In this document: positions 1-64,000 of the stretch, in pieces | Layout: every line of letters starts with the position of its first letter | How positions within the stretch are numbered: position 1 is the first letter of the stretch | Translations under genes and position numbers: made by a program | Virus record (IMG/VR): IMGVR_UViG_3300042695_000536 | Coordinates: 8,285 to 72,284 of that record | From: a virus | Taxonomy: Duplodnaviria > Caudoviricetes | DNA: 64,000 nucleotides | Reading direction: 5' to 3' (one strand) | Notes under the pieces: model-generated | What the model saw: only the letters and a program-made list of their open reading frames with translations | The model's database searches: none | What the model was told of the DNA's origin: nothing

Positions 1-1
1 C

Positions 2-646
2 TATCCAATTGATCTAATAGACTCTTTAGATGTTGCTGTTGTAGTAAGACACCCAGTTGAAGCTAGACTAAGCTATTTTAATTTTATATATAATCGTGCT
101 CTTTTTTTAAGAGATGAGTATATTGAAAGAAAGTCCACGCTGGAAAAATTAAGATACTATCTTTTTGAAGATCCAAATTTTAAGCTACACAATAACTATC
201 AATCCAGGTTTATTTGCAATTCAGCTGATGAGCGTTCATTTGATCCTAGAAGCTTTTACACAAAAAATCATGAAGAAATGATGGATCCATTTTTTAAAAA
301 GGGAGAGGCGTTTACTTGGTTTGTTGGAAACGAAAAAACTTCTAAAGAAAATGCAATGGAAGCGATAAAAAAGTTTAAAATTGTAAACTCTTTAGACAAT
401 ATTGCTATGTTTGAAAAAAATATCAGCGATTGGTTTAATAATAACTATCAAATAGAAATAGATTTTGACCAGAACAATCTTATAAACTACGGATCTTTTT
501 CATACGGAGATGAGAAAAACATTACTACTGAATACCTGATGTCTCTTATATCTGAAGAAGACATTGATCTGATTATAAAAAATAATGATATTGATTACTT
601 TATTTACAATTATGTGAAGGATAATGAGACAAATGGCATTTCTTAG
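2..646 (+). CDS. Sulfotransferase-family-like protein (5' truncated)
   Basis: Frame of the 278..646 ORF is open back to the window start; contains VVVRHPVEARLSYFNF (R-x-P-x-x-(R)-x-S PAPS-binding-type motif) and a downstream NYQSRFI segment. Confidence 0.6.
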   Translation, partial: YPIDLIDSLDVAVVVRHPVEARLSYFNFIYNRALFLRDEYIERKSTLEKLRYYLFEDPNFKLHNNYQSRFICNSADERSFDPRSFYTKNHEEMMDPFFKKGEAFTWFVGNEKTSKENAMEAIKKFKIVNSLDNIAMFEKNISDWFNNNYQIEIDFDQNNLINYGSFSYGDEKNITTEYLMSLISEEDIDLIIKNNDIDYFIYNYVKDNETNGIS

Positions 647-1226
647 AGGAGATCTGACTCCAAAAAAAGAGTTAGAAGATTTTAATTTTAGATTTAATAA
701 AACTTATGATGTAGATCATATTGCAGATGCTTTACAAAAATTTAGCTCTGAATGGCTAATTAATCAGAATAGGCAAAATGTGGTTTATGTAGGCAGAGCA
801 AATCCACATGCACACACACAAACATTTATAGTACAAGACCACAGCCTAGAGTGGGACTTTGGAACAAAGATAGATGCAGTCGTTAAAGACCAAAACATTT
901 TTGATTTAGTCTCACCTATAGTAAAAGATCTAGAGTCAATCTACGGTGGCACTTCTGGAAGAGTCCTACTGATTAAGCTTGAATCCAATAAGGATGTTTC
1001 AGAGCATACCGATAGAGGAGATTACCTATCTACTGTAAAGAGATTTCATATACCGATTATAACAAATGATAGTGTTTATTATACTGTTAATGGAGAAAAA
1101 ATTAACATGAAGTGCGGAGAATGTTGGGAGATAAATAACTTAAAGCCGCATTCTGTTTTAAATGATAGCAGCATAGATAGAGTTCATTTATTAATAGACA
1201 TATTCCCAGATTCATCTAATAAATGA
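624..1226 (+). CDS. Aspartyl/asparaginyl beta-hydroxylase-like 2OG-Fe(II) oxygenase
   Basis: HTD...RFHIPIITN...GECWEINNLKPHSVLN...RVHLLID pattern typical of AspH-like proteins. Confidence 0.8.
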   Translation: MRQMAFLRGDLTPKKELEDFNFRFNKTYDVDHIADALQKFSSEWLINQNRQNVVYVGRANPHAHTQTFIVQDHSLEWDFGTKIDAVVKDQNIFDLVSPIVKDLESIYGGTSGRVLLIKLESNKDVSEHTDRGDYLSTVKRFHIPIITNDSVYYTVNGEKINMKCGECWEINNLKPHSVLNDSSIDRVHLLIDIFPDSSNK

Positions 1227-1903
1227 AAAATATAAAATTAATTAACAACTTCATGTCTGAGGAAGACTCTTTGTTTTTAATAGACTGGATCGATAAAAAT
1301 TCGGATGATGATTTAAAGTTTAAAAGTAGGGTCGGTATAGCCGTAAATAAAGGATTGGCATCTAGAGCAATATTCCCAGACCAAAAGCCCCCGTATTTGT
1401 TTAAAGATTTAGAGCCAATTATAAATAAGTATTCTAAAAAATTTATAGACATTGTTAAATCAGAATATAAAATAGATCAAGATTTATACTTTTATGGAGT
1501 TTCTATAACAAAACTATCAAAAGATATACAGCTTAGAATACATCAGGACGTCCACAACGATTTCTCATCTTTAGTTTGGAGCTGTGTTATATACCTTAAC
1601 GATAATTATTCAGACGGAGAAGTTGTTTTCTTGGAGAGCTTTGACGAAGCTGATTTCGAAGAATCTCCACATGCAGCGCGATACGGTAATACATTTTATT
1701 TATATAAAGATGGCGCAGGCGGTCTTGTGTGCAAGCCAAAAGCCTTGGACGCATTTGTTTTCCCAGCCGATCAATGGCACGGTGGCAGGATGATATCAGA
1801 CGGAACTAAGTATGCTGTAATTCTATGGCTTGTTAAAGAAAAGGAATATGAATTTAAAGGTTTTGATTCTAGAGAAGTATTAAAAAATATATATAAGGAT
1901 TGA
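1223..1903 (+). CDS. Prolyl-4-hydroxylase-like 2OG-Fe(II) oxygenase
   Basis: HQD...VIYLNDNYSDGE...WHGG...GTKY. Confidence 0.8.
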   Translation: MKNIKLINNFMSEEDSLFLIDWIDKNSDDDLKFKSRVGIAVNKGLASRAIFPDQKPPYLFKDLEPIINKYSKKFIDIVKSEYKIDQDLYFYGVSITKLSKDIQLRIHQDVHNDFSSLVWSCVIYLNDNYSDGEVVFLESFDEADFEESPHAARYGNTFYLYKDGAGGLVCKPKALDAFVFPADQWHGGRMISDGTKYAVILWLVKEKEYEFKGFDSREVLKNIYKD

Positions 1904-1935
1904 CAGCTTTACCTATAGTGCTGTATAATATAGAT

Positions 1936-2097
1936 ATGAATAACTTTATTATATTTGCCGCAGCTATATTTGCAGTGTGTGCTTACGTGGGAATAAAACT
2001 TTATAGAGAAATGTCTGTAATTTTAGATGCAAAAAGAATACAAGAGCAGTTCAAAAAAGATAGCTTTTGGGAAACACAAGAATCTTTTGAGGAGTAA
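1936..2097 (+). CDS. Small membrane protein, probably leaderless
   Basis: N-terminal hydrophobic helix; TGTATAAT lies a few nt before ATG 1936. Confidence 0.55.
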   Translation: MNNFIIFAAAIFAVCAYVGIKLYREMSVILDAKRIQEQFKKDSFWETQESFEE

Positions 2098-2103
2098 TAA
2101 CAA

Positions 2104-2400
2104 ATGATTAAGCCATTTGGCAACCTGTTGTTAGTAAAAGAAGATAAAGTTGAGGACCGAACCACAACGTCTGGCATAGTTCTTATGGCATCATTAAGTG
2201 AATCTAACCTTAGAACTGGTAAGATTCTAGAAATGGGAAACGGAGAATATAACTATAAAGGCGAGCTCATTCCTATAACGGGCCTCAATGTTAATGATAT
2301 AGTTTATTACAACCAAAATAGCGGAACAGATATTGAAGATACAGATGGAGAAAAGTACTTACTTTTAAATACAAAAAGTGTGCTTGCAATAAAAGGATAA
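2104..2400 (+). CDS. groES: Co-chaperonin GroES (Cpn10)
   Basis: IKPFGNLLLVK...TTSGIVL...GKILEMGNG...VNDIVYY...GTDI...GEKYLLL..VLA. Confidence 0.9.
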   Translation: MIKPFGNLLLVKEDKVEDRTTTSGIVLMASLSESNLRTGKILEMGNGEYNYKGELIPITGLNVNDIVYYNQNSGTDIEDTDGEKYLLLNTKSVLAIKG

Positions 2401-2589
2401 GTGTTGCGTAAACAATTTAAGTTTAAAACAATTTTAAAATCTGTCAATTTAACTGTTAAAACTAAGTGTCCAGAAAAGTGGCTTCTTGTAGATAGAGAAA
2501 CTGGTCAGGTTTACCAGGGAAGCGAAAAAGGACATTGGAACAGACTTGATCCAGTGATTAAAGACACAATAAATAAAGAAATGCTATAA
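2401..2589 (+). CDS. Hypothetical phage protein
   Basis: ORF in operon; TKCPEKWLLVDRETGQVY motif. Confidence 0.6.
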   Translation: MLRKQFKFKTILKSVNLTVKTKCPEKWLLVDRETGQVYQGSEKGHWNRLDPVIKDTINKEML

Positions 2590-2596
2590 TTAATTC

Positions 2597-3397
2597 ATGA
2601 CTACTCCAATAATTCACGATATGCCTGGTGGCGTAATATACATTGAGAATGCATTTCCTAAATCTAAAGAGTTTTTAGATTTTGTGGAATCAAATGATCA
2701 AAACCCTGAAATTTTAAAAGTTTTTCCTTCATGGAGCACATGGATTAACGGTTATCCAGTTAGCTTAGATCCAAATGATTTGACAAAATGGGAACAGATA
2801 TTCCCAGACAACGAGGGAGCTTTAGCGGGAGTTGCTAAACTGTTAGACTGGGACCTTTCTTATAATGAAAACAATGAATTTTGGCCCCGCAAAGACATTT
2901 CTAATTATGCTCAAGAAAGCAAAGCTCATCAATTGGCATTGCCAGCTATCAAAATGATAGAAGATGATTATATTAACGCTTTAAAAATTTGGTCAGAAAA
3001 GACAAACAATGATCTACCGCATCACATAACCAGAAACTACTGTATTAGAAAGTATAGAATTGGTGGTTTCATGGGGCCACACATAGACAGAAACATTTTA
3101 AACCCAAAAAATTCTATGGACTGGACATCTCTTATATACTTAAATGATGACTATGAAGGCGGAGAACTAGTGTTTGATCAGCTAGGATATTCAATAAAGC
3201 CTTCAGCTGGGAGCATAGTTTTCCTTCCATGCTTGGTTTCTCATGAAGTTAGTGAAGTGATTTCTGGAAACAAAACTTATATATTTTTGTTTATGCATAC
3301 TGGAACAGGAATAACTTCAGCTCTTGGAGAGCCTTACCAAAATATGGAAGAAAAGCTAATAAGTTTTAATAACAATAATACTATTGACAACATTTAG
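2597..3397 (+). CDS. Prolyl-4-hydroxylase-like 2OG-Fe(II) oxygenase (leaderless)
   Basis: HID...LIYLNDDYEGGEL.F...IKPSAGSIVFLP...HEV...GNK; TGCTATAAT 6 nt before ATG. Confidence 0.85.
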   Translation: MTTPIIHDMPGGVIYIENAFPKSKEFLDFVESNDQNPEILKVFPSWSTWINGYPVSLDPNDLTKWEQIFPDNEGALAGVAKLLDWDLSYNENNEFWPRKDISNYAQESKAHQLALPAIKMIEDDYINALKIWSEKTNNDLPHHITRNYCIRKYRIGGFMGPHIDRNILNPKNSMDWTSLIYLNDDYEGGELVFDQLGYSIKPSAGSIVFLPCLVSHEVSEVISGNKTYIFLFMHTGTGITSALGEPYQNMEEKLISFNNNNTIDNI

Positions 3398-3548
3398 TTC
3401 ATGTTATATAATGAACTATAATGATAAATAAAATAATTTGTCGCATCAAGGGACACATTCTCGTAGCAGCAGGCTCATGCCCATATACAGGATCAACTTA
3501 TCAGTACTGCGAGAGATGCAGATTAATGATACCAATTCAGGCGGCGCA

Positions 3549-3653
3549 ATGAAAGAGCCTAAGATAATGAAAATGGACTGGCGTCCTTTAGGATATTGGC
3601 CAGTATATAAAGATGGAAAGCTTACATGGGAAAAGGATCCAAAAGATGATTGA
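3549..3653 (+). CDS. Small hypothetical protein
   Basis: MKEPKIMKMDWRPLGYWPVYKDGKLTWEKDPKDD; overlaps the next start. Confidence 0.45.
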   Translation: MKEPKIMKMDWRPLGYWPVYKDGKLTWEKDPKDD

Positions 3654-3912
3654 ATGGATAGCAAGGCGCATATTTAGCTGGACCAATCTCAGAGAATATA
3701 TTTTTGATGAAGTTCACCTTTATGATCATTTAGATACAATTGTTAATGACCCAGAAGGAATGAAGATTGCATCATGTAGCTGGATGGAAGGCGACATGTG
3801 GTATGGCTGGAACTACGATAGTAACGCTAAGCGTTACTACTTTGATGACATTGGCAATAAGTCCCTCATTGGATTGTGGGAAGATCAATGGTTAAAAAAG
3901 GAAGATGCCTAA
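3646..3912 (+). CDS. Hypothetical Trp-rich protein
   Basis: ORF track, start trimmed to MIEWI. Confidence 0.55.
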   Translation: MIEWIARRIFSWTNLREYIFDEVHLYDHLDTIVNDPEGMKIASCSWMEGDMWYGWNYDSNAKRYYFDDIGNKSLIGLWEDQWLKKEDA

Positions 3913-4048
3913 ACATTGGGAGGATAAATCTCAATGGATCACCAACTGTCCAATATGCTATTGTGCAGTAACACATCAACTAAGAGATTATCATATTCAG
4001 TATCATGAAAATCAAATAAGAATGGCAATCCCAATAGATGAAGTATAA
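3905..4048 (+). CDS. Small C2H2-type Zn-binding protein
   Basis: Manual translation: CPIC...HIQYH. Confidence 0.5.
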   Translation: MPKHWEDKSQWITNCPICYCAVTHQLRDYHIQYHENQIRMAIPIDEV

Positions 4049-4409
4049 GAAATTAAAGATATTATTAAAGCCGTATAAGGCACAATTTGATAGATCACCA
4101 AGACACATAAAGGTTATTTCTATCTTGTGTGTTGTCTGGCTGGCTTCACCAATTGACCCATTCGATATACTTTTCCCTTGGGCTGCATTTACCGATGATA
4201 TATTTATTGCAGGTGTCCTTCTTAAAATGCTTTATAAATACGGCGGGCTGCCAGAAGATAAGGTTATCACCCCAGTTGAGCTACTGAAGAATCTGTTTGG
4301 AAAAGATAAAGAGCATAAGCATACAGCAATGACATACGAAGAGCTTGCAATTTCAGCTAAAATATACTTAGAGCAAGTGTCAGAAGATAAATCTAAGAAT
4401 ATGATATAA
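4038..4409 (+). CDS. DUF1232/YkvA-like membrane protein
   Basis: WLASPIDPFDILFPWAAFTDDI resembles the YxxSPIDxIPDxIPxxGxxDD signature. Confidence 0.7.
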   Translation: MKYKKLKILLKPYKAQFDRSPRHIKVISILCVVWLASPIDPFDILFPWAAFTDDIFIAGVLLKMLYKYGGLPEDKVITPVELLKNLFGKDKEHKHTAMTYEELAISAKIYLEQVSEDKSKNMI

Positions 4410-4416
4410 TATGATT

Positions 4417-4644
4417 ATGGACAATAATGATATTAATTTAACAGATGAAGAGATCTCAAAGGGATATGAATCAGATAACCCAGATGAAGATAAATGGGAC
4501 AACCTAGAAAAGGCTTGCTGGAGCGGATACAAGCAGGTTGGTATGAAAGATAAGGGCGGAAAGAAAGTCCCTAACTGTGTACCAGTAAAGAAGTCTCTAT
4601 TCGGCACAGAAGGACCACAGAGCCTCATCCCAAGGAATAAGTAG
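4417..4644 (+). CDS. Small protein with CWxGY...VPNCVP motif
   Basis: KACWSGYKQVGMKDKGGKKVPNCVP; TGATATAAT immediately upstream. Confidence 0.6.
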   Translation: MDNNDINLTDEEISKGYESDNPDEDKWDNLEKACWSGYKQVGMKDKGGKKVPNCVPVKKSLFGTEGPQSLIPRNK

Positions 4645-4645
4645 C

Positions 4646-4813
4646 ATGGGCATACTAGATAACCTTGAAGCCTATTTAGAGGCGGAAGAGCCAGAAAAAT
4701 GTTATTACTGCACTAAAGCAGCTAAGTATAATGATTTAGCAGAAGTAGATACATGTAGATATGATGTAGTAGGCGTATGTGAATGCCATTCATTTAAAGG
4801 ATTAAGCTCATAA
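4646..4813 (+). CDS. Small Cys-rich protein
   Basis: Manual translation MGILDNLE...CYYC...CECH. Confidence 0.5.
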   Translation: MGILDNLEAYLEAEEPEKCYYCTKAAKYNDLAEVDTCRYDVVGVCECHSFKGLSS

Positions 4814-4896
4814 TATAATCTAATATTGACCGAAAAGTGAAGTCGAAAAGTAGAGACCCCCTTGTCAGTACCTGACATAAATGCTATACTAAATAC

Positions 4897-5109
4897 ATGT
4901 TGCAGAGTTTAGAGATACCTGATCCATTTACTGCTTTTCGTATAGCAAAATACGCAAAACAAAAATATGGTGCTAGATATGACTTCTTTAGCGGTGAATG
5001 GGATATGGAATGCGGTGCATGCCAAGAGCCATTAAACGCTCCAACTAAAAAGATATTGACTAAGATCAGGCTATATCATACTCGTAATGAATGTCTTGGT
5101 GGATACTGA
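4897..5109 (+). CDS. Small Zn-finger protein (leaderless)
   Basis: CGAC...H...C; TTGTCA-N17-TATACT promoter ends 6 nt before ATG. Confidence 0.6.
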   Translation: MLQSLEIPDPFTAFRIAKYAKQKYGARYDFFSGEWDMECGACQEPLNAPTKKILTKIRLYHTRNECLGGY

Positions 5110-5255
5110 TGAGCGATATTGATCCTGACAGATCAATGCGTCTTAAATTAGTTATAGAAGAGATGCTTAAAGATATTGATATGAGCGGTGAAAAGTGGAA
5201 TGATCGTGATAAAAACGGGATCCCGTATTGGGAAAAAGAACGGGGTGACAAATAA
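5109..5255 (+). CDS. Small hypothetical protein
   Basis: Manual translation MSDIDPDRSMRLKLVIEEMLKDID...; coupled TGATG and TAATG junctions. Confidence 0.5.
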   Translation: MSDIDPDRSMRLKLVIEEMLKDIDMSGEKWNDRDKNGIPYWEKERGDK

Positions 5256-5482
5256 TGTGGTCATGGGTATTAGCTATTATAGGTGTAACAGGCATATTCT
5301 TTGTTGGTCGAAAGACAATATGGGGATGGTGGGTTTTATTATTTAATGAGGCTTTGTGGATAGCATATGCCCTAATAACAAAGCAATATGGATTTATAGC
5401 CTCAGCAATAGCATATGCAGCAGTTTATATTAGATCTTACATACACTGGTCGAAAGAGCCAGTAAATGAGATTCATCTATGA
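5255..5482 (+). CDS. Small PnuC-like membrane protein
   Basis: Three hydrophobic helices; WGWWVLLFNEALWIAY...YIRSYIHW pattern. Confidence 0.55.
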   Translation: MWSWVLAIIGVTGIFFVGRKTIWGWWVLLFNEALWIAYALITKQYGFIASAIAYAAVYIRSYIHWSKEPVNEIHL

Positions 5483-6531
5483 ACAACGAAACAATTTATA
5501 TATCTATAGCAGCATGCAAAGAAGAGTTTTTAGTTCAAACAATCAAAAGCGCACTAGCTAACGCAGACAATCCAGACCTATTGTATTTTGGAATAGCCAA
5601 TATGGTTATAGATCAAAAAGACTTTTTGTCAGATCCAATATTTAATCATCCCAGACTAACCTATGTAGATATAAAGCATGAGCGCCCACTAGGCACTGGT
5701 ATTGGTAGGATGATGGCCTCTATTATAAATTATAGAGACCATGAGTATTTGCTGCAAGTTGACGCACACAATGTTTTTGAAAAAGGATGGGACACTACCC
5801 TAAAGCAACACTATAACGATCTGTTAAAGATTTGTGATAAGCCTATCATATCTACAAATCCTCTTAGATGGATAGATGGACCAAACAAAGAAGTATTTTT
5901 GCATAACAATTTGAGGGGTATGGCGGTAGACCCACTTGATTTTAAAACTGATGAAAATTTTGGTTCATTAAAAATACAGGTTATTTCCATAAATGCTTCC
6001 TCGTATGCAAACGCTCAAGTACCAAGCGAAGAAATGATGGATTATGCTTTTATTGAGGGTTGTCATGTGGATTGGCAAGAGGGTCAAGATTTTGTTGAGC
6101 ACGGACTGATATTTGCTTCATTTATGTTTACAAAATTTGGTTTTACTCGTGAGCTGATGCATGATCCAGCAAACCCTTTCAACGGTGATCAAATTAATCT
6201 ATCTTTTAGAGCGGGCACTAGAGGATACAGAATGTTCTCAATCAAGAAGTGTATAATGTGGTCTAAAGACAAGTTTAACGATGGTAAGCTTTTGTCTGAC
6301 GATGACTGGAGAACTCTTGATAGAGGCAAAATTGGAAAATTTAACGAAGTTAACTCTCAATTTGATCAAACTGAAATATTTTCTGGGGAATACCTAGGAT
6401 ATTGGGGAGCACCAAACAAGGAATCAATTGCTGAGTATTATAATAAGATAGGGATAGATTTATCTAAATACTTTATATCAAAGAGAGAATACCTGGTTGG
6501 AAAAGGTGAGGGCGGGGGAACCAATGGATAA
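5479..6531 (+). CDS. GT-A glycosyltransferase, Gnt1/GT60 (hydroxyproline GlcNAc-transferase)-like
   Basis: TIYISIAACKE...TIKSALANADNPDLLYFGI...GIGR...EYLLQVDAHNVFEKGWD; DxH metal motif. Confidence 0.75.
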   Translation: MNNETIYISIAACKEEFLVQTIKSALANADNPDLLYFGIANMVIDQKDFLSDPIFNHPRLTYVDIKHERPLGTGIGRMMASIINYRDHEYLLQVDAHNVFEKGWDTTLKQHYNDLLKICDKPIISTNPLRWIDGPNKEVFLHNNLRGMAVDPLDFKTDENFGSLKIQVISINASSYANAQVPSEEMMDYAFIEGCHVDWQEGQDFVEHGLIFASFMFTKFGFTRELMHDPANPFNGDQINLSFRAGTRGYRMFSIKKCIMWSKDKFNDGKLLSDDDWRTLDRGKIGKFNEVNSQFDQTEIFSGEYLGYWGAPNKESIAEYYNKIGIDLSKYFISKREYLVGKGEGGGTNG

Positions 6532-6658
6532 GTTTCAATCATCCTATGAGAAGTATGTAAATACAGAGCCATATAAGGTAGCATGTACTCAATGTAAGCA
6601 ACTCTATGTCAAGCAAGATGATGACCCATTTATATGCCTTACATGCTCAGCAAAATGA
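6524..6658 (+). CDS. Small Zn-ribbon protein
   Basis: Manual translation: CTQC...CLTC. Confidence 0.5.
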   Translation: MDKFQSSYEKYVNTEPYKVACTQCKQLYVKQDDDPFICLTCSAK

Positions 6659-6755
6659 GTGACAGCCCTACCCCATATCTTTAAGGCGGGGGAGACAAAG
6701 GAGTATAATAGTACTATAGGGATAAACATCCTTGGTTACTAGAGAAAGATATAAC

Positions 6756-6941
6756 ATGAGTACTCCAATGTGCAAGACATGTTCAATAGAGACAAATAAG
6801 GCAGCATGGGCTAAATACCCAGATATGCTCGATCTCTGCAAAATGTGCAAATCCTTTCAACAATCAATTGAACATACCATAGATGCAGCAGATAAGGTGC
6901 GAAAGAAAGCTGCACAAATAGGCAGACAATTAGAGTCTTAA
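6756..6941 (+). CDS. Small Zn-binding protein
   Basis: CKTC...CKMC. Confidence 0.55.
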   Translation: MSTPMCKTCSIETNKAAWAKYPDMLDLCKMCKSFQQSIEHTIDAADKVRKKAAQIGRQLES

Positions 6942-7008
6942 AAGCTCTTACCCATTATATCCCCCCTCCTTTTATCTCCCTTGTATCAGCCTCCTAGAGG
7001 CTTATTTA

Positions 7009-7034
7009 GTGGAGTATTGTGGAGTAAAGTGGAG
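7009..7034 (+). promoter_or_regulatory. MraZ-type triple direct repeat (GTGGAG-N4)x3
   Basis: GTGGAG tatt GTGGAG taaa GTGGAG with exact 10-bp period in non-coding DNA. Confidence 0.6.
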
Positions 7035-7432
7035 AATCATACTATCAATTTAGATCCAAATACTATCATTATATATAGTTAAACATATCTATGTAATGGA
7101 ACGTTACCATTTGATGGGTCATAATGTCAATAGGGCCTATATAAAGCATATTGGCCAATATTTGTCAATAGATATTCCAGGAAATTTTTTTATTTGTTCG
7201 TAAAGAGCAATTTTGGCCCATATTTATGGCAAAAAATTATGTCTAATTCTGTATAATTTGTCTCATATAATGAGATATTCTATACAGATTTTGACAGATT
7301 TTATTCAATATGCATACAAATTCCAGCGTATTTTTACATGCGTCGTAAAGAAGAAATTTGGCCCATAAGATGGGCATACAAAAATGGGACATATAGCTAA
7401 TTAAAGCCATATGCCCCATAGGGGAAGTTATA

Positions 7433-7777
7433 TTAGAATGAATCTAGATCCATTATGTATTTGCTATCTCTTACTCTTGTTTCTTCAAGGGATTTAATAG
7501 TTAGGTTTCTATCCACCGCCCCGTATTTTGCCTCAATCATATCGTTGAGAGCATCAGCCAGAAGCAATCCTTCGGATGTGTATCCCTTGTCCCATTCTGA
7601 CTTTAATCTAAGGGAATTGTATTGGATAATATATCTAACTAGTTCCATTAGCCTGTCTTGGGTGTATAAGGTATGTTCAGTTGTTAATACATTTGCCATT
7701 ACGGCAGGGGAGAAGTTAGCATTGTTTAGATAGTCTGTTAGTTTTTCTGCTGCTTTGAATTCGTTCGCTTTAGCCAT
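7433..7777 (-). CDS. Hypothetical early protein
   Basis: ORF with own TGTCAG-N10-TATAAT promoter and AACGAAAGG RBS. Confidence 0.75.
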   Translation of the reverse strand: MAKANEFKAAEKLTDYLNNANFSPAVMANVLTTEHTLYTQDRLMELVRYIIQYNSLRLKSEWDKGYTSEGLLLADALNDMIEAKYGAVDRNLTIKSLEETRVRDSKYIMDLDSF

Positions 7778-7837
7778 TGAGTTCCGCCTTTCGTTTTGAT
7801 TATACCATTGACCACTGACATTTGTAAATGAAGCGAG

Positions 7838-7878
7838 GTTCCTCCCCTTTCCCGTTTTCCCACAGAGAGGAGGAACCC
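7838..7878 (-). terminator. Hairpin, likely terminator of the Lsr2-like gene
   Basis: GGTTCCTCC...GGAGGAACC inverted repeat. Confidence 0.5.
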
Positions 7879-7891
7879 CACACTTAGTTTA

Positions 7892-8044
7892 TTACTTGAC
7901 GTTCTTCTTGTCTGTGAAGACTACGCCCTCTTGTGCTGCCTTGCTGATAACGCCTAGAGCTGCAGCTGAAAAGCGGCCACGCTTGCCCACAGAAATTCCC
8001 TGGGTCTTGAGGTACTCACGAGTTGTTGTTGGTGTTGATGTCAT
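7892..8044 (-). CDS. Lsr2-like DNA-binding mini-protein (50 aa, not in ORF track)
   Basis: MTSTPTTTREYLKTQGISVGKRGRFSAAALGVISKAAQEG...; matches IRxWAxxxGxxVxxRGRI of the Lsr2 C-domain; GAAAGGA RBS and TTTACA-N17-TATAAT promoter upstream. Confidence 0.65.
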   Translation of the reverse strand: MTSTPTTTREYLKTQGISVGKRGRFSAAALGVISKAAQEGVVFTDKKNVK

Positions 8045-8190
8045 TTGTTTGATCCTTTCTAGATCTTTGTTATATATATTATATCCGAATTTCGGCGATT
8101 TGTAAATAGGTGCCGTAAAGCAAAATTTTTGCCCGTGCCCTTAGATTATGACCGTTATGTCCGAATTGTCCATAACGGCCCAACCTATCT

Positions 8191-8373
8191 TTATTCAGTT
8201 GTTAGTTCTTCTACTTGGTATGGCTCTATCTTATCTTTACGATTGGCACCCTTTTGCCATTCTTTCTTAGGTGCGGCTACTGCCTTGTACCATGCCTCAT
8301 CGCTGTCCTTGGCTTCTACTACAATGTAAAATTCCTGAATGGTGTCGCCATATACTTTAAACTGTTTAGTCAT
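8191..8373 (-). CDS. Hypothetical early protein
   Basis: ORF track; coupled to upstream gene. Confidence 0.6.
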   Translation of the reverse strand: MTKQFKVYGDTIQEFYIVVEAKDSDEAWYKAVAAPKKEWQKGANRKDKIEPYQVEELTTE

Positions 8374-8507
8374 AGTTCCACCTGTTCTATCTTGTCTTTA
8401 ATTAGTTTAGCAATGATGTTGTGTGCCTCGATGTTTTCTGTTTCGGACCCACCCCACAAAAGCTTTTGGGCTTTACTAAGTTGATCGTTTAAGTACTTAT
8501 CACTCAT
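8370..8507 (-). CDS. Hypothetical early protein
   Basis: Start trimmed to MSDKYL; overlaps neighbours. Confidence 0.55.
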   Translation of the reverse strand: MSDKYLNDQLSKAQKLLWGGSETENIEAHNIIAKLIKDKIEQVEL

Positions 8508-8826
8508 CTTCATCTTCGTCGTCCTCCTCTTCTTCATCTTCCTCAAACATTGTGTCCACAATGTATTCACGATTCATCATCCATTCAAGGACATCTTCGT
8601 TGTGCTGTTCGGCACCGTACTCCAGAGAGAACCCCATACCAGCCTCCACAGCCTCACAGAGGTGGCCCCACATGTCATCTAGGGTGCAGTTCTGCTTGTA
8701 GGTCTCATCCTCAAATATGTTGTTAATTGTTGACCAAGTCCACAACCAAACTAATGATAGACCTAGGTCAGTGCTGTCTAGAATCTCTAAACACTTGTTT
8801 AGTTTATCTTTATCGTCAGGCTTCAT
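8500..8826 (-). CDS. Acidic hypothetical protein
   Basis: ORF track; poly-D/E C-terminus. Confidence 0.7.
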   Translation of the reverse strand: MKPDDKDKLNKCLEILDSTDLGLSLVWLWTWSTINNIFEDETYKQNCTLDDMWGHLCEAVEAGMGFSLEYGAEQHNEDVLEWMMNREYIVDTMFEEDEEEEDDEDEDE

Positions 8827-9106
8827 TAGCAAACTCCAAATCTATTCTTGATTGAATTGCAAATGATAGTTCATATGTTAGTTGATATAGTTCGACTAGA
8901 GTATCTAGTCGTCCTTCACATTCTGTTCGGACCATAGAATCCATTGCCTCTTCAGACAACTCCTCCTGTGCTAATGCGTCCTTTAAATCTTGCTCGGCAA
9001 TTAGCATTAAGTTCTTTAGTTCTCCGTGCATTATATCTAATCCGCTAACACCCGCATTAACCAAACGCTGTAGGTGCGGAGGGAGCCCAATGTCTTCTTG
9101 ATTCAT
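8816..9106 (-). CDS. Hypothetical helical acidic protein
   Basis: ORF track; GAGG RBS. Confidence 0.7.
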   Translation of the reverse strand: MNQEDIGLPPHLQRLVNAGVSGLDIMHGELKNLMLIAEQDLKDALAQEELSEEAMDSMVRTECEGRLDTLVELYQLTYELSFAIQSRIDLEFANEA

Positions 9107-9309
9107 TATATTACCTCATAGTTCACTAGTGTTGATTCATTTAAGTTGTTTGCCCAATCAGGCTTTCCTTCTACCCAATCATATTCAATATCGATATCTC
9201 CTCCGCCTTCGGCAGGAGCACCAATTGTGATTACCAATTCTGTCCCGTCCTCAAAAAATATTTGTTCAACGGCGGAACGATAAGTAACTTCTCTAGATGA
9301 TATGTTCAT
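9106..9309 (-). CDS. Hypothetical early protein
   Basis: Own promoter (9334-9355) and AACGAAAGG RBS. Confidence 0.65.
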   Translation of the reverse strand: MNISSREVTYRSAVEQIFFEDGTELVITIGAPAEGGGDIDIEYDWVEGKPDWANNLNESTLVNYEVI

Positions 9310-9494
9310 TAATATACCCTTTCGTTATCAATCATTATATCAGTAGCCACTGACAAAATATGTTCCATAGTATCAATGGCACCCATATAATAACTATCTG
9401 ATTCGAAGTATTCATCTTCAGGAATAGGAATATTATTTCTAGCATCTTCTAAATCTTGTTCTAAACTAATCTTATGTATCTTTAGATACTCCAT
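9309..9494 (-). CDS. Hypothetical acidic protein
   Basis: ORF track; start uncertain (MEYLK). Confidence 0.55.
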   Translation of the reverse strand: MEYLKIHKISLEQDLEDARNNIPIPEDEYFESDSYYMGAIDTMEHILSVATDIMIDNERVY

Positions 9495-9817
9495 AAAATG
9501 TGATGACTTAGTCAAAATAACCCTCCGCCCAAAGCCCCTGGAGGAAGTCATTTGTTTTTAACAAGCCTTCATTTAATATTGACTTGTCCATTAAATCGGA
9601 CGGGGTTCTAAGATAAAATAACTTAGCATCATGTACTGAGTTAATCATCTCATCAAGATCATCTTTAGTATAACCTAGCATTCTATTGCCTCCATATATT
9701 TAATCATAGTATTAAGTGTTATATGAATGTGACAATCACAATCATCTGATGTATCTCTATCATCAAAATGGATTAAGTTGTCATCATAGATATAATCAAT
9801 TAGTTCTTGGCTGGTAA

Positions 9818-10030
9818 TCATAGGAGGAATTCATCTCCTTCAATATAACCATAGTACTCATTGTATGATTGTTTTAAGTTATCAGGAGCAAATTGCATGA
9901 ACATATATTCAGCATAATCGCTGCCCTCATCTAAATTTTTGCTGTTCCATTGTTCAAAGAGATGTTGCTCAATATCTACTTGAATTGCTCCAAGGATATG
10001 TTCTCCTACTGTATCTGTAAATGCTTCCAT
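9818..10030 (-). CDS. Hypothetical acidic protein
   Basis: Promoter 10071-10092 embedded in upstream gene; GAAAGG RBS. Confidence 0.65.
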   Translation of the reverse strand: MEAFTDTVGEHILGAIQVDIEQHLFEQWNSKNLDEGSDYAEYMFMQFAPDNLKQSYNEYYGYIEGDEFLL

Positions 10031-10764
10031 TATGCTTCCGCCTTTCTATATTCGGGTACTTTAGTGTCTAAGTATATCTTATGGGTCTGACAAATTGCTA
10101 CAGCCTCTAGGTCAGCATTGCCTAGCCAGTTGCAGTTGCCACAGATTTCACCGCAGTCATTGTCGCAGTATTCCATTTGGTCAGTTGCATCACAATCACG
10201 GCACATGTTATCGTATTCTGATTCTGATATAACTTCTCCACGGAGGAATTCCATTTCCCCACCCCAACCTGTTTCTTCTTCATATGATAAAGTAAATAGT
10301 AGTGTTGGGTATTGTGCAGATAGTTTAGAGATAGCACCAAGAGGTCGTGACCATGCAGTGTTAAAGTTGTAATGAACTACATAGTTCTCACCGTTTTCTG
10401 CTTCTTCAATAGTTGTATCAGGATACTTATTACCCTCGGCTACAGCAACATCCCACTTGGTTCCCCACTCACGCACATTAAAGTTGTACCAGTCATTGGT
10501 CTCAAACTTCATTGCCTGAGAAAAGTCGGTGGAACGAGGAGGCTGTCCATGATATACCTCATCAGTAATACCAGCATCTCTATAGTTATAGATATTATGA
10601 AAAGCAAAGATAGGATTAACATACTTAGTCTGCTTGACATCATATGATAAATCACCTACTGCAGTAATAGAATAAACAAATGGCTTATTCATTTGTTTGA
10701 TTAGAGATTTTACTTGCTCAGGATTACCTTCAATAGTTAATCCATTAAATACCCAATTTGGCAT
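10030..10764 (-). CDS. Api92/YubB (DUF1281) ferredoxin-like domain protein with C-terminal Cys cluster
   Basis: MPNWVFNGLTIEG...WYNFNVREWGTKWD...FNTAWSRP...YEEE.G..G; true start follows promoter and RBS. Confidence 0.8.
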   Translation of the reverse strand: MPNWVFNGLTIEGNPEQVKSLIKQMNKPFVYSITAVGDLSYDVKQTKYVNPIFAFHNIYNYRDAGITDEVYHGQPPRSTDFSQAMKFETNDWYNFNVREWGTKWDVAVAEGNKYPDTTIEEAENGENYVVHYNFNTAWSRPLGAISKLSAQYPTLLFTLSYEEETGWGGEMEFLRGEVISESEYDNMCRDCDATDQMEYCDNDCGEICGNCNWLGNADLEAVAICQTHKIYLDTKVPEYRKAEA

Positions 10765-10947
10765 TTTATATCCTTTCGTTGATATGTTCCAATTATACAA
10801 TGGACCACTGACATTTGGAATAGCAAATAGGTGTGTTTCACACCACATTTTCCAAGCTATGTGGTCAAGATCACACAAATTCCTGGGAAAATTAACTTGA
10901 CGTCGTAAAACAAACATGCTACCCTCAAGTCTTTGCGGGCAATAGAA

Positions 10948-10970
10948 AACCCCCAGCTATGCTGGGGGTT
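10948..10970. terminator. Intrinsic terminator-like hairpin
   Basis: CCCCAGC-TAT-GCTGGGG with adjacent A-tract (U-tail on - strand). Confidence 0.6.
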
Positions 10971-11092
10971 ATGAATATGGCTGCTGATTTCCAACGAAAG
11001 AAATAAACCGCTTTACTTAGCGCCTGGCCCTAAAGACTAATAGACGCACCATTTCATTTCCTATTAAAACCAGGACCAAAGTCCTAGTCTAA

Positions 11093-11458
11093 TTATACCA
11101 TAACTAGTCGACTGTATTTATCTACGAATGCTGCAAGGGACGAGGTAAACACTACCGTGCTCAGGTCCTCTTCATACAGTGTAAAAGTTTGATTGGACCA
11201 ATCAATAACAGGCACCTTATGCTCATTATCTCCTAATTGATTAATGTAGATACCCCAGCCTGTTTTTTCAGTCCAGTCTTCTCCAATTAGATTAGATATA
11301 GCAATGCGTGTTGCATATGATTCATCCTGCCAGCGAGGCTCTGCAGCCTGCACAGCATTGGCCAACTTGGCTAGCATATTATGCCCAGCCCAGTGTCCAT
11401 ATAGAAATAGTACATTCTCCTTGGAATCTCTGAATCCAAAGTTTGCTCTGTCGCCCAT
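11093..11458 (-). CDS. Conserved phage protein (MGxR...YxHW type)
   Basis: MGDRANFGF...FLYGHWAG. Confidence 0.7.
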   Translation of the reverse strand: MGDRANFGFRDSKENVLFLYGHWAGHNMLAKLANAVQAAEPRWQDESYATRIAISNLIGEDWTEKTGWGIYINQLGDNEHKVPVIDWSNQTFTLYEEDLSTVVFTSSLAAFVDKYSRLVMV

Positions 11459-11459
11459 T

Positions 11460-11669
11460 TTATTCCGCCGTTTCTAGTTGAGGGATTGCTTCTTCCGTTT
11501 TGTTTAATTCTATCACTTCGTATGCGACCTTGTCAAGGCCACGCTTGCTTGCGTTGTAGTGGTGACCGCAAAAGAAAAGCTCACCATCTACTAGTTTAAC
11601 CATATACATTGCTTGGGCTGTGCCACATTGGTCACATGCTATCCATCTTGTTAGATCTTCCATTGTCAT
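11460..11669 (-). CDS. Small Zn-binding protein resembling an actinobacterial CDxC...LxFCxHH family
   Basis: CDQCGTAQAMYMVKLVDGELFFCGHH. Confidence 0.65.
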   Translation of the reverse strand: MTMEDLTRWIACDQCGTAQAMYMVKLVDGELFFCGHHYNASKRGLDKVAYEVIELNKTEEAIPQLETAE

Positions 11670-11821
11670 AGTGCTCCACCTTCAATCATCTCAGAAAGAC
11701 GATCAAGGATCCAGGAATCAATGTCGTTGATATCAATCTCTGATAACTTTTCCATGATTTCATCACGGGCAAACTTATACCCATCGTCCCAACCATCTTT
11801 ATAGTCTGACATAATTTCTCC

Positions 11822-12025
11822 TTAATAACCTGTGGTTTCGTAGTCTGATATGTAAGATTCAGTTAAGTTATACTTATCACGAATTCTACTTACTTTCTCA
11901 ATACTACCAGTTCCAATGTTGAATGTCAACGGTGACATTGCTTGCGGGTCCAGCCCAATAATTTGTGCATCCCAATAGGCCATCTCCATGGATAGCCTAT
12001 CAGGAGCAGTCAACTCAAAATACAT
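11822..12025 (-). CDS. Hypothetical early protein
   Basis: ORF track; coupled TAATG junction. Confidence 0.65.
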   Translation of the reverse strand: MYFELTAPDRLSMEMAYWDAQIIGLDPQAMSPLTFNIGTGSIEKVSRIRDKYNLTESYISDYETTGY

Positions 12026-12699
12026 TAGCAGTTCTCCCTAATGTTGCAGATTTCTTGGTCAACAACTTCAATGTTGCCATTGTGTGAATCAGCATAAAGA
12101 GCATCTTCAATTTCTGAATCTAAGTCAAAATGAGTATCCTCAAGTAGGTTGACTGAAATAGTTCCGCTAACTTCAATAGATGCAGACCATTCAATCTCTC
12201 TAATTAATTCAATCTCAAGCGCTTCTGCAATTGCTTGCAAAGTTTCTTGGTCTTCTGAATCAGCATATGCCTCTGAAATAATATCTTTAACTAAGCCAAT
12301 CTTATTCTGTAAAGATGAGACTGCCTTAGAATTTGTGCGACCATTATGCAGTTCGTATTCAATGTTGCGAACTTTATCTGTAGCATATTCAGCATCCGAA
12401 TAACCACGGATTACTTTGTATGTAACTAATTGGTCAGGGTTGTACTTCTCTGCATCTGATAGAGGCAGGTTTTCTACTGTCATTCCGTCCATATTGCTTC
12501 CTTCTTTCGTTTGGTTTAAGGATGTAATTGTAGCATGCTCCACTGACACTAATGTGGTCTTACGGCCACACGGGCATGTGAGTTCTGTCACACCTGATGG
12601 AAAGCCAAATCCATCAGATGATGTTAATTGGATTAAACAATCACACTCATCTGGGTCACAGACAAATGTGTACACGCTTGATACTAGTTCGTTGGTCAT
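12025..12699 (-). CDS. Leaderless Cys-rich-N-terminus protein with nested in-frame start at 12492
   Basis: ATG 12699 is 7 nt after TATAAT; internal promoter 12527-12548 and ACGAAAGAAGG RBS precede Met at 12492. Confidence 0.65.
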   Translation of the reverse strand: MTNELVSSVYTFVCDPDECDCLIQLTSSDGFGFPSGVTELTCPCGRKTTLVSVEHATITSLNQTKEGSNMDGMTVENLPLSDAEKYNPDQLVTYKVIRGYSDAEYATDKVRNIEYELHNGRTNSKAVSSLQNKIGLVKDIISEAYADSEDQETLQAIAEALEIELIREIEWSASIEVSGTISVNLLEDTHFDLDSEIEDALYADSHNGNIEVVDQEICNIRENC

Positions 12700-12800
12700 G
12701 TACAGAATTATACAGGACCCCACTGACATTTACAATAGATTCCAGGGAATTTAAATGTGAGTCGTAACACACTTTTTGCCCCCTTAGCTTTGAGGGCGCT

Positions 12801-12877
12801 TGGCGATCCATAACGGACTTGAACCGTCGGCCTCTACCGTGACAGGGTAGCGCTCTAACCAACTGAGCTAATGGACC
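12801..12877 (-). tRNA. tRNA-Asp (GTC)
   Basis: GGTCCAT-TAGCTCAGTTGGTTAGAGC...CT-GTC-AC...GGTTCAAGTCC...ATGGATCG-CCA cloverleaf. Confidence 0.95.
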
Positions 12878-12924
12878 AAGAAAAAATGTGAGCAGTTTTA
12901 AATCTTGCTCAGGATTATTTTTAT

Positions 12925-13932
12925 TTAGAAAGCAGAAATCAATTTCTTGATTTTGTTTTTCTCAGCGGTTAGCACTGGGTCAAATCCTGATGCGCCAGCC
13001 ATAAGCGTTTCAGAATTTCCACGACCTGAGCGATAGTAATCAAGGCGTTCGGTGAGAGCATTAAACGCACCCCATTTAGTTCCCTTGATGTTAGCATTAG
13101 TTGGTGAGTTATGGTAAAGGTCATCAAGTAGCACGACCTTATTCTCCCATTTAGTTAGCGCAACTTTAGCAGCATCATCAGCAGGCTTTGGATAAATTGT
13201 GTGAATTAACTTTGAGAATTCAGCATCAGTAATTGACTGAGAATAAAGTGCTTGCGCTTCCTTCTCGAATTCATCAAAGTAACCAAGAGCAAGCCCAAGA
13301 GTTTCACGAGCAACTTGAATGCGACCTTCAACAGATTGCGTATGACGAATCTTGAAAGATTGCTTAGCGTTACGCATGGCAAGATTCAATGTGTTTTGGC
13401 ATACAACACGAACAGGAGTAACAGCAGCCTGAACAGCAACTGACCCGTCATGTGATGTCCATACAATTAAATAGAGTTTAGTTTCATCGTTGGCACCTTG
13501 TGGGTCAAGAACCATTGTGCGAGGAATATCAACAGTGCCGAATACAACTTTGCCCTTTTTCAATGAGCCAGCAGATTCCCAACGGCAGTCAGCGTTCGCA
13601 TCATGAATAGCATCAGCGAATGCGAATAATTCTTCATTCTGTACAGGCTTGTAACGCTTGCCAACAGTGGCAAGAACATCAGTTCCCTTATTGAATGGAT
13701 TGTCACGAATGACAAGAGATGCGGTAGAGACATCATTCCAAGATTCTGGAATGTGCTCAGTGATTGGAGATAGACGAACATTCCAATTTGCCAACTTTGC
13801 TTCTTCAAGCATTAGGGCGGTAGTAACTTCTTCATCTTTTGTGAAGATGCGATTTGCTAGGTTGTGCCAAGCAGGTGCGCCACGGAGAGCGAAAGCAACT
13901 TCGCCGTTTTCCATTTCTAGATTGTGAGCCAT
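12925..13932 (-). CDS. DUF932/DUF945 (LGT_TIGR03299) family protein
   Basis: MAHNLE...PAWHNL...VGKRYKPVQNEE.F.F...ESAGSL..GK.VF...SHDGS....TPVRVVCQNTL...HT...GTKWGAFNALTE..D. Confidence 0.9.
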   Translation of the reverse strand: MAHNLEMENGEVAFALRGAPAWHNLANRIFTKDEEVTTALMLEEAKLANWNVRLSPITEHIPESWNDVSTASLVIRDNPFNKGTDVLATVGKRYKPVQNEELFAFADAIHDANADCRWESAGSLKKGKVVFGTVDIPRTMVLDPQGANDETKLYLIVWTSHDGSVAVQAAVTPVRVVCQNTLNLAMRNAKQSFKIRHTQSVEGRIQVARETLGLALGYFDEFEKEAQALYSQSITDAEFSKLIHTIYPKPADDAAKVALTKWENKVVLLDDLYHNSPTNANIKGTKWGAFNALTERLDYYRSGRGNSETLMAGASGFDPVLTAEKNKIKKLISAF

Positions 13933-14132
13933 ATATTTTTTACCTTTCGTTTGATTAGTCATAAGTATAACAGGTGCCACTGACATTGTCTAGGATTAGA
14001 TACAATATGTCCGAATTGATCCATGTGATTAATCTCACAAAATTCCAGGGATATCCACAGGCAGTCGTAACCCTGTGGATAACCCCTTACCTTTACGGGC
14101 CAGCTGCAGGATATGCAGCTAGTGTTAGATCT

Positions 14133-14387
14133 TTACAGACCTAACTCATCCCTGGTTAATTGATTCTTTCGATTGAAGTTAATAACTTCGGCGGGAAGAT
14201 AAAGAGCAGTTGTCTTAGTCTTCTTCAATGTATCATACACATAAGCACGAACATCACCAAAAAAGTTACGGCGATTAGAGAATGCTAATTCAGTTAAGTA
14301 TTCCTTATCAACGCCTTGCTCTGAATAAATTGTTACATCATTTAACTTGTTCTCATCATAGATTTCTACTCTGAAACGATTTTTCAT
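14133..14387 (-). CDS. Hypothetical early protein
   Basis: ORF track; AACAAAGG RBS. Confidence 0.7.
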   Translation of the reverse strand: MKNRFRVEIYDENKLNDVTIYSEQGVDKEYLTELAFSNRRNFFGDVRAYVYDTLKKTKTTALYLPAEVINFNRKNQLTRDELGL

Positions 14388-14458
14388 TTTGTTGCCTTTG
14401 TTAGTAGTTGTCCCAAAAGGGAGAGCAGTTTGGCGACATACTCAGGTCGTTGGATTAT

Positions 14459-14881
14459 TTACAGATAACGAGCAACCGCATTGTAAGTGCTGGTATTAAC
14501 AACTTCCTCATCTGTCATTTTAAGAATACGAATTGCGTTTTCCATTTCCTCTTTCATCTCATTGTATGAGTGGCGGTGGATTACTTCGTAGTCCTTCTCA
14601 GGTTCAGCAGGGAAGTTTCCTTCCTTTGTGATGATGTCAAAATCAACATTGAGAGTGTTGTTCCAGTTGCGATAGTTTGTGCGTAGGTTTTCAGCCTTTG
14701 AGAAGTTAGCAATAGCCCACTTTCCAATTTCCTTTTTCCACGCTTCTACCTGCTTGTTATACTTTGCTTCGTTTGCTTCTTGTGATGCGAAGTCTTTATT
14801 TAGTTGTGCCAACTTTGTTTCCAAAGCCTTGATTACTCGCTGAGTTGGGATTTTCACCGAGATTGCTTTTCCTCTAGCCAT
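14459..14881 (-). CDS. Hypothetical coiled-coil early protein
   Basis: Own promoter and RBS. Confidence 0.8.
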   Translation of the reverse strand: MARGKAISVKIPTQRVIKALETKLAQLNKDFASQEANEAKYNKQVEAWKKEIGKWAIANFSKAENLRTNYRNWNNTLNVDFDIITKEGNFPAEPEKDYEVIHRHSYNEMKEEMENAIRILKMTDEEVVNTSTYNAVARYL

Positions 14882-14967
14882 TTGTTTCCTTCTTTCGTTG
14901 TGGGTTGGGTTGATGAAGTAATTATAGCAGGGAGGTCTGACATTTCTGCGACCCCCCTGCCTTTAGA

Positions 14968-15150
14968 TTATACGCCTAGTAGTGTTTGAGCGGATACGGA
15001 AGTCCAACGAGTTTCCTTGTTTGGCATTTCCAATAGCACACGCACCGAGCCAGATGTTTGTGGGTGGATTTCTTTAATCACACCTGTTTTCTTTGACTTA
15101 AGGGTAGTGAATAAATCGCCTACCTGATACAACTTGTCGTTGATTGTCAT
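14968..15150 (-). CDS. Small SH3/KOW-like protein
   Basis: YQVGDLFTT...TGVIKEI...VRVLLE...RWTSV; own promoter. Confidence 0.6.
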   Translation of the reverse strand: MTINDKLYQVGDLFTTLKSKKTGVIKEIHPQTSGSVRVLLEMPNKETRWTSVSAQTLLGV

Positions 15151-15247
15151 TTATTGCCTCTTTTCTTTGTTAGGTTGGTAATTATAGCATTGGGGTCTGA
15201 CATTAGTCTAGCCCTATCTCATTATTTGAGAAAGTTATTGTGTGACC

Positions 15248-15511
15248 TTAGTCACTTTCAGGTAGCCAAGCGTCTAAGTGGTGCTGTTCGATAATAGCCC
15301 ACGCTGGCGCATGAGAGTCACCCTTATAAGATACGCCTTCAGGCATTTCGATCAACTTATTATAATCCTCATCATAGTAAGCATCAATAGCCTCGATACA
15401 AGGCTGTACCATAGAAAGTGGGACGGGCGGGTAATGATTACCCTGTAAGTGATAACCTAGTGCTACCTCTAAATCTAATTCAGTTAAATCTAATGCTGTA
15501 TTGTATCCCAT
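15248..15511 (-). CDS. Conserved hypothetical phage protein
   Basis: HLQGNHYPPVP...IIEQHHLDAWL. Confidence 0.75.
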   Translation of the reverse strand: MGYNTALDLTELDLEVALGYHLQGNHYPPVPLSMVQPCIEAIDAYYDEDYNKLIEMPEGVSYKGDSHAPAWAIIEQHHLDAWLPESD

Positions 15512-15714
15512 TATTCTGCCACCTTAAGAATTGCGTATGAGCCATTAGCATTTATCTCATCAAGAATTGGTTGTAGTCGGCTACCGACTAAATCTTTTAG
15601 CATTGACTCTAGCATAAAGATACGAGTATCCTCATCAAGCATTTCTATTTGCTTAGTTACTGGATGGCCGTCCTTAAACTCTGTTACGAACTTCAGGTTG
15701 TGTTCTATTCTCAT
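15511..15714 (-). CDS. Hypothetical early protein
   Basis: Own promoter and AACGAAAGG RBS. Confidence 0.7.
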   Translation of the reverse strand: MRIEHNLKFVTEFKDGHPVTKQIEMLDEDTRIFMLESMLKDLVGSRLQPILDEINANGSYAILKVAE

Positions 15715-15993
15715 TTGTTGCCTTTCGTTGTTGGTATAAGAGTATTATAGCCTATGCCACTGACAAATTGCTCAACACGCCCAAGCTTTATCTAATTTAT
15801 TTTGTGATTAATCTCACAAATTCCAGGGGGTTGTGGATAACGCCCGTAACCCTGTGGATAACCCCGCAGCTTTACGGGCGGGCAGCGTCATTGATCAAAT
15901 TTATTTTTATGTTTTATTTTTCTAAAATATTTTTTCTTATTGCGTACAGGTTGCGCCGCATTACTGCGACGCAATTCCTGTATGCGTTTAACT

Positions 15994-16185
15994 TTATCTC
16001 GAAGTGAATTTTGTGACATGGTATCCACACGCTTTATGAAATCGGTTTACATCAAATCGCTCATTATCTTTTGCGAACATAACTGCGAAATCATTTACAA
16101 TTTTAGAAAATAAAGCAGGGTGCGCCTTATCACTAGCAAAGTTTAAAATTTCTGCTACTGCGACATAATCTTTTCTTGTCATCAT
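15994..16185 (-). CDS. Small phage protein (MTRKDY...DNxRFD..RF..ACG type)
   Basis: Similar to the C-terminal half of 42829..43293. Confidence 0.75.
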   Translation of the reverse strand: MMTRKDYVAVAEILNFASDKAHPALFSKIVNDFAVMFAKDNERFDVNRFHKACGYHVTKFTSR

Positions 16186-16388
16186 TTTGTTACGACCTTT
16201 CGACCTTCACGATAAAATGTTTTTGTGTACATCTTGCCAGTTGGCGTCATTAAATTTACAGTTGAGTATTCGTTAGCAAATCCCCAATCGGTAAATGAAA
16301 GAAATGCGGTGAACGCTTCTAAAGCGTCATCATAGTTTTTATTCCAATGGATAGGCTTGCTATCGTAGGAAATTGTTATTTGGTACAT
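16182..16388 (-). CDS. Small phage protein (DWGFA motif)
   Basis: Similar to the N-terminal half of 42829..43293. Confidence 0.75.
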   Translation of the reverse strand: MYQITISYDSKPIHWNKNYDDALEAFTAFLSFTDWGFANEYSTVNLMTPTGKMYTKTFYREGRKVVTK

Positions 16389-16528
16389 TAGTCATTTTCC
16401 CCGTTCTTAAATAAAGAGCCATCTTGACAATCGCAAGGCTCGCAATCAAAATCATTATCATCACCAAAAAAGATTACGCCATGACCTAAGCAATCTTGGC
16501 AATCTATTGTTAATACTGAGTTAATCAT
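16388..16528 (-). CDS. Small Zn-ribbon protein
   Basis: Manual translation CQDCLGHG...CEPCDC. Confidence 0.55.
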   Translation of the reverse strand: MINSVLTIDCQDCLGHGVIFFGDDNDFDCEPCDCQDGSLFKNGEND

Positions 16529-16692
16529 TAGTGTTGTTCCTCGCAATCTTTGTCATAGTCAAATCCGCAAAAGTAGCAACCCATAAATTCTAGGTGTTCG
16601 ATACAGTAATACTTAAATTGACTTTCATCACAACAAAAATGTTGCTCGTCTGCGATTTCATAGAAATCGGTTTTGTCGATTATGTTTAACAT
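16528..16692 (-). CDS. Small Cys/His-rich protein
   Basis: Manual translation HFCC...CIEH...CYFC...C; own promoter and RBS. Confidence 0.6.
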   Translation of the reverse strand: MLNIIDKTDFYEIADEQHFCCDESQFKYYCIEHLEFMGCYFCGFDYDKDCEEQH

Positions 16693-16744
16693 AGTTTTCC
16701 TTTCGTTTGTTTATTCTGTAATTATAGCGGATAGCACTGACAAA

Positions 16745-16954
16745 TTAGTCAGATACCCTAACCGCAATGGTTGCCCAAAAGTTTTTGATCCCACGGGTTG
16801 GGCGAACCTCGATAGCGTAAGCCTCTAGGTTTTCTCCGTACCAAATTGCGTCACGCTTTGTTGCGTATACGATAGTTCCCTCGTCATGGCGAGAGTGTGA
16901 GCGATAGTGTTTTCCCTCTAAGAGGCTTTCGATAGTGTATGCTTTTGCTGACAT
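16745..16954 (-). CDS. Hypothetical early protein
   Basis: Own promoter and RBS. Confidence 0.7.
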   Translation of the reverse strand: MSAKAYTIESLLEGKHYRSHSRHDEGTIVYATKRDAIWYGENLEAYAIEVRPTRGIKNFWATIAVRVSD

Positions 16955-17279
16955 GAGTTGTCACCTTTCGTTTGTTGATACTGGCAATTATAGCCTATGC
17001 CACTGACATTTTCACATTACTGGCGAGTAATTCCACATTTTGAGACGCTCAAGTCGTGTGATAAAAATCACAAAATCTCGGGCGTGTCGCAAATTCCAGG
17101 GGTTGTGGATAACCCCCGTAACCCTGTGGATAACCCCGCTCTTTTGCGGGCGCATCAACTTTTGTCAAGTCGACACGCCGCTGTTTATTCGAAATCTTTA
17201 AAAATTTCTTCAAGCTTTAGAATTTGCTCATCTGTTAAATGATCAATTTCAATTGCTTTTTCAAATCCAAAAAAATCCA

Positions 17280-17474
17280 TTATTCGTTTTCCATTTCTGC
17301 TAAATAATCTTCATGTTCAATTAGTCCGATTGAAAAAGCGATTGGGTCGCAACATTCCAAAATTTCGGCGGGAGTAAAAGTAGAGTAACCAATTTTTACA
17401 GTAGGGTAAACATCATTTAGTAAATCAATAAAGCTTTCTTTAATTTCTAAATCTTTTTCGAAATCTGATTTCAT
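17280..17474 (-). CDS. Small acidic phage protein
   Basis: F.DLLNDVYPTVKIG..TF.PAEIL..CDPIAF. Confidence 0.7.
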   Translation of the reverse strand: MKSDFEKDLEIKESFIDLLNDVYPTVKIGYSTFTPAEILECCDPIAFSIGLIEHEDYLAEMENE

Positions 17475-17769
17475 TCGCTTAACTCCAATTCGGTATAATC
17501 AACAACAATAAAATCAAGTCGCTCTAATGGAACAACCTTTAACCATGATAAGGCAGACTCAAAATCATCTGCCTCAACAGTAACGGATAAATCAAAATTA
17601 AATACAGCCATTTAGTTAGTTTCCTTATCTTTTAGTATGTTTAGAATAATCTCTAATTGCTTAGTGCTTAGTAACGCTTGAGCGCAACCCCACTTAAAGG
17701 CTAAATCCATTTCGCCATAGTGCTTTTTAGCAAGAGTTGTTATTTCTTGCGTTACCTCAAAATTAGTTT

Positions 17770-17955
17770 TCATTTAGTTAAACTCCAATCGGAATAAAAT
17801 GGTAAGCGGTCATAGTCATCATAGAAATAGACTCTATCTATGTTCTGCTCGCATGTTTCGCAGAAAGTGTATTCGACATCTACACCCATGCCATAGGTAG
17901 TAGATACGCTCTCCATGTGTGGAGTGTGTGTATGTGTATTTGTTAGTGTAGTCAT
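17770..17955 (-). CDS. Small His/Cys protein
   Basis: HTPH...FCETCEQNI; own promoter. Confidence 0.6.
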   Translation of the reverse strand: MTTLTNTHTHTPHMESVSTTYGMGVDVEYTFCETCEQNIDRVYFYDDYDRLPFYSDWSLTK

Positions 17956-18308
17956 AGTGACCACCTTTCTTTTTCGTTATGGTAGTATTTTACCACGGGG
18001 GTCTGACATTTATCTACCTACTAGCCAGTAATTCCAAATAATGAGACGCTCAGCCTATGTGATAGTAATCACAAAATCTCGGGCGTGTCGCAAAACCTGG
18101 GGGTTGTGGATAACCCCCGTAACCCTGTGGATAACTCCCGCAAGTACTTGCGGGCCAGCTTGACAATGTCAAGCCGACACGCCGTTAGGCTAGTGTGAGT
18201 TAGCCCACTCTCGGTAATCCGCTACGATCTCACGCCATACAAGGCGGAGCATAATTAGGGCGGGAATACCAATACCTAATTGGACTAGTGTAGTAAGTAG
18301 TCTATTCA

Positions 18309-18500
18309 TTACTCTCCCCATGTATCATTAGTATTAGTAGGCAAGCAATTGCCTAGTGTTCGATTATTCTTTACTCTTTTATAAATCTTATAACCGATAA
18401 AAACAACGGAGGACAAGATAAGGAAAGCCCATGATAGGGATAAGTAAATAAAATCACCCATGTCAAGCATAAAGCCGTATTCATTTAGTTCGATAGTCAT
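18309..18500 (-). CDS. Small membrane protein
   Basis: Single TM helix followed by basic residues; GAGG RBS. Confidence 0.6.
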   Translation of the reverse strand: MTIELNEYGFMLDMGDFIYLSLSWAFLILSSVVFIGYKIYKRVKNNRTLGNCLPTNTNDTWGE

Positions 18501-18776
18501 TACTTATTTACCTCTACTTCTCTAATGTTGTAAGTGAAACCCTTACCTAGTTTATTTAGTTCGTTCATTACTGTTAGCAATTCATCTGCGCTAGTAGCCT
18601 TGTTATTAACGCTTAGTAGTTGGCTACCTTGCCAAAGTGTGTAAGTGATTATCATTAGTAAGTATCCTCTACGCCTAGTTCATAGGACTTGTTTAGTAGT
18701 GTTAGTAGTTCAGGTGTTACAGTAAATCCGTTAGCCTTAGCCATGTCGGCTAGTGTATCCATTGGGTACATCATTA

Positions 18777-18959
18777 TTAGTTCTCCCATGTTAGTTGGTA
18801 AAGTTTTGCTAGTGCCTCATCATCTGAGTCATCAAATTCATCTAGTGGAGGTTGTTCCTCATCTACCTCATCAAGGTATGCGTATGCGTCTGCGACATCT
18901 GATTGGATAGTATCCCATTTAGATACGCTATTAGTTTCGTATGAGTATGCGTATGACAT
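18777..18959 (-). CDS. Small highly acidic protein
   Basis: D/E-rich; GGAG RBS. Confidence 0.6.
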   Translation of the reverse strand: MSYAYSYETNSVSKWDTIQSDVADAYAYLDEVDEEQPPLDEFDDSDDEALAKLYQLTWEN

Positions 18960-19165
18960 TATTTATTCATCTCCTTAGCGATTGTATCGGACTTACGCAA
19001 AGCCTCTAGGGCTATTGCTAGGGAGGCAAGGCGTTGCGCCTCTACCATTTGCTTGTATTCATCTAGTGTCATTTATTCTGACCTTTCGTTGTTGTTATTC
19101 TGTAATTGTAGCATGGGGGTCTGACAAATTGGGGAGGTTGGGCTAGCGTGTCGCTGTGAGGTGTG

Positions 19166-19336
19166 TCACATGCCTCTCTTGAGGCGAATAGCCTCGACCT
19201 GTGCTAATTGCTCAGGTGTAGCGTTGCGGAAAGCCTGTACGCTCTCTCTAATCCAAGGTGACTTAGCCATAGCCTTTTCGTGAGCGATAGCGTTTCGCTC
19301 TTGTTGTTCTTTTCTAATTCGTTCTAGTGTATTCAT
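19166..19336 (-). CDS. First gene of the - strand early cluster, hypothetical
   Basis: Promoter 19372-19393 and ACAAACGAAAGG RBS before MNTLER. Confidence 0.65.
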   Translation of the reverse strand: MNTLERIRKEQQERNAIAHEKAMAKSPWIRESVQAFRNATPEQLAQVEAIRLKRGM

Positions 19337-20055
19337 TAGATGATTACCTTTCGTTTGTTTGTTATACCTTAAGCATAGCATGGGGGTCTGACAAATGTCT
19401 AATCCAAAATGCGTATAATTCGGACATTGTGAGATGTATCACAAAAAAATCGTGTGAGATGAGTCACAAATGACCATTCATTATGGGCGCACTATCCGAA
19501 ATGTCCGTTTTGCCTAAATTGTGTATCATACATGTAAAAAATATATTAACATTTTCTTAAATCTGAAAAAGCAGTCAACTAGAATAAATGGCGGGGAATA
19601 TGGTAAGATACTACTTGATCAACATAGCTGTTATATAAGCTATTGACTTTGGTAAAAGTAAAATGCTACACTTAGTTTGCTTTGTGGGGGGCTTACCCTG
19701 AAACTCAATATGTACCAGATAACATCTGTGGATATATGTTCCAGGAATTGCTTTCTCTATCTTTCCAAAAAGAAAAAATTTGGGGGGTAGGGGGGCTTTC
19801 CTAAAATCTAATATACCCAGATAAAAAGTTAAAAAAGATAAAGAATATAAGACAAATAGGTGATAAGTATGTGTAGAGAATGTGGAAACTGTTCAAGACA
19901 ACATACTAGAACGATAGATGATTCTATGGATGAAGTCCTAGATTCAATTTTTAAAAAAACGGGGGTAGAACAGTGAAACTTCTTTTGGCTATAGCCATAG
20001 TAACTGTAATGACTTTTACCCTTGGTATCATATATCAGATAATAGGCTAATATAA

Positions 20056-20130
20056 GGGCCTATAGCTTAACCTGGTTAAAGCAATTGTCTTATATGCAAT
20101 CGACTTTGGGTTCAAATCCCAATAGGCCTA
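20056..20130 (+). tRNA. tRNA-Ile (TAT anticodon), no encoded CCA
   Basis: GGGCCTA/TAGGCCT acceptor stem, ATTGT-CT-TAT-AT-GCAAT anticodon arm, TTGGG-TTCAAAT-CCCAA T arm. Confidence 0.85.
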
Positions 20131-20256
20131 CTTGGAGGAAATATGGATAATGTAAGAGTGCCAGATGAATGGCCAAAAACTAAGAAGGCTAAATTCCTTC
20201 TTGTATGCTTTGGCGTTATAGTACTATTTCTTTTTTTTAATTTATAGATCTACTTG

Positions 20257-20270
20257 GTTTCACGTGAAAC
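20257..20270. promoter_or_regulatory. parS palindrome GTTTCACGTGAAAC
   Basis: Perfect 14-bp match to the chromosomal ParB-binding site; intergenic. Confidence 0.7.
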
Positions 20271-20529
20271 ATGGAGTATAATATTACTATGCTAGCCTAT
20301 GATGTTCCTCTTTCCGCCCTCCTTTTTATCGTATATGCTGGTGTACCAGCAGAAAATAATATAGGGCCTACTGAGGAGCAATTGGACGAGTATATAGCGA
20401 TGTTAAAAAGAATTCAGGACTATGGTCTCTAATTTTCGGCTCACTTTTCGCCGCACTTTTTAGGACATTGAATCTGTAGAATATGTAGGGTATAATATAC
20501 TTATTCTTAAAAATTAAAGGAGATACACG

Positions 20530-20823
20530 ATGAGATTTTTTAGTACAATTGACTCTGAAAGAGTAAACGCAATCTGGAACAAGTTCGATCTTTTTCTAGT
20601 TAAAGAATTCAAAGAAGCAAACCCATCTTTATCAGACGAAGAAATCTTGGAAGCAACAAAAGATGGCAAGCTAACAATTAAATACCAAGAAGATCAAAAC
20701 TACGATGTATTGGTTTATGAAACAGCAAATCTAAAGCTAGAAGAGTCTGAAGAGTATCTAGTAACAAACTTCGGCACAGAGTCTGACATAGCAGATCTTG
20801 AATCTTGGAAGGCTGCAAATTAA
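20530..20823 (+). CDS. Hypothetical acidic protein
   Basis: TTGAAT-N17-TATAAT promoter and AAGGAG RBS. Confidence 0.7.
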   Translation: MRFFSTIDSERVNAIWNKFDLFLVKEFKEANPSLSDEEILEATKDGKLTIKYQEDQNYDVLVYETANLKLEESEEYLVTNFGTESDIADLESWKAAN

Positions 20824-21359
20824 TGGGAATCCTTGATGACGTAACCCATGCTGAAGAGCAACCAGTAATTACTCTTCCTGCAAGCTCACAAAAAAAATTT
20901 ATTTCTTTTGAAATTACAGACGAAGAAGTTCTTGAAATTAAAAATTGGCTAAATTCTGCTACAGATGAGGAAAAAGAAACAATTGAGCATTCTAATATAA
21001 CTAGAATTAATTACTCTCATCCAAGACTTCCAGTAAGACCTACTTTAACTGAAATAAGAGAAAAGTTTGTAGAGTTGTCTGATTTAAAAAGCCTACTCAG
21101 CATAAAAAATTATTACACAATGGCTTACTCTAACGCCGAGCCTTTTGAACATACTCATACAATGTCTGTAGAGCTAGATCCAGATGCAATATTTGTAAAA
21201 GCTTATATTGTATTAGATGGTAGCTTAAAAATAAATGGAATTTCTTCTAAAGTGTTTGCACCAAAAGAAATTGTGTTTTTTGTATCAGATTCTGAAAATG
21301 AAAACATCATGAGTTCAGGAGAAGAAGATTCTCTTATTTTGGGACTCACTTTAGCATAA
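20823..21359 (+). CDS. Hypothetical protein, possibly degenerate double-stranded beta-helix fold
   Basis: TAATG coupling; HTH...AYIVLDGSL...FAPKEIVFF. Confidence 0.55.
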   Translation: MGILDDVTHAEEQPVITLPASSQKKFISFEITDEEVLEIKNWLNSATDEEKETIEHSNITRINYSHPRLPVRPTLTEIREKFVELSDLKSLLSIKNYYTMAYSNAEPFEHTHTMSVELDPDAIFVKAYIVLDGSLKINGISSKVFAPKEIVFFVSDSENENIMSSGEEDSLILGLTLA

Positions 21360-21365
21360 CAAAGA

Positions 21366-22016
21366 TTAATTTTTGTAAAAGTTAGGTATTTTTATAAAAG
21401 CTGGAAGTACATATCTTGTAGGTCCTTCTGTTACAAATCTTACTCCATGCTCCCATTCTGGATCCCCACCAAATAGTAAAAGATCTCCAGGTTCTGGTTT
21501 CATTTCAAATCCTTTTTTAGCCCAAAAAATTTCACCACCGTTATAATCATTATTTATGTATATAACTCCAGCGTGTTGTATGGATTCATCTGTATTTTGA
21601 TCATGATGAGATACTAGCTGTACCCCATCATACATTCTCTGTATAAAATAAAATCCACTTAGTAAAAGCCCTTCTTTGGTTTTTTCAAGCACATCATTAA
21701 ATCTTTTATCTATTCTTCTATGTATATCTGAGTTAATGAAGGATACGTTTTTATCATTCCAGTTTAATGTTACTTCGTATAAACCTTCTTTAACTAAATT
21801 TTCTATATCTTCCCTGCCAAATTTTTCTTTTGTAAAAACCTTTAGCTGGTCTGTATACCACTTATCCCATTGTTCTTCAGAGGTGTTATTTATTATACCC
21901 ATGTATTCTTCAATGTCTTCTTTCGTTATAAAGTTTTTAACAACAAGCAATCCATCAATAGGAGTTTCTACGGTATATCCGCTTTCTTCAAATTCTTTTT
22001 TCATCCAAGTGGTCAT
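21366..22016 (-). CDS. Prolyl-4-hydroxylase-like 2OG-Fe(II) oxygenase
   Basis: HHD...VIYINNDYNGGEI...KPEPGDLLLF...HGV...RY. Confidence 0.85.
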   Translation of the reverse strand: MTTWMKKEFEESGYTVETPIDGLLVVKNFITKEDIEEYMGIINNTSEEQWDKWYTDQLKVFTKEKFGREDIENLVKEGLYEVTLNWNDKNVSFINSDIHRRIDKRFNDVLEKTKEGLLLSGFYFIQRMYDGVQLVSHHDQNTDESIQHAGVIYINNDYNGGEIFWAKKGFEMKPEPGDLLLFGGDPEWEHGVRFVTEGPTRYVLPAFIKIPNFYKN

Positions 22017-22028
22017 AGTATTATTGTA

Positions 22029-22661
22029 TCATTCCTTCCACATAATAGCTTGGCCAGTAGGTAGCTCAAGTATATTGTGATCTTCAAAAGCGTCTTTTAC
22101 AGCTTTTCTAGATCCTTCTGTTTTGTAAGAACCGTAGTCATCACATATTAATACTCCGCCAGAAACTATTTTAGGCCAAAAATATTCTATTGATTCTTTT
22201 GTTGGCTCGTATAAATCTACATCTACATGTACAAATGAATACTGTTTTTCTTCAAGGTCTTTAAATACTTCTGGTATCCAGCCTTTTTTTAATTCTATAT
22301 TTTTGTATCTAGATAGGTTATTTTTTGCCCACGCCATTTCAGATTTTAGTTTTACTGTTTTAAAGTATTCTGTATCAAACTCTCCTGGCTCAGAAACGCC
22401 TTCCCAAGAATCAATTCCTATAAAAGATTTGTTGCAAAACTCGGCGGTAAAGAACATTGTCATTCCAGCATAAACACCAGTCTCAGCAAAGTTTAAATTT
22501 GGATTGATTACAGATTGATGTTTTGCCAGCTGTCTTAATATAGATATTCTTCCGTACTGAGCATTGTCCATAGAATTCTGTATGTTACATATTAAATTAA
22601 AATCATTATGTAGTTTTACAAAATCTTGGTCTTCAGTCCATCTGCTTAAATATGAGTCCAT
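22029..22661 (-). CDS. TylF/MycF (macrocin O-methyltransferase)-like methyltransferase
   Basis: AETGVYAG...DSWEG...KGW..E.F...FVHVDVDLYEPT...GGVLICDDY. Confidence 0.85.
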   Translation of the reverse strand: MDSYLSRWTEDQDFVKLHNDFNLICNIQNSMDNAQYGRISILRQLAKHQSVINPNLNFAETGVYAGMTMFFTAEFCNKSFIGIDSWEGVSEPGEFDTEYFKTVKLKSEMAWAKNNLSRYKNIELKKGWIPEVFKDLEEKQYSFVHVDVDLYEPTKESIEYFWPKIVSGGVLICDDYGSYKTEGSRKAVKDAFEDHNILELPTGQAIMWKE

Positions 22662-22786
22662 TTTGCTCCTTAAACAAAAAACCCCAAAGGAGGCGGATCC
22701 TTTAGGGTCTTTGTTGCGTTATATCCGCATAGTGTAATTAATATCACACACTTATATTGTAGTATATTTTTTTTGACAAAGCAATA

Positions 22787-22972
22787 CTATTTTACGAGTT
22801 CTTTTTCAAGAAGCACATCGTATACAGCAGTCAATGCATGATTAATAGAAGGAGTGCTTTGCTCAATAAACTTATCTACTTCAGCTTCTTCCATACCGCT
22901 TGCTAGAGCCATGCTCTTATTTGTTTCGCTAAAAACCTCAGTCATGAGGTTGATTATTTCTTCTCTATCCAT
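22787..22972 (-). CDS. Hypothetical protein
   Basis: ORF track; GAGGAG RBS. Confidence 0.65.
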   Translation of the reverse strand: MDREEIINLMTEVFSETNKSMALASGMEEAEVDKFIEQSTPSINHALTAVYDVLLEKELVK

Positions 22973-23168
22973 TATTCTCCTCAGAAATAAATGCTGGGGA
23001 AGGTCCCAGCAAGAATCCTTCTTTATGATATTCTACCATTTTCTCTATTTCTTTTACATCCCCGCCTTGCTTGGCTATCAGGCATAATACGTCATATATT
23101 CTATGAAGCATTATATAATTTACCATAGGCAGATTGTCTTCTAGGTTGCTAGAATTAGTTTCAGTCAT
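22965..23168 (-). CDS. Hypothetical protein
   Basis: ORF track; overlapping operon. Confidence 0.65.
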   Translation of the reverse strand: MTETNSSNLEDNLPMVNYIMLHRIYDVLCLIAKQGGDVKEIEKMVEYHKEGFLLGPSPAFISEENNG

Positions 23169-23355
23169 TTTTTACTTTTATGTCTTCAAGCACTTCGTCA
23201 ATTGTATTTAGGCCGCGAACTTTAGCTAGCTCTAAATATGACTGAATAACATTTAATGCTTTTTCAGCAAGAAATGCTCTGGGTATGTGTGCACATGGAA
23301 TATTAGAAGACATGTCTAGAACTAAGTCTTTGTTAAACTTGCTTTCTATTTGCAT
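23161..23355 (-). CDS. Hypothetical protein
   Basis: ORF track; overlapping operon. Confidence 0.6.
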   Translation of the reverse strand: MQIESKFNKDLVLDMSSNIPCAHIPRAFLAEKALNVIQSYLELAKVRGLNTIDEVLEDIKVKND

Positions 23356-23542
23356 TTTCTATTTCTTTCACCATTTTGCTATAAAGGGCTATACCGATAT
23401 AGCTTTTGTATTTACAAGAAACACAATAAATAAAAATTTTATCTTCGTTGTCTGTGTTAGAAAAGAGAAGGCCTTGATCTAATGGACAAGCCATTTCTGA
23501 AACAAGACCTTCTCTTGAAAGGCTCAGATATTCAGATACCAA
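23333..23542 (-). CDS. Small Zn-ribbon-like protein
   Basis: CPLD...YCVSCKY; start uncertain. Confidence 0.6.
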   Translation of the reverse strand: MVSEYLSLSREGLVSEMACPLDQGLLFSNTDNEDKIFIYCVSCKYKSYIGIALYSKMVKEIENANRKQV

Positions 23543-23566
23543 TTGTATCTTAATAGTAAATCCTTT

Positions 23567-24130
23567 CTAACTTCTAGATGGAAATTTGTTTAGCCACTCT
23601 TTTGTTCGAGGAGTTAAACCTTTCCATGACGACCAATCTTGACCGCCATTGGTCATATAATACGTTATCTCTGCGTTGATTGCTGGATCAAATAACGAAT
23701 AGTTACTGTCCAGTTTGAACTTTTCTTTACGATTATCACCTAGGTTTCCCAACATGTTAATCTGAAAAATTCCATAAGAGCTGTCTCCAGTTTTTATGTT
23801 GCCGTTATAAGCCATTGGGCGTCCATTAGACTCCTTTTTAGCTACGGCCCACGCCATTTTAAGGGCGCTACCCTCAAAGCCTACAGCTTTGAGAAGTTCA
23901 ACCAATTCTTTATCTGTTAAAGACTCAGATGGTTTCCACACAGTATTACTGAATTGCTTCAGCGTTTCCTTGTCAAGTTGTGCTTCGGTTTTTACATCTG
24001 GTTTTACAACCAGTGCAGATGCTGATTGAATCATTTCTGGTTGACCAGTAAATAAAAACAATACAGCTACTGCTATTGCAACATAGTGATGTAAAACATC
24101 GCTAAGTTTTTCTTTTATATTCTCCATAGG
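23567..24130 (-). CDS. Lysozyme-like/transglycosylase (SLT-type) protein with N-terminal TM segment
   Basis: AVAKKESNG...GDSSYGIFQIN...LFDPAINA...GGQDWSSW; GGAGG RBS. Confidence 0.85.
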   Translation of the reverse strand, partial: PMENIKEKLSDVLHHYVAIAVAVLFLFTGQPEMIQSASALVVKPDVKTEAQLDKETLKQFSNTVWKPSESLTDKELVELLKAVGFEGSALKMAWAVAKKESNGRPMAYNGNIKTGDSSYGIFQINMLGNLGDNRKEKFKLDSNYSLFDPAINAEITYYMTNGGQDWSSWKGLTPRTKEWLNKFPSRS

Positions 24131-24345
24131 CATTTCCTCCAATAGAGATAACGAACTATAAGAATACCATTAAAAAGTTTAATCTGTCAACCTAGAGTTC
24201 ATGTTATATTTGTTTTAGTTAACTAATAATAAAGCTGTTTTCTTTACTTTTAATTTAATGCTCTTCCCATGCGTAAAAAAGTTTGGTAGAATAGGACTCT
24301 ACTTAAATTAAATTAGACCGCTAGGCGGAGAAACAGGTACTATAA

Positions 24346-26280
24346 ATGTCAAATACTATTGCAAACCCTTACGAAAATTTTATTGCGTTATCGCGTTACG
24401 CTAGATGGATTCCAGAAGAGAACCGTCGTGAAACGTGGGGTGAAACAGTAGATAGATATTTTGACTATATGCTGAATCACCTAAAGCAAAACCACAATTA
24501 TATTCCAACTGAAAAGCTTGTAGCGGAATTAAAAGACGGTGTATTCAAAAGAAATGTCATGCCCTCAATGCGCTCCGTAATGACTTCAGGAGCAGCACTA
24601 GAACGAGATAATGTTGCAGGATACAATTGTGCTTTTTTGCCAGTTGACTCACCACGTTCATTTGATGAAACAATGTATATCCTTATGTGTGGAACGGGTG
24701 TAGGGTTTTCTGTTGAATACAAGTACATTAATAAACTTCCTGCCGTCCCAGAATCTTTAGAGAAATCAACTACAGTTATTACTGTAGAAGATTCAAAGCA
24801 AGGGTGGGCAAAAGCATATCGTGAGTTGCTAGCCCTTCTTTGGTCGGGTCAGATTCCAGCAATAGATGTTTCTAGGGTTCGTCCTGCAGGCGCAAGACTT
24901 AAGACAATGGGCGGAAGATCATCTGGCCCGCAGCCATTGGTTAACTTGTTTGATTTTACAATTGCAAAATTTAAAAATGCCGCAGGAAGAACTCTTAAGC
25001 CAATTGAATGCCATGATATTATGTGCAAGATTGGTGAAGTAGTTGTTGTAGGAGGAGTTCGTCGCTCAGCAATGATTTCTCTTTCTAACATTAATGATAT
25101 TGAAATGGCACAGGCTAAATCAGGAAACTGGTGGGAGCAAAGCCCTCAGAGAGCGTTGTCTAATAATTCTGTTGCATACTCACGCAAGCCAGATATGGAG
25201 CAATTTATTGCAGAATGGAAATCTCTATATGACTCAAAGTCGGGAGAACGAGGGATATACAATGTGGCCGCAGCTCAAACCCAAGCAGCCAAATATGGAA
25301 GAAGAGATCCAGATATACACTATGGCACTAACCCGTGTTCAGAAATTATTTTACGTCCTTATCAGTTTTGCAATCTTTCAGAAGTCGTATTACGTGAAGG
25401 TGATACAAAGAAAGATATTGAACGCAAGGTAGAGCTAGCTACAATCCTTGGCACATGGCAATCTACGCTTACTGATTTTAAATATCTTAGAAAAATCTGG
25501 AAAGATAATACAGAAGAAGAACGCTTGCTGGGAGTATCTTTAACAGGACAATTTGGAAATAAGTTTATGTCAGGAAAAGAAGATCTGGTTTCCCTCGAAG
25601 CCTTTTTAATGAATCTTCGTGAATCAGCAAGAGAAGCAAATAAAAAAGAAGCAGGAAAAATTGGAATTCCCGAGTCTGCAGCTATTACATGTGTAAAGCC
25701 ATCTGGAACTGTTTCCCAATTAGTTGGAGTGTCTTCTGGCATGCATGCGTGGCACTCTCCATACTACATTAGAACTGTTCGTGGTTCTAAGGGGGATCCT
25801 ATTTCTGTATTTCTTAAAGAAGTTGGAATTCCAGTAGAAGATGATGTAATGAAGCCAAATGAAACTTATGTTTTTTCTTTTCCAGTAAAGGCACCAGAAG
25901 GTGCAATTGTTAGAAATGATTTGACAGCTATTGAGCACCTTAATATTTGGTTGGTTTACCAACGTGCATGGTGTGAGCATAAGCCATCTATTACAGTTTC
26001 TGTAAAAGAAGATGAGTGGATGGAAGTTGGCGCCTGGGTGTACAAGCATTTTGATGAAGTGTCTGGAATTTCATTTCTACCACATTCAGATCACTCTTAT
26101 AAGCAAGCTCCTTATCAAGAAGTAAGCAAGGAGGAGTACGAGGCCCTTGTTGCAAAGATGCCAAAGGAAATTCGCTGGGAAGATCTATCTTTTTATGAAA
26201 CAGAAGATGGAACTTCAACAAATGCTACTCTTGCTTGCAGCTCTGACGGCAATTGTGAATTGGTAGATATTAGCGCATAG
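24346..26280 (+). CDS. nrdJ: Class II (adenosylcobalamin-dependent) ribonucleoside-triphosphate reductase
   Basis: YNCAF...GTGVGFS...GGVRRSA...TNPCSEI...CNLSE...CVKPSGTVSQL; C-terminal Cys pair. Confidence 0.92.
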   Translation: MSNTIANPYENFIALSRYARWIPEENRRETWGETVDRYFDYMLNHLKQNHNYIPTEKLVAELKDGVFKRNVMPSMRSVMTSGAALERDNVAGYNCAFLPVDSPRSFDETMYILMCGTGVGFSVEYKYINKLPAVPESLEKSTTVITVEDSKQGWAKAYRELLALLWSGQIPAIDVSRVRPAGARLKTMGGRSSGPQPLVNLFDFTIAKFKNAAGRTLKPIECHDIMCKIGEVVVVGGVRRSAMISLSNINDIEMAQAKSGNWWEQSPQRALSNNSVAYSRKPDMEQFIAEWKSLYDSKSGERGIYNVAAAQTQAAKYGRRDPDIHYGTNPCSEIILRPYQFCNLSEVVLREGDTKKDIERKVELATILGTWQSTLTDFKYLRKIWKDNTEEERLLGVSLTGQFGNKFMSGKEDLVSLEAFLMNLRESAREANKKEAGKIGIPESAAITCVKPSGTVSQLVGVSSGMHAWHSPYYIRTVRGSKGDPISVFLKEVGIPVEDDVMKPNETYVFSFPVKAPEGAIVRNDLTAIEHLNIWLVYQRAWCEHKPSITVSVKEDEWMEVGAWVYKHFDEVSGISFLPHSDHSYKQAPYQEVSKEEYEALVAKMPKEIRWEDLSFYETEDGTSTNATLACSSDGNCELVDISA

Positions 26281-26352
26281 TGGTACAATAATAGAATTGG
26301 GCTAAAGCCCAAAATTCCTAGGCTACCCGCCTAGAAATAAGGAGGATCAAAA

Positions 26353-26586
26353 ATGGCAAAAGCTAAAGAAGATCTTAATGGAGATGGAAAGGTTACAATG
26401 CAAGAGAAAATTCTAGCAGCACTAGCAAGTTATGGACGTCATTTTTTAGGAGCAGCAATTGCCCTATATATGACTGGCAACACTAGTCCAAGAGACCTAC
26501 TATTGGGCGGATTTGCTGCCACAGCACCCGTAATTTTGAAAGCACTTAATCCAAACGAACCATCGTTCGGTTTCACAAACAAGTAA
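26353..26586 (+). CDS. Putative holin
   Basis: Two TM helices with ALNPNEPSFG tail typical of actinophage holins; N-terminal DLNGDGKVT. Confidence 0.6.
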   Translation: MAKAKEDLNGDGKVTMQEKILAALASYGRHFLGAAIALYMTGNTSPRDLLLGGFAATAPVILKALNPNEPSFGFTNK

Positions 26587-26657
26587 ATATAGTCGATTAG
26601 AAATACTCCTGTGCTAAAATTAGTACAGGAGTATTCCTATTTAGGAGACTATGGCAA

Positions 26658-27005
26658 ATGGCAGGACAAAAGAATTTCGAAGTAGATCAGAATGCAACAT
26701 TTAGCTTTGTAGTAGAATATAAAGACGACAATGGTAATGCGATTGATCTCACTGGCGCATCTGCAAAAATGCAGGTTCGTGATGTAAAAGGTGGAACAAA
26801 GCTAGCAGTAACTTTAACATCTCCAAGCGGCGGTATAGTAATAAACGGCCCACTTGGAAAAGTAACTGTAACACTTACACCAACTCAAACAAATAAACTC
26901 TTTTACCCAAAGTCTGTATATGACATCATGGTCGTAGATTCTAATGCGAATAAAATAAAACTCCTTGAAGGGTTTATAACCCTAAATAGGTCGGTGACCA
27001 TATAA
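26658..27005 (+). CDS. Virion structural protein (BppU-N/Ig-like)
   Basis: DQNATF...IDLTGASAKMQVR...YDIMV...KLLEG.I. Confidence 0.7.
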   Translation: MAGQKNFEVDQNATFSFVVEYKDDNGNAIDLTGASAKMQVRDVKGGTKLAVTLTSPSGGIVINGPLGKVTVTLTPTQTNKLFYPKSVYDIMVVDSNANKIKLLEGFITLNRSVTI

Positions 27006-27445
27006 TGGTAGAATCCGTAGTTGTTAAAGAACAAATAAACAAAGTCATAATTTCTTCACCTGGACCACAAGGCCCAAGAGGAAGAACTATTCTAAATGGA
27101 TCTGGAGATCCTGCAGCAAATTTAGGACTTACTGGAGATTTTTATTACGACACGGTATCTTCTGCTTTTCACGGACCAAAAGTTTCTGATTTAACATGGT
27201 CAGGATCTACTAAAATATTTTTAACAAATAATACATTAGCTTATTCTTGGGAGCTCGCTCAGGTCACTGGGCCAACCCTAGGTGTGTATTCTGTTGTTAT
27301 TAGCCATGGGCTTGGGTATCAACCAAACGTTACAGTTAAATCAAGCGCAGGAGATATTTTAGAAACTGGAATAGATTACAATAGTAATAACCAAATAACA
27401 CTGACAATGGCTCAACCATTTTCAGGGACAGCATACCTGTCATAA
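27005..27445 (+). CDS. Minor tail protein with short collagen-like segment
   Basis: GPQGPRG; HGLGYQPNVTV...FSGTAYLS. Confidence 0.65.
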   Translation: MVESVVVKEQINKVIISSPGPQGPRGRTILNGSGDPAANLGLTGDFYYDTVSSAFHGPKVSDLTWSGSTKIFLTNNTLAYSWELAQVTGPTLGVYSVVISHGLGYQPNVTVKSSAGDILETGIDYNSNNQITLTMAQPFSGTAYLS

Positions 27446-27456
27446 GGAGATAGCAA

Positions 27457-28752
27457 ATGGCAAGAAAATTTTTAGTTAGCGTTGATCTCAACAAGAATGA
27501 GTTGCTCAATGCTAGAATCCAAAACTTAGGTTCAGCACCTTCAAATCCAGTAGTTGGACAGATTTACTACGATACATCAAATAACACAATGTATTACTAT
27601 AATGGACTATCATCACCTAATGGTCCATGGATGCCAATGTCTGGCTCTACAGAAGTTATACAAGATGTAATCGGTTCATCTATTGTTGGCGGAGTTGGCT
27701 TAACAGCAACATACGGAGACCCAGCTGGAACAACAACAATTGATTTAGACGATACCGCTGTAACTGCTGGTTCATATGGATCAACAACAGCAATTCCTAC
27801 ATTTACAGTTGACGCTCAAGGTCGTTTAACTGCAGCAGGAACAGTTAGCGTAGCAACTAATCTTTCAGTTGCTGGAGACACTGGAACAGACACAGTCGAT
27901 CTTCTTACAGACACTCTTACAGTATCTGGCGGAGAAGGAATTGATGTAGCGGTAACAAATAACACAATTACGGTATCTGCAGAAGATGCAACTTATACAA
28001 ATAAGGGTGTTGCTTCATTTAATTCAACAGATTTTACAGTTACAGCAGGAGCAGTATCTCTCAATAAAGATCCAGTAATTACACTTTCAGGAGATGTAAC
28101 TGGTTCTGCAACAATGACCAATTTGGGAGACGTAACAATATCAACCACAATTGAGCCAAACTCAATTGCCCTTGGAACAGATACAACTGGAGATTATGTA
28201 GCAACAATTGTTGGCACAGCCAATGAAGTTACTGTTTCTCCAAATAGCGGAGAGTCAGCAGCCGTAACAATTGGATTGCCAGATGACGTAACAATTACTA
28301 ATAATTTAACAGTTGGCGGTAATTTGAATGTAACTGGAACAATTAACTCAGTAAATACTACTCAGGTAAATATTGTTGACAATAAGATTAACCTAAATAC
28401 CGATTTTGCAGGAGCACCAACAGTAGATGCTGGAATCCGTGTAGAACGAGGAACATCTGCAGATGCAGAAATATTGTGGAATGAAACATCAGATCAGTGG
28501 ACACTAACTAATGATGGAACAAATTATCATGAGATAACAAGAAAGTATAAGACAACTCTTAATACTTCAGCAACATCTTATACAGTAACTCACAATTTAG
28601 GAACAAAAGATGTTGTGACTGCTATATATGAAGTTGCTTCTCCATATGCACAAATTGAGGCAGATATTGAGCATACATCAGATTCAGTTGTAACTATTAG
28701 ATTTGCAGTTGCACCAGCAATTGGAGAATATAGAGTAGTTGTAATAGGATAA
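27457..28752 (+). CDS. Tail fibre/structural protein
   Basis: Thr/Gly-rich repeats, VTAGSYG...[20 protein letters not shown]-terminus. Confidence 0.75.
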
Positions 28753-28761
28753 GGATTTCAA

Positions 28762-29136
28762 ATGGCCAAAAAGTTTAAGTCATTATTAAATCTGCTTACA
28801 CTTCCAGAAGATCCTATAATTGGATCAACTGGAGATGTGTATTTTAATGTAACAAGCAAAAACATTAAGATATACAATGGTGCAGTGTGGGTTGACTTAA
28901 CTCCTGGCTCTACCGATCCCGCTCCATTTTATATGCACACTCACTCTTATGATGGAAATGTACATACAGTTAATTTACAAGAAACAATTGATTTTTCTGA
29001 TATTAACAATAACGCAGGAGTTGTAGAAACAAGTCCTGCTATAATAGGCATAGACGGTGGTACTCCAACATCATCGTATACAAATGCAAGTTACACGCAG
29101 TTAACATTGTTGGATGGAGGCCAAATTGGCGACTAA
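28762..29136 (+). CDS. Minor structural protein
   Basis: Position in tail module. Confidence 0.6.
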   Translation: MAKKFKSLLNLLTLPEDPIIGSTGDVYFNVTSKNIKIYNGAVWVDLTPGSTDPAPFYMHTHSYDGNVHTVNLQETIDFSDINNNAGVVETSPAIIGIDGGTPTSSYTNASYTQLTLLDGGQIGD

Positions 29137-29677
29137 TTATCCTACATCAAAAGATAACTTTACTAATCCTGCCGCAACTGAATCAATGGAAGGCCATGCG
29201 TCTCTGCATGGCAACGTCAATGATGCAATTGAAGCAATTGAAAACAAGCTAGGCGTAAACGGATCATCAGATGTAAATTCAATAGACTATAAGGTTTCTC
29301 AGCTAGAAACAAACTTAGCTAACCTTGATGCAGAAAACGCTTCAGAACTTTTGGGGCTAGATGGCAATAATGATTTAACTATAAACGGTATAGAGAACAA
29401 AACAACTATTGATTCGTTTTCTAAAAATGTTTACAAAACAGTTGAGTATAAAATTCAGATTGATAAGCAGGTTGGAAACTTAACTACAAGCTCAACAGTA
29501 CTGATTCTAAACGATGGAGCAAATGTCTACATGTCCGAATCTAATGTTATTTCAAATACAAATGATGTTTTGGGTAATATAACTTTTGAAGAAAATAGCG
29601 GTATAATAAGTCTATGTGTTGCGCCGATATCAGGCTCCATAAGAGTAAGATATTCTAGAACAGCACTAAAAGCATAA
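29114..29677 (+). CDS. Minor structural protein
   Basis: ATNYPTSKDNF...H.NVNDAIEAIE.KLG; start probably a TTG near 29126. Confidence 0.65.
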   Translation: MEAKLATNYPTSKDNFTNPAATESMEGHASLHGNVNDAIEAIENKLGVNGSSDVNSIDYKVSQLETNLANLDAENASELLGLDGNNDLTINGIENKTTIDSFSKNVYKTVEYKIQIDKQVGNLTTSSTVLILNDGANVYMSESNVISNTNDVLGNITFEENSGIISLCVAPISGSIRVRYSRTALKA

Positions 29678-29702
29678 AAAGCAGTAAAAGGGAGTCATAT
29701 CA

Positions 29703-31193
29703 ATGGCAACAGTAAATAAGAATTTTAGAGTTAAAAATGGTCTTATCGTTGAAGGTGGTTCAGCCACCGTCAATGGTTTTGATGTATTAACAAAGGCACA
29801 AGCGGACCAAGACTACATTGTTAGTATTATTGGTGGTACAGCAACCTCAGCCAATACAGCTAATACTGTTGTAAAAAGAGATGCCAACGGAAATTTTGCT
29901 GCAGGAACAATTACTGCAACATTTACGGGTAACCTTACTGGTAACGTAACTGGTGATGTAACTGGTAACGTAAGCGGTCAAGCTGGAACAGTATCAAGCC
30001 TTTCAGGACATAGTTCAGACGAGATCTCAGAAGGATCAACAAATAAATATTACACAGATGAAAGAGCTCAAGATGCTATAGGTAATTCTTTAGGTACTGG
30101 TCTTTCATACAATGATACAACAGGTGCAATATCTGTAACTGCAAATACTTATGATGCATACGGTGCAGCTTCAGCAGCACAGACTGCAGCAGCAACAGAT
30201 GCTACTACAAAGGCTAACGCAGCCCAGGCAGCAGCAGAGGCCACAGCAGCAGCAGATGCTACTACAAAAGCTAACGCAGCCCAGGCAGCAGCAATTTCAG
30301 CAGCAGCAACAGCAGCAAACTCAGCATTAACCTCTGCAATTTCAACAGAAGTTTCAAACCGAAATACAGCAATTTCAACAGCGGTAGATAACCTTGTTGC
30401 AGGAGCACCAAATTTACTTAACACACTTGATGAATTAGCAGCAGCAATTGCAGACGATGCAAACTACGCAACAACTATGACATCAGCTTTGGCGACAAAG
30501 GCTCCTCTTGCTTCACCAGCACTTACTGGTGTGCCAACAGCACCTACTGCAGCAGCAAACACTGACACAACTCAGATTGCAACTACAGCATTCGCAAAAG
30601 CAGAAGCAGATGCAGCTCAAGCAGCAGCAGAAGCCACAGCAGCAGCAGATGCTACTACAAAAGCTAATGCAGCTCAGTCAGCAGCAACAACTGCAGCAGC
30701 AACAGATGCTACTACAAAAGCTAATGCAGCTCAGTCAGCAGCAACTACAGCAGCAGCAACAGATGCTACTACAAAAGCTAACGCAGCTCAGGCAGCAGCA
30801 GAGGCTACAGCAGCATCAGCACTTACTGCAGTAAAGAATGGTACTACAAAGTTTACAGCAGTAAACGTAAATGACCTGGTTTCACAACGGGCAGCCCAGG
30901 CAGTTCTTGCTTCAATAGCAACAGGCTCTTCTGTAATGTCATGGGCTAAGTCAGACTATCCAACAGCTAAATTGTGGGTAAAGTTTGCAACAGCAACACA
31001 TTCACAAATTTCAGAAATTCTACTAACTACAGACTCATCAAATAACATAGCAATTACTGATTTTGCTGAGACTGGCACAAATGGTTCCCTTGGAACAATT
31101 ACTGCCTCATATGTGGCGGGAAACATTGGAATAGAAGTAAATACTGTTTATGCAAATACAACAGTAACCGTAGTAGCAACACTTATTAAATAA
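29703..31193 (+). CDS. Tail fibre protein with Ala-rich (DATTKANAAQ) repeats
   Basis: Repeated AAATDATTKANAAQ; LNTLDELAAAI.DD; KAPLASPALTGVPTAPT. Confidence 0.8.
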   Translation: MATVNKNFRVKNGLIVEGGSATVNGFDVLTKAQADQDYIVSIIGGTATSANTANTVVKRDANGNFAAGTITATFTGNLTGNVTGDVTGNVSGQAGTVSSLSGHSSDEISEGSTNKYYTDERAQDAIGNSLGTGLSYNDTTGAISVTANTYDAYGAASAAQTAAATDATTKANAAQAAAEATAAADATTKANAAQAAAISAAATAANSALTSAISTEVSNRNTAISTAVDNLVAGAPNLLNTLDELAAAIADDANYATTMTSALATKAPLASPALTGVPTAPTAAANTDTTQIATTAFAKAEADAAQAAAEATAAADATTKANAAQSAATTAAATDATTKANAAQSAATTAAATDATTKANAAQAAAEATAASALTAVKNGTTKFTAVNVNDLVSQRAAQAVLASIATGSSVMSWAKSDYPTAKLWVKFATATHSQISEILLTTDSSNNIAITDFAETGTNGSLGTITASYVAGNIGIEVNTVYANTTVTVVATLIK

Positions 31194-31262
31194 TTAAATA
31201 ACAAGGTTATGGGGTTCCTTTTAAAAACCCCACCAAAACACTTAGGGGATATGTGAACTTAA

Positions 31263-31628
31263 ATGGCAACAGAAAATAAGAATTTTAAAGTAAAGAACGG
31301 ACTCAATGTAGCAGGTACTGCCACATTTGGGTCTAATGTCGTTTTAGGCGAAACACCCCTTAGATTTGATACAGCAACAAATAAGCTACAAATTCAGCTA
31401 AATGGGACATGGACCCCAATAGCTTTTAATTCAGATATACCAGATCCAGCTTCACAAATTAGCTTTATGGACATCGGATTGGCCATTGATTATAACGGAG
31501 AACCAATCTACACAGTGCAGGCAAATGGAGTTACTCCTGAAGTAACAAGCAAGTTTGTAGATGGTGGATCTCCATCTTCTACAGATGCCGATGTTTCTAT
31601 GGTTTTTGACTCTGGAGTCATATCTTAA
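31263..31628 (+). CDS. Minor structural protein
   Basis: N-terminus MATENKNFKVKNGL is paralogous to 29703. Confidence 0.65.
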   Translation: MATENKNFKVKNGLNVAGTATFGSNVVLGETPLRFDTATNKLQIQLNGTWTPIAFNSDIPDPASQISFMDIGLAIDYNGEPIYTVQANGVTPEVTSKFVDGGSPSSTDADVSMVFDSGVIS

Positions 31629-31681
31629 AGCAATAAATGATACAATAAGCAGTATAAATAAAATATATAAGGGGTAACAAA

Positions 31682-34600
31682 ATGGCAACAGTAAGATTAC
31701 AATTAAGAAGAGGCGAAGCAGATCAATGGGTTGCCGCCAACCCAACACTAGCACCAGGAGAAATTGGTATTGAAACAGATACTAATACATTTAAATTTGG
31801 AGATGGAAGCACCCCTTGGAATTCACTAAGCTATGCTCTCTCACAAACAGTAGACGATTATATTCTTTTAAGCACTAAAGGTGTTGCAAATGGTGTTGCG
31901 TCATTAGACTCATCAGGATTTATTCCATCAGCACAGCTACCCCCATTAGCAAAAGTTACAGTTTCTTCAGCAGCAAATCAAGCTGCACGTTTGGCTTTAA
32001 CCGCAGAACCTGGCGATATTGCAATCCAGTCAGACAATGGAACAACATATGTACTTGCCTCTTCCCCTGCAAGCACAAATGGCAACTGGAGAGAAATATC
32101 CGCTACAGCAGCAATCTCAGCAGCAATTGCTACTCACGAAGCAGATACAACAAGCGTACACGGAATTGCTGACACTTCGCTTCTAGCAACTACAGCAAAC
32201 GTAGCAACTGCTAAATCAGAAGCAATTTCTGCAGCCGCTACTGCAGCAGGAACCGCACTTTCAACTCACGAAGCAGATACAACAAGCGTACACGGAATTG
32301 CTGACACTTCGCTTCTAGCAACTACAGCAAACGTAGCAACTGCTAAATCAGAAGCAATTTCTGCAGCCGCTACTGCAGCAGGAACCGCACTTTCAACTCA
32401 CGATGTTGACACAACAGGAGTACACGGCATTGCAGATACAGCAGAGCTTGCTACAAAAACATATGCAAATTCAGCAGTGACAACCGCAGTATCTGCCCTT
32501 ACAAAATCTTCAGTTGGGCTTTCAAATGTAGATAATACTTCAGACTTATCTAAGCCAGTTTCTTCTGCCACACTTACAGCGTTAGACTTAAAAGCACCAC
32601 TATCTTCACCAGCTCTTACTGGCGATGCAACTGCAGTTAATTTAACTCTTTCTGGAAATTTGACAGTAAATGGAACAACTTCAACTATTAATTCAACTAC
32701 ACTTACAGTTCAAGATAAAGATATTGTTTTGGGACAGACATCAAGCCCAACAGATGCCGCTGCAGATAACGGCGGAATTATATTAAAGGGAACAACTGAT
32801 AAATCAATCAAATATAGCGTTGCAAAATCAGCATGGGATGTTTCAGAAAATATTAATATCCCTGCAGATAAATCTATTAAAATAAACAACATTGAAGTAT
32901 TAACATTGACTACTATTTTTGGAAAAAGCCTTCCAGATGTAGTCGTTGGAACAACAGAAACTCAAAATCTTACAAATAAAACTTTGAACTCGCCAATAAT
33001 TAACACACCTACTGGTATTACAAAATCAGATGTTGGACTTTCAAATGTAGACAATACAGCTGATTCTGCAAAGCCAGTTTCAACTGCTGCTCAGTCAGCT
33101 CTTGATCTAAAGGCCCCACTAGCCTCACCAACATTTACAGGAACAGTAACTCTTCCAGTCGGAACAGTTACATCTGGAATGATTGCCGACGGATCAATCA
33201 TGAATGCAGATATTAATGCAGCCGCAGAAATTGCTACATCAAAGATTGCAGGCCTCGACACAGCGCTTGGGCTAAAGGCCCCGCTAGCCTCACCTACATT
33301 TACAGGAACCGTAACTCTTCCAGCTGGAACAGTTACATCTGGAATGATTGCCGACGGAGCAATTCTAGATTCAGACATTAGCGGAGCAGCAGCAATTGCA
33401 ACATCTAAGATCTCAGGCCTCGACACAGCTCTTGACCTAAAGGCTCCACTAGCCTCACCAACATTTACTGGTACAGTATCTGGTATTACAAAGTCTATGG
33501 TTGGACTAGGGTCTGTTGATAACACAACAGATGCAGAAAAGCCAGTTTCAACTGCTGCTCAGTCAGCTCTTGATCTAAAGGCCCCACTAGCCTCACCAAC
33601 ATTTACTGGTACAGTGTCTGGTATTACAAAGGCAATGGTAGGCTTAACAAACGCTAACGACACTTCAGATTTAGCTAAACCAATTTCTACTGCTACTCAA
33701 GCAGCCTTGGATCTAAAAGCACCGCTAAATTCTCCAACATTTACTGGCACGGTTGTATTGCCTTCAACAACATCAATAGGCTTAGTTGATTTATCAGAGC
33801 TTGGATATGTAAATGGAGTTACATCATCTATTCAGACTCAGATTGATAGCAAAGCCCCTCTAGCCTCACCAACATTTACAGGTACAGTAACTCTTCCATC
33901 TGGAACAGTTACATCTGGAATGATTGCTGACGGAGCAGTTGCAACAGCAGATGTTGCAGATTTAGCAATATCAACTGGTAAAATTGCAGATGCAGCAGTT
34001 ACTACTGCTAAAATTGCAGATGATTCAATTACATCAGCAAAAATTGTTTCTGGCACAATTGTTAATAGCGATATTAATGCATCAGCAGCAATTGACTGGA
34101 CTAAACTTGCAATATCTTCAACAGTTGATTCAACTGAAATTGGATATGTTAATGGAGTAACTTCAGCAATTCAAACTCAGCTTACAGCAGGGGTAACAGC
34201 GCTTTCAACACACGAAGCCGATACAACAAATATTCACGGAATTGCAGACACTAGTTTGCTTGTTACAACAACTGGCACACAAACCCTAACTAATAAGACA
34301 ATTACTTCTCCATCGGGATTAGTAAAAGCAGATGTCGGCCTTGCTAATGTTGATAATACAGCAGACTCAGCAAAGCCAGTTTCAACAGCACAGGCTACCG
34401 CAATTGCAACTGCAAAAGCAGAAGCAATCTCAGATGCAACATCGCAAGTAAACGCACTGCTATCTGGTGCGCCAGCAGCATTAAACACACTTGATGAGCT
34501 TGCTGCAGCACTTGGTGATGACGCAAACTTTGCGGCATCAGTAACAACTAGCCTTGGACTTAAGGTAGATTCCTTAACACCAATTTCACAAAAGACAGCA

Positions 34601-34885
34601 TCATACACACTTTCATCATTAACTGAAAGAGATGATCTAATTGAAATGGGTTCAGCATCACCAATTACCCTTACAATTCCAACAGATGCTACACTAAATT
34701 ATCCAATTGGAACATCAATTGATATTCTTCAAACTGGAGCGGGACAAGTAACAATTGCCCCAGTATCTGGAACAGTTACAGTAAATGCAACACCTGGCTT
34801 GAAGCTTCGCACAACTTGGTCATCTGCAACTCTCTTAAAGAGAGCAGCAAATACATGGGTTGTCTTTGGAGACTTGACAGCGTAA
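31682..34885 (+). CDS. Long tail fibre with Mtd-N-like N-terminus and KAPLASPTFTG repeats
   Basis: LQLRRG...NPTLAPGEIGIETDT..FKFGDG; many repeat units; exact 132-bp tandem duplication 32132-32400. Confidence 0.85.
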   Translation: MATVRLQLRRGEADQWVAANPTLAPGEIGIETDTNTFKFGDGSTPWNSLSYALSQTVDDYILLSTKGVANGVASLDSSGFIPSAQLPPLAKVTVSSAANQAARLALTAEPGDIAIQSDNGTTYVLASSPASTNGNWREISATAAISAAIATHEADTTSVHGIADTSLLATTANVATAKSEAISAAATAAGTALSTHEADTTSVHGIADTSLLATTANVATAKSEAISAAATAAGTALSTHDVDTTGVHGIADTAELATKTYANSAVTTAVSALTKSSVGLSNVDNTSDLSKPVSSATLTALDLKAPLSSPALTGDATAVNLTLSGNLTVNGTTSTINSTTLTVQDKDIVLGQTSSPTDAAADNGGIILKGTTDKSIKYSVAKSAWDVSENINIPADKSIKINNIEVLTLTTIFGKSLPDVVVGTTETQNLTNKTLNSPIINTPTGITKSDVGLSNVDNTADSAKPVSTAAQSALDLKAPLASPTFTGTVTLPVGTVTSGMIADGSIMNADINAAAEIATSKIAGLDTALGLKAPLASPTFTGTVTLPAGTVTSGMIADGAILDSDISGAAAIATSKISGLDTALDLKAPLASPTFTGTVSGITKSMVGLGSVDNTTDAEKPVSTAAQSALDLKAPLASPTFTGTVSGITKAMVGLTNANDTSDLAKPISTATQAALDLKAPLNSPTFTGTVVLPSTTSIGLVDLSELGYVNGVTSSIQTQIDSKAPLASPTFTGTVTLPSGTVTSGMIADGAVATADVADLAISTGKIADAAVTTAKIADDSITSAKIVSGTIVNSDINASAAIDWTKLAISSTVDSTEIGYVNGVTSAIQTQLTAGVTALSTHEADTTNIHGIADTSLLVTTTGTQTLTNKTITSPSGLVKADVGLANVDNTADSAKPVSTAQATAIATAKAEAISDATSQVNALLSGAPAALNTLDELAAALGDDANFAASVTTSLGLKVDSLTPISQKTASYTLSSLTERDDLIEMGSASPITLTIPTDATLNYPIGTSIDILQTGAGQVTIAPVSGTVTVNATPGLKLRTTWSSATLLKRAANTWVVFGDLTA

Positions 34886-34918
34886 TACAAATATTTAATA
34901 AGAAATGGGAGATTAAGA

Positions 34919-36463
34919 ATGGCATCAGGCAAGAGAATAGGTAAAAAGTCCCAAGCGTCAAATGACTTCTTGGAGCCATTAGCACCAACAGGTGTTGTTG
35001 GAACAAACGTTGGAACAGGAAGAGCATTTAATGACGGTGCCGTATCTGTAGCGTTTTCTTTACCAGCCCTTTCTCCTAATGCCACTTCTTTTACAGTAAC
35101 AGCAAGCACAGGACAGACAGCAAGTGGAGCAGCATCTCCCTTGACAGTAACTGGAATTGCTTCAGGAGCAACTCCAACATTTACAGTAACAGCAACTAAT
35201 GCTGCAGGAACTTCTGCTGCATCTGCTGCTTCTGCTGCAGTAACCGTAACAACAGTTCCACAAGCACCAACCGTAACAGCGGTTAACGTAGGAACAGGCC
35301 GCCCATATAACAATGGTGCAGCTACTATTACAATAACAGGTGGATCAAATGGTGGTTCTGCAATTGGTGGCTTTACTGCTACATCGAGCCCAGGTTCTTT
35401 TACTGCTTCTAGCGGTTCTCCACTAACCGTAACGGGACTTGCATCAGCAACAGCTTATACTTTCAGCGTAACAGCAACAAACGCTAACGGAACTTCAACA
35501 TCTACAACATCAAACTCGATTACAGCAACTACAGTTCCACAGGCACCTACAGTAACAGTAGCAGACGTAGGAACAGCACGACCATATAATAATGGTGCAG
35601 CTACTATTACAGCAACAGGCGGGGCAACTGGTGGTTCTGCAATCACATCTTACACTGCTACATCTGGCTCCTTTTCAGGGTCTGGATCTTCTCCAGTAAC
35701 TGTTCAATCTCTTCTTTCAGCAACCTCTTATGCTTTTACCGTAACAGCAACAAATGCCAACGGAACTTCAGCAGCTACAACATCGTCATCAATTACAGCA
35801 ACTACAGTTCCTCAAGCCCCACAATCACTCACTGCAACTGCTGGTGTTAATCAAAATACAATTAACTGGCAAATAGGAGCTTCTGGAGGATCTGCATTAA
35901 CACGACATAATGTTACTGGATCAGATGGATCTTCATCTGGAGATTTAGCGGCTAATGCAACTTCTGTAGTTATTGCTGATACAGCAAATACTTCTCAAAC
36001 ATATTCAGCTACAGCAACTAATGCTAATGGAACTTCCTTGGCTTCAAATAATAGTGCTAATATTACTACCATAGCACCGTTCTTCCCATTCTTCCCGCCG
36101 TTCTTCCCACCGTTCTTCCCGTTCTTCCCACCGTTCTTCCCACCATTCTTCCCACCGTTCTTCCCACCGTTCTTCCCGTTCTTCCCACCATTCTTCCCAC
36201 CGTTCTTCCCACCGTTCTTCCCACCGTTCTTCCCATTCTTCCCACCGTTCTTCCCACCATTCTTCCCACCGTTCTTCCCACCGTTCTTCCCACCATACTT
36301 CCCATTCTTTAAGGGCCCGTCCTTCCCATTCTTCCCACTATTCGGACCGTTCTTCCCACCATCATTCGGACCGTTCTTCCCATCATTCGGACCGTTCTTC
36401 CCATCATTCGGACCGTTCTTCCCACCGTTCTTCCCATCATTCGGTGGCTGGGGCGGATACTAA
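34919..36463 (+). CDS. FN3-repeat virion protein with C-terminal (PPFF)n low-complexity tail
   Basis: Four FN3-like units (PQAPT...YTFSVTATNANGTS), then about 120 aa of Pro/Phe repeats. Confidence 0.85.
   Translation: MASGKRIGKKSQASNDFLEPLAPTGVVGTNVGTGRAFNDGAVSVAFSLPALSPNATSFTVTASTGQTASGAASPLTVTGIASGATPTFTVTATNAAGTSAASAASAAVTVTTVPQAPTVTAVNVGTGRPYNNGAATITITGGSNGGSAIGGFTATSSPGSFTASSGSPLTVTGLASATAYTFSVTATNANGTSTSTTSNSITATTVPQAPTVTVADVGTARPYNNGAATITATGGATGGSAITSYTATSGSFSGSGSSPVTVQSLLSATSYAFTVTATNANGTSAATTSSSITATTVPQAPQSLTATAGVNQNTINWQIGASGGSALTRHNVTGSDGSSSGDLAANATSVVIADTANTSQTYSATATNANGTSLASNNSANITTIAPFFPFFPPFFPPFFPFFPPFFPPFFPPFFPPFFPFFPPFFPPFFPPFFPPFFPFFPPFFPPFFPPFFPPFFPPYFPFFKGPSFPFFPLFGPFFPPSFGPFFPSFGPFFPSFGPFFPPFFPSFGGWGGY
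36077..36445 (+). repeat. 9/12-bp coding tandem repeat TTCTTCCC(A/G)(CCG)
   Basis: Directly visible; encodes FFP/FFPP units. Confidence 0.95.
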
Positions 36464-36542
36464 TCAATTGTAAATTTATGATTATAAATACTTTTCTTTT
36501 CTAGAAAAGTATGATAAGATTGCATAGTCGAAATGAGATAAT

Positions 36543-37247
36543 ATGGAATGGTACGACCTACCAAGAATTGAAAAAACAAGTTCAAGAGTTGAGTCAAAAA
36601 AAATTGACGATAATATACTTGTTGAGAACCTAGACTACGGCATAAACCTTTATAGAAATGCAATAAGTCAAGAAGACTGTCAAAGAGTAATCACTATGCT
36701 TGAAGAAGAAATATCTTTAGGCAAAAACGGAATTCAATGGCATGGCGCAAAAGTTAATGGAAAAGAAAGAACTACTCACGCTAGAAATTGCTATGATTTA
36801 AAATTTAAAAAAGATCAGCTGGGTAAATATATTTCTGACAGCGATGTTTTAAAAGAATGCTACGATATTGTTGATGTAGGTTTAAATAAATCATTAAGAC
36901 ATTATGAATCAGTGTGGAATTTTACCATTAACTATAAAGAAGCATTCAACTTTGTAAAGTATTTGCCAGGAGAATTCTTTAAGATACATGCTGATCATGG
37001 TCCTTATTACACATGTACAGTATCTGCAGTTGTTTATTTAAATGATGATTATGAAGGTGGAGAAATTGAATTTCCTCGCCATAATCTTACATTAAAACCA
37101 AAGGCGGGGGACATAATTTTGTTCCCCTCTAACTTTGTTTATGAGCATGCTTCTTTAAATGTATCCTCTGGAACAAAATACTCTGTAGTTGTTATGATGG
37201 ACTATAATGATCTTTATCATAAAGAAGAGACTGGAGAAACTTATTAA
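36543..37247 (+). CDS. Prolyl-4-hydroxylase-like 2OG-Fe(II) oxygenase
   Basis: HAD...YLNDDYEGGEIEF...KPKAGDIILFPS...H...GTKY. Confidence 0.88.
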   Translation: MEWYDLPRIEKTSSRVESKKIDDNILVENLDYGINLYRNAISQEDCQRVITMLEEEISLGKNGIQWHGAKVNGKERTTHARNCYDLKFKKDQLGKYISDSDVLKECYDIVDVGLNKSLRHYESVWNFTINYKEAFNFVKYLPGEFFKIHADHGPYYTCTVSAVVYLNDDYEGGEIEFPRHNLTLKPKAGDIILFPSNFVYEHASLNVSSGTKYSVVVMMDYNDLYHKEETGETY

Positions 37248-38004
37248 AATATTATTTCAGCCATTTAGACCATGGCTAAATAAGTTCAGCTCATCTTTGC
37301 CCAAGCCTACACAGAGTACTATACCAGATTGGTATAAAGAAGCGGATAGGTTTGCAAAAATGCCAAACGGAGAATACTATAAGGCAACAAAAGAAATTTG
37401 TCCAGTTCCAAGAGAAGGAACATCAAATGACTATGGTAAAATTCCAACATGGAAAGCTTGTCCAGCTATACTAGATGCTTTTATGACAGGATATGTATTA
37501 AGCACTCCGTGCGATTTAGAATTTAAAAAAGACAAATATGGTAAAATAAGAGTTGACGTAAAAGATAAAAAGCATATCGGTTTTGTTTCAGAAAGAACTC
37601 CAATGGATCAGTTTCCATCTCCAATTGGGTACTACGAAGAGCATTTTGCTTGGTACCCAGAGTGGGGCATTCAGGTTCCAGAAGGATACAGCGCTTTGTT
37701 TATGACACCTATGAACAGATTTGACTTACCCTTTTTGAATACAAGCGGAGTTGTAGATACAGATAAGGTTCATCTACTAGGAACATTTCCATTTTTTATT
37801 GCAAAGGATTGGGAAGGAACAGTGCCAAAAGGCACCCCATTTTTACAAATATTACCGTTTAAAAGAGAAGACTGGGATCACGATATAGAGTTTTTAAGTG
37901 TAAACGAAATGCAAAAAAGATTAATAGACAATGCAAAATTTTATCGTCAGCCTGACGGTGGAGTTTATAAATCAAAAATTTGGAAAAAGAGAGAGTATAA
38001 ATGA
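37207..38004 (+). CDS. DUF6065-like protein
   Basis: PDWYK...KACPAILDA...W....PEGYSALF..P.NR...GVVDTD...KGTPFLQILPFKRE.W; start uncertain. Confidence 0.65.
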   Translation: MIFIIKKRLEKLIKILFQPFRPWLNKFSSSLPKPTQSTIPDWYKEADRFAKMPNGEYYKATKEICPVPREGTSNDYGKIPTWKACPAILDAFMTGYVLSTPCDLEFKKDKYGKIRVDVKDKKHIGFVSERTPMDQFPSPIGYYEEHFAWYPEWGIQVPEGYSALFMTPMNRFDLPFLNTSGVVDTDKVHLLGTFPFFIAKDWEGTVPKGTPFLQILPFKREDWDHDIEFLSVNEMQKRLIDNAKFYRQPDGGVYKSKIWKKREYK

Positions 38005-38711
38005 CAACAGAAACTAAAAGCATAGCCTCTACTTGGAGCAGCAAAGAGCAGCTAGCCCCAGGTATATTTGTTTATAGAGACGTACTTAAAAAAGAACTTG
38101 ATATTATCAATAGGCTTGAAAGTTCTGTTGGGCCAGTAGGAACTAAAGAAAAAAGATATACTTTCCAGCCAGCTTATGTTGGATATCAGCAATTAATGCC
38201 AGACTATAGAGATTGTGTAGATTTTAAATTTAAAAAAAGTGATATTGCTTTAGATAAAAGTGAAGATGCAATGAAGCTAAAAGAATTGTGGCAGGATGTG
38301 TATGATGTTCAATATCCAGCAGTTGTAGACTATTGCAAAGCACACAATATAATGGAGCTTAAATATTGGGAAGCTTTTAATTTTATTAAATATGGAGAAA
38401 GCCAACATTTTATGGAGCACCAAGACCACGGATATTCTTATAATTGCGTTGTGTCCTTGGTTGGTTATGTTAACGATGACTATGATGATGGAGGATTGTA
38501 TTTTAGACTTCAGGGCCTAGATATTAAGCCAAGAGCTGGAGACCTTTATATTTTCCCATCTAACTTTATGTACCCTCATCAAGCAAAAGCTGTAACCAAA
38601 GGAACAAAATATTCTATAGTAACTATGCTTGACTATAGTAAAAAATTTCATACTCAAGAGATGTATGATCCAAAATGGGATAACGAAATCAATGAAAATA
38701 ACAGCCTATAA
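38001..38711 (+). CDS. Prolyl-4-hydroxylase-like 2OG-Fe(II) oxygenase
   Basis: HQD...YVNDDYDDGGL.F...PRAGDLYIFPS..YPH...GTKY; paralog of 36543. Confidence 0.88.
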   Translation: MTTETKSIASTWSSKEQLAPGIFVYRDVLKKELDIINRLESSVGPVGTKEKRYTFQPAYVGYQQLMPDYRDCVDFKFKKSDIALDKSEDAMKLKELWQDVYDVQYPAVVDYCKAHNIMELKYWEAFNFIKYGESQHFMEHQDHGYSYNCVVSLVGYVNDDYDDGGLYFRLQGLDIKPRAGDLYIFPSNFMYPHQAKAVTKGTKYSIVTMLDYSKKFHTQEMYDPKWDNEINENNSL

Positions 38712-39414
38712 AAATAAACAGACTAGGTCTAAAATAGAACAAACTAAAGTTAAAAGAGACTGGATGGATGAAACTCTAAATGCCCATGCATACAAATGTT
38801 TTCCAGTTTCTTTGGCAAATACAATTGGTTGGTCAATCTCATTTTTAGATGATATTGAGTTCAGTTGGGATGGTATTTCAGATACGACTCCAGATCATGT
38901 AAAGATAATATCGGATCCAGCACAAGTCGCTACTGGCCAAAGAGCAAATGGCACAATTAGTTTTTACTCTGGGTTTTTCTTTGAGACGGATCCAAATGTT
39001 TCAATGCTTCAAATAGTTCCTCCTAATTTTTTTGTAGATGGAGCTACTCCGTTTACAACAATTATTTCAACATCTGTTTTGACAGAAGGAATACCAATTG
39101 CATGGAAAATAACAAGACCAAATACAGTTATTAAAATTCCAGCAGGTATGCCTGTAGCAACATTTATTCCCATATCTTTGTCAGAGTATCAAAATGTAGA
39201 GCTTGAAATAAAAGATAAAGTTTTTTCAGATTTAGAGCATAAACGTAGAAATGAAAGATTAAAGGTTTGGGACGAAATTACTCAGGCAGGCGAATTTACA
39301 AATTTTTATAGGGATGCAGTAGATTACGATGGCACTCCTATGGGAAGCGGCCATCATGAGGTTAAGTCTTTAAAGTTGAAGATTACAGACCTTACTTCAG
39401 GCAATAAGAAATGA
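38692..39414 (+). CDS. DUF6065 family protein
   Basis: RDWMDET...HAYKCFPVSLANTIGW...PPNFF...WKITRPN...G.P...FIP. Confidence 0.75.
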   Translation: MKITAYKNKQTRSKIEQTKVKRDWMDETLNAHAYKCFPVSLANTIGWSISFLDDIEFSWDGISDTTPDHVKIISDPAQVATGQRANGTISFYSGFFFETDPNVSMLQIVPPNFFVDGATPFTTIISTSVLTEGIPIAWKITRPNTVIKIPAGMPVATFIPISLSEYQNVELEIKDKVFSDLEHKRRNERLKVWDEITQAGEFTNFYRDAVDYDGTPMGSGHHEVKSLKLKITDLTSGNKK

Positions 39415-39426
39415 TATAATAATAAT

Positions 39427-40158
39427 ATGAATCAGACAAATCAAGACGCTTCAGTCGTATACAAAACCCCTTCCTTAACCCCTTCTGGGTTTTTTGGGTC
39501 AAGCAAAGACATGATAGTTGAGATAGAAAACTTTATGACCGAGGAAGAGATAGAGTTTCTCGAATCAGCTGCCAGAAAGATTACTATTTGGGATGTAACA
39601 GAAAGCCATGTAAATGAAAATGGTACAACTGTATACGACGCTAACTACTGGAAAGATAGAGTTTGCACAAGCCCTTCTTTAGACAAAAATGACCCAGCAA
39701 TTAGGCCAGTTCTTCAAGGTTTGTTTGAAAGGCTAAAGCCTATTGTTGAAGATTTTTATAAAGTTAAAGTAACTCCAACAGGCACAACAATTGTTCGCTG
39801 GCTTCCTGGCCAATTTCAAAAGCCTCATGCCGACAAAGAGCTTCACGAGCTGCCAGATATTGGAATGCCAAATGATTTTCCTTATTATGATCTTTCAAGT
39901 TTATTTTATTTAAATGATGAATACGAAGGTGGAGAATTATATTTTCCACTACAGGGAGTTCAATTTAAACCTAAAAAGGGAGCAGCTTATTTTTTCCCAG
40001 GCGATATGAATTATATCCACGGAGTAACTGAAATTAAAGGTGCTATAAGATACACTTGTCCATTTTTCTGGGAAATCTTAGAGCATACTGGAGAAAACCA
40101 ACCAGATCCAAATAAAAAATATCATAGAATACTACTAGATGGAGATATAAATAAATGA
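39427..40158 (+). CDS. Prolyl-4-hydroxylase-like 2OG-Fe(II) oxygenase (leaderless)
   Basis: HAD...YLNDEYEGGELYF...HGV...IRY; TGATATAAT just upstream. Confidence 0.88.
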   Translation: MNQTNQDASVVYKTPSLTPSGFFGSSKDMIVEIENFMTEEEIEFLESAARKITIWDVTESHVNENGTTVYDANYWKDRVCTSPSLDKNDPAIRPVLQGLFERLKPIVEDFYKVKVTPTGTTIVRWLPGQFQKPHADKELHELPDIGMPNDFPYYDLSSLFYLNDEYEGGELYFPLQGVQFKPKKGAAYFFPGDMNYIHGVTEIKGAIRYTCPFFWEILEHTGENQPDPNKKYHRILLDGDINK

Positions 40159-40898
40159 GTACTTCAGAAAGATTAACGCCAGACATTTTAGTATTTAAAA
40201 ACTTTTTAACAAAAGAAGAATCTAAAAAAGTTATAGATGTTTTAGAGGCGCAGGTTGCAAATGAAAAACTATCTTGGACACCTATCACTTTCTATGAATC
40301 ATACTCATCAGTTTTGCCCCAAGACGGGGATGAAGAGCTAGAGCAGTTCGGCTTGCCATCAGATTTCTTTTCAGTTCTTCAAAATAGAATTATTGATGCT
40401 GTAGCTGAGGTGCATGGAAATTCTTCATCTGATATTCATAAAATTGGATTTCATGCTCAAAAGTGGGAGCCAGGAGCTTATGCTAAAGAGCATTCTGACA
40501 ATACAGATTTAGAAGGAAAAACAGGCCCGTTTGAAAGAAGTAGATACGCAGCTTTCTTGTATCTAAATGATGATTTTGAAGGTGGCAATCTAATATTTAA
40601 TAAACAAAACCATACACTAGTTCCAGAGACTGGCACACTTGCATCTTTTGCAGGTGGCTTTGATAATACTCATGAGGTTACAATGATAACTTCTGGCATA
40701 AGATATACACTCGGATCATTTTGGGATAATCGGTCACCAGAGTCATATCCTCAAGAAACAATAGATGCCTGGGATGCAGAAATGAAAAAGATTAGAGAAG
40801 AGCAAGAAGTAATAAAGTCGGAATGGCAAGATGCATTAAAAGAAGGATACAGAATAGATCTATACGGAAATAAATACAAAATAGAGGAGAACGACTAA
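40155..40898 (+). CDS. Prolyl-4-hydroxylase-like 2OG-Fe(II) oxygenase
   Basis: HSD...YLNDDFEGGNL.F...HEV...GIRY. Confidence 0.88.
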   Translation: MSTSERLTPDILVFKNFLTKEESKKVIDVLEAQVANEKLSWTPITFYESYSSVLPQDGDEELEQFGLPSDFFSVLQNRIIDAVAEVHGNSSSDIHKIGFHAQKWEPGAYAKEHSDNTDLEGKTGPFERSRYAAFLYLNDDFEGGNLIFNKQNHTLVPETGTLASFAGGFDNTHEVTMITSGIRYTLGSFWDNRSPESYPQETIDAWDAEMKKIREEQEVIKSEWQDALKEGYRIDLYGNKYKIEEND

Positions 40899-41656
40899 TG
40901 AAGCTAGAAGAAAAATTACATGAAAATGTTTACATGTACTCAGATGTAATTGAGAATCCACAAGCAATTATTGATTTGATAAATAAGCTAGATTCTGATG
41001 AAAGAGTTCACAAGGTTATTCCAAGCTGGAAAAACTGGAATTCAAGCAGCAGAGACGGTAACATCTTCGGAAAGAAAAAGGACTTTAATCTTTCTGAAGT
41101 AGAAAATTTAGATGAAGATATAAGAAAAGACGTAGACTTTATAATATCAACAATTAGAAATGCTATTAAAAATATATCAGAATCTTTTATTGTTGACAGA
41201 GGACTTAAGGGAGTTCCAAACGTATCACCATTTGTAGGTATCCAAAAATATATTGAAGGTTGTGCAATGGGCGCACACTTTGATAGACAGGCTGGAGATA
41301 ACAGCTTAGAGTGGTCGATTATTATTTATTGGAATGATGACTACGAAGGCGGAGAGATATCATTCGTTATCAGACCAGAAGATCTGAGATTAGAAATGAA
41401 TGGTCATCTTAGACCACCAGATGATGCGCTAGATCCAAGAACAAAAGACATGGTTACATTTACTGCAAAGCCAAAGGCTGGAAGCGCATTGATATTCCCG
41501 TCCACAGATCCATACAAGCACCAAGTTCATATCATGAAATCGGGAGAGAAGTTTATTACTCCTGGATTCATTTTTGTTGATGGGTATGTTGTTGGAGGTC
41601 CAGGAGGACCATCAGAAGAATATATCAAGGCCTATCACGAACAAAATCAGGAATGA
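40898..41656 (+). CDS. Prolyl-4-hydroxylase-like 2OG-Fe(II) oxygenase
   Basis: HFD...YWNDDYEGGEISF...KPKAGSALIFPS...HQV...GEK. Confidence 0.88.
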   Translation: MKLEEKLHENVYMYSDVIENPQAIIDLINKLDSDERVHKVIPSWKNWNSSSRDGNIFGKKKDFNLSEVENLDEDIRKDVDFIISTIRNAIKNISESFIVDRGLKGVPNVSPFVGIQKYIEGCAMGAHFDRQAGDNSLEWSIIIYWNDDYEGGEISFVIRPEDLRLEMNGHLRPPDDALDPRTKDMVTFTAKPKAGSALIFPSTDPYKHQVHIMKSGEKFITPGFIFVDGYVVGGPGGPSEEYIKAYHEQNQE

Positions 41657-41664
41657 TTTAACCA

Positions 41665-42252
41665 TTGCCAGATTATAAAATTGCAAAGTTATCTGATCAA
41701 GTTTATGAAATACAAAACTTTTTAACAAAAGAAGAACTTGATCAGGTAATGCAATTTATAAAAGCAAGGGGCGATTCAGACTGGCATGAAGAAAACATTA
41801 CTTACGATTTCTGGAAAGATAAAGTTTTAAATAGCAGTTTTATAAATGAAGACCCAATGTTTATTAAGATTTATGATAGAGTCTGTAGATTGTTTACTGG
41901 TTACGTACAAGTGACTGGAATAAATTTACAAAGATACTTGATAAACGATGCCCTAGGAGAGCATACTGACGATCATGAGGGCCATAGAATTAACGATGAA
42001 AAAATTTTTTATGGTGTAGTTATTTACTATAACGATGACTATAAGGGTGGAGAACTAAATTATCCAGATCTTAAAATAATTCATAAACCAACTGCAGGGT
42101 CATTGCTTTTACATGGAGGAGAAATACTTCACGGAACGCTTCCAGTTCAAGATAATATAACTAGATATATGTCTACAATGTTTGTAAAGCATAAACTAAA
42201 TGAAGTTGTGTCTTTAAATAAAGATGTTTTTGGAGAAATAAATGGAATATAA
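41665..42252 (+). CDS. Prolyl-4-hydroxylase-like 2OG-Fe(II) oxygenase
   Basis: HTD...YYNDDYKGGELNY...HGT...RY. Confidence 0.85.
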   Translation: MPDYKIAKLSDQVYEIQNFLTKEELDQVMQFIKARGDSDWHEENITYDFWKDKVLNSSFINEDPMFIKIYDRVCRLFTGYVQVTGINLQRYLINDALGEHTDDHEGHRINDEKIFYGVVIYYNDDYKGGELNYPDLKIIHKPTAGSLLLHGGEILHGTLPVQDNITRYMSTMFVKHKLNEVVSLNKDVFGEINGI

Positions 42253-42829
42253 AGGAACTAGCGGTCAAGAAAGATTTGTCACCCAATTGCTCAAAAATAA
42301 AGAAAATGGTTTTTATGTAGAGCTTGGTGCTTTTGATTCTAAGCAAGGAAGCAACACATATCATTTGGAAACAGATTATAATTGGAACGGCGTATCATTT
42401 GAGATAGACAAGCAAAGACATGCTGAATTTGTTGCAAACAGAAAGAACCCATGTATCCTTGGAGATGCTACACATTTTAATTATCTGTCCTACTTTGAAG
42501 AAAACAACTTCCCAAAACAAATTGATTATTTACAAGTAGATATTGATGCTGGATACACCCAGCAGGGAAATGCTGTTGGAAATCCTTATTTAACATTGCA
42601 TGGACTATTAGCAGTGCCTCTGAGCAAGTACAGATATTCTATAATAACTTTTGAACATGATGCACAAATTGAATATAACAATAAGGGCATGAGAGAAGCT
42701 CAAAGAGAAATCCTGTCCTCACTTGGCTACAAATTAGTTGTAAGACAATGGCATGAAGACTGGTGGGTAGACCCATACGCAATTGATTATCTAGAATATA
42801 GAGAACACTTTAATATGGGATGGACATAA
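42242..42829 (+). CDS. FkbM-like SAM-dependent methyltransferase
   Basis: GFYVELGAFD...SNTY.LE...WNGVSFE...IDYLQVDID...ITFEHD. Confidence 0.75.
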   Translation: MEYKGTSGQERFVTQLLKNKENGFYVELGAFDSKQGSNTYHLETDYNWNGVSFEIDKQRHAEFVANRKNPCILGDATHFNYLSYFEENNFPKQIDYLQVDIDAGYTQQGNAVGNPYLTLHGLLAVPLSKYRYSIITFEHDAQIEYNNKGMREAQREILSSLGYKLVVRQWHEDWWVDPYAIDYLEYREHFNMGWT

Positions 42830-43293
42830 TGAGTGGTCAGCTAAAGCAAGAGCATCACGATGTAGTTAAAGATTATCTTGAAACGGTAGCCAGTAAAAAA
42901 AGTGATGCGTACATGCTTACGATTGCAAGAGACGGGGAAGAGCCAGCAAGATCAATTATATTTTTCCCTAATGCCATTGAAGCAGCAGAAGCATATAACA
43001 TGTATAAGGACTGGGGATTTGCAAAGCAATATTTAACGGTTAGGCTGTATGAGCCAAATGGAAGAATTAACGAGAAGGTATTCAAGAGAAATCAAGCAGG
43101 GGATCCTACATTTTTAAGAACAAATTATATTGATATTACAGAAACCCTATTAAAGCTAAAGCCTTTAATTTCAATCGAATCATACGAAGATGCATGCATG
43201 GAAATAATGACCTCATTTGCCAAGGATAATTGGAGATTTGACCCAGAAAGATTCCTATCAAATCTGGGAATTGACAAAAAGCTAGACTCTTGA
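42829..43293 (+). CDS. Two-domain protein, fused paralog of 16182..16388 plus 15994..16185
   Basis: DWGFAKQYLTVRL..PNG and FAKDNWRFDPERF. Confidence 0.75.
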   Translation: MSGQLKQEHHDVVKDYLETVASKKSDAYMLTIARDGEEPARSIIFFPNAIEAAEAYNMYKDWGFAKQYLTVRLYEPNGRINEKVFKRNQAGDPTFLRTNYIDITETLLKLKPLISIESYEDACMEIMTSFAKDNWRFDPERFLSNLGIDKKLDS

Positions 43294-43324
43294 TTTTAGT
43301 AGTTGTTGTAGTATAATATTAAAT

Positions 43325-43492
43325 ATGACTCCTTATAAAAGAATCCCTAGAAGACATTTTACAGATCTTCAGTTTAACCCATACTTTAAGAGTCATGCCT
43401 TTATTGAAAGAACAGATGCCGCACACGAAAAGAATAAGCAGTCTGCCTCTAAGATAATAAAGAAATTAAAAAAACTATTTTTTAGGAAATAA
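43325..43492 (+). CDS. Small basic protein (leaderless)
   Basis: Manual translation MTPYKRIPRRHF...KKLKKLFFRK; TATAAT just upstream; TAATG coupling. Confidence 0.5.
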   Translation: MTPYKRIPRRHFTDLQFNPYFKSHAFIERTDAAHEKNKQSASKIIKKLKKLFFRK

Positions 43493-45255
43493 TGTCATAC
43501 TACCTTTCTACAATAAAAGATTCTCCTACGGGACTATGGAAGCTTGATGAGACTTCTGGCTCTGTTGCCTACGATATTTCTGGTTGCGGTAACAATGGAT
43601 CTTATGTGGGTGGAATTGAGATATCTGGAATGCCAATAGTCTCTGGAGGTCGGCATTCAAATAAAATAGATAGCACTAAATCAATTCAGTTTGTTATTTC
43701 AAAAGATTTTTCTGGAACGACTGGTACGGGAGGATTTGGAACCCCATCAACCTACGACAACGACTTTACGCTTGAAGCATGGTTTCATCCAAAAACGTTA
43801 ACATCTATAACTCCAATATTTGCAGATATAGATGGAATTGGTTTATATTGGGACAACGGCAACGTAGTTTTTAAATTAGAAAATGAAAGACTTGATTACT
43901 CTGTCCCTAATCCAAGCAGAGTGCTTCATGTTGTTGGAGTATATTCTGTAAGCTCAATGAGTTTGTATATAGATGGAGTTTTGGTTGAAAGCAAGCCCAT
44001 ATCTATATCTTTTACAAATCCAAGCATAACGTTATCATCTGGGCCAGCCCCAGCAGGAGAACATTTTATAATTGACTGTCCAGCAGTTTACAGATATGCT
44101 CTTTCTGGAAATTCAATATTATCGCATTACAATAATTTATTTTTAAATAATGATGAGCAGGTTTCAGTTCCAGAGCTAGGTGAGTTATTTATAGGGGCAG
44201 AAAGATATCAAGACATAGCAACAAAATATGTTTATCCTGTTCAGGTACCCTGGAGAGACCTTGTATACGATAATGCAGCATTGTCATATAGCCAAAATAA
44301 TAACAGTATTTATTTAAATTCAGGATTTACTAGCGGAGAGTTTATAGAAGATCTAGTTTTAAACATTACAAATCAATATGTATCTTCAAGGATAGAGTGG
44401 GTATCTTCAAAAGGAGTTTCAGTATATGTATCAGAAACATCTGAATCTGGCCCCTGGACACCGTGTGTAAATGGATCATCTATACCAGGATTTTCTCAAG
44501 GTTCTGGATTTTCTTCAAATAAAATACTATATTTTAAATTTGTGTTTACCTCTACAAACTCAGACATTTACTTGCCAGAGCTTTACTCTTTAAAAATTTA
44601 CTTCCATTCTGAAAAGAAAGTGTTTTCTCATAATGGAGGAAGCACATTGGCTACTTCGCAACCAACTATTGGAAGCACTTGGGACTTTGATGTATCAAAC
44701 AATAAATATCCAATTAGAACCAGAAACTCTGATAATGGAATAAGGCCAAAATCTTCAGCATTTTTTATAAACTCAGTAGAGGATGTTAGAAACATTGAAA
44801 TGATACTTACTCCAAAATCATTATCTAGTGGTAACCTTATATTTAATAAAACTGGAGAAGTAGAAACATCGTTTTCCTGGGCGGCAGGAGGGGCAATATC
44901 AAAATCTAATATTAGCAATGTATACGTAAATGGTCAGGACATTTCTTCGGCAACAAACATATCTTCTTATTTATATATAGGTGAGCCAAATTATATATTA
45001 ATAAAAACAGCTTCAACAATAACTGGACCCATTTGGTTTAATGGCAAGCAGCTTTTAGGAGTAAGGTCTGGAGTCCTTGACGATAACCAGTATCAGAATA
45101 TTGCACTGTACCCAGATCCATCAATTAGCCACCAAGAGCATTATGACCTTTATATAGGCAAATCTTTATCTGTTGGGCAAGGATCGTCAATGTCAATGAC
45201 ACAAGGGCCTGTGTCAACATACTCAAGAGACAGGGTAGTGTTCCAAACTCTGTAA
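43492..45255 (+). CDS. LamG/ConA-like lectin-domain virion protein
   Basis: WKLDETSG..AYDISG.GN.G...FTLEAW...HVVGVY...LYIDG. Confidence 0.8.
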   Translation: MSYYLSTIKDSPTGLWKLDETSGSVAYDISGCGNNGSYVGGIEISGMPIVSGGRHSNKIDSTKSIQFVISKDFSGTTGTGGFGTPSTYDNDFTLEAWFHPKTLTSITPIFADIDGIGLYWDNGNVVFKLENERLDYSVPNPSRVLHVVGVYSVSSMSLYIDGVLVESKPISISFTNPSITLSSGPAPAGEHFIIDCPAVYRYALSGNSILSHYNNLFLNNDEQVSVPELGELFIGAERYQDIATKYVYPVQVPWRDLVYDNAALSYSQNNNSIYLNSGFTSGEFIEDLVLNITNQYVSSRIEWVSSKGVSVYVSETSESGPWTPCVNGSSIPGFSQGSGFSSNKILYFKFVFTSTNSDIYLPELYSLKIYFHSEKKVFSHNGGSTLATSQPTIGSTWDFDVSNNKYPIRTRNSDNGIRPKSSAFFINSVEDVRNIEMILTPKSLSSGNLIFNKTGEVETSFSWAAGGAISKSNISNVYVNGQDISSATNISSYLYIGEPNYILIKTASTITGPIWFNGKQLLGVRSGVLDDNQYQNIALYPDPSISHQEHYDLYIGKSLSVGQGSSMSMTQGPVSTYSRDRVVFQTL

Positions 45256-45318
45256 TTTTGTCAGGTTGAGTGACAAAAAGCTGGACTTATGTATATAAGA
45301 ATGGTAAAATAATTAACT

Positions 45319-45663
45319 ATGGACATAAAAAGAATTAATGCTCAAATGAAATCTGGGGATACCAGATTGGGTGTTTATGTCTGGGAGATGCCAGATGGCA
45401 GATGGGTTGGAGATGAAGACAACAACTTCCTATCAATAGCATCAATGATTGGTAATAAAGAAAGAATTGCTCTGCTAGCATCAGCAGTTGCTCACTATGG
45501 AATTGACGTCGGCCAGCCTAAGTTTATTGAGGGAAGCAGACAAATTGACGACGAAGAGTTTGAGTATCAAAAGCAAAGATTAAGATGGGGACTTACTCCA
45601 GATCCTTTAGATATTAGTGTACATAAAGAAGAGATGGCTAAGCTGAATGGTGGTAAAAAATGA
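45319..45663 (+). CDS. Conserved hypothetical protein upstream of portal
   Basis: GVYVWEMPDG...EFEYQKQRL.WGLTPDP; extended -10 close upstream. Confidence 0.7.
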   Translation: MDIKRINAQMKSGDTRLGVYVWEMPDGRWVGDEDNNFLSIASMIGNKERIALLASAVAHYGIDVGQPKFIEGSRQIDDEEFEYQKQRLRWGLTPDPLDISVHKEEMAKLNGGKK

Positions 45664-47240
45664 TTGAGAATGAAGACGATATGCTTATTAATAACATAGA
45701 GGTTTCTAACGTGGCGGACTGGATGAGATTTAATAATCCAACCACTCAAAAATCAGACGATCTATTTGATATAGAGGGCGAAGATATTTTAAAGCTTTCA
45801 GGACTGGGAGCTTCATTTAGAAGAAAAGTTTCTAGAGATCTGCAAAAATCTTTTGTTGGAAAAGACGGCGCAGTAAGCCAGCAGCTTCAACATCAACAAG
45901 CAGTTAGCGGGTACGCTACGTTTGATCTAATTCAACCAGAATACAACTTAGATTATCTATCAACAATTTATGAAATTTCTCCATACAACTACGCTGCTAT
46001 AAATGCAAAGGTAGCAAACATAGTCGGTCTTGGATTTGATTTTATTGAATCAAAAAAGACAACGGATGCCTTAGATGAAATTAATGATGAAAAGCAATTA
46101 GAAAGAGCACGTAAGAAGCTGAATAGAATTAAGCAAGACTTGCATAAATGGCTTGAAGATTGTAACGAAGATGAAACTTTTAAAGAAACACTTATTAAGT
46201 TCTATACTGACGTAGAGGCTACTGGTAATGGCTATCTGGAGGTCGGTAGAACGACGGCTGGAAAGATTGGGTACATTGGCCACATACCCTCAAAGACAAT
46301 GCGTGTGAGACGCCTTAGAGACGGTTTTATACAGCTTCTTTACGGCAAGGCTGTATTCTTCAGAAACTTTGGGGATACAGAAACAATAAACCCTATAGCA
46401 GGACAAGAAGATAGACCTAACGAAATTATTCATTTAAAAAAGTACACCCCAAAAAATAACTATTATGGAATCCCAGATATAATTGCTGCACAAAATGCAA
46501 TGGCTGGAAACGAATTTGCTGGTAAATATAACTTAGATTATTTTGAAAATAAAGCGGTCCCTCGATACATTATTACAGTAAAGGGAGCAAAGCTTTCTCC
46601 AGAATCTGAAAGAAAATTGCTTGAATTTTTCCAGGTCGGATTAAAGGGAAAGAACCACAGATCTTTATATATACCACTTCCACCAGACTCCCCAGACTCA
46701 AAAACTGAATTTAAAATGGAGCCAATTGAAGCAGGGGCGCAAGAAGGCTCATTTGAAAAGTATAGGAATTCAAATAGAGATGAAATATTAATGGCTCACA
46801 GAGTACCAATTAATAAAATTGGCACCCCAGCAGGGATTAACTTGGCTGCAGCTAGAGACGCAGATAAGACATTTAAAGAGCAAGTTTGTCTTCCAGCACA
46901 GCAAAATCTAGAAAAAAAGCTAAGTAAAATAATTCAAGAAATGACTGATGCAATGGATCTAAAGTTCAATGAACTTTCTCTAACAGATGCAGATACTCAG
47001 TCTAAAATAGATGAAAGATATCTTAGATTCCAGGTAATTACTCCAAATGAAATTAGAGTAAGAATGGGAATGGTCCCACGAGAAGGTGGAGATGTCCCAG
47101 TAGACCTTGCAGCCCAGGCAGCCGAAATTAAGGCTCAGGCTACTCAAAGTAGAACTCGTGACCAAGAGAGATCAGCAAATTCCCCAGATAAATCTGGGGA
47201 GGGCAGAAATGCAAAAGGAGATGGAAGACAAGTCAACTAG
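45660..47240 (+). CDS. Portal protein (PBSX/HK97-like)
   Basis: TGNGYLE...NEIIH.K......YYGIPD...YFENKAVP...RDEILMAHRVP...TPNEIR..MG. Confidence 0.9.
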   Translation: MIENEDDMLINNIEVSNVADWMRFNNPTTQKSDDLFDIEGEDILKLSGLGASFRRKVSRDLQKSFVGKDGAVSQQLQHQQAVSGYATFDLIQPEYNLDYLSTIYEISPYNYAAINAKVANIVGLGFDFIESKKTTDALDEINDEKQLERARKKLNRIKQDLHKWLEDCNEDETFKETLIKFYTDVEATGNGYLEVGRTTAGKIGYIGHIPSKTMRVRRLRDGFIQLLYGKAVFFRNFGDTETINPIAGQEDRPNEIIHLKKYTPKNNYYGIPDIIAAQNAMAGNEFAGKYNLDYFENKAVPRYIITVKGAKLSPESERKLLEFFQVGLKGKNHRSLYIPLPPDSPDSKTEFKMEPIEAGAQEGSFEKYRNSNRDEILMAHRVPINKIGTPAGINLAAARDADKTFKEQVCLPAQQNLEKKLSKIIQEMTDAMDLKFNELSLTDADTQSKIDERYLRFQVITPNEIRVRMGMVPREGGDVPVDLAAQAAEIKAQATQSRTRDQERSANSPDKSGEGRNAKGDGRQVN

Positions 47241-47296
47241 TCCTACTCAACTACTTATTTGCCTTTTGATACAACAATCTCTATAATATATAACAT

Positions 47297-48616
47297 ATGA
47301 TCATAGAAAAGTCACATTGGTCTTCTAATGGAAATGCTATTAATTTATCAGTTCCATTTACGAAGGTCAATAGAGAAAAAAGAACAGTCTCAGGATTCGC
47401 AACACTAGATAACCTGGATCAGACTGGTGATGTCGTTACTCAAGAAGCTAGCATGAAAGCATTTGAAAGCTTTAGAGGTAATCTAAGAGAAATGCATCAG
47501 CCACTTGCAGTAGGCAAGGTGGCATCATTTAGACCAGAAACTTTTTATGACCCTGCAACAAAAGAATTTTACAATGGTGTTTACGTTGATGCATACATTT
47601 CTAAGGGCGCTCAAGATACTTGGGAAAAGGTTCTAGACGGAACACTAACAGGATTTTCCATCGGCGGAAAGATTATTGAATCAGATAACGAAGTAAACAA
47701 ATCAACAGGAGCATCAGTAAGGTTTATTAAAGACTATGCACTAGTTGAACTATCAATCGTTGATTCACCAGCAAATGAACTATGTAACATTTTATCTATT
47801 GAAAAAGTAAATGGACAAATGATTTTTAAAGGCATCGCAGCAGATGTTAAAATGGAAAATATTTTTTATTGTGCAGAAAGTGATTCTGTATTTATGTCAA
47901 CAGAATCAGAATACATATCTCCAGTTACTGGTAAAAAAACAGAACTCATTGGATGGGTAGAATCAAACGACGTAAACAAAGGAAAAGAAATAGAGAAGAT
48001 TCTTGATTCACGTAGATCAAGATTGCAAACATTGCCTGAAACACAAAATATAAATACGGCAATTGCAGAAGGAGGAAATGAAGTGGAAAAGCTTAATGTA
48101 ACAGAAGCAACTCCAGTAGTAGAAGAAGCAGTAGCTCCAGAAGCACCTGCAGAAATTATTGAAGAAGTTGCCCCAGTAGAACAAGATTCTGCTGAAATTG
48201 TAGCTGAAGTAACTTCTGCCGAAGTTCTGGAAAAATCAGCAGAACTAACAGCTCAGGAAACACCTGACTTTGTTAAAATGCTAGGCGACCTTAAAGGTTT
48301 CTTCTCAGAGACTTTGGAAAAGGCCTCTGAGGCAAACGCTGCTCAGGTTTCAACAATCAAGGAGACAGTCGAAGCTTTTAGCAAGAATGTCGATTTGAGA
48401 ATTTCAGAATTAGCAGAAAAGCACACAGAGCTCTCAACAGCAGTTGATTCAATCAAGTCCATCATGGACACAGTTGAAAAAAGAGTAGACGCAGTAGAAT
48501 CAGACACTGCAATCAAGAAGTCCTCTGACCTTGGCGGGTCAGTTGGAGTAACAACAATCAAAAAATCAAAATGGAACGGCACTTTCCTCGGTTCCGTTAG
48601 CGAATTAACAAAATAA
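47297..48616 (+). CDS. Prohead protease fused to scaffold
   Basis: V.GFAT....DQTGD...REMH...GFSIGG...ELSIVDSPAN; acidic coiled-coil C-terminus. Confidence 0.85.
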   Translation: MIIEKSHWSSNGNAINLSVPFTKVNREKRTVSGFATLDNLDQTGDVVTQEASMKAFESFRGNLREMHQPLAVGKVASFRPETFYDPATKEFYNGVYVDAYISKGAQDTWEKVLDGTLTGFSIGGKIIESDNEVNKSTGASVRFIKDYALVELSIVDSPANELCNILSIEKVNGQMIFKGIAADVKMENIFYCAESDSVFMSTESEYISPVTGKKTELIGWVESNDVNKGKEIEKILDSRRSRLQTLPETQNINTAIAEGGNEVEKLNVTEATPVVEEAVAPEAPAEIIEEVAPVEQDSAEIVAEVTSAEVLEKSAELTAQETPDFVKMLGDLKGFFSETLEKASEANAAQVSTIKETVEAFSKNVDLRISELAEKHTELSTAVDSIKSIMDTVEKRVDAVESDTAIKKSSDLGGSVGVTTIKKSKWNGTFLGSVSELTK

Positions 48617-48634
48617 GGGTATGGTGAAAAACTA

Positions 48635-49684
48635 ATGAGTAATGAACTATTAGCAAAAGCAGCTGAAGTCGGTACAACAGTAACAACTGGAATGACTGGT
48701 TCAGCAAACCCTACCGACGGAATTCACGTAGGTTCCGAGGGTAAGGGAGGCTTGCTCAATCCTGAGCAATCCGCAAGATTCCTCGATTACATGTTCGATG
48801 CAACAGTAATCGGTAAAGTAGCACGTACAGTTCGAATGAGAGCTGACACTACAGAGATTGATCGTATTGGCGTCGGTGAGAAGCTCATGAAGCTTGCAGC
48901 TGAAGCAGAGAACACTGGCTCAAATGCAGCTGTACAGTTCTCAAAGATTTCTCTCACAACAAAGAAGCTTCGTCTAGATTGGGAACTTTCAACTGAGTCT
49001 CTAGAAGACAATATTGAAGGTGCAGATCTAGAAGATCACATTGCAAGACTTATGGCAACACAGGCTGGTAACGACCTTGAGGACGTAGTCCTTAACGGTA
49101 ATACAGCTCTAACTGGAGATGCACTTTATAAGTCATTCGACGGTGTTGTTAAGATTGCAAAGGCAAACGGCCACGTAGTAGCTGGAGCGGGTGCAGTAAT
49201 TTCCCGTGACATCTTCAATAAGGCTCTTAAGGCAATGCCACGTAAGTACAAGCAGCGTCGTCCAGACCTACGCTTCCTTGCAGGCTCAAACCTAATTCAA
49301 GACTACTTGTACTCAACATCACAGAACATCCAGAACGTCAACCCACAAGATATTGCTTCAAGCATTATCCGTGGTGACCAGGGTGGTCTAGGTGGTCCAG
49401 CAGGGTATGTAGCACCATTCGCATTTGGTATTCCAATTGTTGAAGTTCCGCTACTAAAAGAAACTCAGACTGGTTCATATGCAACACCAACAGGAGAGCA
49501 CGGAGACGTCCACTTGACATTCCCAAATAACGTTGTTATTGGTATCAAGCGTGATGTAACTGTTTACCGCTTCTTCTGGCCAAAGAAGGACTCAATCGAA
49601 TATACAATGTATACTCGTGTTGGTACCCAAATTGAGCAGGCAGATGCATGGGTAGTCGTAAAAGACGTTAAGGTTGCTTCTTAA
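48635..49684 (+). CDS. Major capsid protein (HK97 fold)
   Basis: GGLLNPEQS.RF...LEDNIEG..LE...DLE....NG; follows protease, precedes terminator. Confidence 0.9.
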   Translation: MSNELLAKAAEVGTTVTTGMTGSANPTDGIHVGSEGKGGLLNPEQSARFLDYMFDATVIGKVARTVRMRADTTEIDRIGVGEKLMKLAAEAENTGSNAAVQFSKISLTTKKLRLDWELSTESLEDNIEGADLEDHIARLMATQAGNDLEDVVLNGNTALTGDALYKSFDGVVKIAKANGHVVAGAGAVISRDIFNKALKAMPRKYKQRRPDLRFLAGSNLIQDYLYSTSQNIQNVNPQDIASSIIRGDQGGLGGPAGYVAPFAFGIPIVEVPLLKETQTGSYATPTGEHGDVHLTFPNNVVIGIKRDVTVYRFFWPKKDSIEYTMYTRVGTQIEQADAWVVVKDVKVAS

Positions 49685-49706
49685 TTTAAGAAATAACTTG
49701 CTGGAA

Positions 49707-49735
49707 AGGCCCCCAATTAATTTTGGGGGCTTTTC
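49707..49735 (+). terminator. Intrinsic terminator
   Basis: AAGGCCCCCAA...TTGGGGGCTTTT. Confidence 0.8.
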
Positions 49736-49784
49736 ATTTTAATTTTCTAGTGCTATAATTTATATACATACCAAAGGAGTATAT

Positions 49785-50183
49785 ATGTCATTTGACACAC
49801 TTAAGGTCAAGGATCTAAAGACATTAGCAGCAAACTTTGCAGTTGATGTCGATGGACTAAAAAATAAAGCAGATGTAATTGCGGCACTTGCAGAAGAGGG
49901 AGTTACTTGGTCAGTTTACCAAGGAACACTCAAGAATATTGAAAGCGCAAAAGAAGATGCAGATGAGATTCTTCCTAGACTGGATCCAAATCAAAAACTT
50001 GATGAAGATATGATTCTAGTAAAGATGGACAGACCAAATGCTAGATATGATGCCCTAGGCTTCACATTTACAAGAGATCATCCATTTGTAGCAATGAAGC
50101 CCGATGTGGCGCAAGAAATTTTTGATAAGGAGGAAGGGTTTAGACTAGCTACCCCTAGAGAAGTACAGGAGTACTACAACTAA
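49785..50183 (+). CDS. Head-associated protein with Rho-N/HeH-like N-terminus
   Basis: LKVKDLKTLA...LKNKADVIAAL. Confidence 0.6.
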   Translation: MSFDTLKVKDLKTLAANFAVDVDGLKNKADVIAALAEEGVTWSVYQGTLKNIESAKEDADEILPRLDPNQKLDEDMILVKMDRPNARYDALGFTFTRDHPFVAMKPDVAQEIFDKEEGFRLATPREVQEYYN

Positions 50184-50192
50184 GCCTAACAA

Positions 50193-51176
50193 ATGGCAGA
50201 GATATATGTAAACACAAGCACACCTGCAACAACAAAGATTTATGTAAAGGGTGAGGCTGTAACACCTAGCTCTCCAGTAACTGTCAAAGTTTATGACATA
50301 ACTGGCGATCCAGTTATATCTCCACCAATTAATTCAACATCAATACTTACAACTCTTACGGCGGAGCAAAGCGAAGTTGATATAGGGTCATACAAAGTTT
50401 ATCTACCTATCTCGTACACAGCAAGATCAAGAAAGTTCAAGTTGGTATGGGAATGGCAATATGAAGGATCTTCTTATTCTAATACAACTATGCTTGATAT
50501 TGTAACACCTTATGTAGATATACAGGAGGCTGCACAAGAAATGGGATTGGGATCAGATTCAAATGATCCAAACCATAAGACATATCAAGAGCTCAAGCTT
50601 GCTGAAAGATATGCAAGAAATATAATTGATGGGTACACTGGTCAAAAATTTTTCCTACACGATGGTTATTTTTCTTCAGTAGGAAATGATTCTGACACTA
50701 TGCCTCTTACTAAAAAGGTAAATAGATTGCATACTCTTCACGCAAATGATCAGATCCTTATCGATAATTTAAATGAAGTTAACAACCTAGGCCTTACTAT
50801 TGATATCACGCCAAGCGGCTTTGGATTAAAGGTAAACATAGCGTCTATTTTAGACAATGATGTTTATATATCTAACGGAATGGTCCCTCCATCAATTCAC
50901 GACTCTTCTCCAGATATATTTAGAAGGTCTAAGAATTATAAAGTCTACGCTAGATTTGGTTGGGAGTATGTTCCAAATGAGGTTCGTGACGCAGCTGTAG
51001 AAATAATGAAGATGTACTTTGCAAAAGATCGTGTTTGGAAAGACAGATATGTTAAAAAGGTTTCCACAACAGATTGGGATTTTGAATATTCTTCAGAAGC
51101 ATTTAGTGGAACTGGCTCCTCATATGCAGACAAGCTACTTGCAGACTATGTAATAACACAAATGGTTCTGGTGTAA
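50193..51176 (+). CDS. Head-tail adaptor
   Basis: A..IIDGYTGQKF...FGWEYVPNEVRDAA; synteny. Confidence 0.7.
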   Translation: MAEIYVNTSTPATTKIYVKGEAVTPSSPVTVKVYDITGDPVISPPINSTSILTTLTAEQSEVDIGSYKVYLPISYTARSRKFKLVWEWQYEGSSYSNTTMLDIVTPYVDIQEAAQEMGLGSDSNDPNHKTYQELKLAERYARNIIDGYTGQKFFLHDGYFSSVGNDSDTMPLTKKVNRLHTLHANDQILIDNLNEVNNLGLTIDITPSGFGLKVNIASILDNDVYISNGMVPPSIHDSSPDIFRRSKNYKVYARFGWEYVPNEVRDAAVEIMKMYFAKDRVWKDRYVKKVSTTDWDFEYSSEAFSGTGSSYADKLLADYVITQMVLV

Positions 51177-51601
51177 TGTTTGATTTAGTAGACGGCCTCA
51201 TGACAATGAAGATGGACGTATATCGACAAACTGAGCAGCAGGATAAAGATACTGGTGCAATGATAAGAGAGTTTTCTTTTATAAAAACAATTGATTGCTA
51301 TGCTAGAGGAGTAATTACCGAAAGCAGAAATAGGTCTAACGATAGTCAGAAGTTTTCAAATAAGTATTCAAATAACCAGTATATTGAGGCTAGAACATCT
51401 GACAGATTAACTGCAAGAGATAAAGTTAAAAACATTAGGGATGTAAATGGAAAGCCTATCTGGTATGAGTTAAACTATCCAAGCGATACAGATACAGTTT
51501 TTGATGTTGTTGGAACTACACCAATATCAGATCCATTTGGAAATGTTGTAGGATATAACTCTTCATTGCAAAGAGCGGAGAATCAGCAAATTGGCGTCTG
51601 A
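51176..51601 (+). CDS. Head closure protein
   Basis: Synteny and size. Confidence 0.6.
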   Translation: MFDLVDGLMTMKMDVYRQTEQQDKDTGAMIREFSFIKTIDCYARGVITESRNRSNDSQKFSNKYSNNQYIEARTSDRLTARDKVKNIRDVNGKPIWYELNYPSDTDTVFDVVGTTPISDPFGNVVGYNSSLQRAENQQIGV

Positions 51602-52382
51602 AATTTTAGCGATTAAGGCAGCAAGCGGATTAGTTAATTTAATGACTAATAAGCCAGTAAGTGGTGCAATAAAAGATAGTACAGTTGCACAAATATCTGC
51701 TGCATTGTTCTATAAAACAAATGTAATGGCTAAACTAGCTGCCAATCCGCAATTCCAATCAGCATTTAGAAGCGTAATCTTTGATCAACTTCAAGTTGAT
51801 TTTGGAGACTATATTGATGCAAAAGCAAGAACATCTCCAAAGTCTTTTCACCATGTTTACGAATGGGGAAGAGTGGGAGATAGCGAGGCAAGACTATTTA
51901 AATTAAATAAGCTTCCTGCAGATGGACTATCATTAAAAATTAATTACGAACTAACTGACTCAAAGTCTTTTGTACCATCTGAAAACTCTAACAATAAACA
52001 CGTCTTTGTAAAAAAAGCTTCTGTTATGGAAGAGGGAAAGACTGTAGTCATAAGGCCAAGATTTTCTGAAAGGCTGGTATTTGATGTAGACGGATACACA
52101 ATATTTATGCCAAAAGGCGAATCCGTTACTGTTAGAAAACCAGGAGGGGCGGCAACCAAAAACGCCTTCTTTGCACAGTATAGATATTTCTTTACTGGAC
52201 AGCTAGTCAATATGTCTATAAAAAAATCGGGATTCCAGAGATTATTTAATTCATCATTGTCTAGAGCGCTAGGTGTACCAGCACAAGTTAAATCAGTTAA
52301 ATATAGTTTCTCACCAAATCAATTGGCAAGTGAAGCTGAGGCTGCAACATCAGCAGAATTTGCGAGGTTAGCACATGGCTAA
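51591..52382 (+). CDS. Neck/tail completion protein
   Basis: Synteny; HHVYEW motif. Confidence 0.55.
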   Translation: MASEILAIKAASGLVNLMTNKPVSGAIKDSTVAQISAALFYKTNVMAKLAANPQFQSAFRSVIFDQLQVDFGDYIDAKARTSPKSFHHVYEWGRVGDSEARLFKLNKLPADGLSLKINYELTDSKSFVPSENSNNKHVFVKKASVMEEGKTVVIRPRFSERLVFDVDGYTIFMPKGESVTVRKPGGAATKNAFFAQYRYFFTGQLVNMSIKKSGFQRLFNSSLSRALGVPAQVKSVKYSFSPNQLASEAEAATSAEFARLAHG

Positions 52383-52884
52383 TTATAAATTAGATGCAAT
52401 GTTTGAAATAAGAAAGTTCCTATGGAGCAGACTTACAGCACTTAATATATTCAATCAAGAAGACTACTACTCAGACAATCTAAATGAGACACTTGTCCCA
52501 ATTGTTCCAGTCCAGCAACAGCCAGAGATGAATCAGTTCTTGAGCGGAAAGAAGCACATAGTCTACGATAAGATAGGAATGTCTTATGAGAACAACTGGA
52601 TGATATGCTGCGAACAGATTCTATTAACCCTATATTCACCAGATCTCCTTGATATTGTTGAGATAAGAAACTTCCTAACTGATGAGTTTAGAAGAATGGA
52701 TGAGTCTGCAAGGGATGTCAATAAATGGGCGGGGTTATCAGATAAATTCAAGTTTCATAGTATCCACATAGCAGACATATCATCTACAGCCCCATCAGAA
52801 GAAATCCAAGGATTCTATGCAGCAGATGTCATATTAGAGGTCAAATATTCAAGGATAACAAATGGCCAGGGCAGGTTTGCCTAA
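52375..52884 (+). CDS. Tail terminator
   Basis: Synteny, directly before major tail gene. Confidence 0.6.
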   Translation: MANYKLDAMFEIRKFLWSRLTALNIFNQEDYYSDNLNETLVPIVPVQQQPEMNQFLSGKKHIVYDKIGMSYENNWMICCEQILLTLYSPDLLDIVEIRNFLTDEFRRMDESARDVNKWAGLSDKFKFHSIHIADISSTAPSEEIQGFYAADVILEVKYSRITNGQGRFA

Positions 52885-52987
52885 TTTGCCTTTTATAATA
52901 TAGTAGAGTAAAATTAGAACAGAGGAAAGGGCCTAGCCAGCCAAAATATATATATTAATTTCATATGAAATCAGGAGGCAATACATC

Positions 52988-53755
52988 ATGGCATATCAAA
53001 ATACAGGAGACGCCCGCAACATTCTTGTTGGAGCATCACCACTATTTTTATCAGTAGAAGATTCAACTGTAGATGGTTACGATAACAGCATGGAAGCAGG
53101 GGCAACCCCAGAAAACGCTTTTGTTGCAAACAAAAACCGTTTCGTACCAGCATTTTTGGCAGGAGAGTCTTATACTACAACATTAAACAAAGTTCTAACA
53201 ACAACAGGTGCTACACAAACAGCAACACCTTCAGAATCAACACCAAAGATTGGTGGAGCTTATCGTAACGTAGGTTACACAAATAACGGTCTTCAGATCA
53301 GTTATCAGCCAACATTCGATTCAGTAACTGTAGACCAGTTGCTAGATACAGCTAAGCTTTTCAAGTCTGCTATGCAGGTTCAAATTTCAACAGAAATGGC
53401 AGAAGGCACACTAGAGAATATCCTAGCAGTATTTGGACAAAAGGGATCAACCCTAGCAAAGGGTGCTGAGATTGACGTACTAGGTTTGGAAGCAGGTGCA
53501 CTAGGTGCAGCTCCAACAGAGCGTCAGCTAATTGCAGTTGGACAGGCTCCAACAAGAGATGATTCAGGTGCTAATATCACATCAGAGCGTGTATACTATG
53601 CACGTCGTGTTTTGTCTGTTGAGCAGTCACAGTTCTCTTTGGCTCGTACAGCAGCAACAACATTCCCAGTGACATTCCGTCTTCTCCCATCAGGTGAAGC
53701 AAGTCACACTGGTTCAGAGTACGGTAAAATTATTGACCGTGTTCTATCAGCTTAA
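52988..53755 (+). CDS. Major tail protein
   Basis: NILVGA..LF...VGYTNNGL.I.Y.P......VDQLLD...FPVTFRLLP; strong RBS and terminator. Confidence 0.8.
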   Translation: MAYQNTGDARNILVGASPLFLSVEDSTVDGYDNSMEAGATPENAFVANKNRFVPAFLAGESYTTTLNKVLTTTGATQTATPSESTPKIGGAYRNVGYTNNGLQISYQPTFDSVTVDQLLDTAKLFKSAMQVQISTEMAEGTLENILAVFGQKGSTLAKGAEIDVLGLEAGALGAAPTERQLIAVGQAPTRDDSGANITSERVYYARRVLSVEQSQFSLARTAATTFPVTFRLLPSGEASHTGSEYGKIIDRVLSA

Positions 53756-53776
53756 TTATATTAATAATTAATATCA

Positions 53777-53803
53777 AAGCCCCCAAGAAATTGGGGGCTT
53801 TGC
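53777..53803 (+). terminator. Intrinsic terminator
   Basis: AAAGCCCCCAA-GAAA-TTGGGGGCTTT. Confidence 0.8.
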
Positions 53804-53862
53804 TGTTGTACCCTTACAATGGTTATGCTATAATAATTTAGACGATCCTTAAGGAGGATACA

Positions 53863-54195
53863 ATGGCAACAACAGTATATGACGTAGAAGAGATTGAACT
53901 ACAAAGCGGAGCTAAAGTAAAGCTCAAGCCATTATCAATCAAGCAACTACGAAAGTTTATGGAAGTAATTAAGAAAGTTCAAGATGCAGAAGATGAAGCT
54001 GCAACACTTGGTATTTTGGTAGAAGCATGCGGAGTTGCAATAGAAACTCAGCTACCAGATCTAGTTGCAGACCTAGACAAGCTAGAAGAAGCATTAGACG
54101 TTCCAACAATTAACCGCATCCTTGAAGTTTGCGGAGGAATTAAGATGGACGACCCAAACCTGATAGCGGCAGCAGTACTGGCTGGTCAGAACTAG
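53863..54195 (+). CDS. Tail assembly chaperone (G)
   Basis: Between major tail and tape measure; in-frame slippery C CCA AAC at 54153-54159. Confidence 0.8.
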   Translation: MATTVYDVEEIELQSGAKVKLKPLSIKQLRKFMEVIKKVQDAEDEAATLGILVEACGVAIETQLPDLVADLDKLEEALDVPTINRILEVCGGIKMDDPNLIAAAVLAGQN

Positions 54196-54530
54196 ATTTA
54201 GCCGCTTTAGAAGGCCAAGTTTTTCTTCTGGGACACTGGAAGAATTATGAAGAGCTAGAAGAAAATTTATCGATGCCAGAGTTGGTTCAAACCATAACAG
54301 CGATAAACCTAAAAGAGCACAACCAAAGAAAGTTTGCAGCATCACTAAAAGGAATACAATTAGATGATGATGTAGAAGAAGAAAAAAAAGGTTCTACCTT
54401 TGAAGATATCCAAAGAAGAGCACTTGGTATAACGGCATCAGCAGATGATGTTGTTGGATTACAAGGGCCATTCGCAGCACAAGCTGGATTTGGAATTGGC
54501 GCAGGGTTAGGATATTCTAGGAGTAATTAA
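54153..54530 (+). CDS. Tail assembly chaperone -1 frameshift extension (GT)
   Basis: -1 frame is open from the slippery site through WSELDLAALEGQVFLLG... into the 54273..54530 ORF. Confidence 0.75.
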   Translation, partial: PKPDSGSSTGWSELDLAALEGQVFLLGHWKNYEELEENLSMPELVQTITAINLKEHNQRKFAASLKGIQLDDDVEEEKKGSTFEDIQRRALGITASADDVVGLQGPFAAQAGFGIGAGLGYSRSN

Positions 54531-57500
54531 TGGCTGACGAACAAATTGTAACCAGTATAGTCGCCAAAGCCGACTTGTCTAGCCTTGTGTCTGAAGTACA
54601 CAGGGCTAGTGCTAGTCTCCAGCAACTACAAAGAGAACTCCTTGCATCAAACAAAGCAATATCTTCTTCAACAAAATTAGCAAATAATCTATTCAGAGAT
54701 ACCTTAACTGGAAGCGGACAGTTCTCCAGCCACTTTGTAAACCTTAATTCTGATGTAGATAAATTTGGTAAAAACTTAGATGCTGGTAGACTAAAGCTTA
54801 AGAACTATTTCCAAACATTTAGAGAGCACTCTACAACTCAAAAGGGTATGATCAGGGAGCTTGCCAAAGAACAGGTAATGCTTCAAAATTCAGTACTGCA
54901 ACCTCTGGGCAGAAATGCTCAAGGTTTAATGCAATACAATGTAATGATTCCTAGAGGATTAGATGCAATAGCAAATAGCGGAAAATTAGCTCGCATGGAA
55001 ATGCAGATTATGAATCGTGCATTATCTGAAGGAGCAGGGTCTTTAATTAACTGGGGTAAAAATACTCAGTGGGCAGGTAGACAGCTTACCGTAGGACTTA
55101 CCGTTCCTCTTACTATGTTTGGAGCGGCAGCTGGAAAAGCATTTAGAGAAGCAGACGCAGAGCTTGTAAGATTAACAAAAGTTTATGGCGGTCTTGCAGC
55201 TACATCCGCTTCAGATTTAAGAGCAATTAGAGAAGAAGTTGTTGAAACAGCAAAGGTTTTATCTAAGACAATGGGTGCATCTTTTAAAGAAACTATTGCG
55301 CTAGGTGCTGATATTGCGGCAACAGGACAAACTGGTGACGAGCTTCTTGGATCAATTGCAGAAACAACAAGACTAGCAATACTCGGTGAAGTTGATAGAC
55401 AAGATGCAATGAAAGCAACTCTATCAATTCAAACAGCTTTTAAGCAAAATACAGAACAGCTAACAGAATCAATTAACTTTCTTAACGCAGTTGAAAACCA
55501 AACATCAACAACTCTTAACGATTTAGTAGAAGCTATTCCAAAAGCTGGTCCAGTAATTCAGCAATTAGGTGGTGACGTTAAAGATTTAGCTCTTTATCTA
55601 ACCGCAATGAGAGAAGGTGGAATCAGCGCATCAGAAGGTGCTAACGCTTTAAAGTCTGGTCTAGCATCTCTTATTAATCCAACAAAGCAAACCGTTGGAA
55701 TGATGTCAGAATTTGGCATAGATGTAATGGGTATGGTTTCTAAAAATACAGGAGACACAACTGGTCTTCTTATGGATTTACAAAAAGCATTAGATTCACT
55801 TGATCCACTAAGTAAAGCAAGAGCGATGGAGCAGATGTTTGGTAAGTTCCAGTTTGCAAGAATGAGCGCATTGCTTAATAACTTAGGCAAGCAAGGTAGC
55901 CAGACGCTTCAGGTTTTAGATCTAATGAAAGCAAGTACTGCAGACCTAGCAGATGTTGCTAGCCGAGAATTAAAAATGGTTACAGAGTCCGCATCTGGTA
56001 AATACAAGAGGGCTATAGAAGGCCTTAAGGCAGAGCTTGCAGATGTCGGAGAAGAGTTTCTTGGAGTTGCTACCAAGCTTATAAGCGCAGCCACAAAGAT
56101 TTTGGATTTCTTTACTAAGTTGCCTGACCCAATTAAAAAGGGATTAACATTTTTAGCTGGATTTACAGCACTGGTTGGTCCTCTTATTATGTTAACTGGT
56201 GTGCTTGCAAACTTCTTTGGATATATAACTAAGGGAGTTGTTCAACTAAGAGCATTCTTTATGAAGGCCAATGGCTGGAAGATGCTTACTCCAGAAATTA
56301 TTGCTGCTGAAAAAGCAGCACTTATGGTTGAAAATGCATTTTATTCAGATGCAGCAGCAGCTCAAGTTCTTCACAATGCGTTACAAAAGCTTGTTTTAGA
56401 TTATCAAAGTCTACAAGCGGCATCAATGAAAAATGCAGTTCCAGTAAATGGAGGAGTTAGCACTGTTGCTGGTAACCCAGTGATGGTTGGCGGAAGAAGA
56501 GTTGTAGACCCTAACGATCCATATGTTGGAGATCCTAACACTAGAGCAATGTCTCATATTAGACCAAGAGATCTAAATAATCCTGCAACTATATTTGGCG
56601 GAGTCCCAGGAGCTATCCCAGTTAATAGAGGTATATCAAGAACTCCTCAAATTTATATGCATGATAGACTTCCAAATGTTGAAGGCCTAACAAGCGTTAA
56701 GGGAATATCTACAGGAATTGTTGCGCCAGAGGCTGCCAAGTTCCATGCGCTAATGGCAACACTTGGAATGCAAACAGAACAAGAAGTTGCAGTGCTTAAG
56801 AAAACAATTGCAATGGGTGGAACTGTAAGCAGAGAACTTTTGGATACATTTGATGACATCCTTCCAATAACTCAAAGATTTGCAGATAGCGCAGCAACTC
56901 AATCTGCATTAATTGTTCAGCAAATGAGAAATGCAGAAATAACAGTTGATCAGGCTAAGGCAAGAATACTTGCACTTAATGCACAGATAGAAGCAGACAT
57001 GGGTTCTGCAGTAACAGCATATGCTGCTGGTCGAGGAAGAAGAATTGATTTAACAAGAGCCCCAATGATGGATCAACCAGTTGTTGATGCTAATGGACAA
57101 TTTACACTTAGAGATTTATACAAGAAAAAAACAAACGCTTCCGTTATGGAAGAGTTTGGAAGAGTTCGTGGCGTAAGAACATTTGGAGCACCATATAGTA
57201 TTCAAACAACAAGAATGCCTAAGTTTAATACTGGTGGAGACATTGAATCGTTTGGACCAAACAAGACTATGGTTTCTGGACCTTCTTCAATTAATTACGA
57301 CGACAGACTTGGAAGCGTTCCTCTGGGTGGATATGTTTTGAACCAGCAAGCTGCAATGGATCCAGCAAATGCCGCATTAGTTGCAATGGCTCCAAGCACA
57401 TATTTAAATGACGGTGGAAATATTACAGCAGCTCTTACTCCACGGGAAGTAGTTTTTGGTCCTCAAATTCAAAGAATGCCTGAGCTTTATGCAGCAGTTG

Positions 57501-60500
57501 ATGCCGCAAATAGCGGATACAATTTTGGTGGGCAGATCATGAGTGGCACATATGGGTATGGAAGAGAAAGCACTCTATCAATATGGGCAAGATTAGTTAA
57601 CTCTAAGGATTATCCAAAAGTAATTAGAGCAGCAACAGTTGCTTCTGATGCTGCAATCCTTTCACAACTTACTGGAATGGATATTAAAGATGCCACAAAG
57701 AGAGTTTCTGCAGATTATGATTCAGCAATAGAGCATGCTAAAAAAGCAGCAGCCAAAAATGGGACAAGAAAAACAGAAGAGTTTGTAAAGGCAAGAACAG
57801 CTCAGCTTATTAGATTGAGCAAAGAGTTCCCAGGTGCAAATTTAATTCTAGATAAATATTCAGATAAAAATAAGTACGATCAAAATGCAAAAGCAGCTCG
57901 TATGAAAGCTATAGCTCCTCAGACATATGCAGGAACAATGAGATCTGTGATTGATGATTTAGTAAAAGAAGGAGTTTTAACTCAAGCTCAAGCAAAGAAA
58001 GTCTTTGGAATTTTAGGCCAAACATCAGATTTTTACGATCCAATTTCTAAATCTCATACTATGACTGCAAAAAGATCTGCTTCAATATTTAAGCCAGGAG
58101 AGTTGCAAGCCCTGCTTGTTGAACAAGGAATGTCAAGAGCAGAAGCAGAAAAATATGCTGGTGTTACTGGAGTCAGATCAAATAATTTTGTTGGTCAATC
58201 TACTGGACTTTCAAGATCATTTAACACAATGGGCAACTGGTTACAGCAAAGTACAGATGGTGTTTTTCTAGATGAAGTTTCACCATTTAAAGACGAAGCA
58301 AAAAGCAACTTTATAGCAGGGATTAAAAAACTTAAAGCTAAGTTGGGAATTACAGGCCCTACAACAATGAAGGAAATCATTAGACAGCTTACCTTGTCGA
58401 GAATAAAATCTGGAGTGGGCTATAACTCTAAAATGGTCACAACACTTGGTGGAAGGTTGGCGGGTAGAGGAATTTCTTTTGCAAAACCAGCACTAGGTCC
58501 ACTTGCTGGAGCATTTAACAAGGGCGGAATGATTCCAGGTGGTCATATATCAAGAAGCAGAAAAAATTATGGATTTGTATCACCAGCTCTAAGACTATTA
58601 GCACCAGCACAACAACTTAAGATTTTGCAGCAAGCTCGTGAAATGTCAGCTGTAACGCCTGCTGGATATATTCCAGCATCGTATAGTCATTTGCTAACAC
58701 CAAGCACAGGAAGAAGTTTCCCAGTTCCTGGAGTTGCTGGGGTTTATCAAAACGAAGAAAAGAAAAAGGTGTTCTTTAAAGCGGTTCCAAATGAACCTAG
58801 CTTAACAGCAGAAATGCGTGGAACAGAAATTGGAAGAATCCTAGGTCTCGTAACTCCAGTTCAAGTTGCAAAATCAATTCGCAATCCACTGGACCCAACT
58901 GGCAAGTCTAGATTCCTTGGAGCAGAGTCAGATTACGATGAAGGCTTCATTAATCCAAATACATCAGTGCCTGGAAAGTTTAGTCAAGATGAAGTTCTGG
59001 ATCAATTTATTGCTTCTATGATTCTTGCAAATAAAGATTTGTCTAGATCAAATGTTCACGGAAGAAGATTGTCAGATGTTGGTAATGGTGGAGTCCTAGC
59101 TAAAGCATCTATGAATGATGATTTTGCAAAAACTATGCCTTCTATGGAAGAGATGGCGCTGGCAAACTTGTTGCAAGTCAAGGGTGGATCTAGAAAAGAT
59201 TTTGCTCGTGATACCGCTCCTATTATTGCAAAGATGACTGCAAAAGAATATGGCGATAAGATTAAAGAAAAGATGGAAGCCGCATATCCAGAATTAAAGA
59301 GATACATCAAGTCTCTTCCTAAAAAAGATAGAAAGCCTTATGATGCATTGCTTAAGAGATTTGAAGAAGGAATGGATGTTGATTGGTCTAAGTATCATGC
59401 AATGCACGTTAATCCAAAATATCTTAATGCTGGAGGACCAGTTGGTGGAGGCCCTGTTCAAAGAAGTAGATATGCTTATGGACGTAAAAAAGATGGATCT
59501 AGAGTATCAGGAAATCCAGCAAAAAGAGCTCAGCAGGAAAGATTAAAGGCTGAGCGATCAGTAACACCTGTATCTAGATCTGGATACACATCTTCGGGCA
59601 ATCCTCAAATGCAAGTACAACAAATTCCTTATGTTGGCGGAGCTGGAGTTTTTGGAAACGCATTTGGTGCATCGCAAACTGGACAATCTCAGCAGGCTAT
59701 AAACACTTTGAGACTTTCACAAATTGGTCAGCTTCCAGCAGGAATAACTAGATCTTTTAAATCTTTAACTGACTCAATTAAATTAGGCACAGTAGGATTA
59801 AGATACGGAATTATGAATTCAGGAAAATATCTGAGTTCAGCTTATGCAGATTATGCAAAAGAACGAATAAGCTCTGCAAGAACAACTACAAGAACTATTA
59901 GAGAAGGTATTTTAAGAGAGCAGTCCAAGAGGCTGTCTGCAGCATATCCAGGACAAATGATGCCGATGTACATGTCTGGACCAGGGGCTGGTGTTGGAAG
60001 CCTTGGAGCAGTTGGCGCTTGGAAAGACTCTGGAGAAGATGGAGTCAAGAGTCGTAAAGTAGGAACTTATGGCTATAGACGCCGAGAATTTATGGATGCA
60101 GATGGCAAGATCTATAACACAAAGGCTGCTAAAGCCGCAGGAATTGACACTAGAGTAAGAGGCGGAATGGGCATGGGTGCCCAAATGGGAATTGGAATGG
60201 GTGGCTCAATGGCCGCTATGTCAATGATGCAACAGGAAAAAGTTTTGGGCATGAGCGGAATGACAGCTGGATTAGCCGTTATGGGTGCCTCTACAATACT
60301 GCCCATGTTGCCATGGAAAACAATGGCAAGTTCAGTAAAATCAACTACAGCTTCTATAGTGGCATCAGTTAAAGCTTTTAAGAATGTTAAAGATGCAATT
60401 TCTAAAACAGGCGCAGCCGCAGCTGATTTTGTTAAAAAGTTTAAAGCACTCGGCGCAGTTTTATCAGTTGTTTTGGTAGGACTTGATATTTGGAAGAAGT

Positions 60501-63500
60501 ATAGCAATGCTCAACAAGATGCTGCAATGGCTCTATCCATTACCGCAAAAGGTGCTGAACAAGCTGGAATAAAATATTTCAATCTTAATCAGTACTTAAC
60601 AGACTATATTGAAAAGCAGAAATTAGCAAACGCAGCAGCACAAGGATCGAAAAGCAACTCAATAGGAATGCCTGGCATACCTCAGTCCATAGACGAAATG
60701 AAAAAGGCAAAAGAAGATGGCAAGGTCCTTAAAGAGTTAATTGAATCTATTAATAGAACTTCAAGCACAGGTGAACTTCAAAGATTAATAAATAATCAAA
60801 AAGCACAATATGTTGCAGGAGGCTTAAGTATAGAGCAAGCAAACTCCATGATATATGGAGCAATTGCTAATAGCGAAAAGGCTTCACAGGCTTACAAGTT
60901 GTTGGCAGATCAAGGCTTTGGCGCAATTCAAGATAAATCAACTGCAGCAGAATATGCTGTTAGCAATTTAGTAAACACATTAAATAACAATAAGTCAGTA
61001 TGGCAGATATTTAATACTAAAGATGTAAGCTTGTGGAACCCAATGTCTCCATATAACGCTATAACAGATACTTTTGCAGATGCTAACGCACAAAAGAAAG
61101 CTGTTATCTCTGGTTTTGAAAGCATGATTGGCATAGTTAACGCAGGCACTCAAGCGCTCATTGGAACAAAAAATGCTCAAGGAGATCTTATTGATGAGCA
61201 TGAAGCATATCAAACAATATTGGCCAGCACAGAAAAGAATATACCTGAATTTAATATTCCAATTGGCAAAGATACGTATGATACTTTGGTAGAGATGAGC
61301 CCAAAGCTAGCAGAAATTACAAATAAGTTTGATACATTAAAATCAATTATAGCAAAAACTAAACTGTTTACTTCTGGAATTAATATTGATCTAAAGGCTA
61401 TCGATGCTAATTTAGCTATAAAGCTAGCTGGATTTACTGCAGCAATTGGATCAGGTATTTCTGAATTAACTAAAGCTGGTGATGAAAATAATACATATGG
61501 GTCAACTGGCAAGGTATTAAAGAGACTGCAAGAATCAATTTTAGCTACTTCAGCAGCTTCACAAAAAGCAGCAGCAGTTTCTCAAAGAAACATTCAGGAA
61601 GAAATAAAATTAATTGCTAAAAAAATTAGCCTTATTGAAGATGAAAAAAATAAAAAGCTAGAATCTTTAAGAGCAACTCAAGACGCATCTAACTATGCAT
61701 TAGAATTGCAAAAACTTCAAATAGAATATGCGGACGCTGTTGCTCGTGGAGATGTTTCTGGCGCAGCCAGAGCAAGAATAAGCATTGACCAGCTTACATC
61801 TAATAGACAGGCAGACTTAGCTGAAAAAGCAATACAAGATGAAGCAGCTAGACTAAAAGCTATTGAGCAAAAGAAAATAGATGCAAAACAAGCTGCAGCT
61901 GATAAAAAAGCAATTGCTTTCCAGGACAGACAAGATAATGCAACAAATGCTGCTGCAGTTATGGATGTAGTTAAAGGATTTAAAGCAACTTACGATGAGA
62001 TAACCGCTTTAAGAATAACAAATAGCATGATGCCAGAAAGCGAAGCGAAAAGAAAGGCGGAGGCCCAGCTTGTCGGCAAGCTAGACGATTTGCTTAAAAA
62101 AGTTGGTGTAGCTGGAACTGGATCAAGCGAAACCGCAAAAGCTATAAGAGAATCTTTTGCCCAGTACTTTAATAAAGATGGAACAGTAAAGAAGGTTTAT
62201 GTTGAATCTCCTGGTTTACCTGACGCTACAACCAGGGGTGTAACCGCAACAACAATTACCACTTTAAATAAAGATATTTTAAAGATACTTGATAGAGACG
62301 TTGCATTGGTATCTAGTATGGCTACTCAGATTACTGGAGGTAAAGGCTACTCGATAAAAACAATGACTGAAGAAATCGTTGCTGCTCTAAAAGGAAAAGG
62401 CACTGGAACTTATTCTGACCCAATAAATGCTGGAACGACTGTTGGACAATTGGGTAAGAGTTCTATTAATTGGGGAGATAAGTATGATCCAAATAGCAGT
62501 AGAGAACAGGTAAAAAAGTTTGCCCAAAAGAAAGGTTATAAGCCAGGAACTAACTTTTACTTTAGAGAAGCCGATGGAACAATAAAACAATTTGTTGTAC
62601 TTAAGGATGGTAACATCCAGCTACAAAAAATTACTACAAAAGCTGATGGTGGGCCAGTCAGAGGTGAAGGAACTGGAACATCAGATTCAATTCCAGCAAT
62701 GCTTTCAAATGGAGAATATGTAGTTAGAGCATCTTCTGTTGCAAAATATGGCGTAGAGGCACTTGATGCATTAAATGCACAAAAGCTACATAAGGGAGGG
62801 CCAGTTGGCCATAGACATGGAAGAAATTTACCAGGGTCAAAATTTAGATGGAATCCATATGATGAAGACATGCCAGATTACTGGAGTGATGGAAGTCCTT
62901 CAGGAAGTCCTTATACTCAAAGATGGGGAGCGCTAAGATACGGTCCTGCCAAGGGTAAAGATATTTGGGGCGGAACAGAGATACCAGGACTTCCGTTTAG
63001 TGGAAAGATAGCTAATCGCTCAGATTACTGGCATCAGATAGCCGAGCAGCCTATTAAGTATAGTGGGCCAGGAATGGGTCTTGACAAGGATCCAATGCGT
63101 TACGCAGGATCTGGAGCTTCTATGGGAGGCATTGGAAACGGCGTTTACGGACCTGGTTTTATGACATTTGCAACTGGCGGTTTCGTAGGTAATAAAAACG
63201 GTAACTGGTTTAGTAAGTTTAATCCAGTAAATGCTATCACCTCATTTATAGAGGGGATAGGTAGCGGAATGATGGGTCGCCAAACTCAGGGCAAAGCTAC
63301 CAATGTTAAGCTTGGATTAACGCAGCAAGAAAAAGATAGAGCTCTACTGCAAACAGCACAAATGCTTTCAGGTTATACATCAGCATTTAATTTAAAGAAT
63401 AATACTAGCCCAGAAATTTTTGGAAGTAAGTCTCTAGGTGTTTCAGCTGACTTACTTGCACTGCTACCAGCCATTGGCGGATTAACTAAGCTAGCTACTA

Positions 63501-64000
63501 ACTCAACATCATTATTATCTAAGCCTGCTGCTATATCTCAAAATTCTGCAAAGCTATCAATTGAAAATGGTATTTTAAGGTTTAAAAAATCTCTTCCTAA
63601 CGATGGTGTAAAAATAAATACCAAAACTGGTATAAATAATTTGTTGTCTAAGGTAGCAGCTGACGATGCAATTCCTTACAACCTTGCAAGAGACTTTAAA
63701 ATGACATCAACTTCTGCTGGTGAATACAGTCCAAATAAAACAACAATAACAATGCCACCAAGTGGAATGAGTGGGGGAACTGCAGTCCATGAGTATGCTC
63801 ATCATTTAGACTTTACAACTAAAAATTGGTCTTTCGATGCTTGGCTAAATTCAGCAAAAGATAATTTTGATGATGGTGCACTAGCATATCTTAGAAAAGC
63901 TTATGATTCTGCACAAGAAATTAAATTAGGTCAAGGCCAAGCTGCTATAGAAAATATATTAACAAATTTTTCTAGTAAAAATCCAAATTTAATTGGAAAC
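54530..64000 (+). CDS. Tape-measure protein with cargo domains (3' truncated, >3100 aa)
   Basis: ATG 54530; frame spot-checked open; TP901-type core about 55050-56250; kinase-like domain about 58700-59410; HEYAH at 63788-63802. Confidence 0.9.
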   Translation, partial: MADEQIVTSIVAKADLSSLVSEVHRASASLQQLQRELLASNKAISSSTKLANNLFRDTLTGSGQFSSHFVNLNSDVDKFGKNLDAGRLKLKNYFQTFREHSTTQKGMIRELAKEQVMLQNSVLQPLGRNAQGLMQYNVMIPRGLDAIANSGKLARMEMQIMNRALSEGAGSLINWGKNTQWAGRQLTVGLTVPLTMFGAAAGKAFREADAELVRLTKVYGGLAATSASDLRAIREEVVETAKVLSKTMGASFKETIALGADIAATGQTGDELLGSIAETTRLAILGEVDRQDAMKATLSIQTAFKQNTEQLTESINFLNAVENQTSTTLNDLVEAIPKAGPVIQQLGGDVKDLALYLTAMREGGISASEGANALKSGLASLINPTKQTVGMMSEFGIDVMGMVSKNTGDTTGLLMDLQKALDSLDPLSKARAMEQMFGKFQFARMSALLNNLGKQGSQTLQVLDLMKASTADLADVASRELKMVTESASGKYKRAIEGLKAELADVGEEFLGVATKLISAATKILDFFTKLPDPIKKGLTFLAGFTALVGPLIMLTGVLANFFGYITKGVVQLRAFFMKANGWKMLTPEIIAAEKAALMVENAFYSDAAAAQVLHNALQKLVLDYQSLQAASMKNAVPVNGGVSTVAGNPVMVGGRRVVDPNDPYVGDPNTRAMSHIRPRDLNNPATIFGGVPGAIPVNRGISRTPQIYMHDRLPNVEGLTSVKGISTGIVAPEAAKFHALMATLGMQTEQEVAVLKKTIAMGGTVSRELLDTFDDILPITQRFADSAATQSALIVQQMRNAEITVDQAKARILALNAQIEADMGSAVTAYAAGRGRRIDLTRAPMMDQPVVDANGQFTLRDLYKKKTNASVMEEFGRVRGVRTFGAPYSIQTTRMPKFNTGGDIESFGPNKTMVSGPSSINYDDRLGSVPLGGYVLNQQAAMDPANAALVAMAPSTYLNDGGNITAALTPREVVFGPQIQRMPELYAAVDAANSGYNFGGQIMSGTYGYGRESTLSIWARLVNSKDYPKVIRAATVASDAAILSQLTGMDIKDATKRVSADYDSAIEHAKKAAAKNGTRKTEEFVKARTAQLIRLSKEFPGANLILDKYSDKNKYDQNAKAARMKAIAPQTYAGTMRSVIDDLVKEGVLTQAQAKKVFGILGQTSDFYDPISKSHTMTAKRSASIFKPGELQALLVEQGMSRAEAEKYAGVTGVRSNNFVGQSTGLSRSFNTMGNWLQQSTDGVFLDEVSPFKDEAKSNFIAGIKKLKAKLGITGPTTMKEIIRQLTLSRIKSGVGYNSKMVTTLGGRLAGRGISFAKPALGPLAGAFNKGGMIPGGHISRSRKNYGFVSPALRLLAPAQQLKILQQAREMSAVTPAGYIPASYSHLLTPSTGRSFPVPGVAGVYQNEEKKKVFFKAVPNEPSLTAEMRGTEIGRILGLVTPVQVAKSIRNPLDPTGKSRFLGAESDYDEGFINPNTSVPGKFSQDEVLDQFIASMILANKDLSRSNVHGRRLSDVGNGGVLAKASMNDDFAKTMPSMEEMALANLLQVKGGSRKDFARDTAPIIAKMTAKEYGDKIKEKMEAAYPELKRYIKSLPKKDRKPYDALLKRFEEGMDVDWSKYHAMHVNPKYLNAGGPVGGGPVQRSRYAYGRKKDGSRVSGNPAKRAQQERLKAERSVTPVSRSGYTSSGNPQMQVQQIPYVGGAGVFGNAFGASQTGQSQQAINTLRLSQIGQLPAGITRSFKSLTDSIKLGTVGLRYGIMNSGKYLSSAYADYAKERISSARTTTRTIREGILREQSKRLSAAYPGQMMPMYMSGPGAGVGSLGAVGAWKDSGEDGVKSRKVGTYGYRRREFMDADGKIYNTKAAKAAGIDTRVRGGMGMGAQMGIGMGGSMAAMSMMQQEKVLGMSGMTAGLAVMGASTILPMLPWKTMASSVKSTTASIVASVKAFKNVKDAISKTGAAAADFVKKFKALGAVLSVVLVGLDIWKKYSNAQQDAAMALSITAKGAEQAGIKYFNLNQYLTDYIEKQKLANAAAQGSKSNSIGMPGIPQSIDEMKKAKEDGKVLKELIESINRTSSTGELQRLINNQKAQYVAGGLSIEQANSMIYGAIANSEKASQAYKLLADQGFGAIQDKSTAAEYAVSNLVNTLNNNKSVWQIFNTKDVSLWNPMSPYNAITDTFADANAQKKAVISGFESMIGIVNAGTQALIGTKNAQGDLIDEHEAYQTILASTEKNIPEFNIPIGKDTYDTLVEMSPKLAEITNKFDTLKSIIAKTKLFTSGINIDLKAIDANLAIKLAGFTAAIGSGISELTKAGDENNTYGSTGKVLKRLQESILATSAASQKAAAVSQRNIQEEIKLIAKKISLIEDEKNKKLESLRATQDASNYALELQKLQIEYADAVARGDVSGAARARISIDQLTSNRQADLAEKAIQDEAARLKAIEQKKIDAKQAAADKKAIAFQDRQDNATNAAAVMDVVKGFKATYDEITALRITNSMMPESEAKRKAEAQLVGKLDDLLKKVGVAGTGSSETAKAIRESFAQYFNKDGTVKKVYVESPGLPDATTRGVTATTITTLNKDILKILDRDVALVSSMATQITGGKGYSIKTMTEEIVAALKGKGTGTYSDPINAGTTVGQLGKSSINWGDKYDPNSSREQVKKFAQKKGYKPGTNFYFREADGTIKQFVVLKDGNIQLQKITTKADGGPVRGEGTGTSDSIPAMLSNGEYVVRASSVAKYGVEALDALNAQKLHKGGPVGHRHGRNLPGSKFRWNPYDEDMPDYWSDGSPSGSPYTQRWGALRYGPAKGKDIWGGTEIPGLPFSGKIANRSDYWHQIAEQPIKYSGPGMGLDKDPMRYAGSGASMGGIGNGVYGPGFMTFATGGFVGNKNGNWFSKFNPVNAITSFIEGIGSGMMGRQTQGKATNVKLGLTQQEKDRALLQTAQMLSGYTSAFNLKNNTSPEIFGSKSLGVSADLLALLPAIGGLTKLATNSTSLLSKPAAISQNSAKLSIENGILRFKKSLPNDGVKINTKTGINNLLSKVAADDAIPYNLARDFKMTSTSAGEYSPNKTTITMPPSGMSGGTAVHEYAHHLDFTTKNWSFDAWLNSAKDNFDDGALAYLRKAYDSAQEIKLGQGQAAIENILTNFSSKNPNLIGN

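Follow-up and report, generated by a model that had tools for sequence, protein, structure and literature searches.

The non-coding DNA between the small genes of a lake-water phage contains sequences that resemble the binding sites of several master regulators of its actinobacterial host, which raises the question of whether these sites are real and what they are used for. The window analysed is a 64,000-nucleotide stretch of a Caudoviricetes record (IMGVR_UViG_3300042695_000536, positions 8,285 to 72,284). An earlier note had described positions 6950-20270 of this window as a mosaic of sites for DnaA, ParB, MraZ, WhiA (GACAC) and CRP/GlxR with PafBC-type promoters, and had proposed that this early or first-injected region either senses the state of the host or acts as a DNA decoy for these proteins.

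Motif content of the small-gene block

The observation made in the earlier note is confirmed, with corrections to one count and to the description of the region as non-coding. Counts over the 64-kb window were compared with 100 dinucleotide-preserving shuffles. The DnaA box TTATCCACA is present in 7 perfect copies, all on the minus strand, against 0.69 +/- 0.85 expected and a maximum of 3. The CRP-type palindrome TGTGA-N6-TCACA is present in 8 perfect copies, not 7 as the note had it, against 0.08 +/- 0.27. The promoter pattern TGTCRG-N10-TAnnnT gave 17 hits against 1.06 +/- 1.14, of which 15 (TGTCAG-N10-TAnnnT) lie on the minus strand of the block and two lie in a repeated coding stretch at 32.1-32.3 kb. 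The 9-mer CGACACGCC is present in 4 perfect copies, forming two inverted pairs, plus 2 copies with one mismatch, i.e. 6 hits against 1.82 +/- 1.22. One MraZ-like triple repeat and one parS-like palindrome were also found, and all these motifs are far above chance except parS, which is a single site. None of the DnaA, CRP or CGACACGCC motifs occurs elsewhere in the 72,284-bp contig.

With regard to the coding content, our own ORF map indicates that 76.7% of 6950-20270 is coding or tRNA, whereas only 3,108 of 13,321 bases are intergenic. The region comprises roughly 41 small minus-strand ORFs. All 7 DnaA boxes, all 4 perfect CGACACGCC, 6 of 8 CRP palindromes and 12 of 15 promoters are located in the short spacers (Table 1).

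Table 1. Coordinates of the features identified in the window (strand of each feature in brackets where it differs from the strand column)
Feature	Coordinates	Strand	Content	Basis
Small-gene block	7433..19381	-	About 41 small ORFs plus tRNA-Asp (12801-12877), all read leftward; DUF932 (12925-13932), DUF1281_C protein (10030-10765), DUF7455 (11460-11669), Lsr2-type mini-protein (7892-8044)	ORF map; Pfam; tRNA search; pairwise match to the Yaboi Lsr2-like protein
Promoters	7799..19393	-	15 x TGTCAG-N10-TA(t/c)(a/g)(a/c)T, 22-mers at 7799-7820, 9334-9355, 10071-10092, 10792-10813, 12527-12548, 12707-12728, 13964-13985, 14921-14942, 15181-15202, 15744-15765, 16721-16742, 16987-17008, 17987-18008, 19105-19126, 19372-19393	Pattern search against shuffles; PMC8635444
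Cassette A, upstream of DUF932	13964..14120	-	Promoter 13964-13985; ATGTCCGAAT 14007-14016; CRP palindrome 14024-14039; inverted DnaA-like box ATATCCACA 14051-14059 (+); DnaA box 14074-14082; hairpin 14101-14120	Motif searches; footprint over 57 unique relatives
Cassette B	15744..15880	-	Promoter 15744-15765; GGCGTGTTG-like box 15773-15781; CRP palindrome 15803-15818; DnaA boxes 15832-15840 and 15853-15861; GC hairpin about 15862-15880	Motif searches
Cassette C	16987..17179	-	Promoter 16987-17008; palindrome TTGAGACGCTCAAG 17040-17053; CRP palindrome 17057-17072; CGACACGCC 17081-17089; DnaA boxes 17104-17112 and 17125-17133; GC hairpin about 17134-17152; inverted partner of the 9-mer 17171-17179 (+)	Motif searches
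Cassette D	17987..18183	-	Promoter 17987-18008; CRP palindrome 18058-18073; CGACACGCC 18082-18090; DnaA boxes 18105-18113 and 18126-18134; GC hairpin and TTGACA..TGTCAA palindrome about 18137-18174; inverted 9-mer 18175-18183 (+)	Motif searches; 86% identical to C over 120 nt
Cassettes E and F, without DnaA boxes	19105..19468	-	E: promoter 19105-19126, CGACACGCT 19145-19153, CRP palindrome 19155-19170. F: promoter 19372-19393, CRP palindromes 19428-19443 and 19453-19468	Motif searches
CRP-type palindrome in coding sequence	12577..12592	.	28 nt upstream of the internal promoter 12527-12548	Motif search; ORF map
MraZ-operator-like unit	6988..7043	+	Terminator hairpin 6988-7002; GTGGAG-N4-GTGGAG-N4-GTGGAG 7009-7034 (10-bp period); -10-like CATACT 7038-7043; triple repeat overlaps a putative rightward promoter	Sequence; hairpin search; 38 of 80 related loci, repeats invariant, spacers variable
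parS-like palindrome	20256..20271	.	GGTTTCACGTGAAACA, one mismatch to the 16-mer, perfect 14-bp core; 6 nt upstream of a TATAAT on the plus strand	Sequence; kept in 5 of 28 relatives covering the site

Architecture of the cassettes and its conservation

The motifs are arranged with a fixed grammar. In the direction of transcription, each cassette comprises a hairpin that ends the previous unit, a slot for upstream sites filled either by two perfect DnaA boxes exactly 21 bp apart or by GGCGTGTCG boxes, a perfect CRP/GlxR-type palindrome, a promoter with TGTCAG at -28..-23 and TAtAAT at -12..-7 but no consistent -35, and a conserved leader with the start codon. All 15 promoters are on the coding strand, and most are followed by the leader AACGAAAGG and an ATG.

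This grammar recurs in 80 related lake-phage contigs, in which the promoter pattern occurs 1157 times on the gene strand and 4 times on the other, TTATCCACA occurs 348 against 58 times, and 488 CRP palindromes are present. As the relatives are close (DUF932 is 91-99% identical), part of this conservation is shared descent. In five 96-100% complete relatives of 115-117 kb, 14-17 promoter patterns are found in one 9-11.4 kb block and 0-2 elsewhere, and 5-7 of their 6-8 DnaA boxes are in or beside it. The spacing within DnaA-box pairs is 12 nt in 99 of 109 pairs. The distances from the CRP palindrome to the promoter in 304 unique cassettes cluster at 27-29 nt (62), 37-39 nt (107), 46-49 nt (73), 59 nt (6) and 70-71 nt (5), i.e. 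on a ladder of about 10.5 bp, although a class at 33-34 nt (41 of 304) is off-phase. In some cassettes, GGCGTGTCG replaces the DnaA box in the same slot.

The GC hairpin that precedes the boxes shows compensatory changes by eye (cccgc/gcggg, cccct/agggg, ccctc/gaggg), and in cassettes C and D the 9-mers GGCGTGTCG and CGACACGCC could close a long stem. This could suggest that the modules are structured RNA elements (terminator or processing signals, or small RNAs) in which the boxes are parts of stems and loops. However, the potential stem GGGGG..CCCCC around the second box is not maintained, as the last 4 spacer bases on its 5' side vary freely, while both 9-mers stay fixed and the following ACCCC does not change in compensation. 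Moreover, boxes occur in either orientation in some cassettes, and no Rfam family other than two tRNAs matched. We consider this reading very improbable.

Comparison with host and phage systems

The promoter geometry equals the published PafBC motif tGTCgg(N10)tA(N3)T, a -26 element plus a -10 without a -35, with an invariant GTC triplet (PMC8635444). PafBC is an actinobacterial activator that uses this architecture to adapt sigma-A RNA polymerase once single-stranded DNA has activated it. The pattern TGTC[AG]G-N10-TAnnnT is present upstream of recA in 22 of 27 published sampled Actinomycetia genomes, including both phage subtypes (..GTGG, ..GACC), and adjacent WYL pairs are present in 6 of 6 small genomes. 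Nevertheless, position 5 of the -26 element is A in all 15 phage promoters, where the mycobacterial consensus has a weakly conserved g, and 7 of 15 also have a weak -35-like hexamer at 17-18 nt. In contrast to the host repair genes, the pattern here heads 15 phage transcription units, with a near-perfect TATAAT as the -10.

The CRP palindromes resemble class I CRP/GlxR-activated promoters, in which a TGTGA-N6-TCACA site lies upstream of the core promoter at distances stepping by about 10-11 bp. If the -26 element is placed as in the PafBC paper, the site centres fall near -64.5, -74.5, -84.5, -95.5 and -106.5, which is about 3 bp off the E. coli classes, and the partner promoter is a -26/-10 hybrid. 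One Crp-type protein is present in each of 5 of 5 small genomes examined.

With regard to DnaA, the oriC of one small Actinomycetia genome (G044) has 4 perfect TTATCCACA, including a direct pair at 21 bp with the same 12-nt spacer, and another (G006) has 7 perfect boxes directly followed by TGTCGG-N10-TATACA ahead of chromosomal dnaB. However, host arrays have 4-7 boxes with mixed spacing and no CRP palindrome, and the exact 12-nt-spaced pair was found in only 2 of 61 class genomes searched. The presence of an identical pair in a host-like oriC could indicate that the pairs mark DnaA-dependent phage replication origin(s), activated by transcription from the neighbouring promoters. Pairs of TTATCCACA phased at 21 bp and larger box arrays are also common in viral contigs of many GC classes, with at least 117 stretches holding them, and of 87 pairs in the first 80 loci, 66 lack the cassette context. 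This origin hypothesis appears unlikely, as three to four separate two-box sites lie within about 4.5 kb, each locked to a promoter and a CRP site, some cassettes use GGCGTGTCG instead, and no box array or unwinding element distinct from coding sequence was seen.

The MraZ-like repeat of the phage, GTGGAGtattGTGGAGtaaaGTGGAG, is similar to the direct GTGG(A/G/T)G repeats at a 10-bp period found upstream of mraZ in host-like genomes, e.g. GTGGAGgagaGTGGAGtacaGTGGGG in G043 and GTGGAGtaaaGTGGCG in G060. In the phage, it is located after a terminator and before a -10-like hexamer that points into about 400 nt without an obvious ORF.

The earlier note drew a loose parallel with the injection-stop region of phage T5, and it is indeed loose. 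T5 has 8 boxes in one large untranslated region, with a proposed role in stopping injection (bioRxiv 10.1101/866236), whereas here the boxes are pairs inside 3-4 separate promoter cassettes of a gene-dense block. In both cases, perfect host DnaA boxes are conserved in a phage region, which in the cultured cluster-BE relatives of the present phage lies in a long terminal repeat (PMC5764925).

The terminal-repeat gene block of Streptomyces cluster-BE phages (Stanwilliamsviridae, e.g. Yaboi) has the same layout, with DUF932 and many small leftward genes, one promoter per gene or pair, hairpins, a repeated upstream motif and an ACGAAAGG-type leader. However, Yaboi uses a -35/-10 type promoter (TGTTGC..TAGACT) and a different upstream word (GCCGCCCCGG in 13 of 26 upstream regions), and has none of the PafBC, DnaA, CRP or CGACACGCC motifs in its homologous block.

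Which proteins may read the cassettes

Profile searches for Bac_DnaA_C, HTH_Crp_2, WYL, ParB_N, MraZ and Sigma70_r2 found no such domain in 5 of 5 phage records searched each time, which supports the idea that the sites are read by host proteins. An actinobacterial host is backed by the presence of WhiB in 4 of 4 near-complete relatives and by kinship to the cluster-BE phages, although a genome scan with the phage RNR hit only phage contigs binned into MAGs of many phyla and did not identify the host. The WhiB encoded by these phages could also act on sigma-A instead of PafBC.

Alternatively, the motifs could be operators for phage-encoded DNA-binding proteins of unknown family, among the many unannotated small ORFs, WhiB or the Lsr2-type mini-protein, their likeness to host sites being convergence or partial mimicry. 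In favour of this, 20 of the 25 block ORFs scanned in Pfam had no credible match, and the flanks of the DnaA boxes (GGnTTACG, ACCCC) are nearly as conserved as the boxes, so the recognised unit may be larger than a DnaA box. Furthermore, GGCGTGTCG is strongly repeated in the phages (121 + 337 copies in 80 loci) yet is not enriched in five host-like genomes (4 vs 14, 11 vs 13, 8 vs 20, 40 vs 48 and 38 vs 33 against the control). As this 9-mer is the conserved unit, the assignment to WhiA made in the earlier note is unsupported. We regard the operator hypothesis as possible but doubtful, since three different motifs equal, letter for letter, the consensus sites of three conserved host proteins, the same words occur at host recA, oriC and mraZ, and no phage homologue of any of the six protein families was found in the phage records searched.

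A probable sensor of host state rather than a decoy

The interpretation given in the earlier note is only partly supported. The identities of the PafBC, DnaA, CRP and MraZ motifs each match what small Actinomycetia genomes use at recA, oriC and mraZ, and of the two functions proposed, sensing of the host state fits the strict position, strand and helical-phase grammar relative to promoters. In contrast, nothing specific supports a DNA decoy as the purpose, although it remains possible as a side effect because the phage carries more perfect CRP sites than whole host-like genomes do. The parS site is poorly conserved, and the first-injected position remains a suggestion.

If titration were the main function, the amplified phage DNA would act as a sponge for DnaA, CRP, MraZ and ParB, stalling host replication, division and catabolite control. 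The sites are perfect consensus, and the phage has 8 perfect CRP palindromes, whereas five 1.4-1.8 Mb host-like genomes have 0-2 each, and 7 perfect DnaA boxes against 13 in the whole of G044. However, a sponge needs no fixed strand, order, spacing or helical phase relative to promoters, yet all are kept. In addition, there are only 6-8 boxes per genome, boxes are swapped for another motif in some cassettes, and parS is mostly absent in relatives. Titration as the main function thus appears unlikely.

We consider that the spacers of this 12-kb block are best explained as host-factor-dependent promoter cassettes, not free-standing decoy DNA, with a probability of roughly 0.55. The analysis establishes the motifs, their grammar, conservation and restriction to this block, the absence of phage homologues of the binding proteins in the records searched, and the use of the same words at recA, oriC, dnaB and mraZ of small Actinomycetia genomes. 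Binding and transcription themselves are inferred from sequence alone, namely that host PafBC switches the 15 promoters on when infection or damage produces single-stranded DNA, that cAMP-CRP and DnaA tune a subset from upstream positions, and that an unknown factor reads GGCGTGTCG. Replicated phage DNA would then also soak up these proteins, as a side effect. In this view, the phage probably uses the host's own DNA-damage, replication and nutrient signals to switch on these small genes.

Genomic context and relatives of the phage

The sequence analysed, bases 8285-72284 of a single 72,284-bp viral contig, has a GC content of 32-42%, and the contig is rated 60% complete by CheckV. It encodes a portal, a head protease, a capsid-family protein, tail fibres, a ribonucleotide reductase (RNR) and a very long ORF with a tape-measure domain. 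Megablast of the region against 50,697 phage records gave no match. At the protein level, the nearest named relatives are the ~131-kb Streptomyces cluster-BE siphophages (family Stanwilliamsviridae), with a portal that is 56.5-58.6% identical and a DUF932 protein that is 49-50% identical. In those phages, the DUF932 gene lies twice per record, in the ~11-kb direct terminal repeat, within a run of small leftward genes (PMC5764925). Among 280 candidate IMG/VR stretches, 265 encode the same DUF932 protein, and the best 80 loci (91-99% identity), which include contigs of 110-117 kb, were kept for comparison.

With regard to the environment and the host, 18 lake-water DNA runs, stored as contigs, hold 81-97% of the sampled words of window 12000-20500. 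Contigs of four metatranscriptome runs from relatives lie over much of the block, one run (X19) covering 30 of 30 bins, but this was not counted as expression, as DNA carry-over cannot be excluded and contigs show no transcription starts. Four of four near-complete relatives encode a WhiB-family protein, which is treated as a marker of actinophages (PMC10202952). The host is therefore very probably a freshwater actinobacterium. A search of genome contigs with the phage RNR returned 25 loci, nearly all of them phage contigs (57-96% identity) binned into MAGs titled as Bacteroidia, Saccharibacteria, Brevundimonas, cyanobacterium, Aquiluna, archaea and others, which looks like bin contamination by phage DNA and says nothing about the host.

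Putative regulatory motifs in the gene block

Every motif listed in the earlier note is present, and all but the parS-like palindrome, which is a single site, are far above chance; the observation is confirmed and sharpened. There are 7 perfect copies of the DnaA box TTATCCACA against 0.69 expected, 8 perfect copies of the CRP/GlxR-type palindrome TGTGA-N6-TCACA against 0.08 expected, and 4 perfect copies of the 9-mer CGACACGCC. The pattern TGTCRG-N10-TAnnnT has 17 matches against 1.06 expected, fifteen of which are in the block and on its coding strand. None of the DnaA, CRP or CGACACGCC words occurs anywhere else in the 72-kb contig. However, the region is not mainly non-coding. By our own ORF map, it holds about 41 small minus-strand ORFs and a tRNA and is 76.7% coding, the motifs sitting in the 3,108 intergenic bases. 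An Rfam search at E <= 1 found only the two tRNAs of the window and four sub-threshold chance hits. The coordinates of the features are listed in the table.

Coordinates of the features (window positions unless another record is named)
Feature	Position	Strand	Observation
Promoters with a long upstream cassette	13985, 15765, 17008, 18008	-	Named by the first T of TGTC
Promoters with one or two CRP palindromes only	12548, 19126, 19393	-	Named by the first T of TGTC
Inverted box	14051		Inverted in place within its cassette
GTGGAG triple	7009-7034		Three repeats at a 10-bp period; MraZ-operator-like
Region downstream of the MraZ-like promoter	7050-7432		About 380 nt without a convincing ORF; conserved TGTCAATAG words and a 44-nt repeat (7198-7241, 7343-7386) with small hairpins; could be a non-coding RNA or a terminator zone
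parS-like palindrome	20257-20270		Perfect 14-bp core GTTTCACGTGAAAC
ATGTCCGAAT / ATTCGGACAT	14007-14016, 19412-19421, 8158-8167		Recurs between the CRP site and the promoter, in either orientation; conserved upstream of DUF932; another candidate binding word
234-codon ORF with two promoters	12527-12729	-	One promoter 7 nt before an ATG at 12699 (leaderless-type start); an internal one at 12548 with a leader and an in-frame ATG, suggesting two nested products
50-residue ORF	7892-8044	-	Matches the first 40 residues of the Yaboi protein (gp8) annotated as Lsr2-like DNA-bridging protein (48% identity, pairwise E = 3e-6); no Lsr2 domain found by Pfam, so only the pairwise match supports it; may be a stand-alone Lsr2-type DNA-binding module
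Repeats in the divergent region	19686-19825	+	Two copies of a G-run plus ..TCAATATGTACCAGATAA-like repeat before the plus-strand genes
Plus-strand -10 elements (gnGTATAAT)	20272, 20490	+	Plus-strand genes seem to use -10-only promoters without TGTCAG
tRNA-Asp(GTC)	12801-12877
tRNA-Ile, anticodon TAT	20056-20131	+	The window has two tRNAs; the cultured BE relatives carry 43-48 (PMC5764925)
Tape-measure ORF	54530-64000	+	More than 3,157 codons with a PhageMin_Tail domain; runs off the contig end; very long for a siphophage tape measure
Accessory enzyme cluster	624-1903, 2597-3397, 21366-22016; locus L082 (G000:C1) 486-8121		Subtilase, ferritin-like, radical SAM/SPASM, a cupin/JmjC-like protein and five 2OG-Fe(II)/Asp-Arg-hydroxylase-type oxygenases; looks like a peptide-modification set carried by a phage
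Terminal-repeat block of Streptomyces phage Yaboi	Yaboi record (L001) 900-11500		Own cassette: hairpin, GCCGCCCCGG, AAAAGATCTTGA, TGTTGC..TAGACT promoter, ACGAAAGG-type leader
DnaA-box array of host-like genome G006	L141 (G006:C41) 6162-6402		Seven perfect TTATCCACA in one orientation, then TGTCGG-N10-TATACA, ahead of dnaB and downstream of rpsF-ssb-rpsR-rplI

Architecture of the putative promoter cassettes

Read on the minus strand, each promoter, as inferred from sequence, is TGTCAG, ten bases, then TA(t/c)(a/g)(a/c)T, followed about 15-30 nt later by the leader AACGAAAGG and an ATG. All 15 block promoters fit the 22-nt PafBC motif tGTCgg(N10)tA(N3)T with its invariant GTC triplet (PMC8635444). 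A scan for sigma-70-type promoters showed no enrichment (52 against 41.6 +/- 5.9), although 7 of the 15 have a 4-of-6 hexamer at 17-18 nt. Across relatives, the long cassette carried by four of the promoters is stereotyped. It comprises, in order, the stop codon of the previous gene, GGCGTGTCG, a TTGACA..TGTCAA palindrome, a GC hairpin, TTATCCACA, a 12-nt spacer, a second TTATCCACA, ACCCCTGGAATT, TGTGA-N6-TCACA, often CGACACGCC located 17-18 nt before TGTCAG (59 of 77 unique cases), and the promoter.

The spacer is 12 nt in 99 of 109 pairs. In 60 unique cassettes, the two 9-mers, the first eight spacer bases (GGnTTACG) and the following ACCCC are conserved, while the last four spacer bases vary freely. 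As the ACCCC does not follow those changes, the tempting hairpin GGGGG..CCCCC around box 2 is not maintained, and an RNA-hairpin reading of this box was rejected for lack of compensation, as judged by eye and by column information rather than by a formal covariation test. In contrast, the GC hairpin upstream does show compensatory variants by eye. In some cassettes, GGCGTGTCG occupies the very slot of the first DnaA box, again followed by TTACG, and in others the boxes are inverted in place, as in the window and in L183, one of the IMG/VR viral stretches. Inferred from sequence alone, these are the marks of separate protein-binding words placed in slots. The cassettes differ from the T5-type injection-stop array, which has about 8 boxes in one large untranslated stretch of a terminal repeat, as the boxes come here as pairs in 3-4 cassettes of a mostly coding block.

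The distance from the end of the CRP palindrome to TGTC was determined in 304 unique cassettes. It is 18 nt in 1 cassette, 27-29 nt in 62, 33-34 nt in 41, 37-39 nt in 107, 41 nt in 1, 46-49 nt in 73, 59 nt in 6, 70-71 nt in 5 and more than 250 nt in 8. The main classes, at 28, 38, 48, 59 and 70 nt, step by 10-11 bp and account for 253 cassettes, and the resultant length is 0.68 at a period of 10.5, without correction for relatedness of the sequences. With TGTCAG placed at -28..-23, as in the PafBC structure paper (PMC8635444), the site centres fall near -64.5, -74.5, -84.5, -95.5 and -106.5. A protein that must face RNA polymerase would explain this ladder, whereas a sponge for host regulators, as proposed in the note, would not.

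Conservation in related phages

In the 80 loci, the promoter pattern occurs 1157 times on the gene strand and 4 times on the other, and TTATCCACA occurs 348 against 58 times. There are also 488 CRP palindromes and 458 copies of the 9-mer. A footprint over 57 unique sequences upstream of DUF932 shows conserved islands exactly at DnaA box 1, the CRP palindrome, ATTCGGACAT, the promoter and the leader, whereas the 3' end of the preceding gene is poorly conserved. In five 96-100% complete relatives, the promoter pattern forms one block of 14-17 copies within 9-11.4 kb, with 0-2 elsewhere and 0-3 in the reversed-pattern controls, and 5-7 of their 6-8 perfect DnaA boxes lie in or next to that block. 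The GTGGAG triple is invariant in 38 of 80 loci, while its spacers vary. DnaA-box pairs as such are common in viral contigs of many kinds, so boxes alone are not new; TTATCCACA pairs with a 12-nt spacer, often within arrays of 3-6 boxes, occur in at least 117 viral stretches of IMG/VR with locus GC from 23% to 64%. The distant cultured relative Yaboi keeps the layout but uses other words, with GCCGCCCCGG in 13 of 26 upstream regions and the same ACGAAAGG-type leader, and has none of the present motifs.

The parS-like palindrome is a true parS word, but it is kept with at most 1 mismatch in only 5 of 28 relatives that cover the spot, and it recurs in a second context in a few others. When up to 2 mismatches were allowed, 58 of 71 hits were one coding-sequence word inside DUF932, and these were dropped.

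Occurrence of the motifs in host-like genomes

The phage records contain no match to Bac_DnaA_C, HTH_Crp_2, WYL, ParB_N, MraZ or Sigma70_r2, with 0 of 5 records in each search, four or five of them at least 96% complete. On the host side, we sampled 61 Actinomycetia genomes reached through one Aquiluna-titled MAG, seven of which are unpublished and enter only the overall tallies. Of the 27 published genomes examined, 22 have TGTC[AG]G-N10-TAnnnT upstream of recA, including TTGTCAGTGG.. and CTGTCGGACC.., the two subtypes seen in the phage. Adjacent WYL-protein pairs of about 320-345 residues are present in 6 of 6 small genomes, and one Crp-type protein is present in each of 5. Perfect CRP palindromes are rare in these genomes, with 0-2 each, and the eight of the phage are therefore unusually strong sites as judged from sequence.

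The host-like genome G044 (1.5 Mb, locus GC 48%) has four perfect TTATCCACA in its dnaA-dnaN spacer, two of them a direct pair with the same 12-nt spacer. That exact pair pattern was found in only 2 of the 61 genomes, both small and of lower GC. The second case is G006, in which the array of seven perfect boxes is followed 19 nt later by the PafBC-like core and the chromosomal dnaB gene, so that the host side itself combines DnaA boxes with such a core. Upstream of mraZ, 4 of 4 host-like genomes that have the gene show GTGG(A/G/T)G repeats at a 10-bp period, with a full triple in G043 and pairs in the others, which matches the phage triple.

Two assignments made in the note are weak. A perfect parS core was found in only 1 of 5 host-like genomes and not in G044. 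The reading of CGACACGCC as a WhiA site has no support. Although GACAC lies inside it, the conserved unit is nine bases, occurs in both orientations at fixed slots, and is not enriched in five host-like genomes against the reversed control. Its binder may be a phage protein.

Proposed mechanism and significance

The cassette grammar, its conservation and its match to host words are established by the sequence analysis. Binding of the host proteins, the dependence of transcription on PafBC and the steps that follow are inferred. In this view, host sigma-A polymerase would not be able to use these promoters, which appear to lack a consistent -35, until PafBC, activated by single-stranded DNA (PMC11804915; PMC8635444), bridges the -26 element. 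Infection, host DNA breakdown, replication intermediates or sunlight damage would supply that signal. cAMP-CRP bound on the correct helical face, and DnaA on the paired boxes further upstream, would raise or lower a subset of units, and the GGCGTGTCG sites would add another input. The MraZ-like triple would control a separate rightward promoter at the far end of the block. Once the genome is amplified, the perfect sites would also draw these regulators away from the chromosome, which we consider a side effect rather than the purpose.

The interpretation given in the earlier note is partly supported: sensing of the host state is retained, the decoy function is unproven, and the proposal that the region is injected first remains a suggestion. 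A more far-reaching possibility, which we consider unlikely, is that a virulent lake actinophage has wired a whole block of about 40 takeover genes to the host's single-stranded-DNA alarm by giving all 15 of their promoters the PafBC '-26 plus -10' design, so that the host's own damage or anti-phage signal becomes the phage's go signal. Super-consensus DnaA, CRP and MraZ sites would first gate these promoters according to replication, nutrient and division state and, after genome amplification, would sponge those same master regulators.

Phages that depend on single host factors are known. A phage block whose every promoter copies the PafBC sigma-adaptation design, and stacks it with phased CRP, DnaA and MraZ-type sites, would be something else, namely a first case of a virus plugging into the actinobacterial LexA-independent damage response. 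Literature searches for PafBC or RecA-NDp together with phage terms listed no paper describing this, although part of the results was dominated by papers without the word PafBC, and supplementary PafBC regulon tables might list phage or prophage targets. The cassettes give a compact, conserved and directly testable set of natural promoters, with 22-nt cores and 150-nt cassettes, which could be used to study sigma adaptation, combinatorial control and phage timing in abundant but hard-to-grow freshwater Actinomycetia. The comparison also shows that related phage lineages, the Streptomyces BE phages, keep the cassette layout while swapping the words to suit the host.

Follow-up and report, generated by a model that had tools for sequence, protein, structure and literature searches.

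The gene block at 7433-19393 of the window (the whole 64-kb stretch of DNA that we analyzed, taken from a phage record of 72,284 nt; 102 phage ORFs) carries 15 minus-strand sites that, judging from their sequence, are probably PafBC-class promoters read by the host PafBC to switch on or boost the block; we put the probability of this reading at about 60%. For most of its small ORFs no Pfam family was matched. Repeated intergenic cassettes, namely TTATCCACA pairs and TGTGA-N6-TCACA palindromes, also occur upstream. The block, its two annotated genes and its promoters are as follows.

7433-19393, minus strand: leftward block of ~40 small ORFs in ~15 transcription units, ~12 kb (ORF lists, Pfam)
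12925-13932, minus strand: DUF932 gene in the block (Pfam)
10030-10764, minus strand: Api92-like gene in the block (Pfam)
19372-19393, minus strand: promoter 1, the most upstream, ACC class, -10 box TATGCT, SD and ATG at 19336
19105-19126, minus strand: promoter 2, ACC class, -10 box TACAAT, ATG at 19072
17987-18008, minus strand: promoter 3, ACC class, -10 box TAAAAT, ATG at 17955
16987-17008, minus strand: promoter 4, TGG class, -10 box TATAAT, ATG at 16954
16721-16742, minus strand: promoter 5, TGC class, -10 box TATAAT, ATG at 16692
15744-15765, minus strand: promoter 6, TGG class, -10 box TATAAT, ATG at 15714
15181-15202, minus strand: promoter 7, ACC class, -10 box TATAAT, ATG at 15150
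14921-14942, minus strand: promoter 8, ACC class, -10 box TATAAT, ATG at 14881
13964-13985, minus strand: promoter 9, of the DUF932 gene, TGG class, -10 box TATACT, ATG at 13932
12707-12728, minus strand: promoter 10, TGG class, -10 box TATAAT, ATG at 12699, candidate leaderless
12527-12548, minus strand: promoter 11, TGG class, -10 box TACAAT, inside ORF 12025-12699, in-frame ATG at 12492
10792-10813, minus strand: promoter 12, TGG class, -10 box TATAAT, ATG at 10764
10071-10092, minus strand: promoter 13, ACC class, -10 box TATACT, at the 3' end of ORF 10030-10764, ATG at 10030
9334-9355, minus strand: promoter 14, TGG class, -10 box TATAAT, at the 3' end of ORF 9309-9551, ATG at 9309
7799-7820, minus strand: promoter 15, the last, TGG class, -10 box TATAAT, ATG at 7777

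The genome-wide scan proposed by an earlier interpretation (hereafter the sequence-only reading) returned 17 exact matches to TGTCAG-N10-TAnnnT in the window, every one on the minus strand, against a shuffled expectation of 0.76 (100 shuffles; sd 0.87, largest 4). Fifteen of them fall within 7799-19393, and the full record contained the same 17 sites with none on the forward strand. Between 7000 and 20000, TGTCAG occurs 17 times on the minus strand, 15 of these within the motif, and never on the plus strand. The distance from hexamer to TAnnnT was 10 nt at all 15 sites and 9 or 11 nt at none; permitting one mismatch in TGTCAG brought no further convincing copy, just three unconvincing ones. 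We thus recovered in place all 15 promoters of the sequence-only reading, with their invariant TGTCAG, 10-nt spacer and -10 boxes TATAAT, TATACT, TACAAT, TAAAAT or TATGCT. Six of the 15 belong to the TGTCAG-ACC subclass. They also lie just upstream of gene starts, as had been claimed: at 14 sites a GAAAGG-like ribosome site is followed by an ATG 21-40 nt past the -10 box, and the sole exception, 12707-12728, has its ATG 7 nt past the -10 box, which makes it a candidate for a leaderless mRNA. The three sites described as embedded in coding sequence (9334, 10071, 12527) indeed run into the 3' portion of the ORF before them or, for 12527, precede an in-frame internal start. That the structural region has none was nearly right, since the two extra sites (32153 and 32285), identical copies with a TACGCT -10 box and antisense in a 1067-aa tail-fibre-like ORF, are probably a coding repeat.

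The sites could in principle be non-promoter repeats, i.e., scattered copies of a cassette, mobile or recombinational, whose likeness to a promoter is accidental, and the repetition of some of the upstream intergenic cassettes fits such an origin. We nevertheless regard it as very improbable, because conservation is limited to the bipartite elements with a variable spacer, all copies share the strand of the genes and have a start codon 21-40 nt further on (12707-12728 excepted), and three of them are within coding sequence.

The published PafBC consensus (PMC8635444) is tGTCgg(N10)tA(N3)T, with a -26 element spanning -23 to -28, a GTC triplet read by PafB and no -35 box. PMC8635444 and PMC11804915 describe the RecA-NDp promoters, which depend on PafBC and occur in mycobacteria and other actinobacteria, as a case of "sigma adaptation," and a reconstituted PafBC transcription assay has been published (PMC11804915). 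The likeness to this motif that had been noticed from the sequence holds, the geometry of the phage sites being equal to that of the consensus in PMC8635444. Like RecA-NDp promoters, the phage sites are bipartite and 22 nt long, with a GTC that never varies (in TGTCAG, 15 of the 15 window sites), exactly 10 nt to TAnnnT and a housekeeping-sigma -10 box of that form. They also share the absence of a -35 consensus, except at single promoters: TAGACA is conserved at the -35 position of the DUF932 promoter, and 7 of the 15 sites have a weak -35-like hexamer with which they passed a loose sigma-70 scan. The phage case differs from RecA-NDp promoters in that 14-17 copies crowd into a single block, where they precede small genes without known function, and in carrying the additional TGTCAG-ACC subclass; its near-consensus -10 boxes are also far nearer consensus than the weak TACCTT of host recA.

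We confirmed 265 relatives of the phage in IMG/VR and fetched 80 of them for site counts, and five genomes were near-complete (96-100% complete). Each of the 80 carried 6-18 sites in the orientation of the genes and 0-1 in the opposite orientation; in the five near-complete genomes, 14-17 sites were gathered in a single block of ~11 kb, with 0-2 elsewhere. The spacing in the 80 relatives was 10 nt for 1100 sites, 9 nt for 7 and 11 nt for 2. Over 734 distinct sites, information was present only in AAW-TGTCAG-(T/A)(G/C)(G/C), in TG at -15/-14 and in TAtaaT: the T, G, T, C and final G of the hexamer reached 100%, its fifth base was A in 94% and G in 5%, and position -14 was G in 78%. No -35 signal was found over these 734 sites (0.45 bit or less at the six would-be -35 positions). 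The main -10 boxes among 1157 sites in relatives were TATAAT (438), TACAAT (283) and TATACT (212), and 311 of the 1157 were of the TGTCAG-ACC subclass. Among 54 distinct sequences of the orthologous DUF932 promoter, TGTCAG was kept in 100% and the mid-spacer positions in 44-61%. In the sigma-70 scan that 7 of the 15 window sites passed, no other promoter type was enriched (52 found vs 45.4 +/- 7.4 in shuffles).

When IMG/VR was scanned with the right spacing, clusters were recovered in 76 of 119 stretches, and in the mis-spaced control 110 of 119 stretches had no loose-motif site at all. A separate group (L307, L389, and L390) has 6-8 sites per locus, and tblastn found no similarity between it and the 102 ORFs of the phage. 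The cluster was absent from nine cultured actinophages, including NootNoot, the nearest cultured relative, so the trait is not general.

The search for a WYL or sigma-like gene in the phage, also suggested by the sequence-only reading, came out negative: neither a WYL domain nor a sigma region 2 was found in the phage's own record or in the five near-complete relatives, and no PafB-like protein in these six records at E<=10. With no PafBC-like protein in the phage, the host PafB-PafC would be the likeliest reader of TGTCAG. A conserved ORF of ~50 aa with a sub-threshold sigma-region-4-like HTH is present in all five near-complete relatives and could, from its sequence, be a phage factor; TGTCAG may be read by a phage factor other than WYL, which is the phage-encoded alternative raised earlier in a non-WYL form. 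The sites would then be strong extended -10 promoters for the host SigA holoenzyme alone and TGTCAG the operator of a non-WYL phage regulator made elsewhere in the genome, which might work in the manner of T4 MotA or else silence the block at a later stage. This ORF, the lack of a Pfam family for most block ORFs, the rarity of the ACC subclass in candidate hosts and the near-consensus -10 boxes with frequent TGn are all in its favor; such boxes, with TGn at 9 of the 15 window sites, mean that the promoters might fire without PafBC, and the phage promoters may indeed be active without it. We consider this explanation unlikely, however, because the recA-upstream motif of all 30 Actinomycetes genomes examined has this hexamer, 10-nt spacing, TGG flank and TGn, and the group without detectable protein similarity in the block has the same architecture. 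Furthermore, a fixed 10-nt register suits a polymerase-docked factor better than a free operator, and the motif already serves the most upstream unit, while no enrichment of any further promoter type was seen.

Sequence comparison placed the 38% GC genome as an uncultured relative of large Streptomyces siphophages; it is not a mycobacteriophage. The phage is a low-GC uncultured actinophage of freshwater or estuarine origin. In all five near-complete relatives WhiB scored above the profile cut-off, a sign of an actinobacterial host. No integrase was among the families listed by Pfam scans of the phage (25 of 31 families in the second listing), and we grade it as lytic-type. Contigs assembled from RNA libraries, a type of data in which transcript starts are not visible, span the block.

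On the host side, the 30 genomes with the motif upstream of recA represent every class-Actinomycetes genome examined. In 27 recA loci (26 genomes of 1.3-1.5 Mb and one Streptomyces) there was exactly one upstream copy each, on the coding strand, and the motif was likewise upstream of recA in Microbacterium, Glaciihabitans and Mycobacterium genomes. The recA motif of the 1.3-1.5 Mb genomes shares the TGTCAGTGG...CTG form of the phage; the commonest recA-upstream form is TGTCAGTGGCGCCTGCTACCTT, and that of one genome (G289) equals phage site 13964-13985 over the first 16 nt. An adjacent pair of WYL ORFs, forming a pafB-pafC-like tandem, was present in 25 of the 26 small genomes, and the one pair tested matched HTH_PafC (113.8 bits) together with WYL and WCX. 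The proposed check of the predicted host for pafBC was therefore positive at the level of candidate lineages, which have both these tandems and the same motif at recA. The small genomes are candidate hosts on sequence grounds, tied to the phage only via low GC, WhiB and the motif itself, a partly circular link. The TGTCAG-ACC subclass made up 1 of 74 hits in five small genomes, and an Acidimicrobiia genome (G007) had no motif enrichment and no recA site.

The motif also precedes carD and a LysM gene in candidate host lineages, and in small Actinomycetes genomes it fronts methylase, protease and TPR genes in a variable, defence-island-like stretch near an SNF2 helicase. This placement, as well as the high and invariant copy number per phage genome, would suit a decoy, whereby ~15 good sites per genome copy pull PafBC and polymerase, while the phage replicates, from the damage and island promoters of the host, block transcription being secondary. 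Such a role as the main one seems improbable to us, given that every site is laid out as a working promoter (-10 box, short leader, ribosome site, and ATG), which a pure decoy does not need.

In the preferred reading, i.e., activation by host PafBC, each site would offer a housekeeping-sigma -10 box, often extended by TGn, in the absence of a -35 box. The invariant TGTCAG, exactly 10 nt upstream of the -10 box and at the position of the published -26 element, would be read by the PafB-PafC heterodimer of the host while it is docked on SigA-bearing RNA polymerase. Active PafBC, bound to ssDNA, would then turn on or boost the block, whose genes are probably for host takeover or establishment, so that the block and host recA would respond to one signal. 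We infer PafBC binding to the sites, the dependence of transcription on it, the source of the ssDNA, the early character of the block and the host organism. The sequence-only reading had likewise made the host damage sensor the activator, with incoming phage DNA as a possible trigger. That view is partly supported: the in-silico checks it proposed all came out in its favor, namely the motif geometry, the confinement to one block, the negative search for WYL, sigma region 2 and PafB-like genes and the pafBC-like tandems of candidate hosts, but the near-consensus -10 boxes argue against. More tentatively, it is possible that a large and abundant lytic clade of phages of low-GC aquatic Actinobacteria, with no phage-encoded transcription factor, has handed its entire takeover block to host PafBC. 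As the same promoter type in these streamlined hosts also fronts recA and the defence-island-like stretch, the host alarm raised by foreign or damaged DNA would then simultaneously switch on phage genes, possibly anti-defence ones, and the 15 strong sites per genome copy may also draw the activator off the host.

Among the known solutions of phages are sigma factors, polymerases or activators that they encode themselves, and control by the LexA repressor of the host. T4 middle promoters combine a -10 box with a specific element near -30 in place of the -35 box, and one promoter type serves a whole temporal class of genes, as may be the case in our phage. The "sigma appropriation" of T4 MotA/AsiA is named as a comparison in PMC8635444. 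T4 brings its own activator and co-activator, whereas no WYL, PafB or sigma-kind candidate was found in our five near-complete relatives. LexA-controlled switches place the transcription of temperate phages under the host LexA/SOS response and are thus also tied to host DNA-damage signalling, but they depend on repressor release, usually at one or few promoters, whereas our phage has 15 repeats of an activator-type promoter spread over an entire block.

We found no published description of a phage block on PafBC-type promoters in the literature. If our reading is true, a lytic-type phage block on a host damage-activator promoter class would be a different solution for phages, a strategy of "riding the alarm" via sigma adaptation and the first natural non-host use of the latter. 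It would also make a direct connection between phage infection and the PafBC response of actinobacteria, and WYL regulators are now being linked to phage defence. The 734 distinct sites would then be natural variants for dissecting PafBC recognition. The ecological weight could be large, as these phages are abundant (265 IMG/VR relatives) and their candidate hosts are among the commonest freshwater bacteria.

A homologue of the block is the leftward block at the end of the genome of Streptomyces phage NootNoot (Stanwilliamsviridae). The two share a DUF932 homologue with 49-50% identity; in both, numerous small genes run leftward, and nearly every unit is preceded by a repeated promoter and a GAAAGG-type leader. 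The NootNoot promoter differs, being TTGnnn-17/18-TAGACT, and TGTCRG-N10-TAnnnT is absent from its block; TGTCCy stands 10 nt before TAGACT in ~7 of 21 upstream regions, as counted by eye.

Scanning the 64-kb window for TGTCAG-N10-TAnnnT returned 17 matches, all on the - strand, against a mean of 0.76 and a maximum of 4 in 100 dinucleotide-preserving shuffles. Fifteen of them lay between 7799 and 19393, in a block of about 40 small leftward ORFs (7433..19393, - strand), and these were all the copies that the sequence-only reading had reported there. The window covers bases 8285-72284 of a 72,284-nt IMG/VR record (rated 60% complete); extending the scan to the full record neither added to these 17 sites nor gave any on the opposite strand. 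Between 7000 and 20000, TGTCAG occurred 17 times on the - strand, 15 of these within the motif, and 0 times on the + strand. The claim that the structural region holds no copy had to be amended for the two remaining matches (32153 and 32285), which are identical, with the box TACGCT, and lie antisense within a 1067-aa tail-fibre-like ORF; we take them for a coding repeat, and to that extent the claim stands.

The sites of the block were found, as proposed, just upstream of gene starts, 14 of the 15 having a GAAAGG-like ribosome site downstream and then, 21-40 nt past the -10 box, an ORF-opening ATG. At the other site (12707-12728), the ATG comes 7 nt past the -10 box, which is the layout of a leaderless mRNA. 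Canonical sigma-70 promoters were not enriched in the block in a loose scan (52 versus 45.4 +/- 7.4 in shuffles). Contigs from four RNA-library runs (X4, X6, X7, and X8) spanned the block with 88-99+% likeness; these are assembled, strandless contigs in which starts are not readable and DNA is possibly included. A Pfam match of the ORF 14459-14881 to Anthrax-tox_M (E 0.0074, 16 bits for a cut-off of 25) was taken as noise.

A search with the DUF932 protein encoded in the middle of the block (12925-13932) confirmed 265 IMG/VR stretches, and the best 80 of these 265 were kept for motif counts. In all 80 relatives, the gene strand carried 6-18 copies and the opposite strand 0-1, with 1100 sites of the form TGTCAG and 57 of the form TGTCGG. 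The spacer was rigid (10 nt at 1100 sites, 9 nt at 7, and 11 nt at 2). Over 734 distinct sites, the information resided in TGTCAG with its flanks (an A/T-rich triplet before it and TGG/TGC or ACC directly after it), a TG at -15/-14, and TAtaaT, the six positions of a would-be -35 box holding at most 0.45 bit each. TGTCAG was invariant among 54 distinct sequences of the orthologous DUF932 promoter while the mid-spacer was 44-61% conserved, the footprint left by two elements under separate selection. In the five near-complete relatives (115-117 kb), a single block of about 11 kb contained 17, 16, 14, 16, and 14 sites, with 1, 1, 2, 0, and 2 sites outside it, respectively.

The motif had been equated with the RecA-NDp/PafBC-type consensus, and its geometry is exactly that given for PafBC promoters in PMC8635444, where the in vivo consensus is tGTCgg(N10)tA(N3)T (22 nt), with an upstream part at -23 to -28, the "-26 element," and without a -35 consensus. 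The same paper has the GTC triplet read by the helix-turn-helix of PafB and sigma region 4 touched by PafC, and, according to PMC11804915, PafBC is activated by ssDNA bound at its WYL domains. The simplest reading, to which we give a probability of roughly 0.6, is that the sites are promoters of the host PafBC class, read by host PafBC together with the SigA holoenzyme; it is consistent with all sequence-level tests. On this reading, the block would be coupled to the cell's ssDNA alarm; we infer the early timing of the block, the source of the ssDNA, and the identity of the host. That the sites bind PafBC chiefly for titration seems quite improbable. Two things were already known in kind, namely phage genes linked to the damage response of the host, and promoters in which an element of the -30 region replaces the -35 box. 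Our searches of the literature on PafBC with phage (best-ranked matches), RecA-NDp, and actinobacteriophage promoters found no description of phage promoters read by PafBC; prophage targets may be among the entries in the regulon tables of the PafBC papers. A 2025 study by Rafique et al. (PMID 41134923) deals with pafBC and mycobacteriophage resistance, as cited in PMC12848934.

With -10 boxes that are close to consensus and often extended, SigA alone might suffice, TGTCAG then serving another binder, possibly a small phage protein; we consider this unlikely, though a good deal less so than titration. The six records (the phage's own and its five near-complete relatives) contained neither a WYL domain nor a sigma region 2, nor any match at E<=10 to a PafB-like protein from a candidate host. 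The only hint of a phage-encoded factor, which had been named as the alternative to host PafBC, is a conserved ORF (about 50 aa) in which a region-4-like helix-turn-helix scored below threshold (15.8-21.8 bits for a cut-off of 24.1). T7-type RNA polymerase (PF00940) likewise had no match in the six records, a result of little weight as the control also matched nowhere. Five more distant, fragmentary relatives gave 0/5 for WYL and 2/5 for WhiB.

The portal shares 57-59% identity with its counterparts in 131-kb Streptomyces phages, the nearest cultured relatives, and the DUF932 protein shares 49-50% with gene 2/3 of these phages, in which its homologues lie leftward at 1.2-2.4 kb, with two matching places per record. 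The structural genes are of siphophage type. The ORF at 54530-64000 encodes a tape measure protein of >3157 aa that extends past the record end, which ruled out a virion RNA polymerase. A mycobacteriophage origin was also ruled out, because of the GC content (32-42%), the lack of any match in a nucleotide search of the phage collection, and the kinship with Streptomyces phages. WhiB was not found in the phage's own record (60% complete) and exceeded the Pfam cut-off in all five near-complete relatives (96-100% complete); an actinobacterial host is indicated by this and by the kinship with Streptomyces phages. A search for WhiB homologues gave phage-type WhiBs only (best 120 of 629), and a WhiB protein query had no match in the genome contigs. 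Nine ORFs matched the 2OG-Fe(II) oxygenase family PF13640 (1-6531, 21366-22661, and 36543-42829), and the scans also picked up methyltransferases, a thioredoxin, and genes of GlcNAc-transferase-like, radical SAM/SPASM, and divergent GroES-like type.

On the host side, named genomes and loci were obtained via an Actinobacteria 16S primer, and motif counts were compared with a reversed-pattern control.

Motif matches and reversed-pattern control matches in actinobacterial genomes
Microbacterium (G006): motif 53, control 1
Streptomyces (G010): motif 76, control 6
Mycobacterium (G009): motif 43, control 18
Glaciihabitans MAG (G008): motif 26, control 8
Ilumatobacteraceae MAG, Acidimicrobiia (G007): motif 4, control 13

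The Acidimicrobiia genome thus showed no enrichment, and it had no motif site upstream of recA; the Microbacterium, Glaciihabitans, and Mycobacterium genomes had a site just upstream of that gene. Among 401 genomes of the class of the Microbacterium genome, many larger ones were enriched (e.g., 259 versus 6 for the control in genome G404); in those of 1.2-1.5 Mb, the motif total was not above the reversed-pattern control. Judged by size (1.3-1.5 Mb) and GC, the small genomes look Nanopelagicales-like; they are candidate hosts. Since their overall counts do not exceed the control, a function of the motif in them would be argued only by its placement before recA, carD, and island genes. In a survey of 29 small genomes plus Streptomyces, exactly one motif copy was recovered upstream of recA on the coding strand in each of the 27 genomes with recA, in most small genomes as TGTCAGTGGCGCCTGCTACCTT and in the small genome G289 as TGTCAGTGGCACCTGTTACCTT. 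The first 16 bases of the latter are identical to the phage DUF932 promoter (13964-13985), all differences lying inside the -10 box; as TGG and CTG belong to the consensus, this identity adds little to what the consensus already shares. Further conserved sites lie before carD and before the gene for a LysM protein, which may correspond to mycobacterial ChiZ, a damage-induced protein.

In 25 of 26 small genomes, two WYL ORFs (about 300-345 aa) lie next to each other on the same strand; in the one pair examined, one ORF combined HTH_PafC (113.8 bits for a cut-off of 32) with WYL and WCX and the other had WYL and WCX. A PafBC-like tandem, whose presence in the host the sequence-only reading presupposed, occurs in nearly all of these candidate hosts. 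Another of the main doubts about the PafBC reading comes from the TGTCAG-ACC subclass, which is abundant in the phage but rare in candidate hosts (1 of 74 listed matches), although by our own count it makes up 4 of the 43 matches in the Mycobacterium genome. In the small genome G149, 9 of 15 motif matches were crowded at 439-471 kb (loci L276 and L277), each directly before an ORF, several of which start just 6 nt past the -10 box. Encoded behind the motif are TPR proteins, two proteases (a trypsin-like peptidase and a subtilase), a C5 DNA methylase, and an OGG-like glycosylase, and an SNF2 helicase lies nearby; the stretch is variable or defence-island-like, with PafBC-type promoters. Genomes G289, G242, and G258 showed similar crowding.

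Among phages, an IMG/VR scan with TGTCGGTGG-N4-TGN-TAnnnT gave 119 stretches, 76 with at least 2 loose-motif sites on one strand and 30 with at least 10, most being relatives of this phage (47-100% protein identity). In a control scan with 11-nt spacing, 110 of 119 stretches had no loose-motif site. Three overlapping contigs from the latter scan (L307, L389, and L390; GC 45%) each carried 6-8 TGTCGG(G/T)G-N-TAnnnT sites on one strand, with a TTG 8-9 nt before and an AAAGGGA-type ribosome site and ATG after, a leader layout as in the phage. None of the phage's 102 ORFs had a tblastn match (E<=1e-5) at these loci, which, compared at the loci only, would represent a second phage group with such sites. 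The motif is not a common trait of cultured actinophages (Bxz1, TM4, D29, Omega, Barnyard, Corndog, Rosebush, and phiC31 had 0-1 matches each), nor is it shared with the nearest cultured relative, Streptomyces phage NootNoot (4 matches, 0 in the terminal block); no motif cluster was thus found in nine cultured actinophages (0-4 matches each). The homologous terminal block of NootNoot (L009, 1-10000) instead has TTGnnn-17/18-TAGACT promoters with GAAAGG-type leaders. TGTCCy nevertheless lies exactly 10 nt before TAGACT in about 7 of 21 upstream regions (counted by eye), so that the register of the GTC triplet is unchanged. Such a promoter cluster was not expected; it is widespread in nature and open to direct tests.

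The block holds further elements. Eight TGTGA-N6-TCACA palindromes (CRP/GlxR-like; 0.08 expected) occur at 12577-19468 (+ strand coordinates), with centres 36-68 nt upstream of TGTCAG at seven promoters, the one in front of the DUF932 promoter being conserved among relatives. Seven copies of the DnaA-box-like TTATCCACA (0.69 expected) lie at 14074-18134 (-), mostly paired 21 nt apart in intergenic cassettes upstream of four promoters. The ORF at 12025-12729 has two promoters, of which 12707-12728 would yield a leaderless 224-aa product and the internal site 12527-12548, with its ribosome site, an in-frame N-truncated form of 155 aa. Two tRNA genes lie in or next to the block:

12801-12877, - strand, tRNA-Asp(GTC), inside the block, just upstream of promoter 12707-12728
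20056-20131, + strand, tRNA-Ile(TAT), in a non-coding stretch of 0.9 kb at the head of the block
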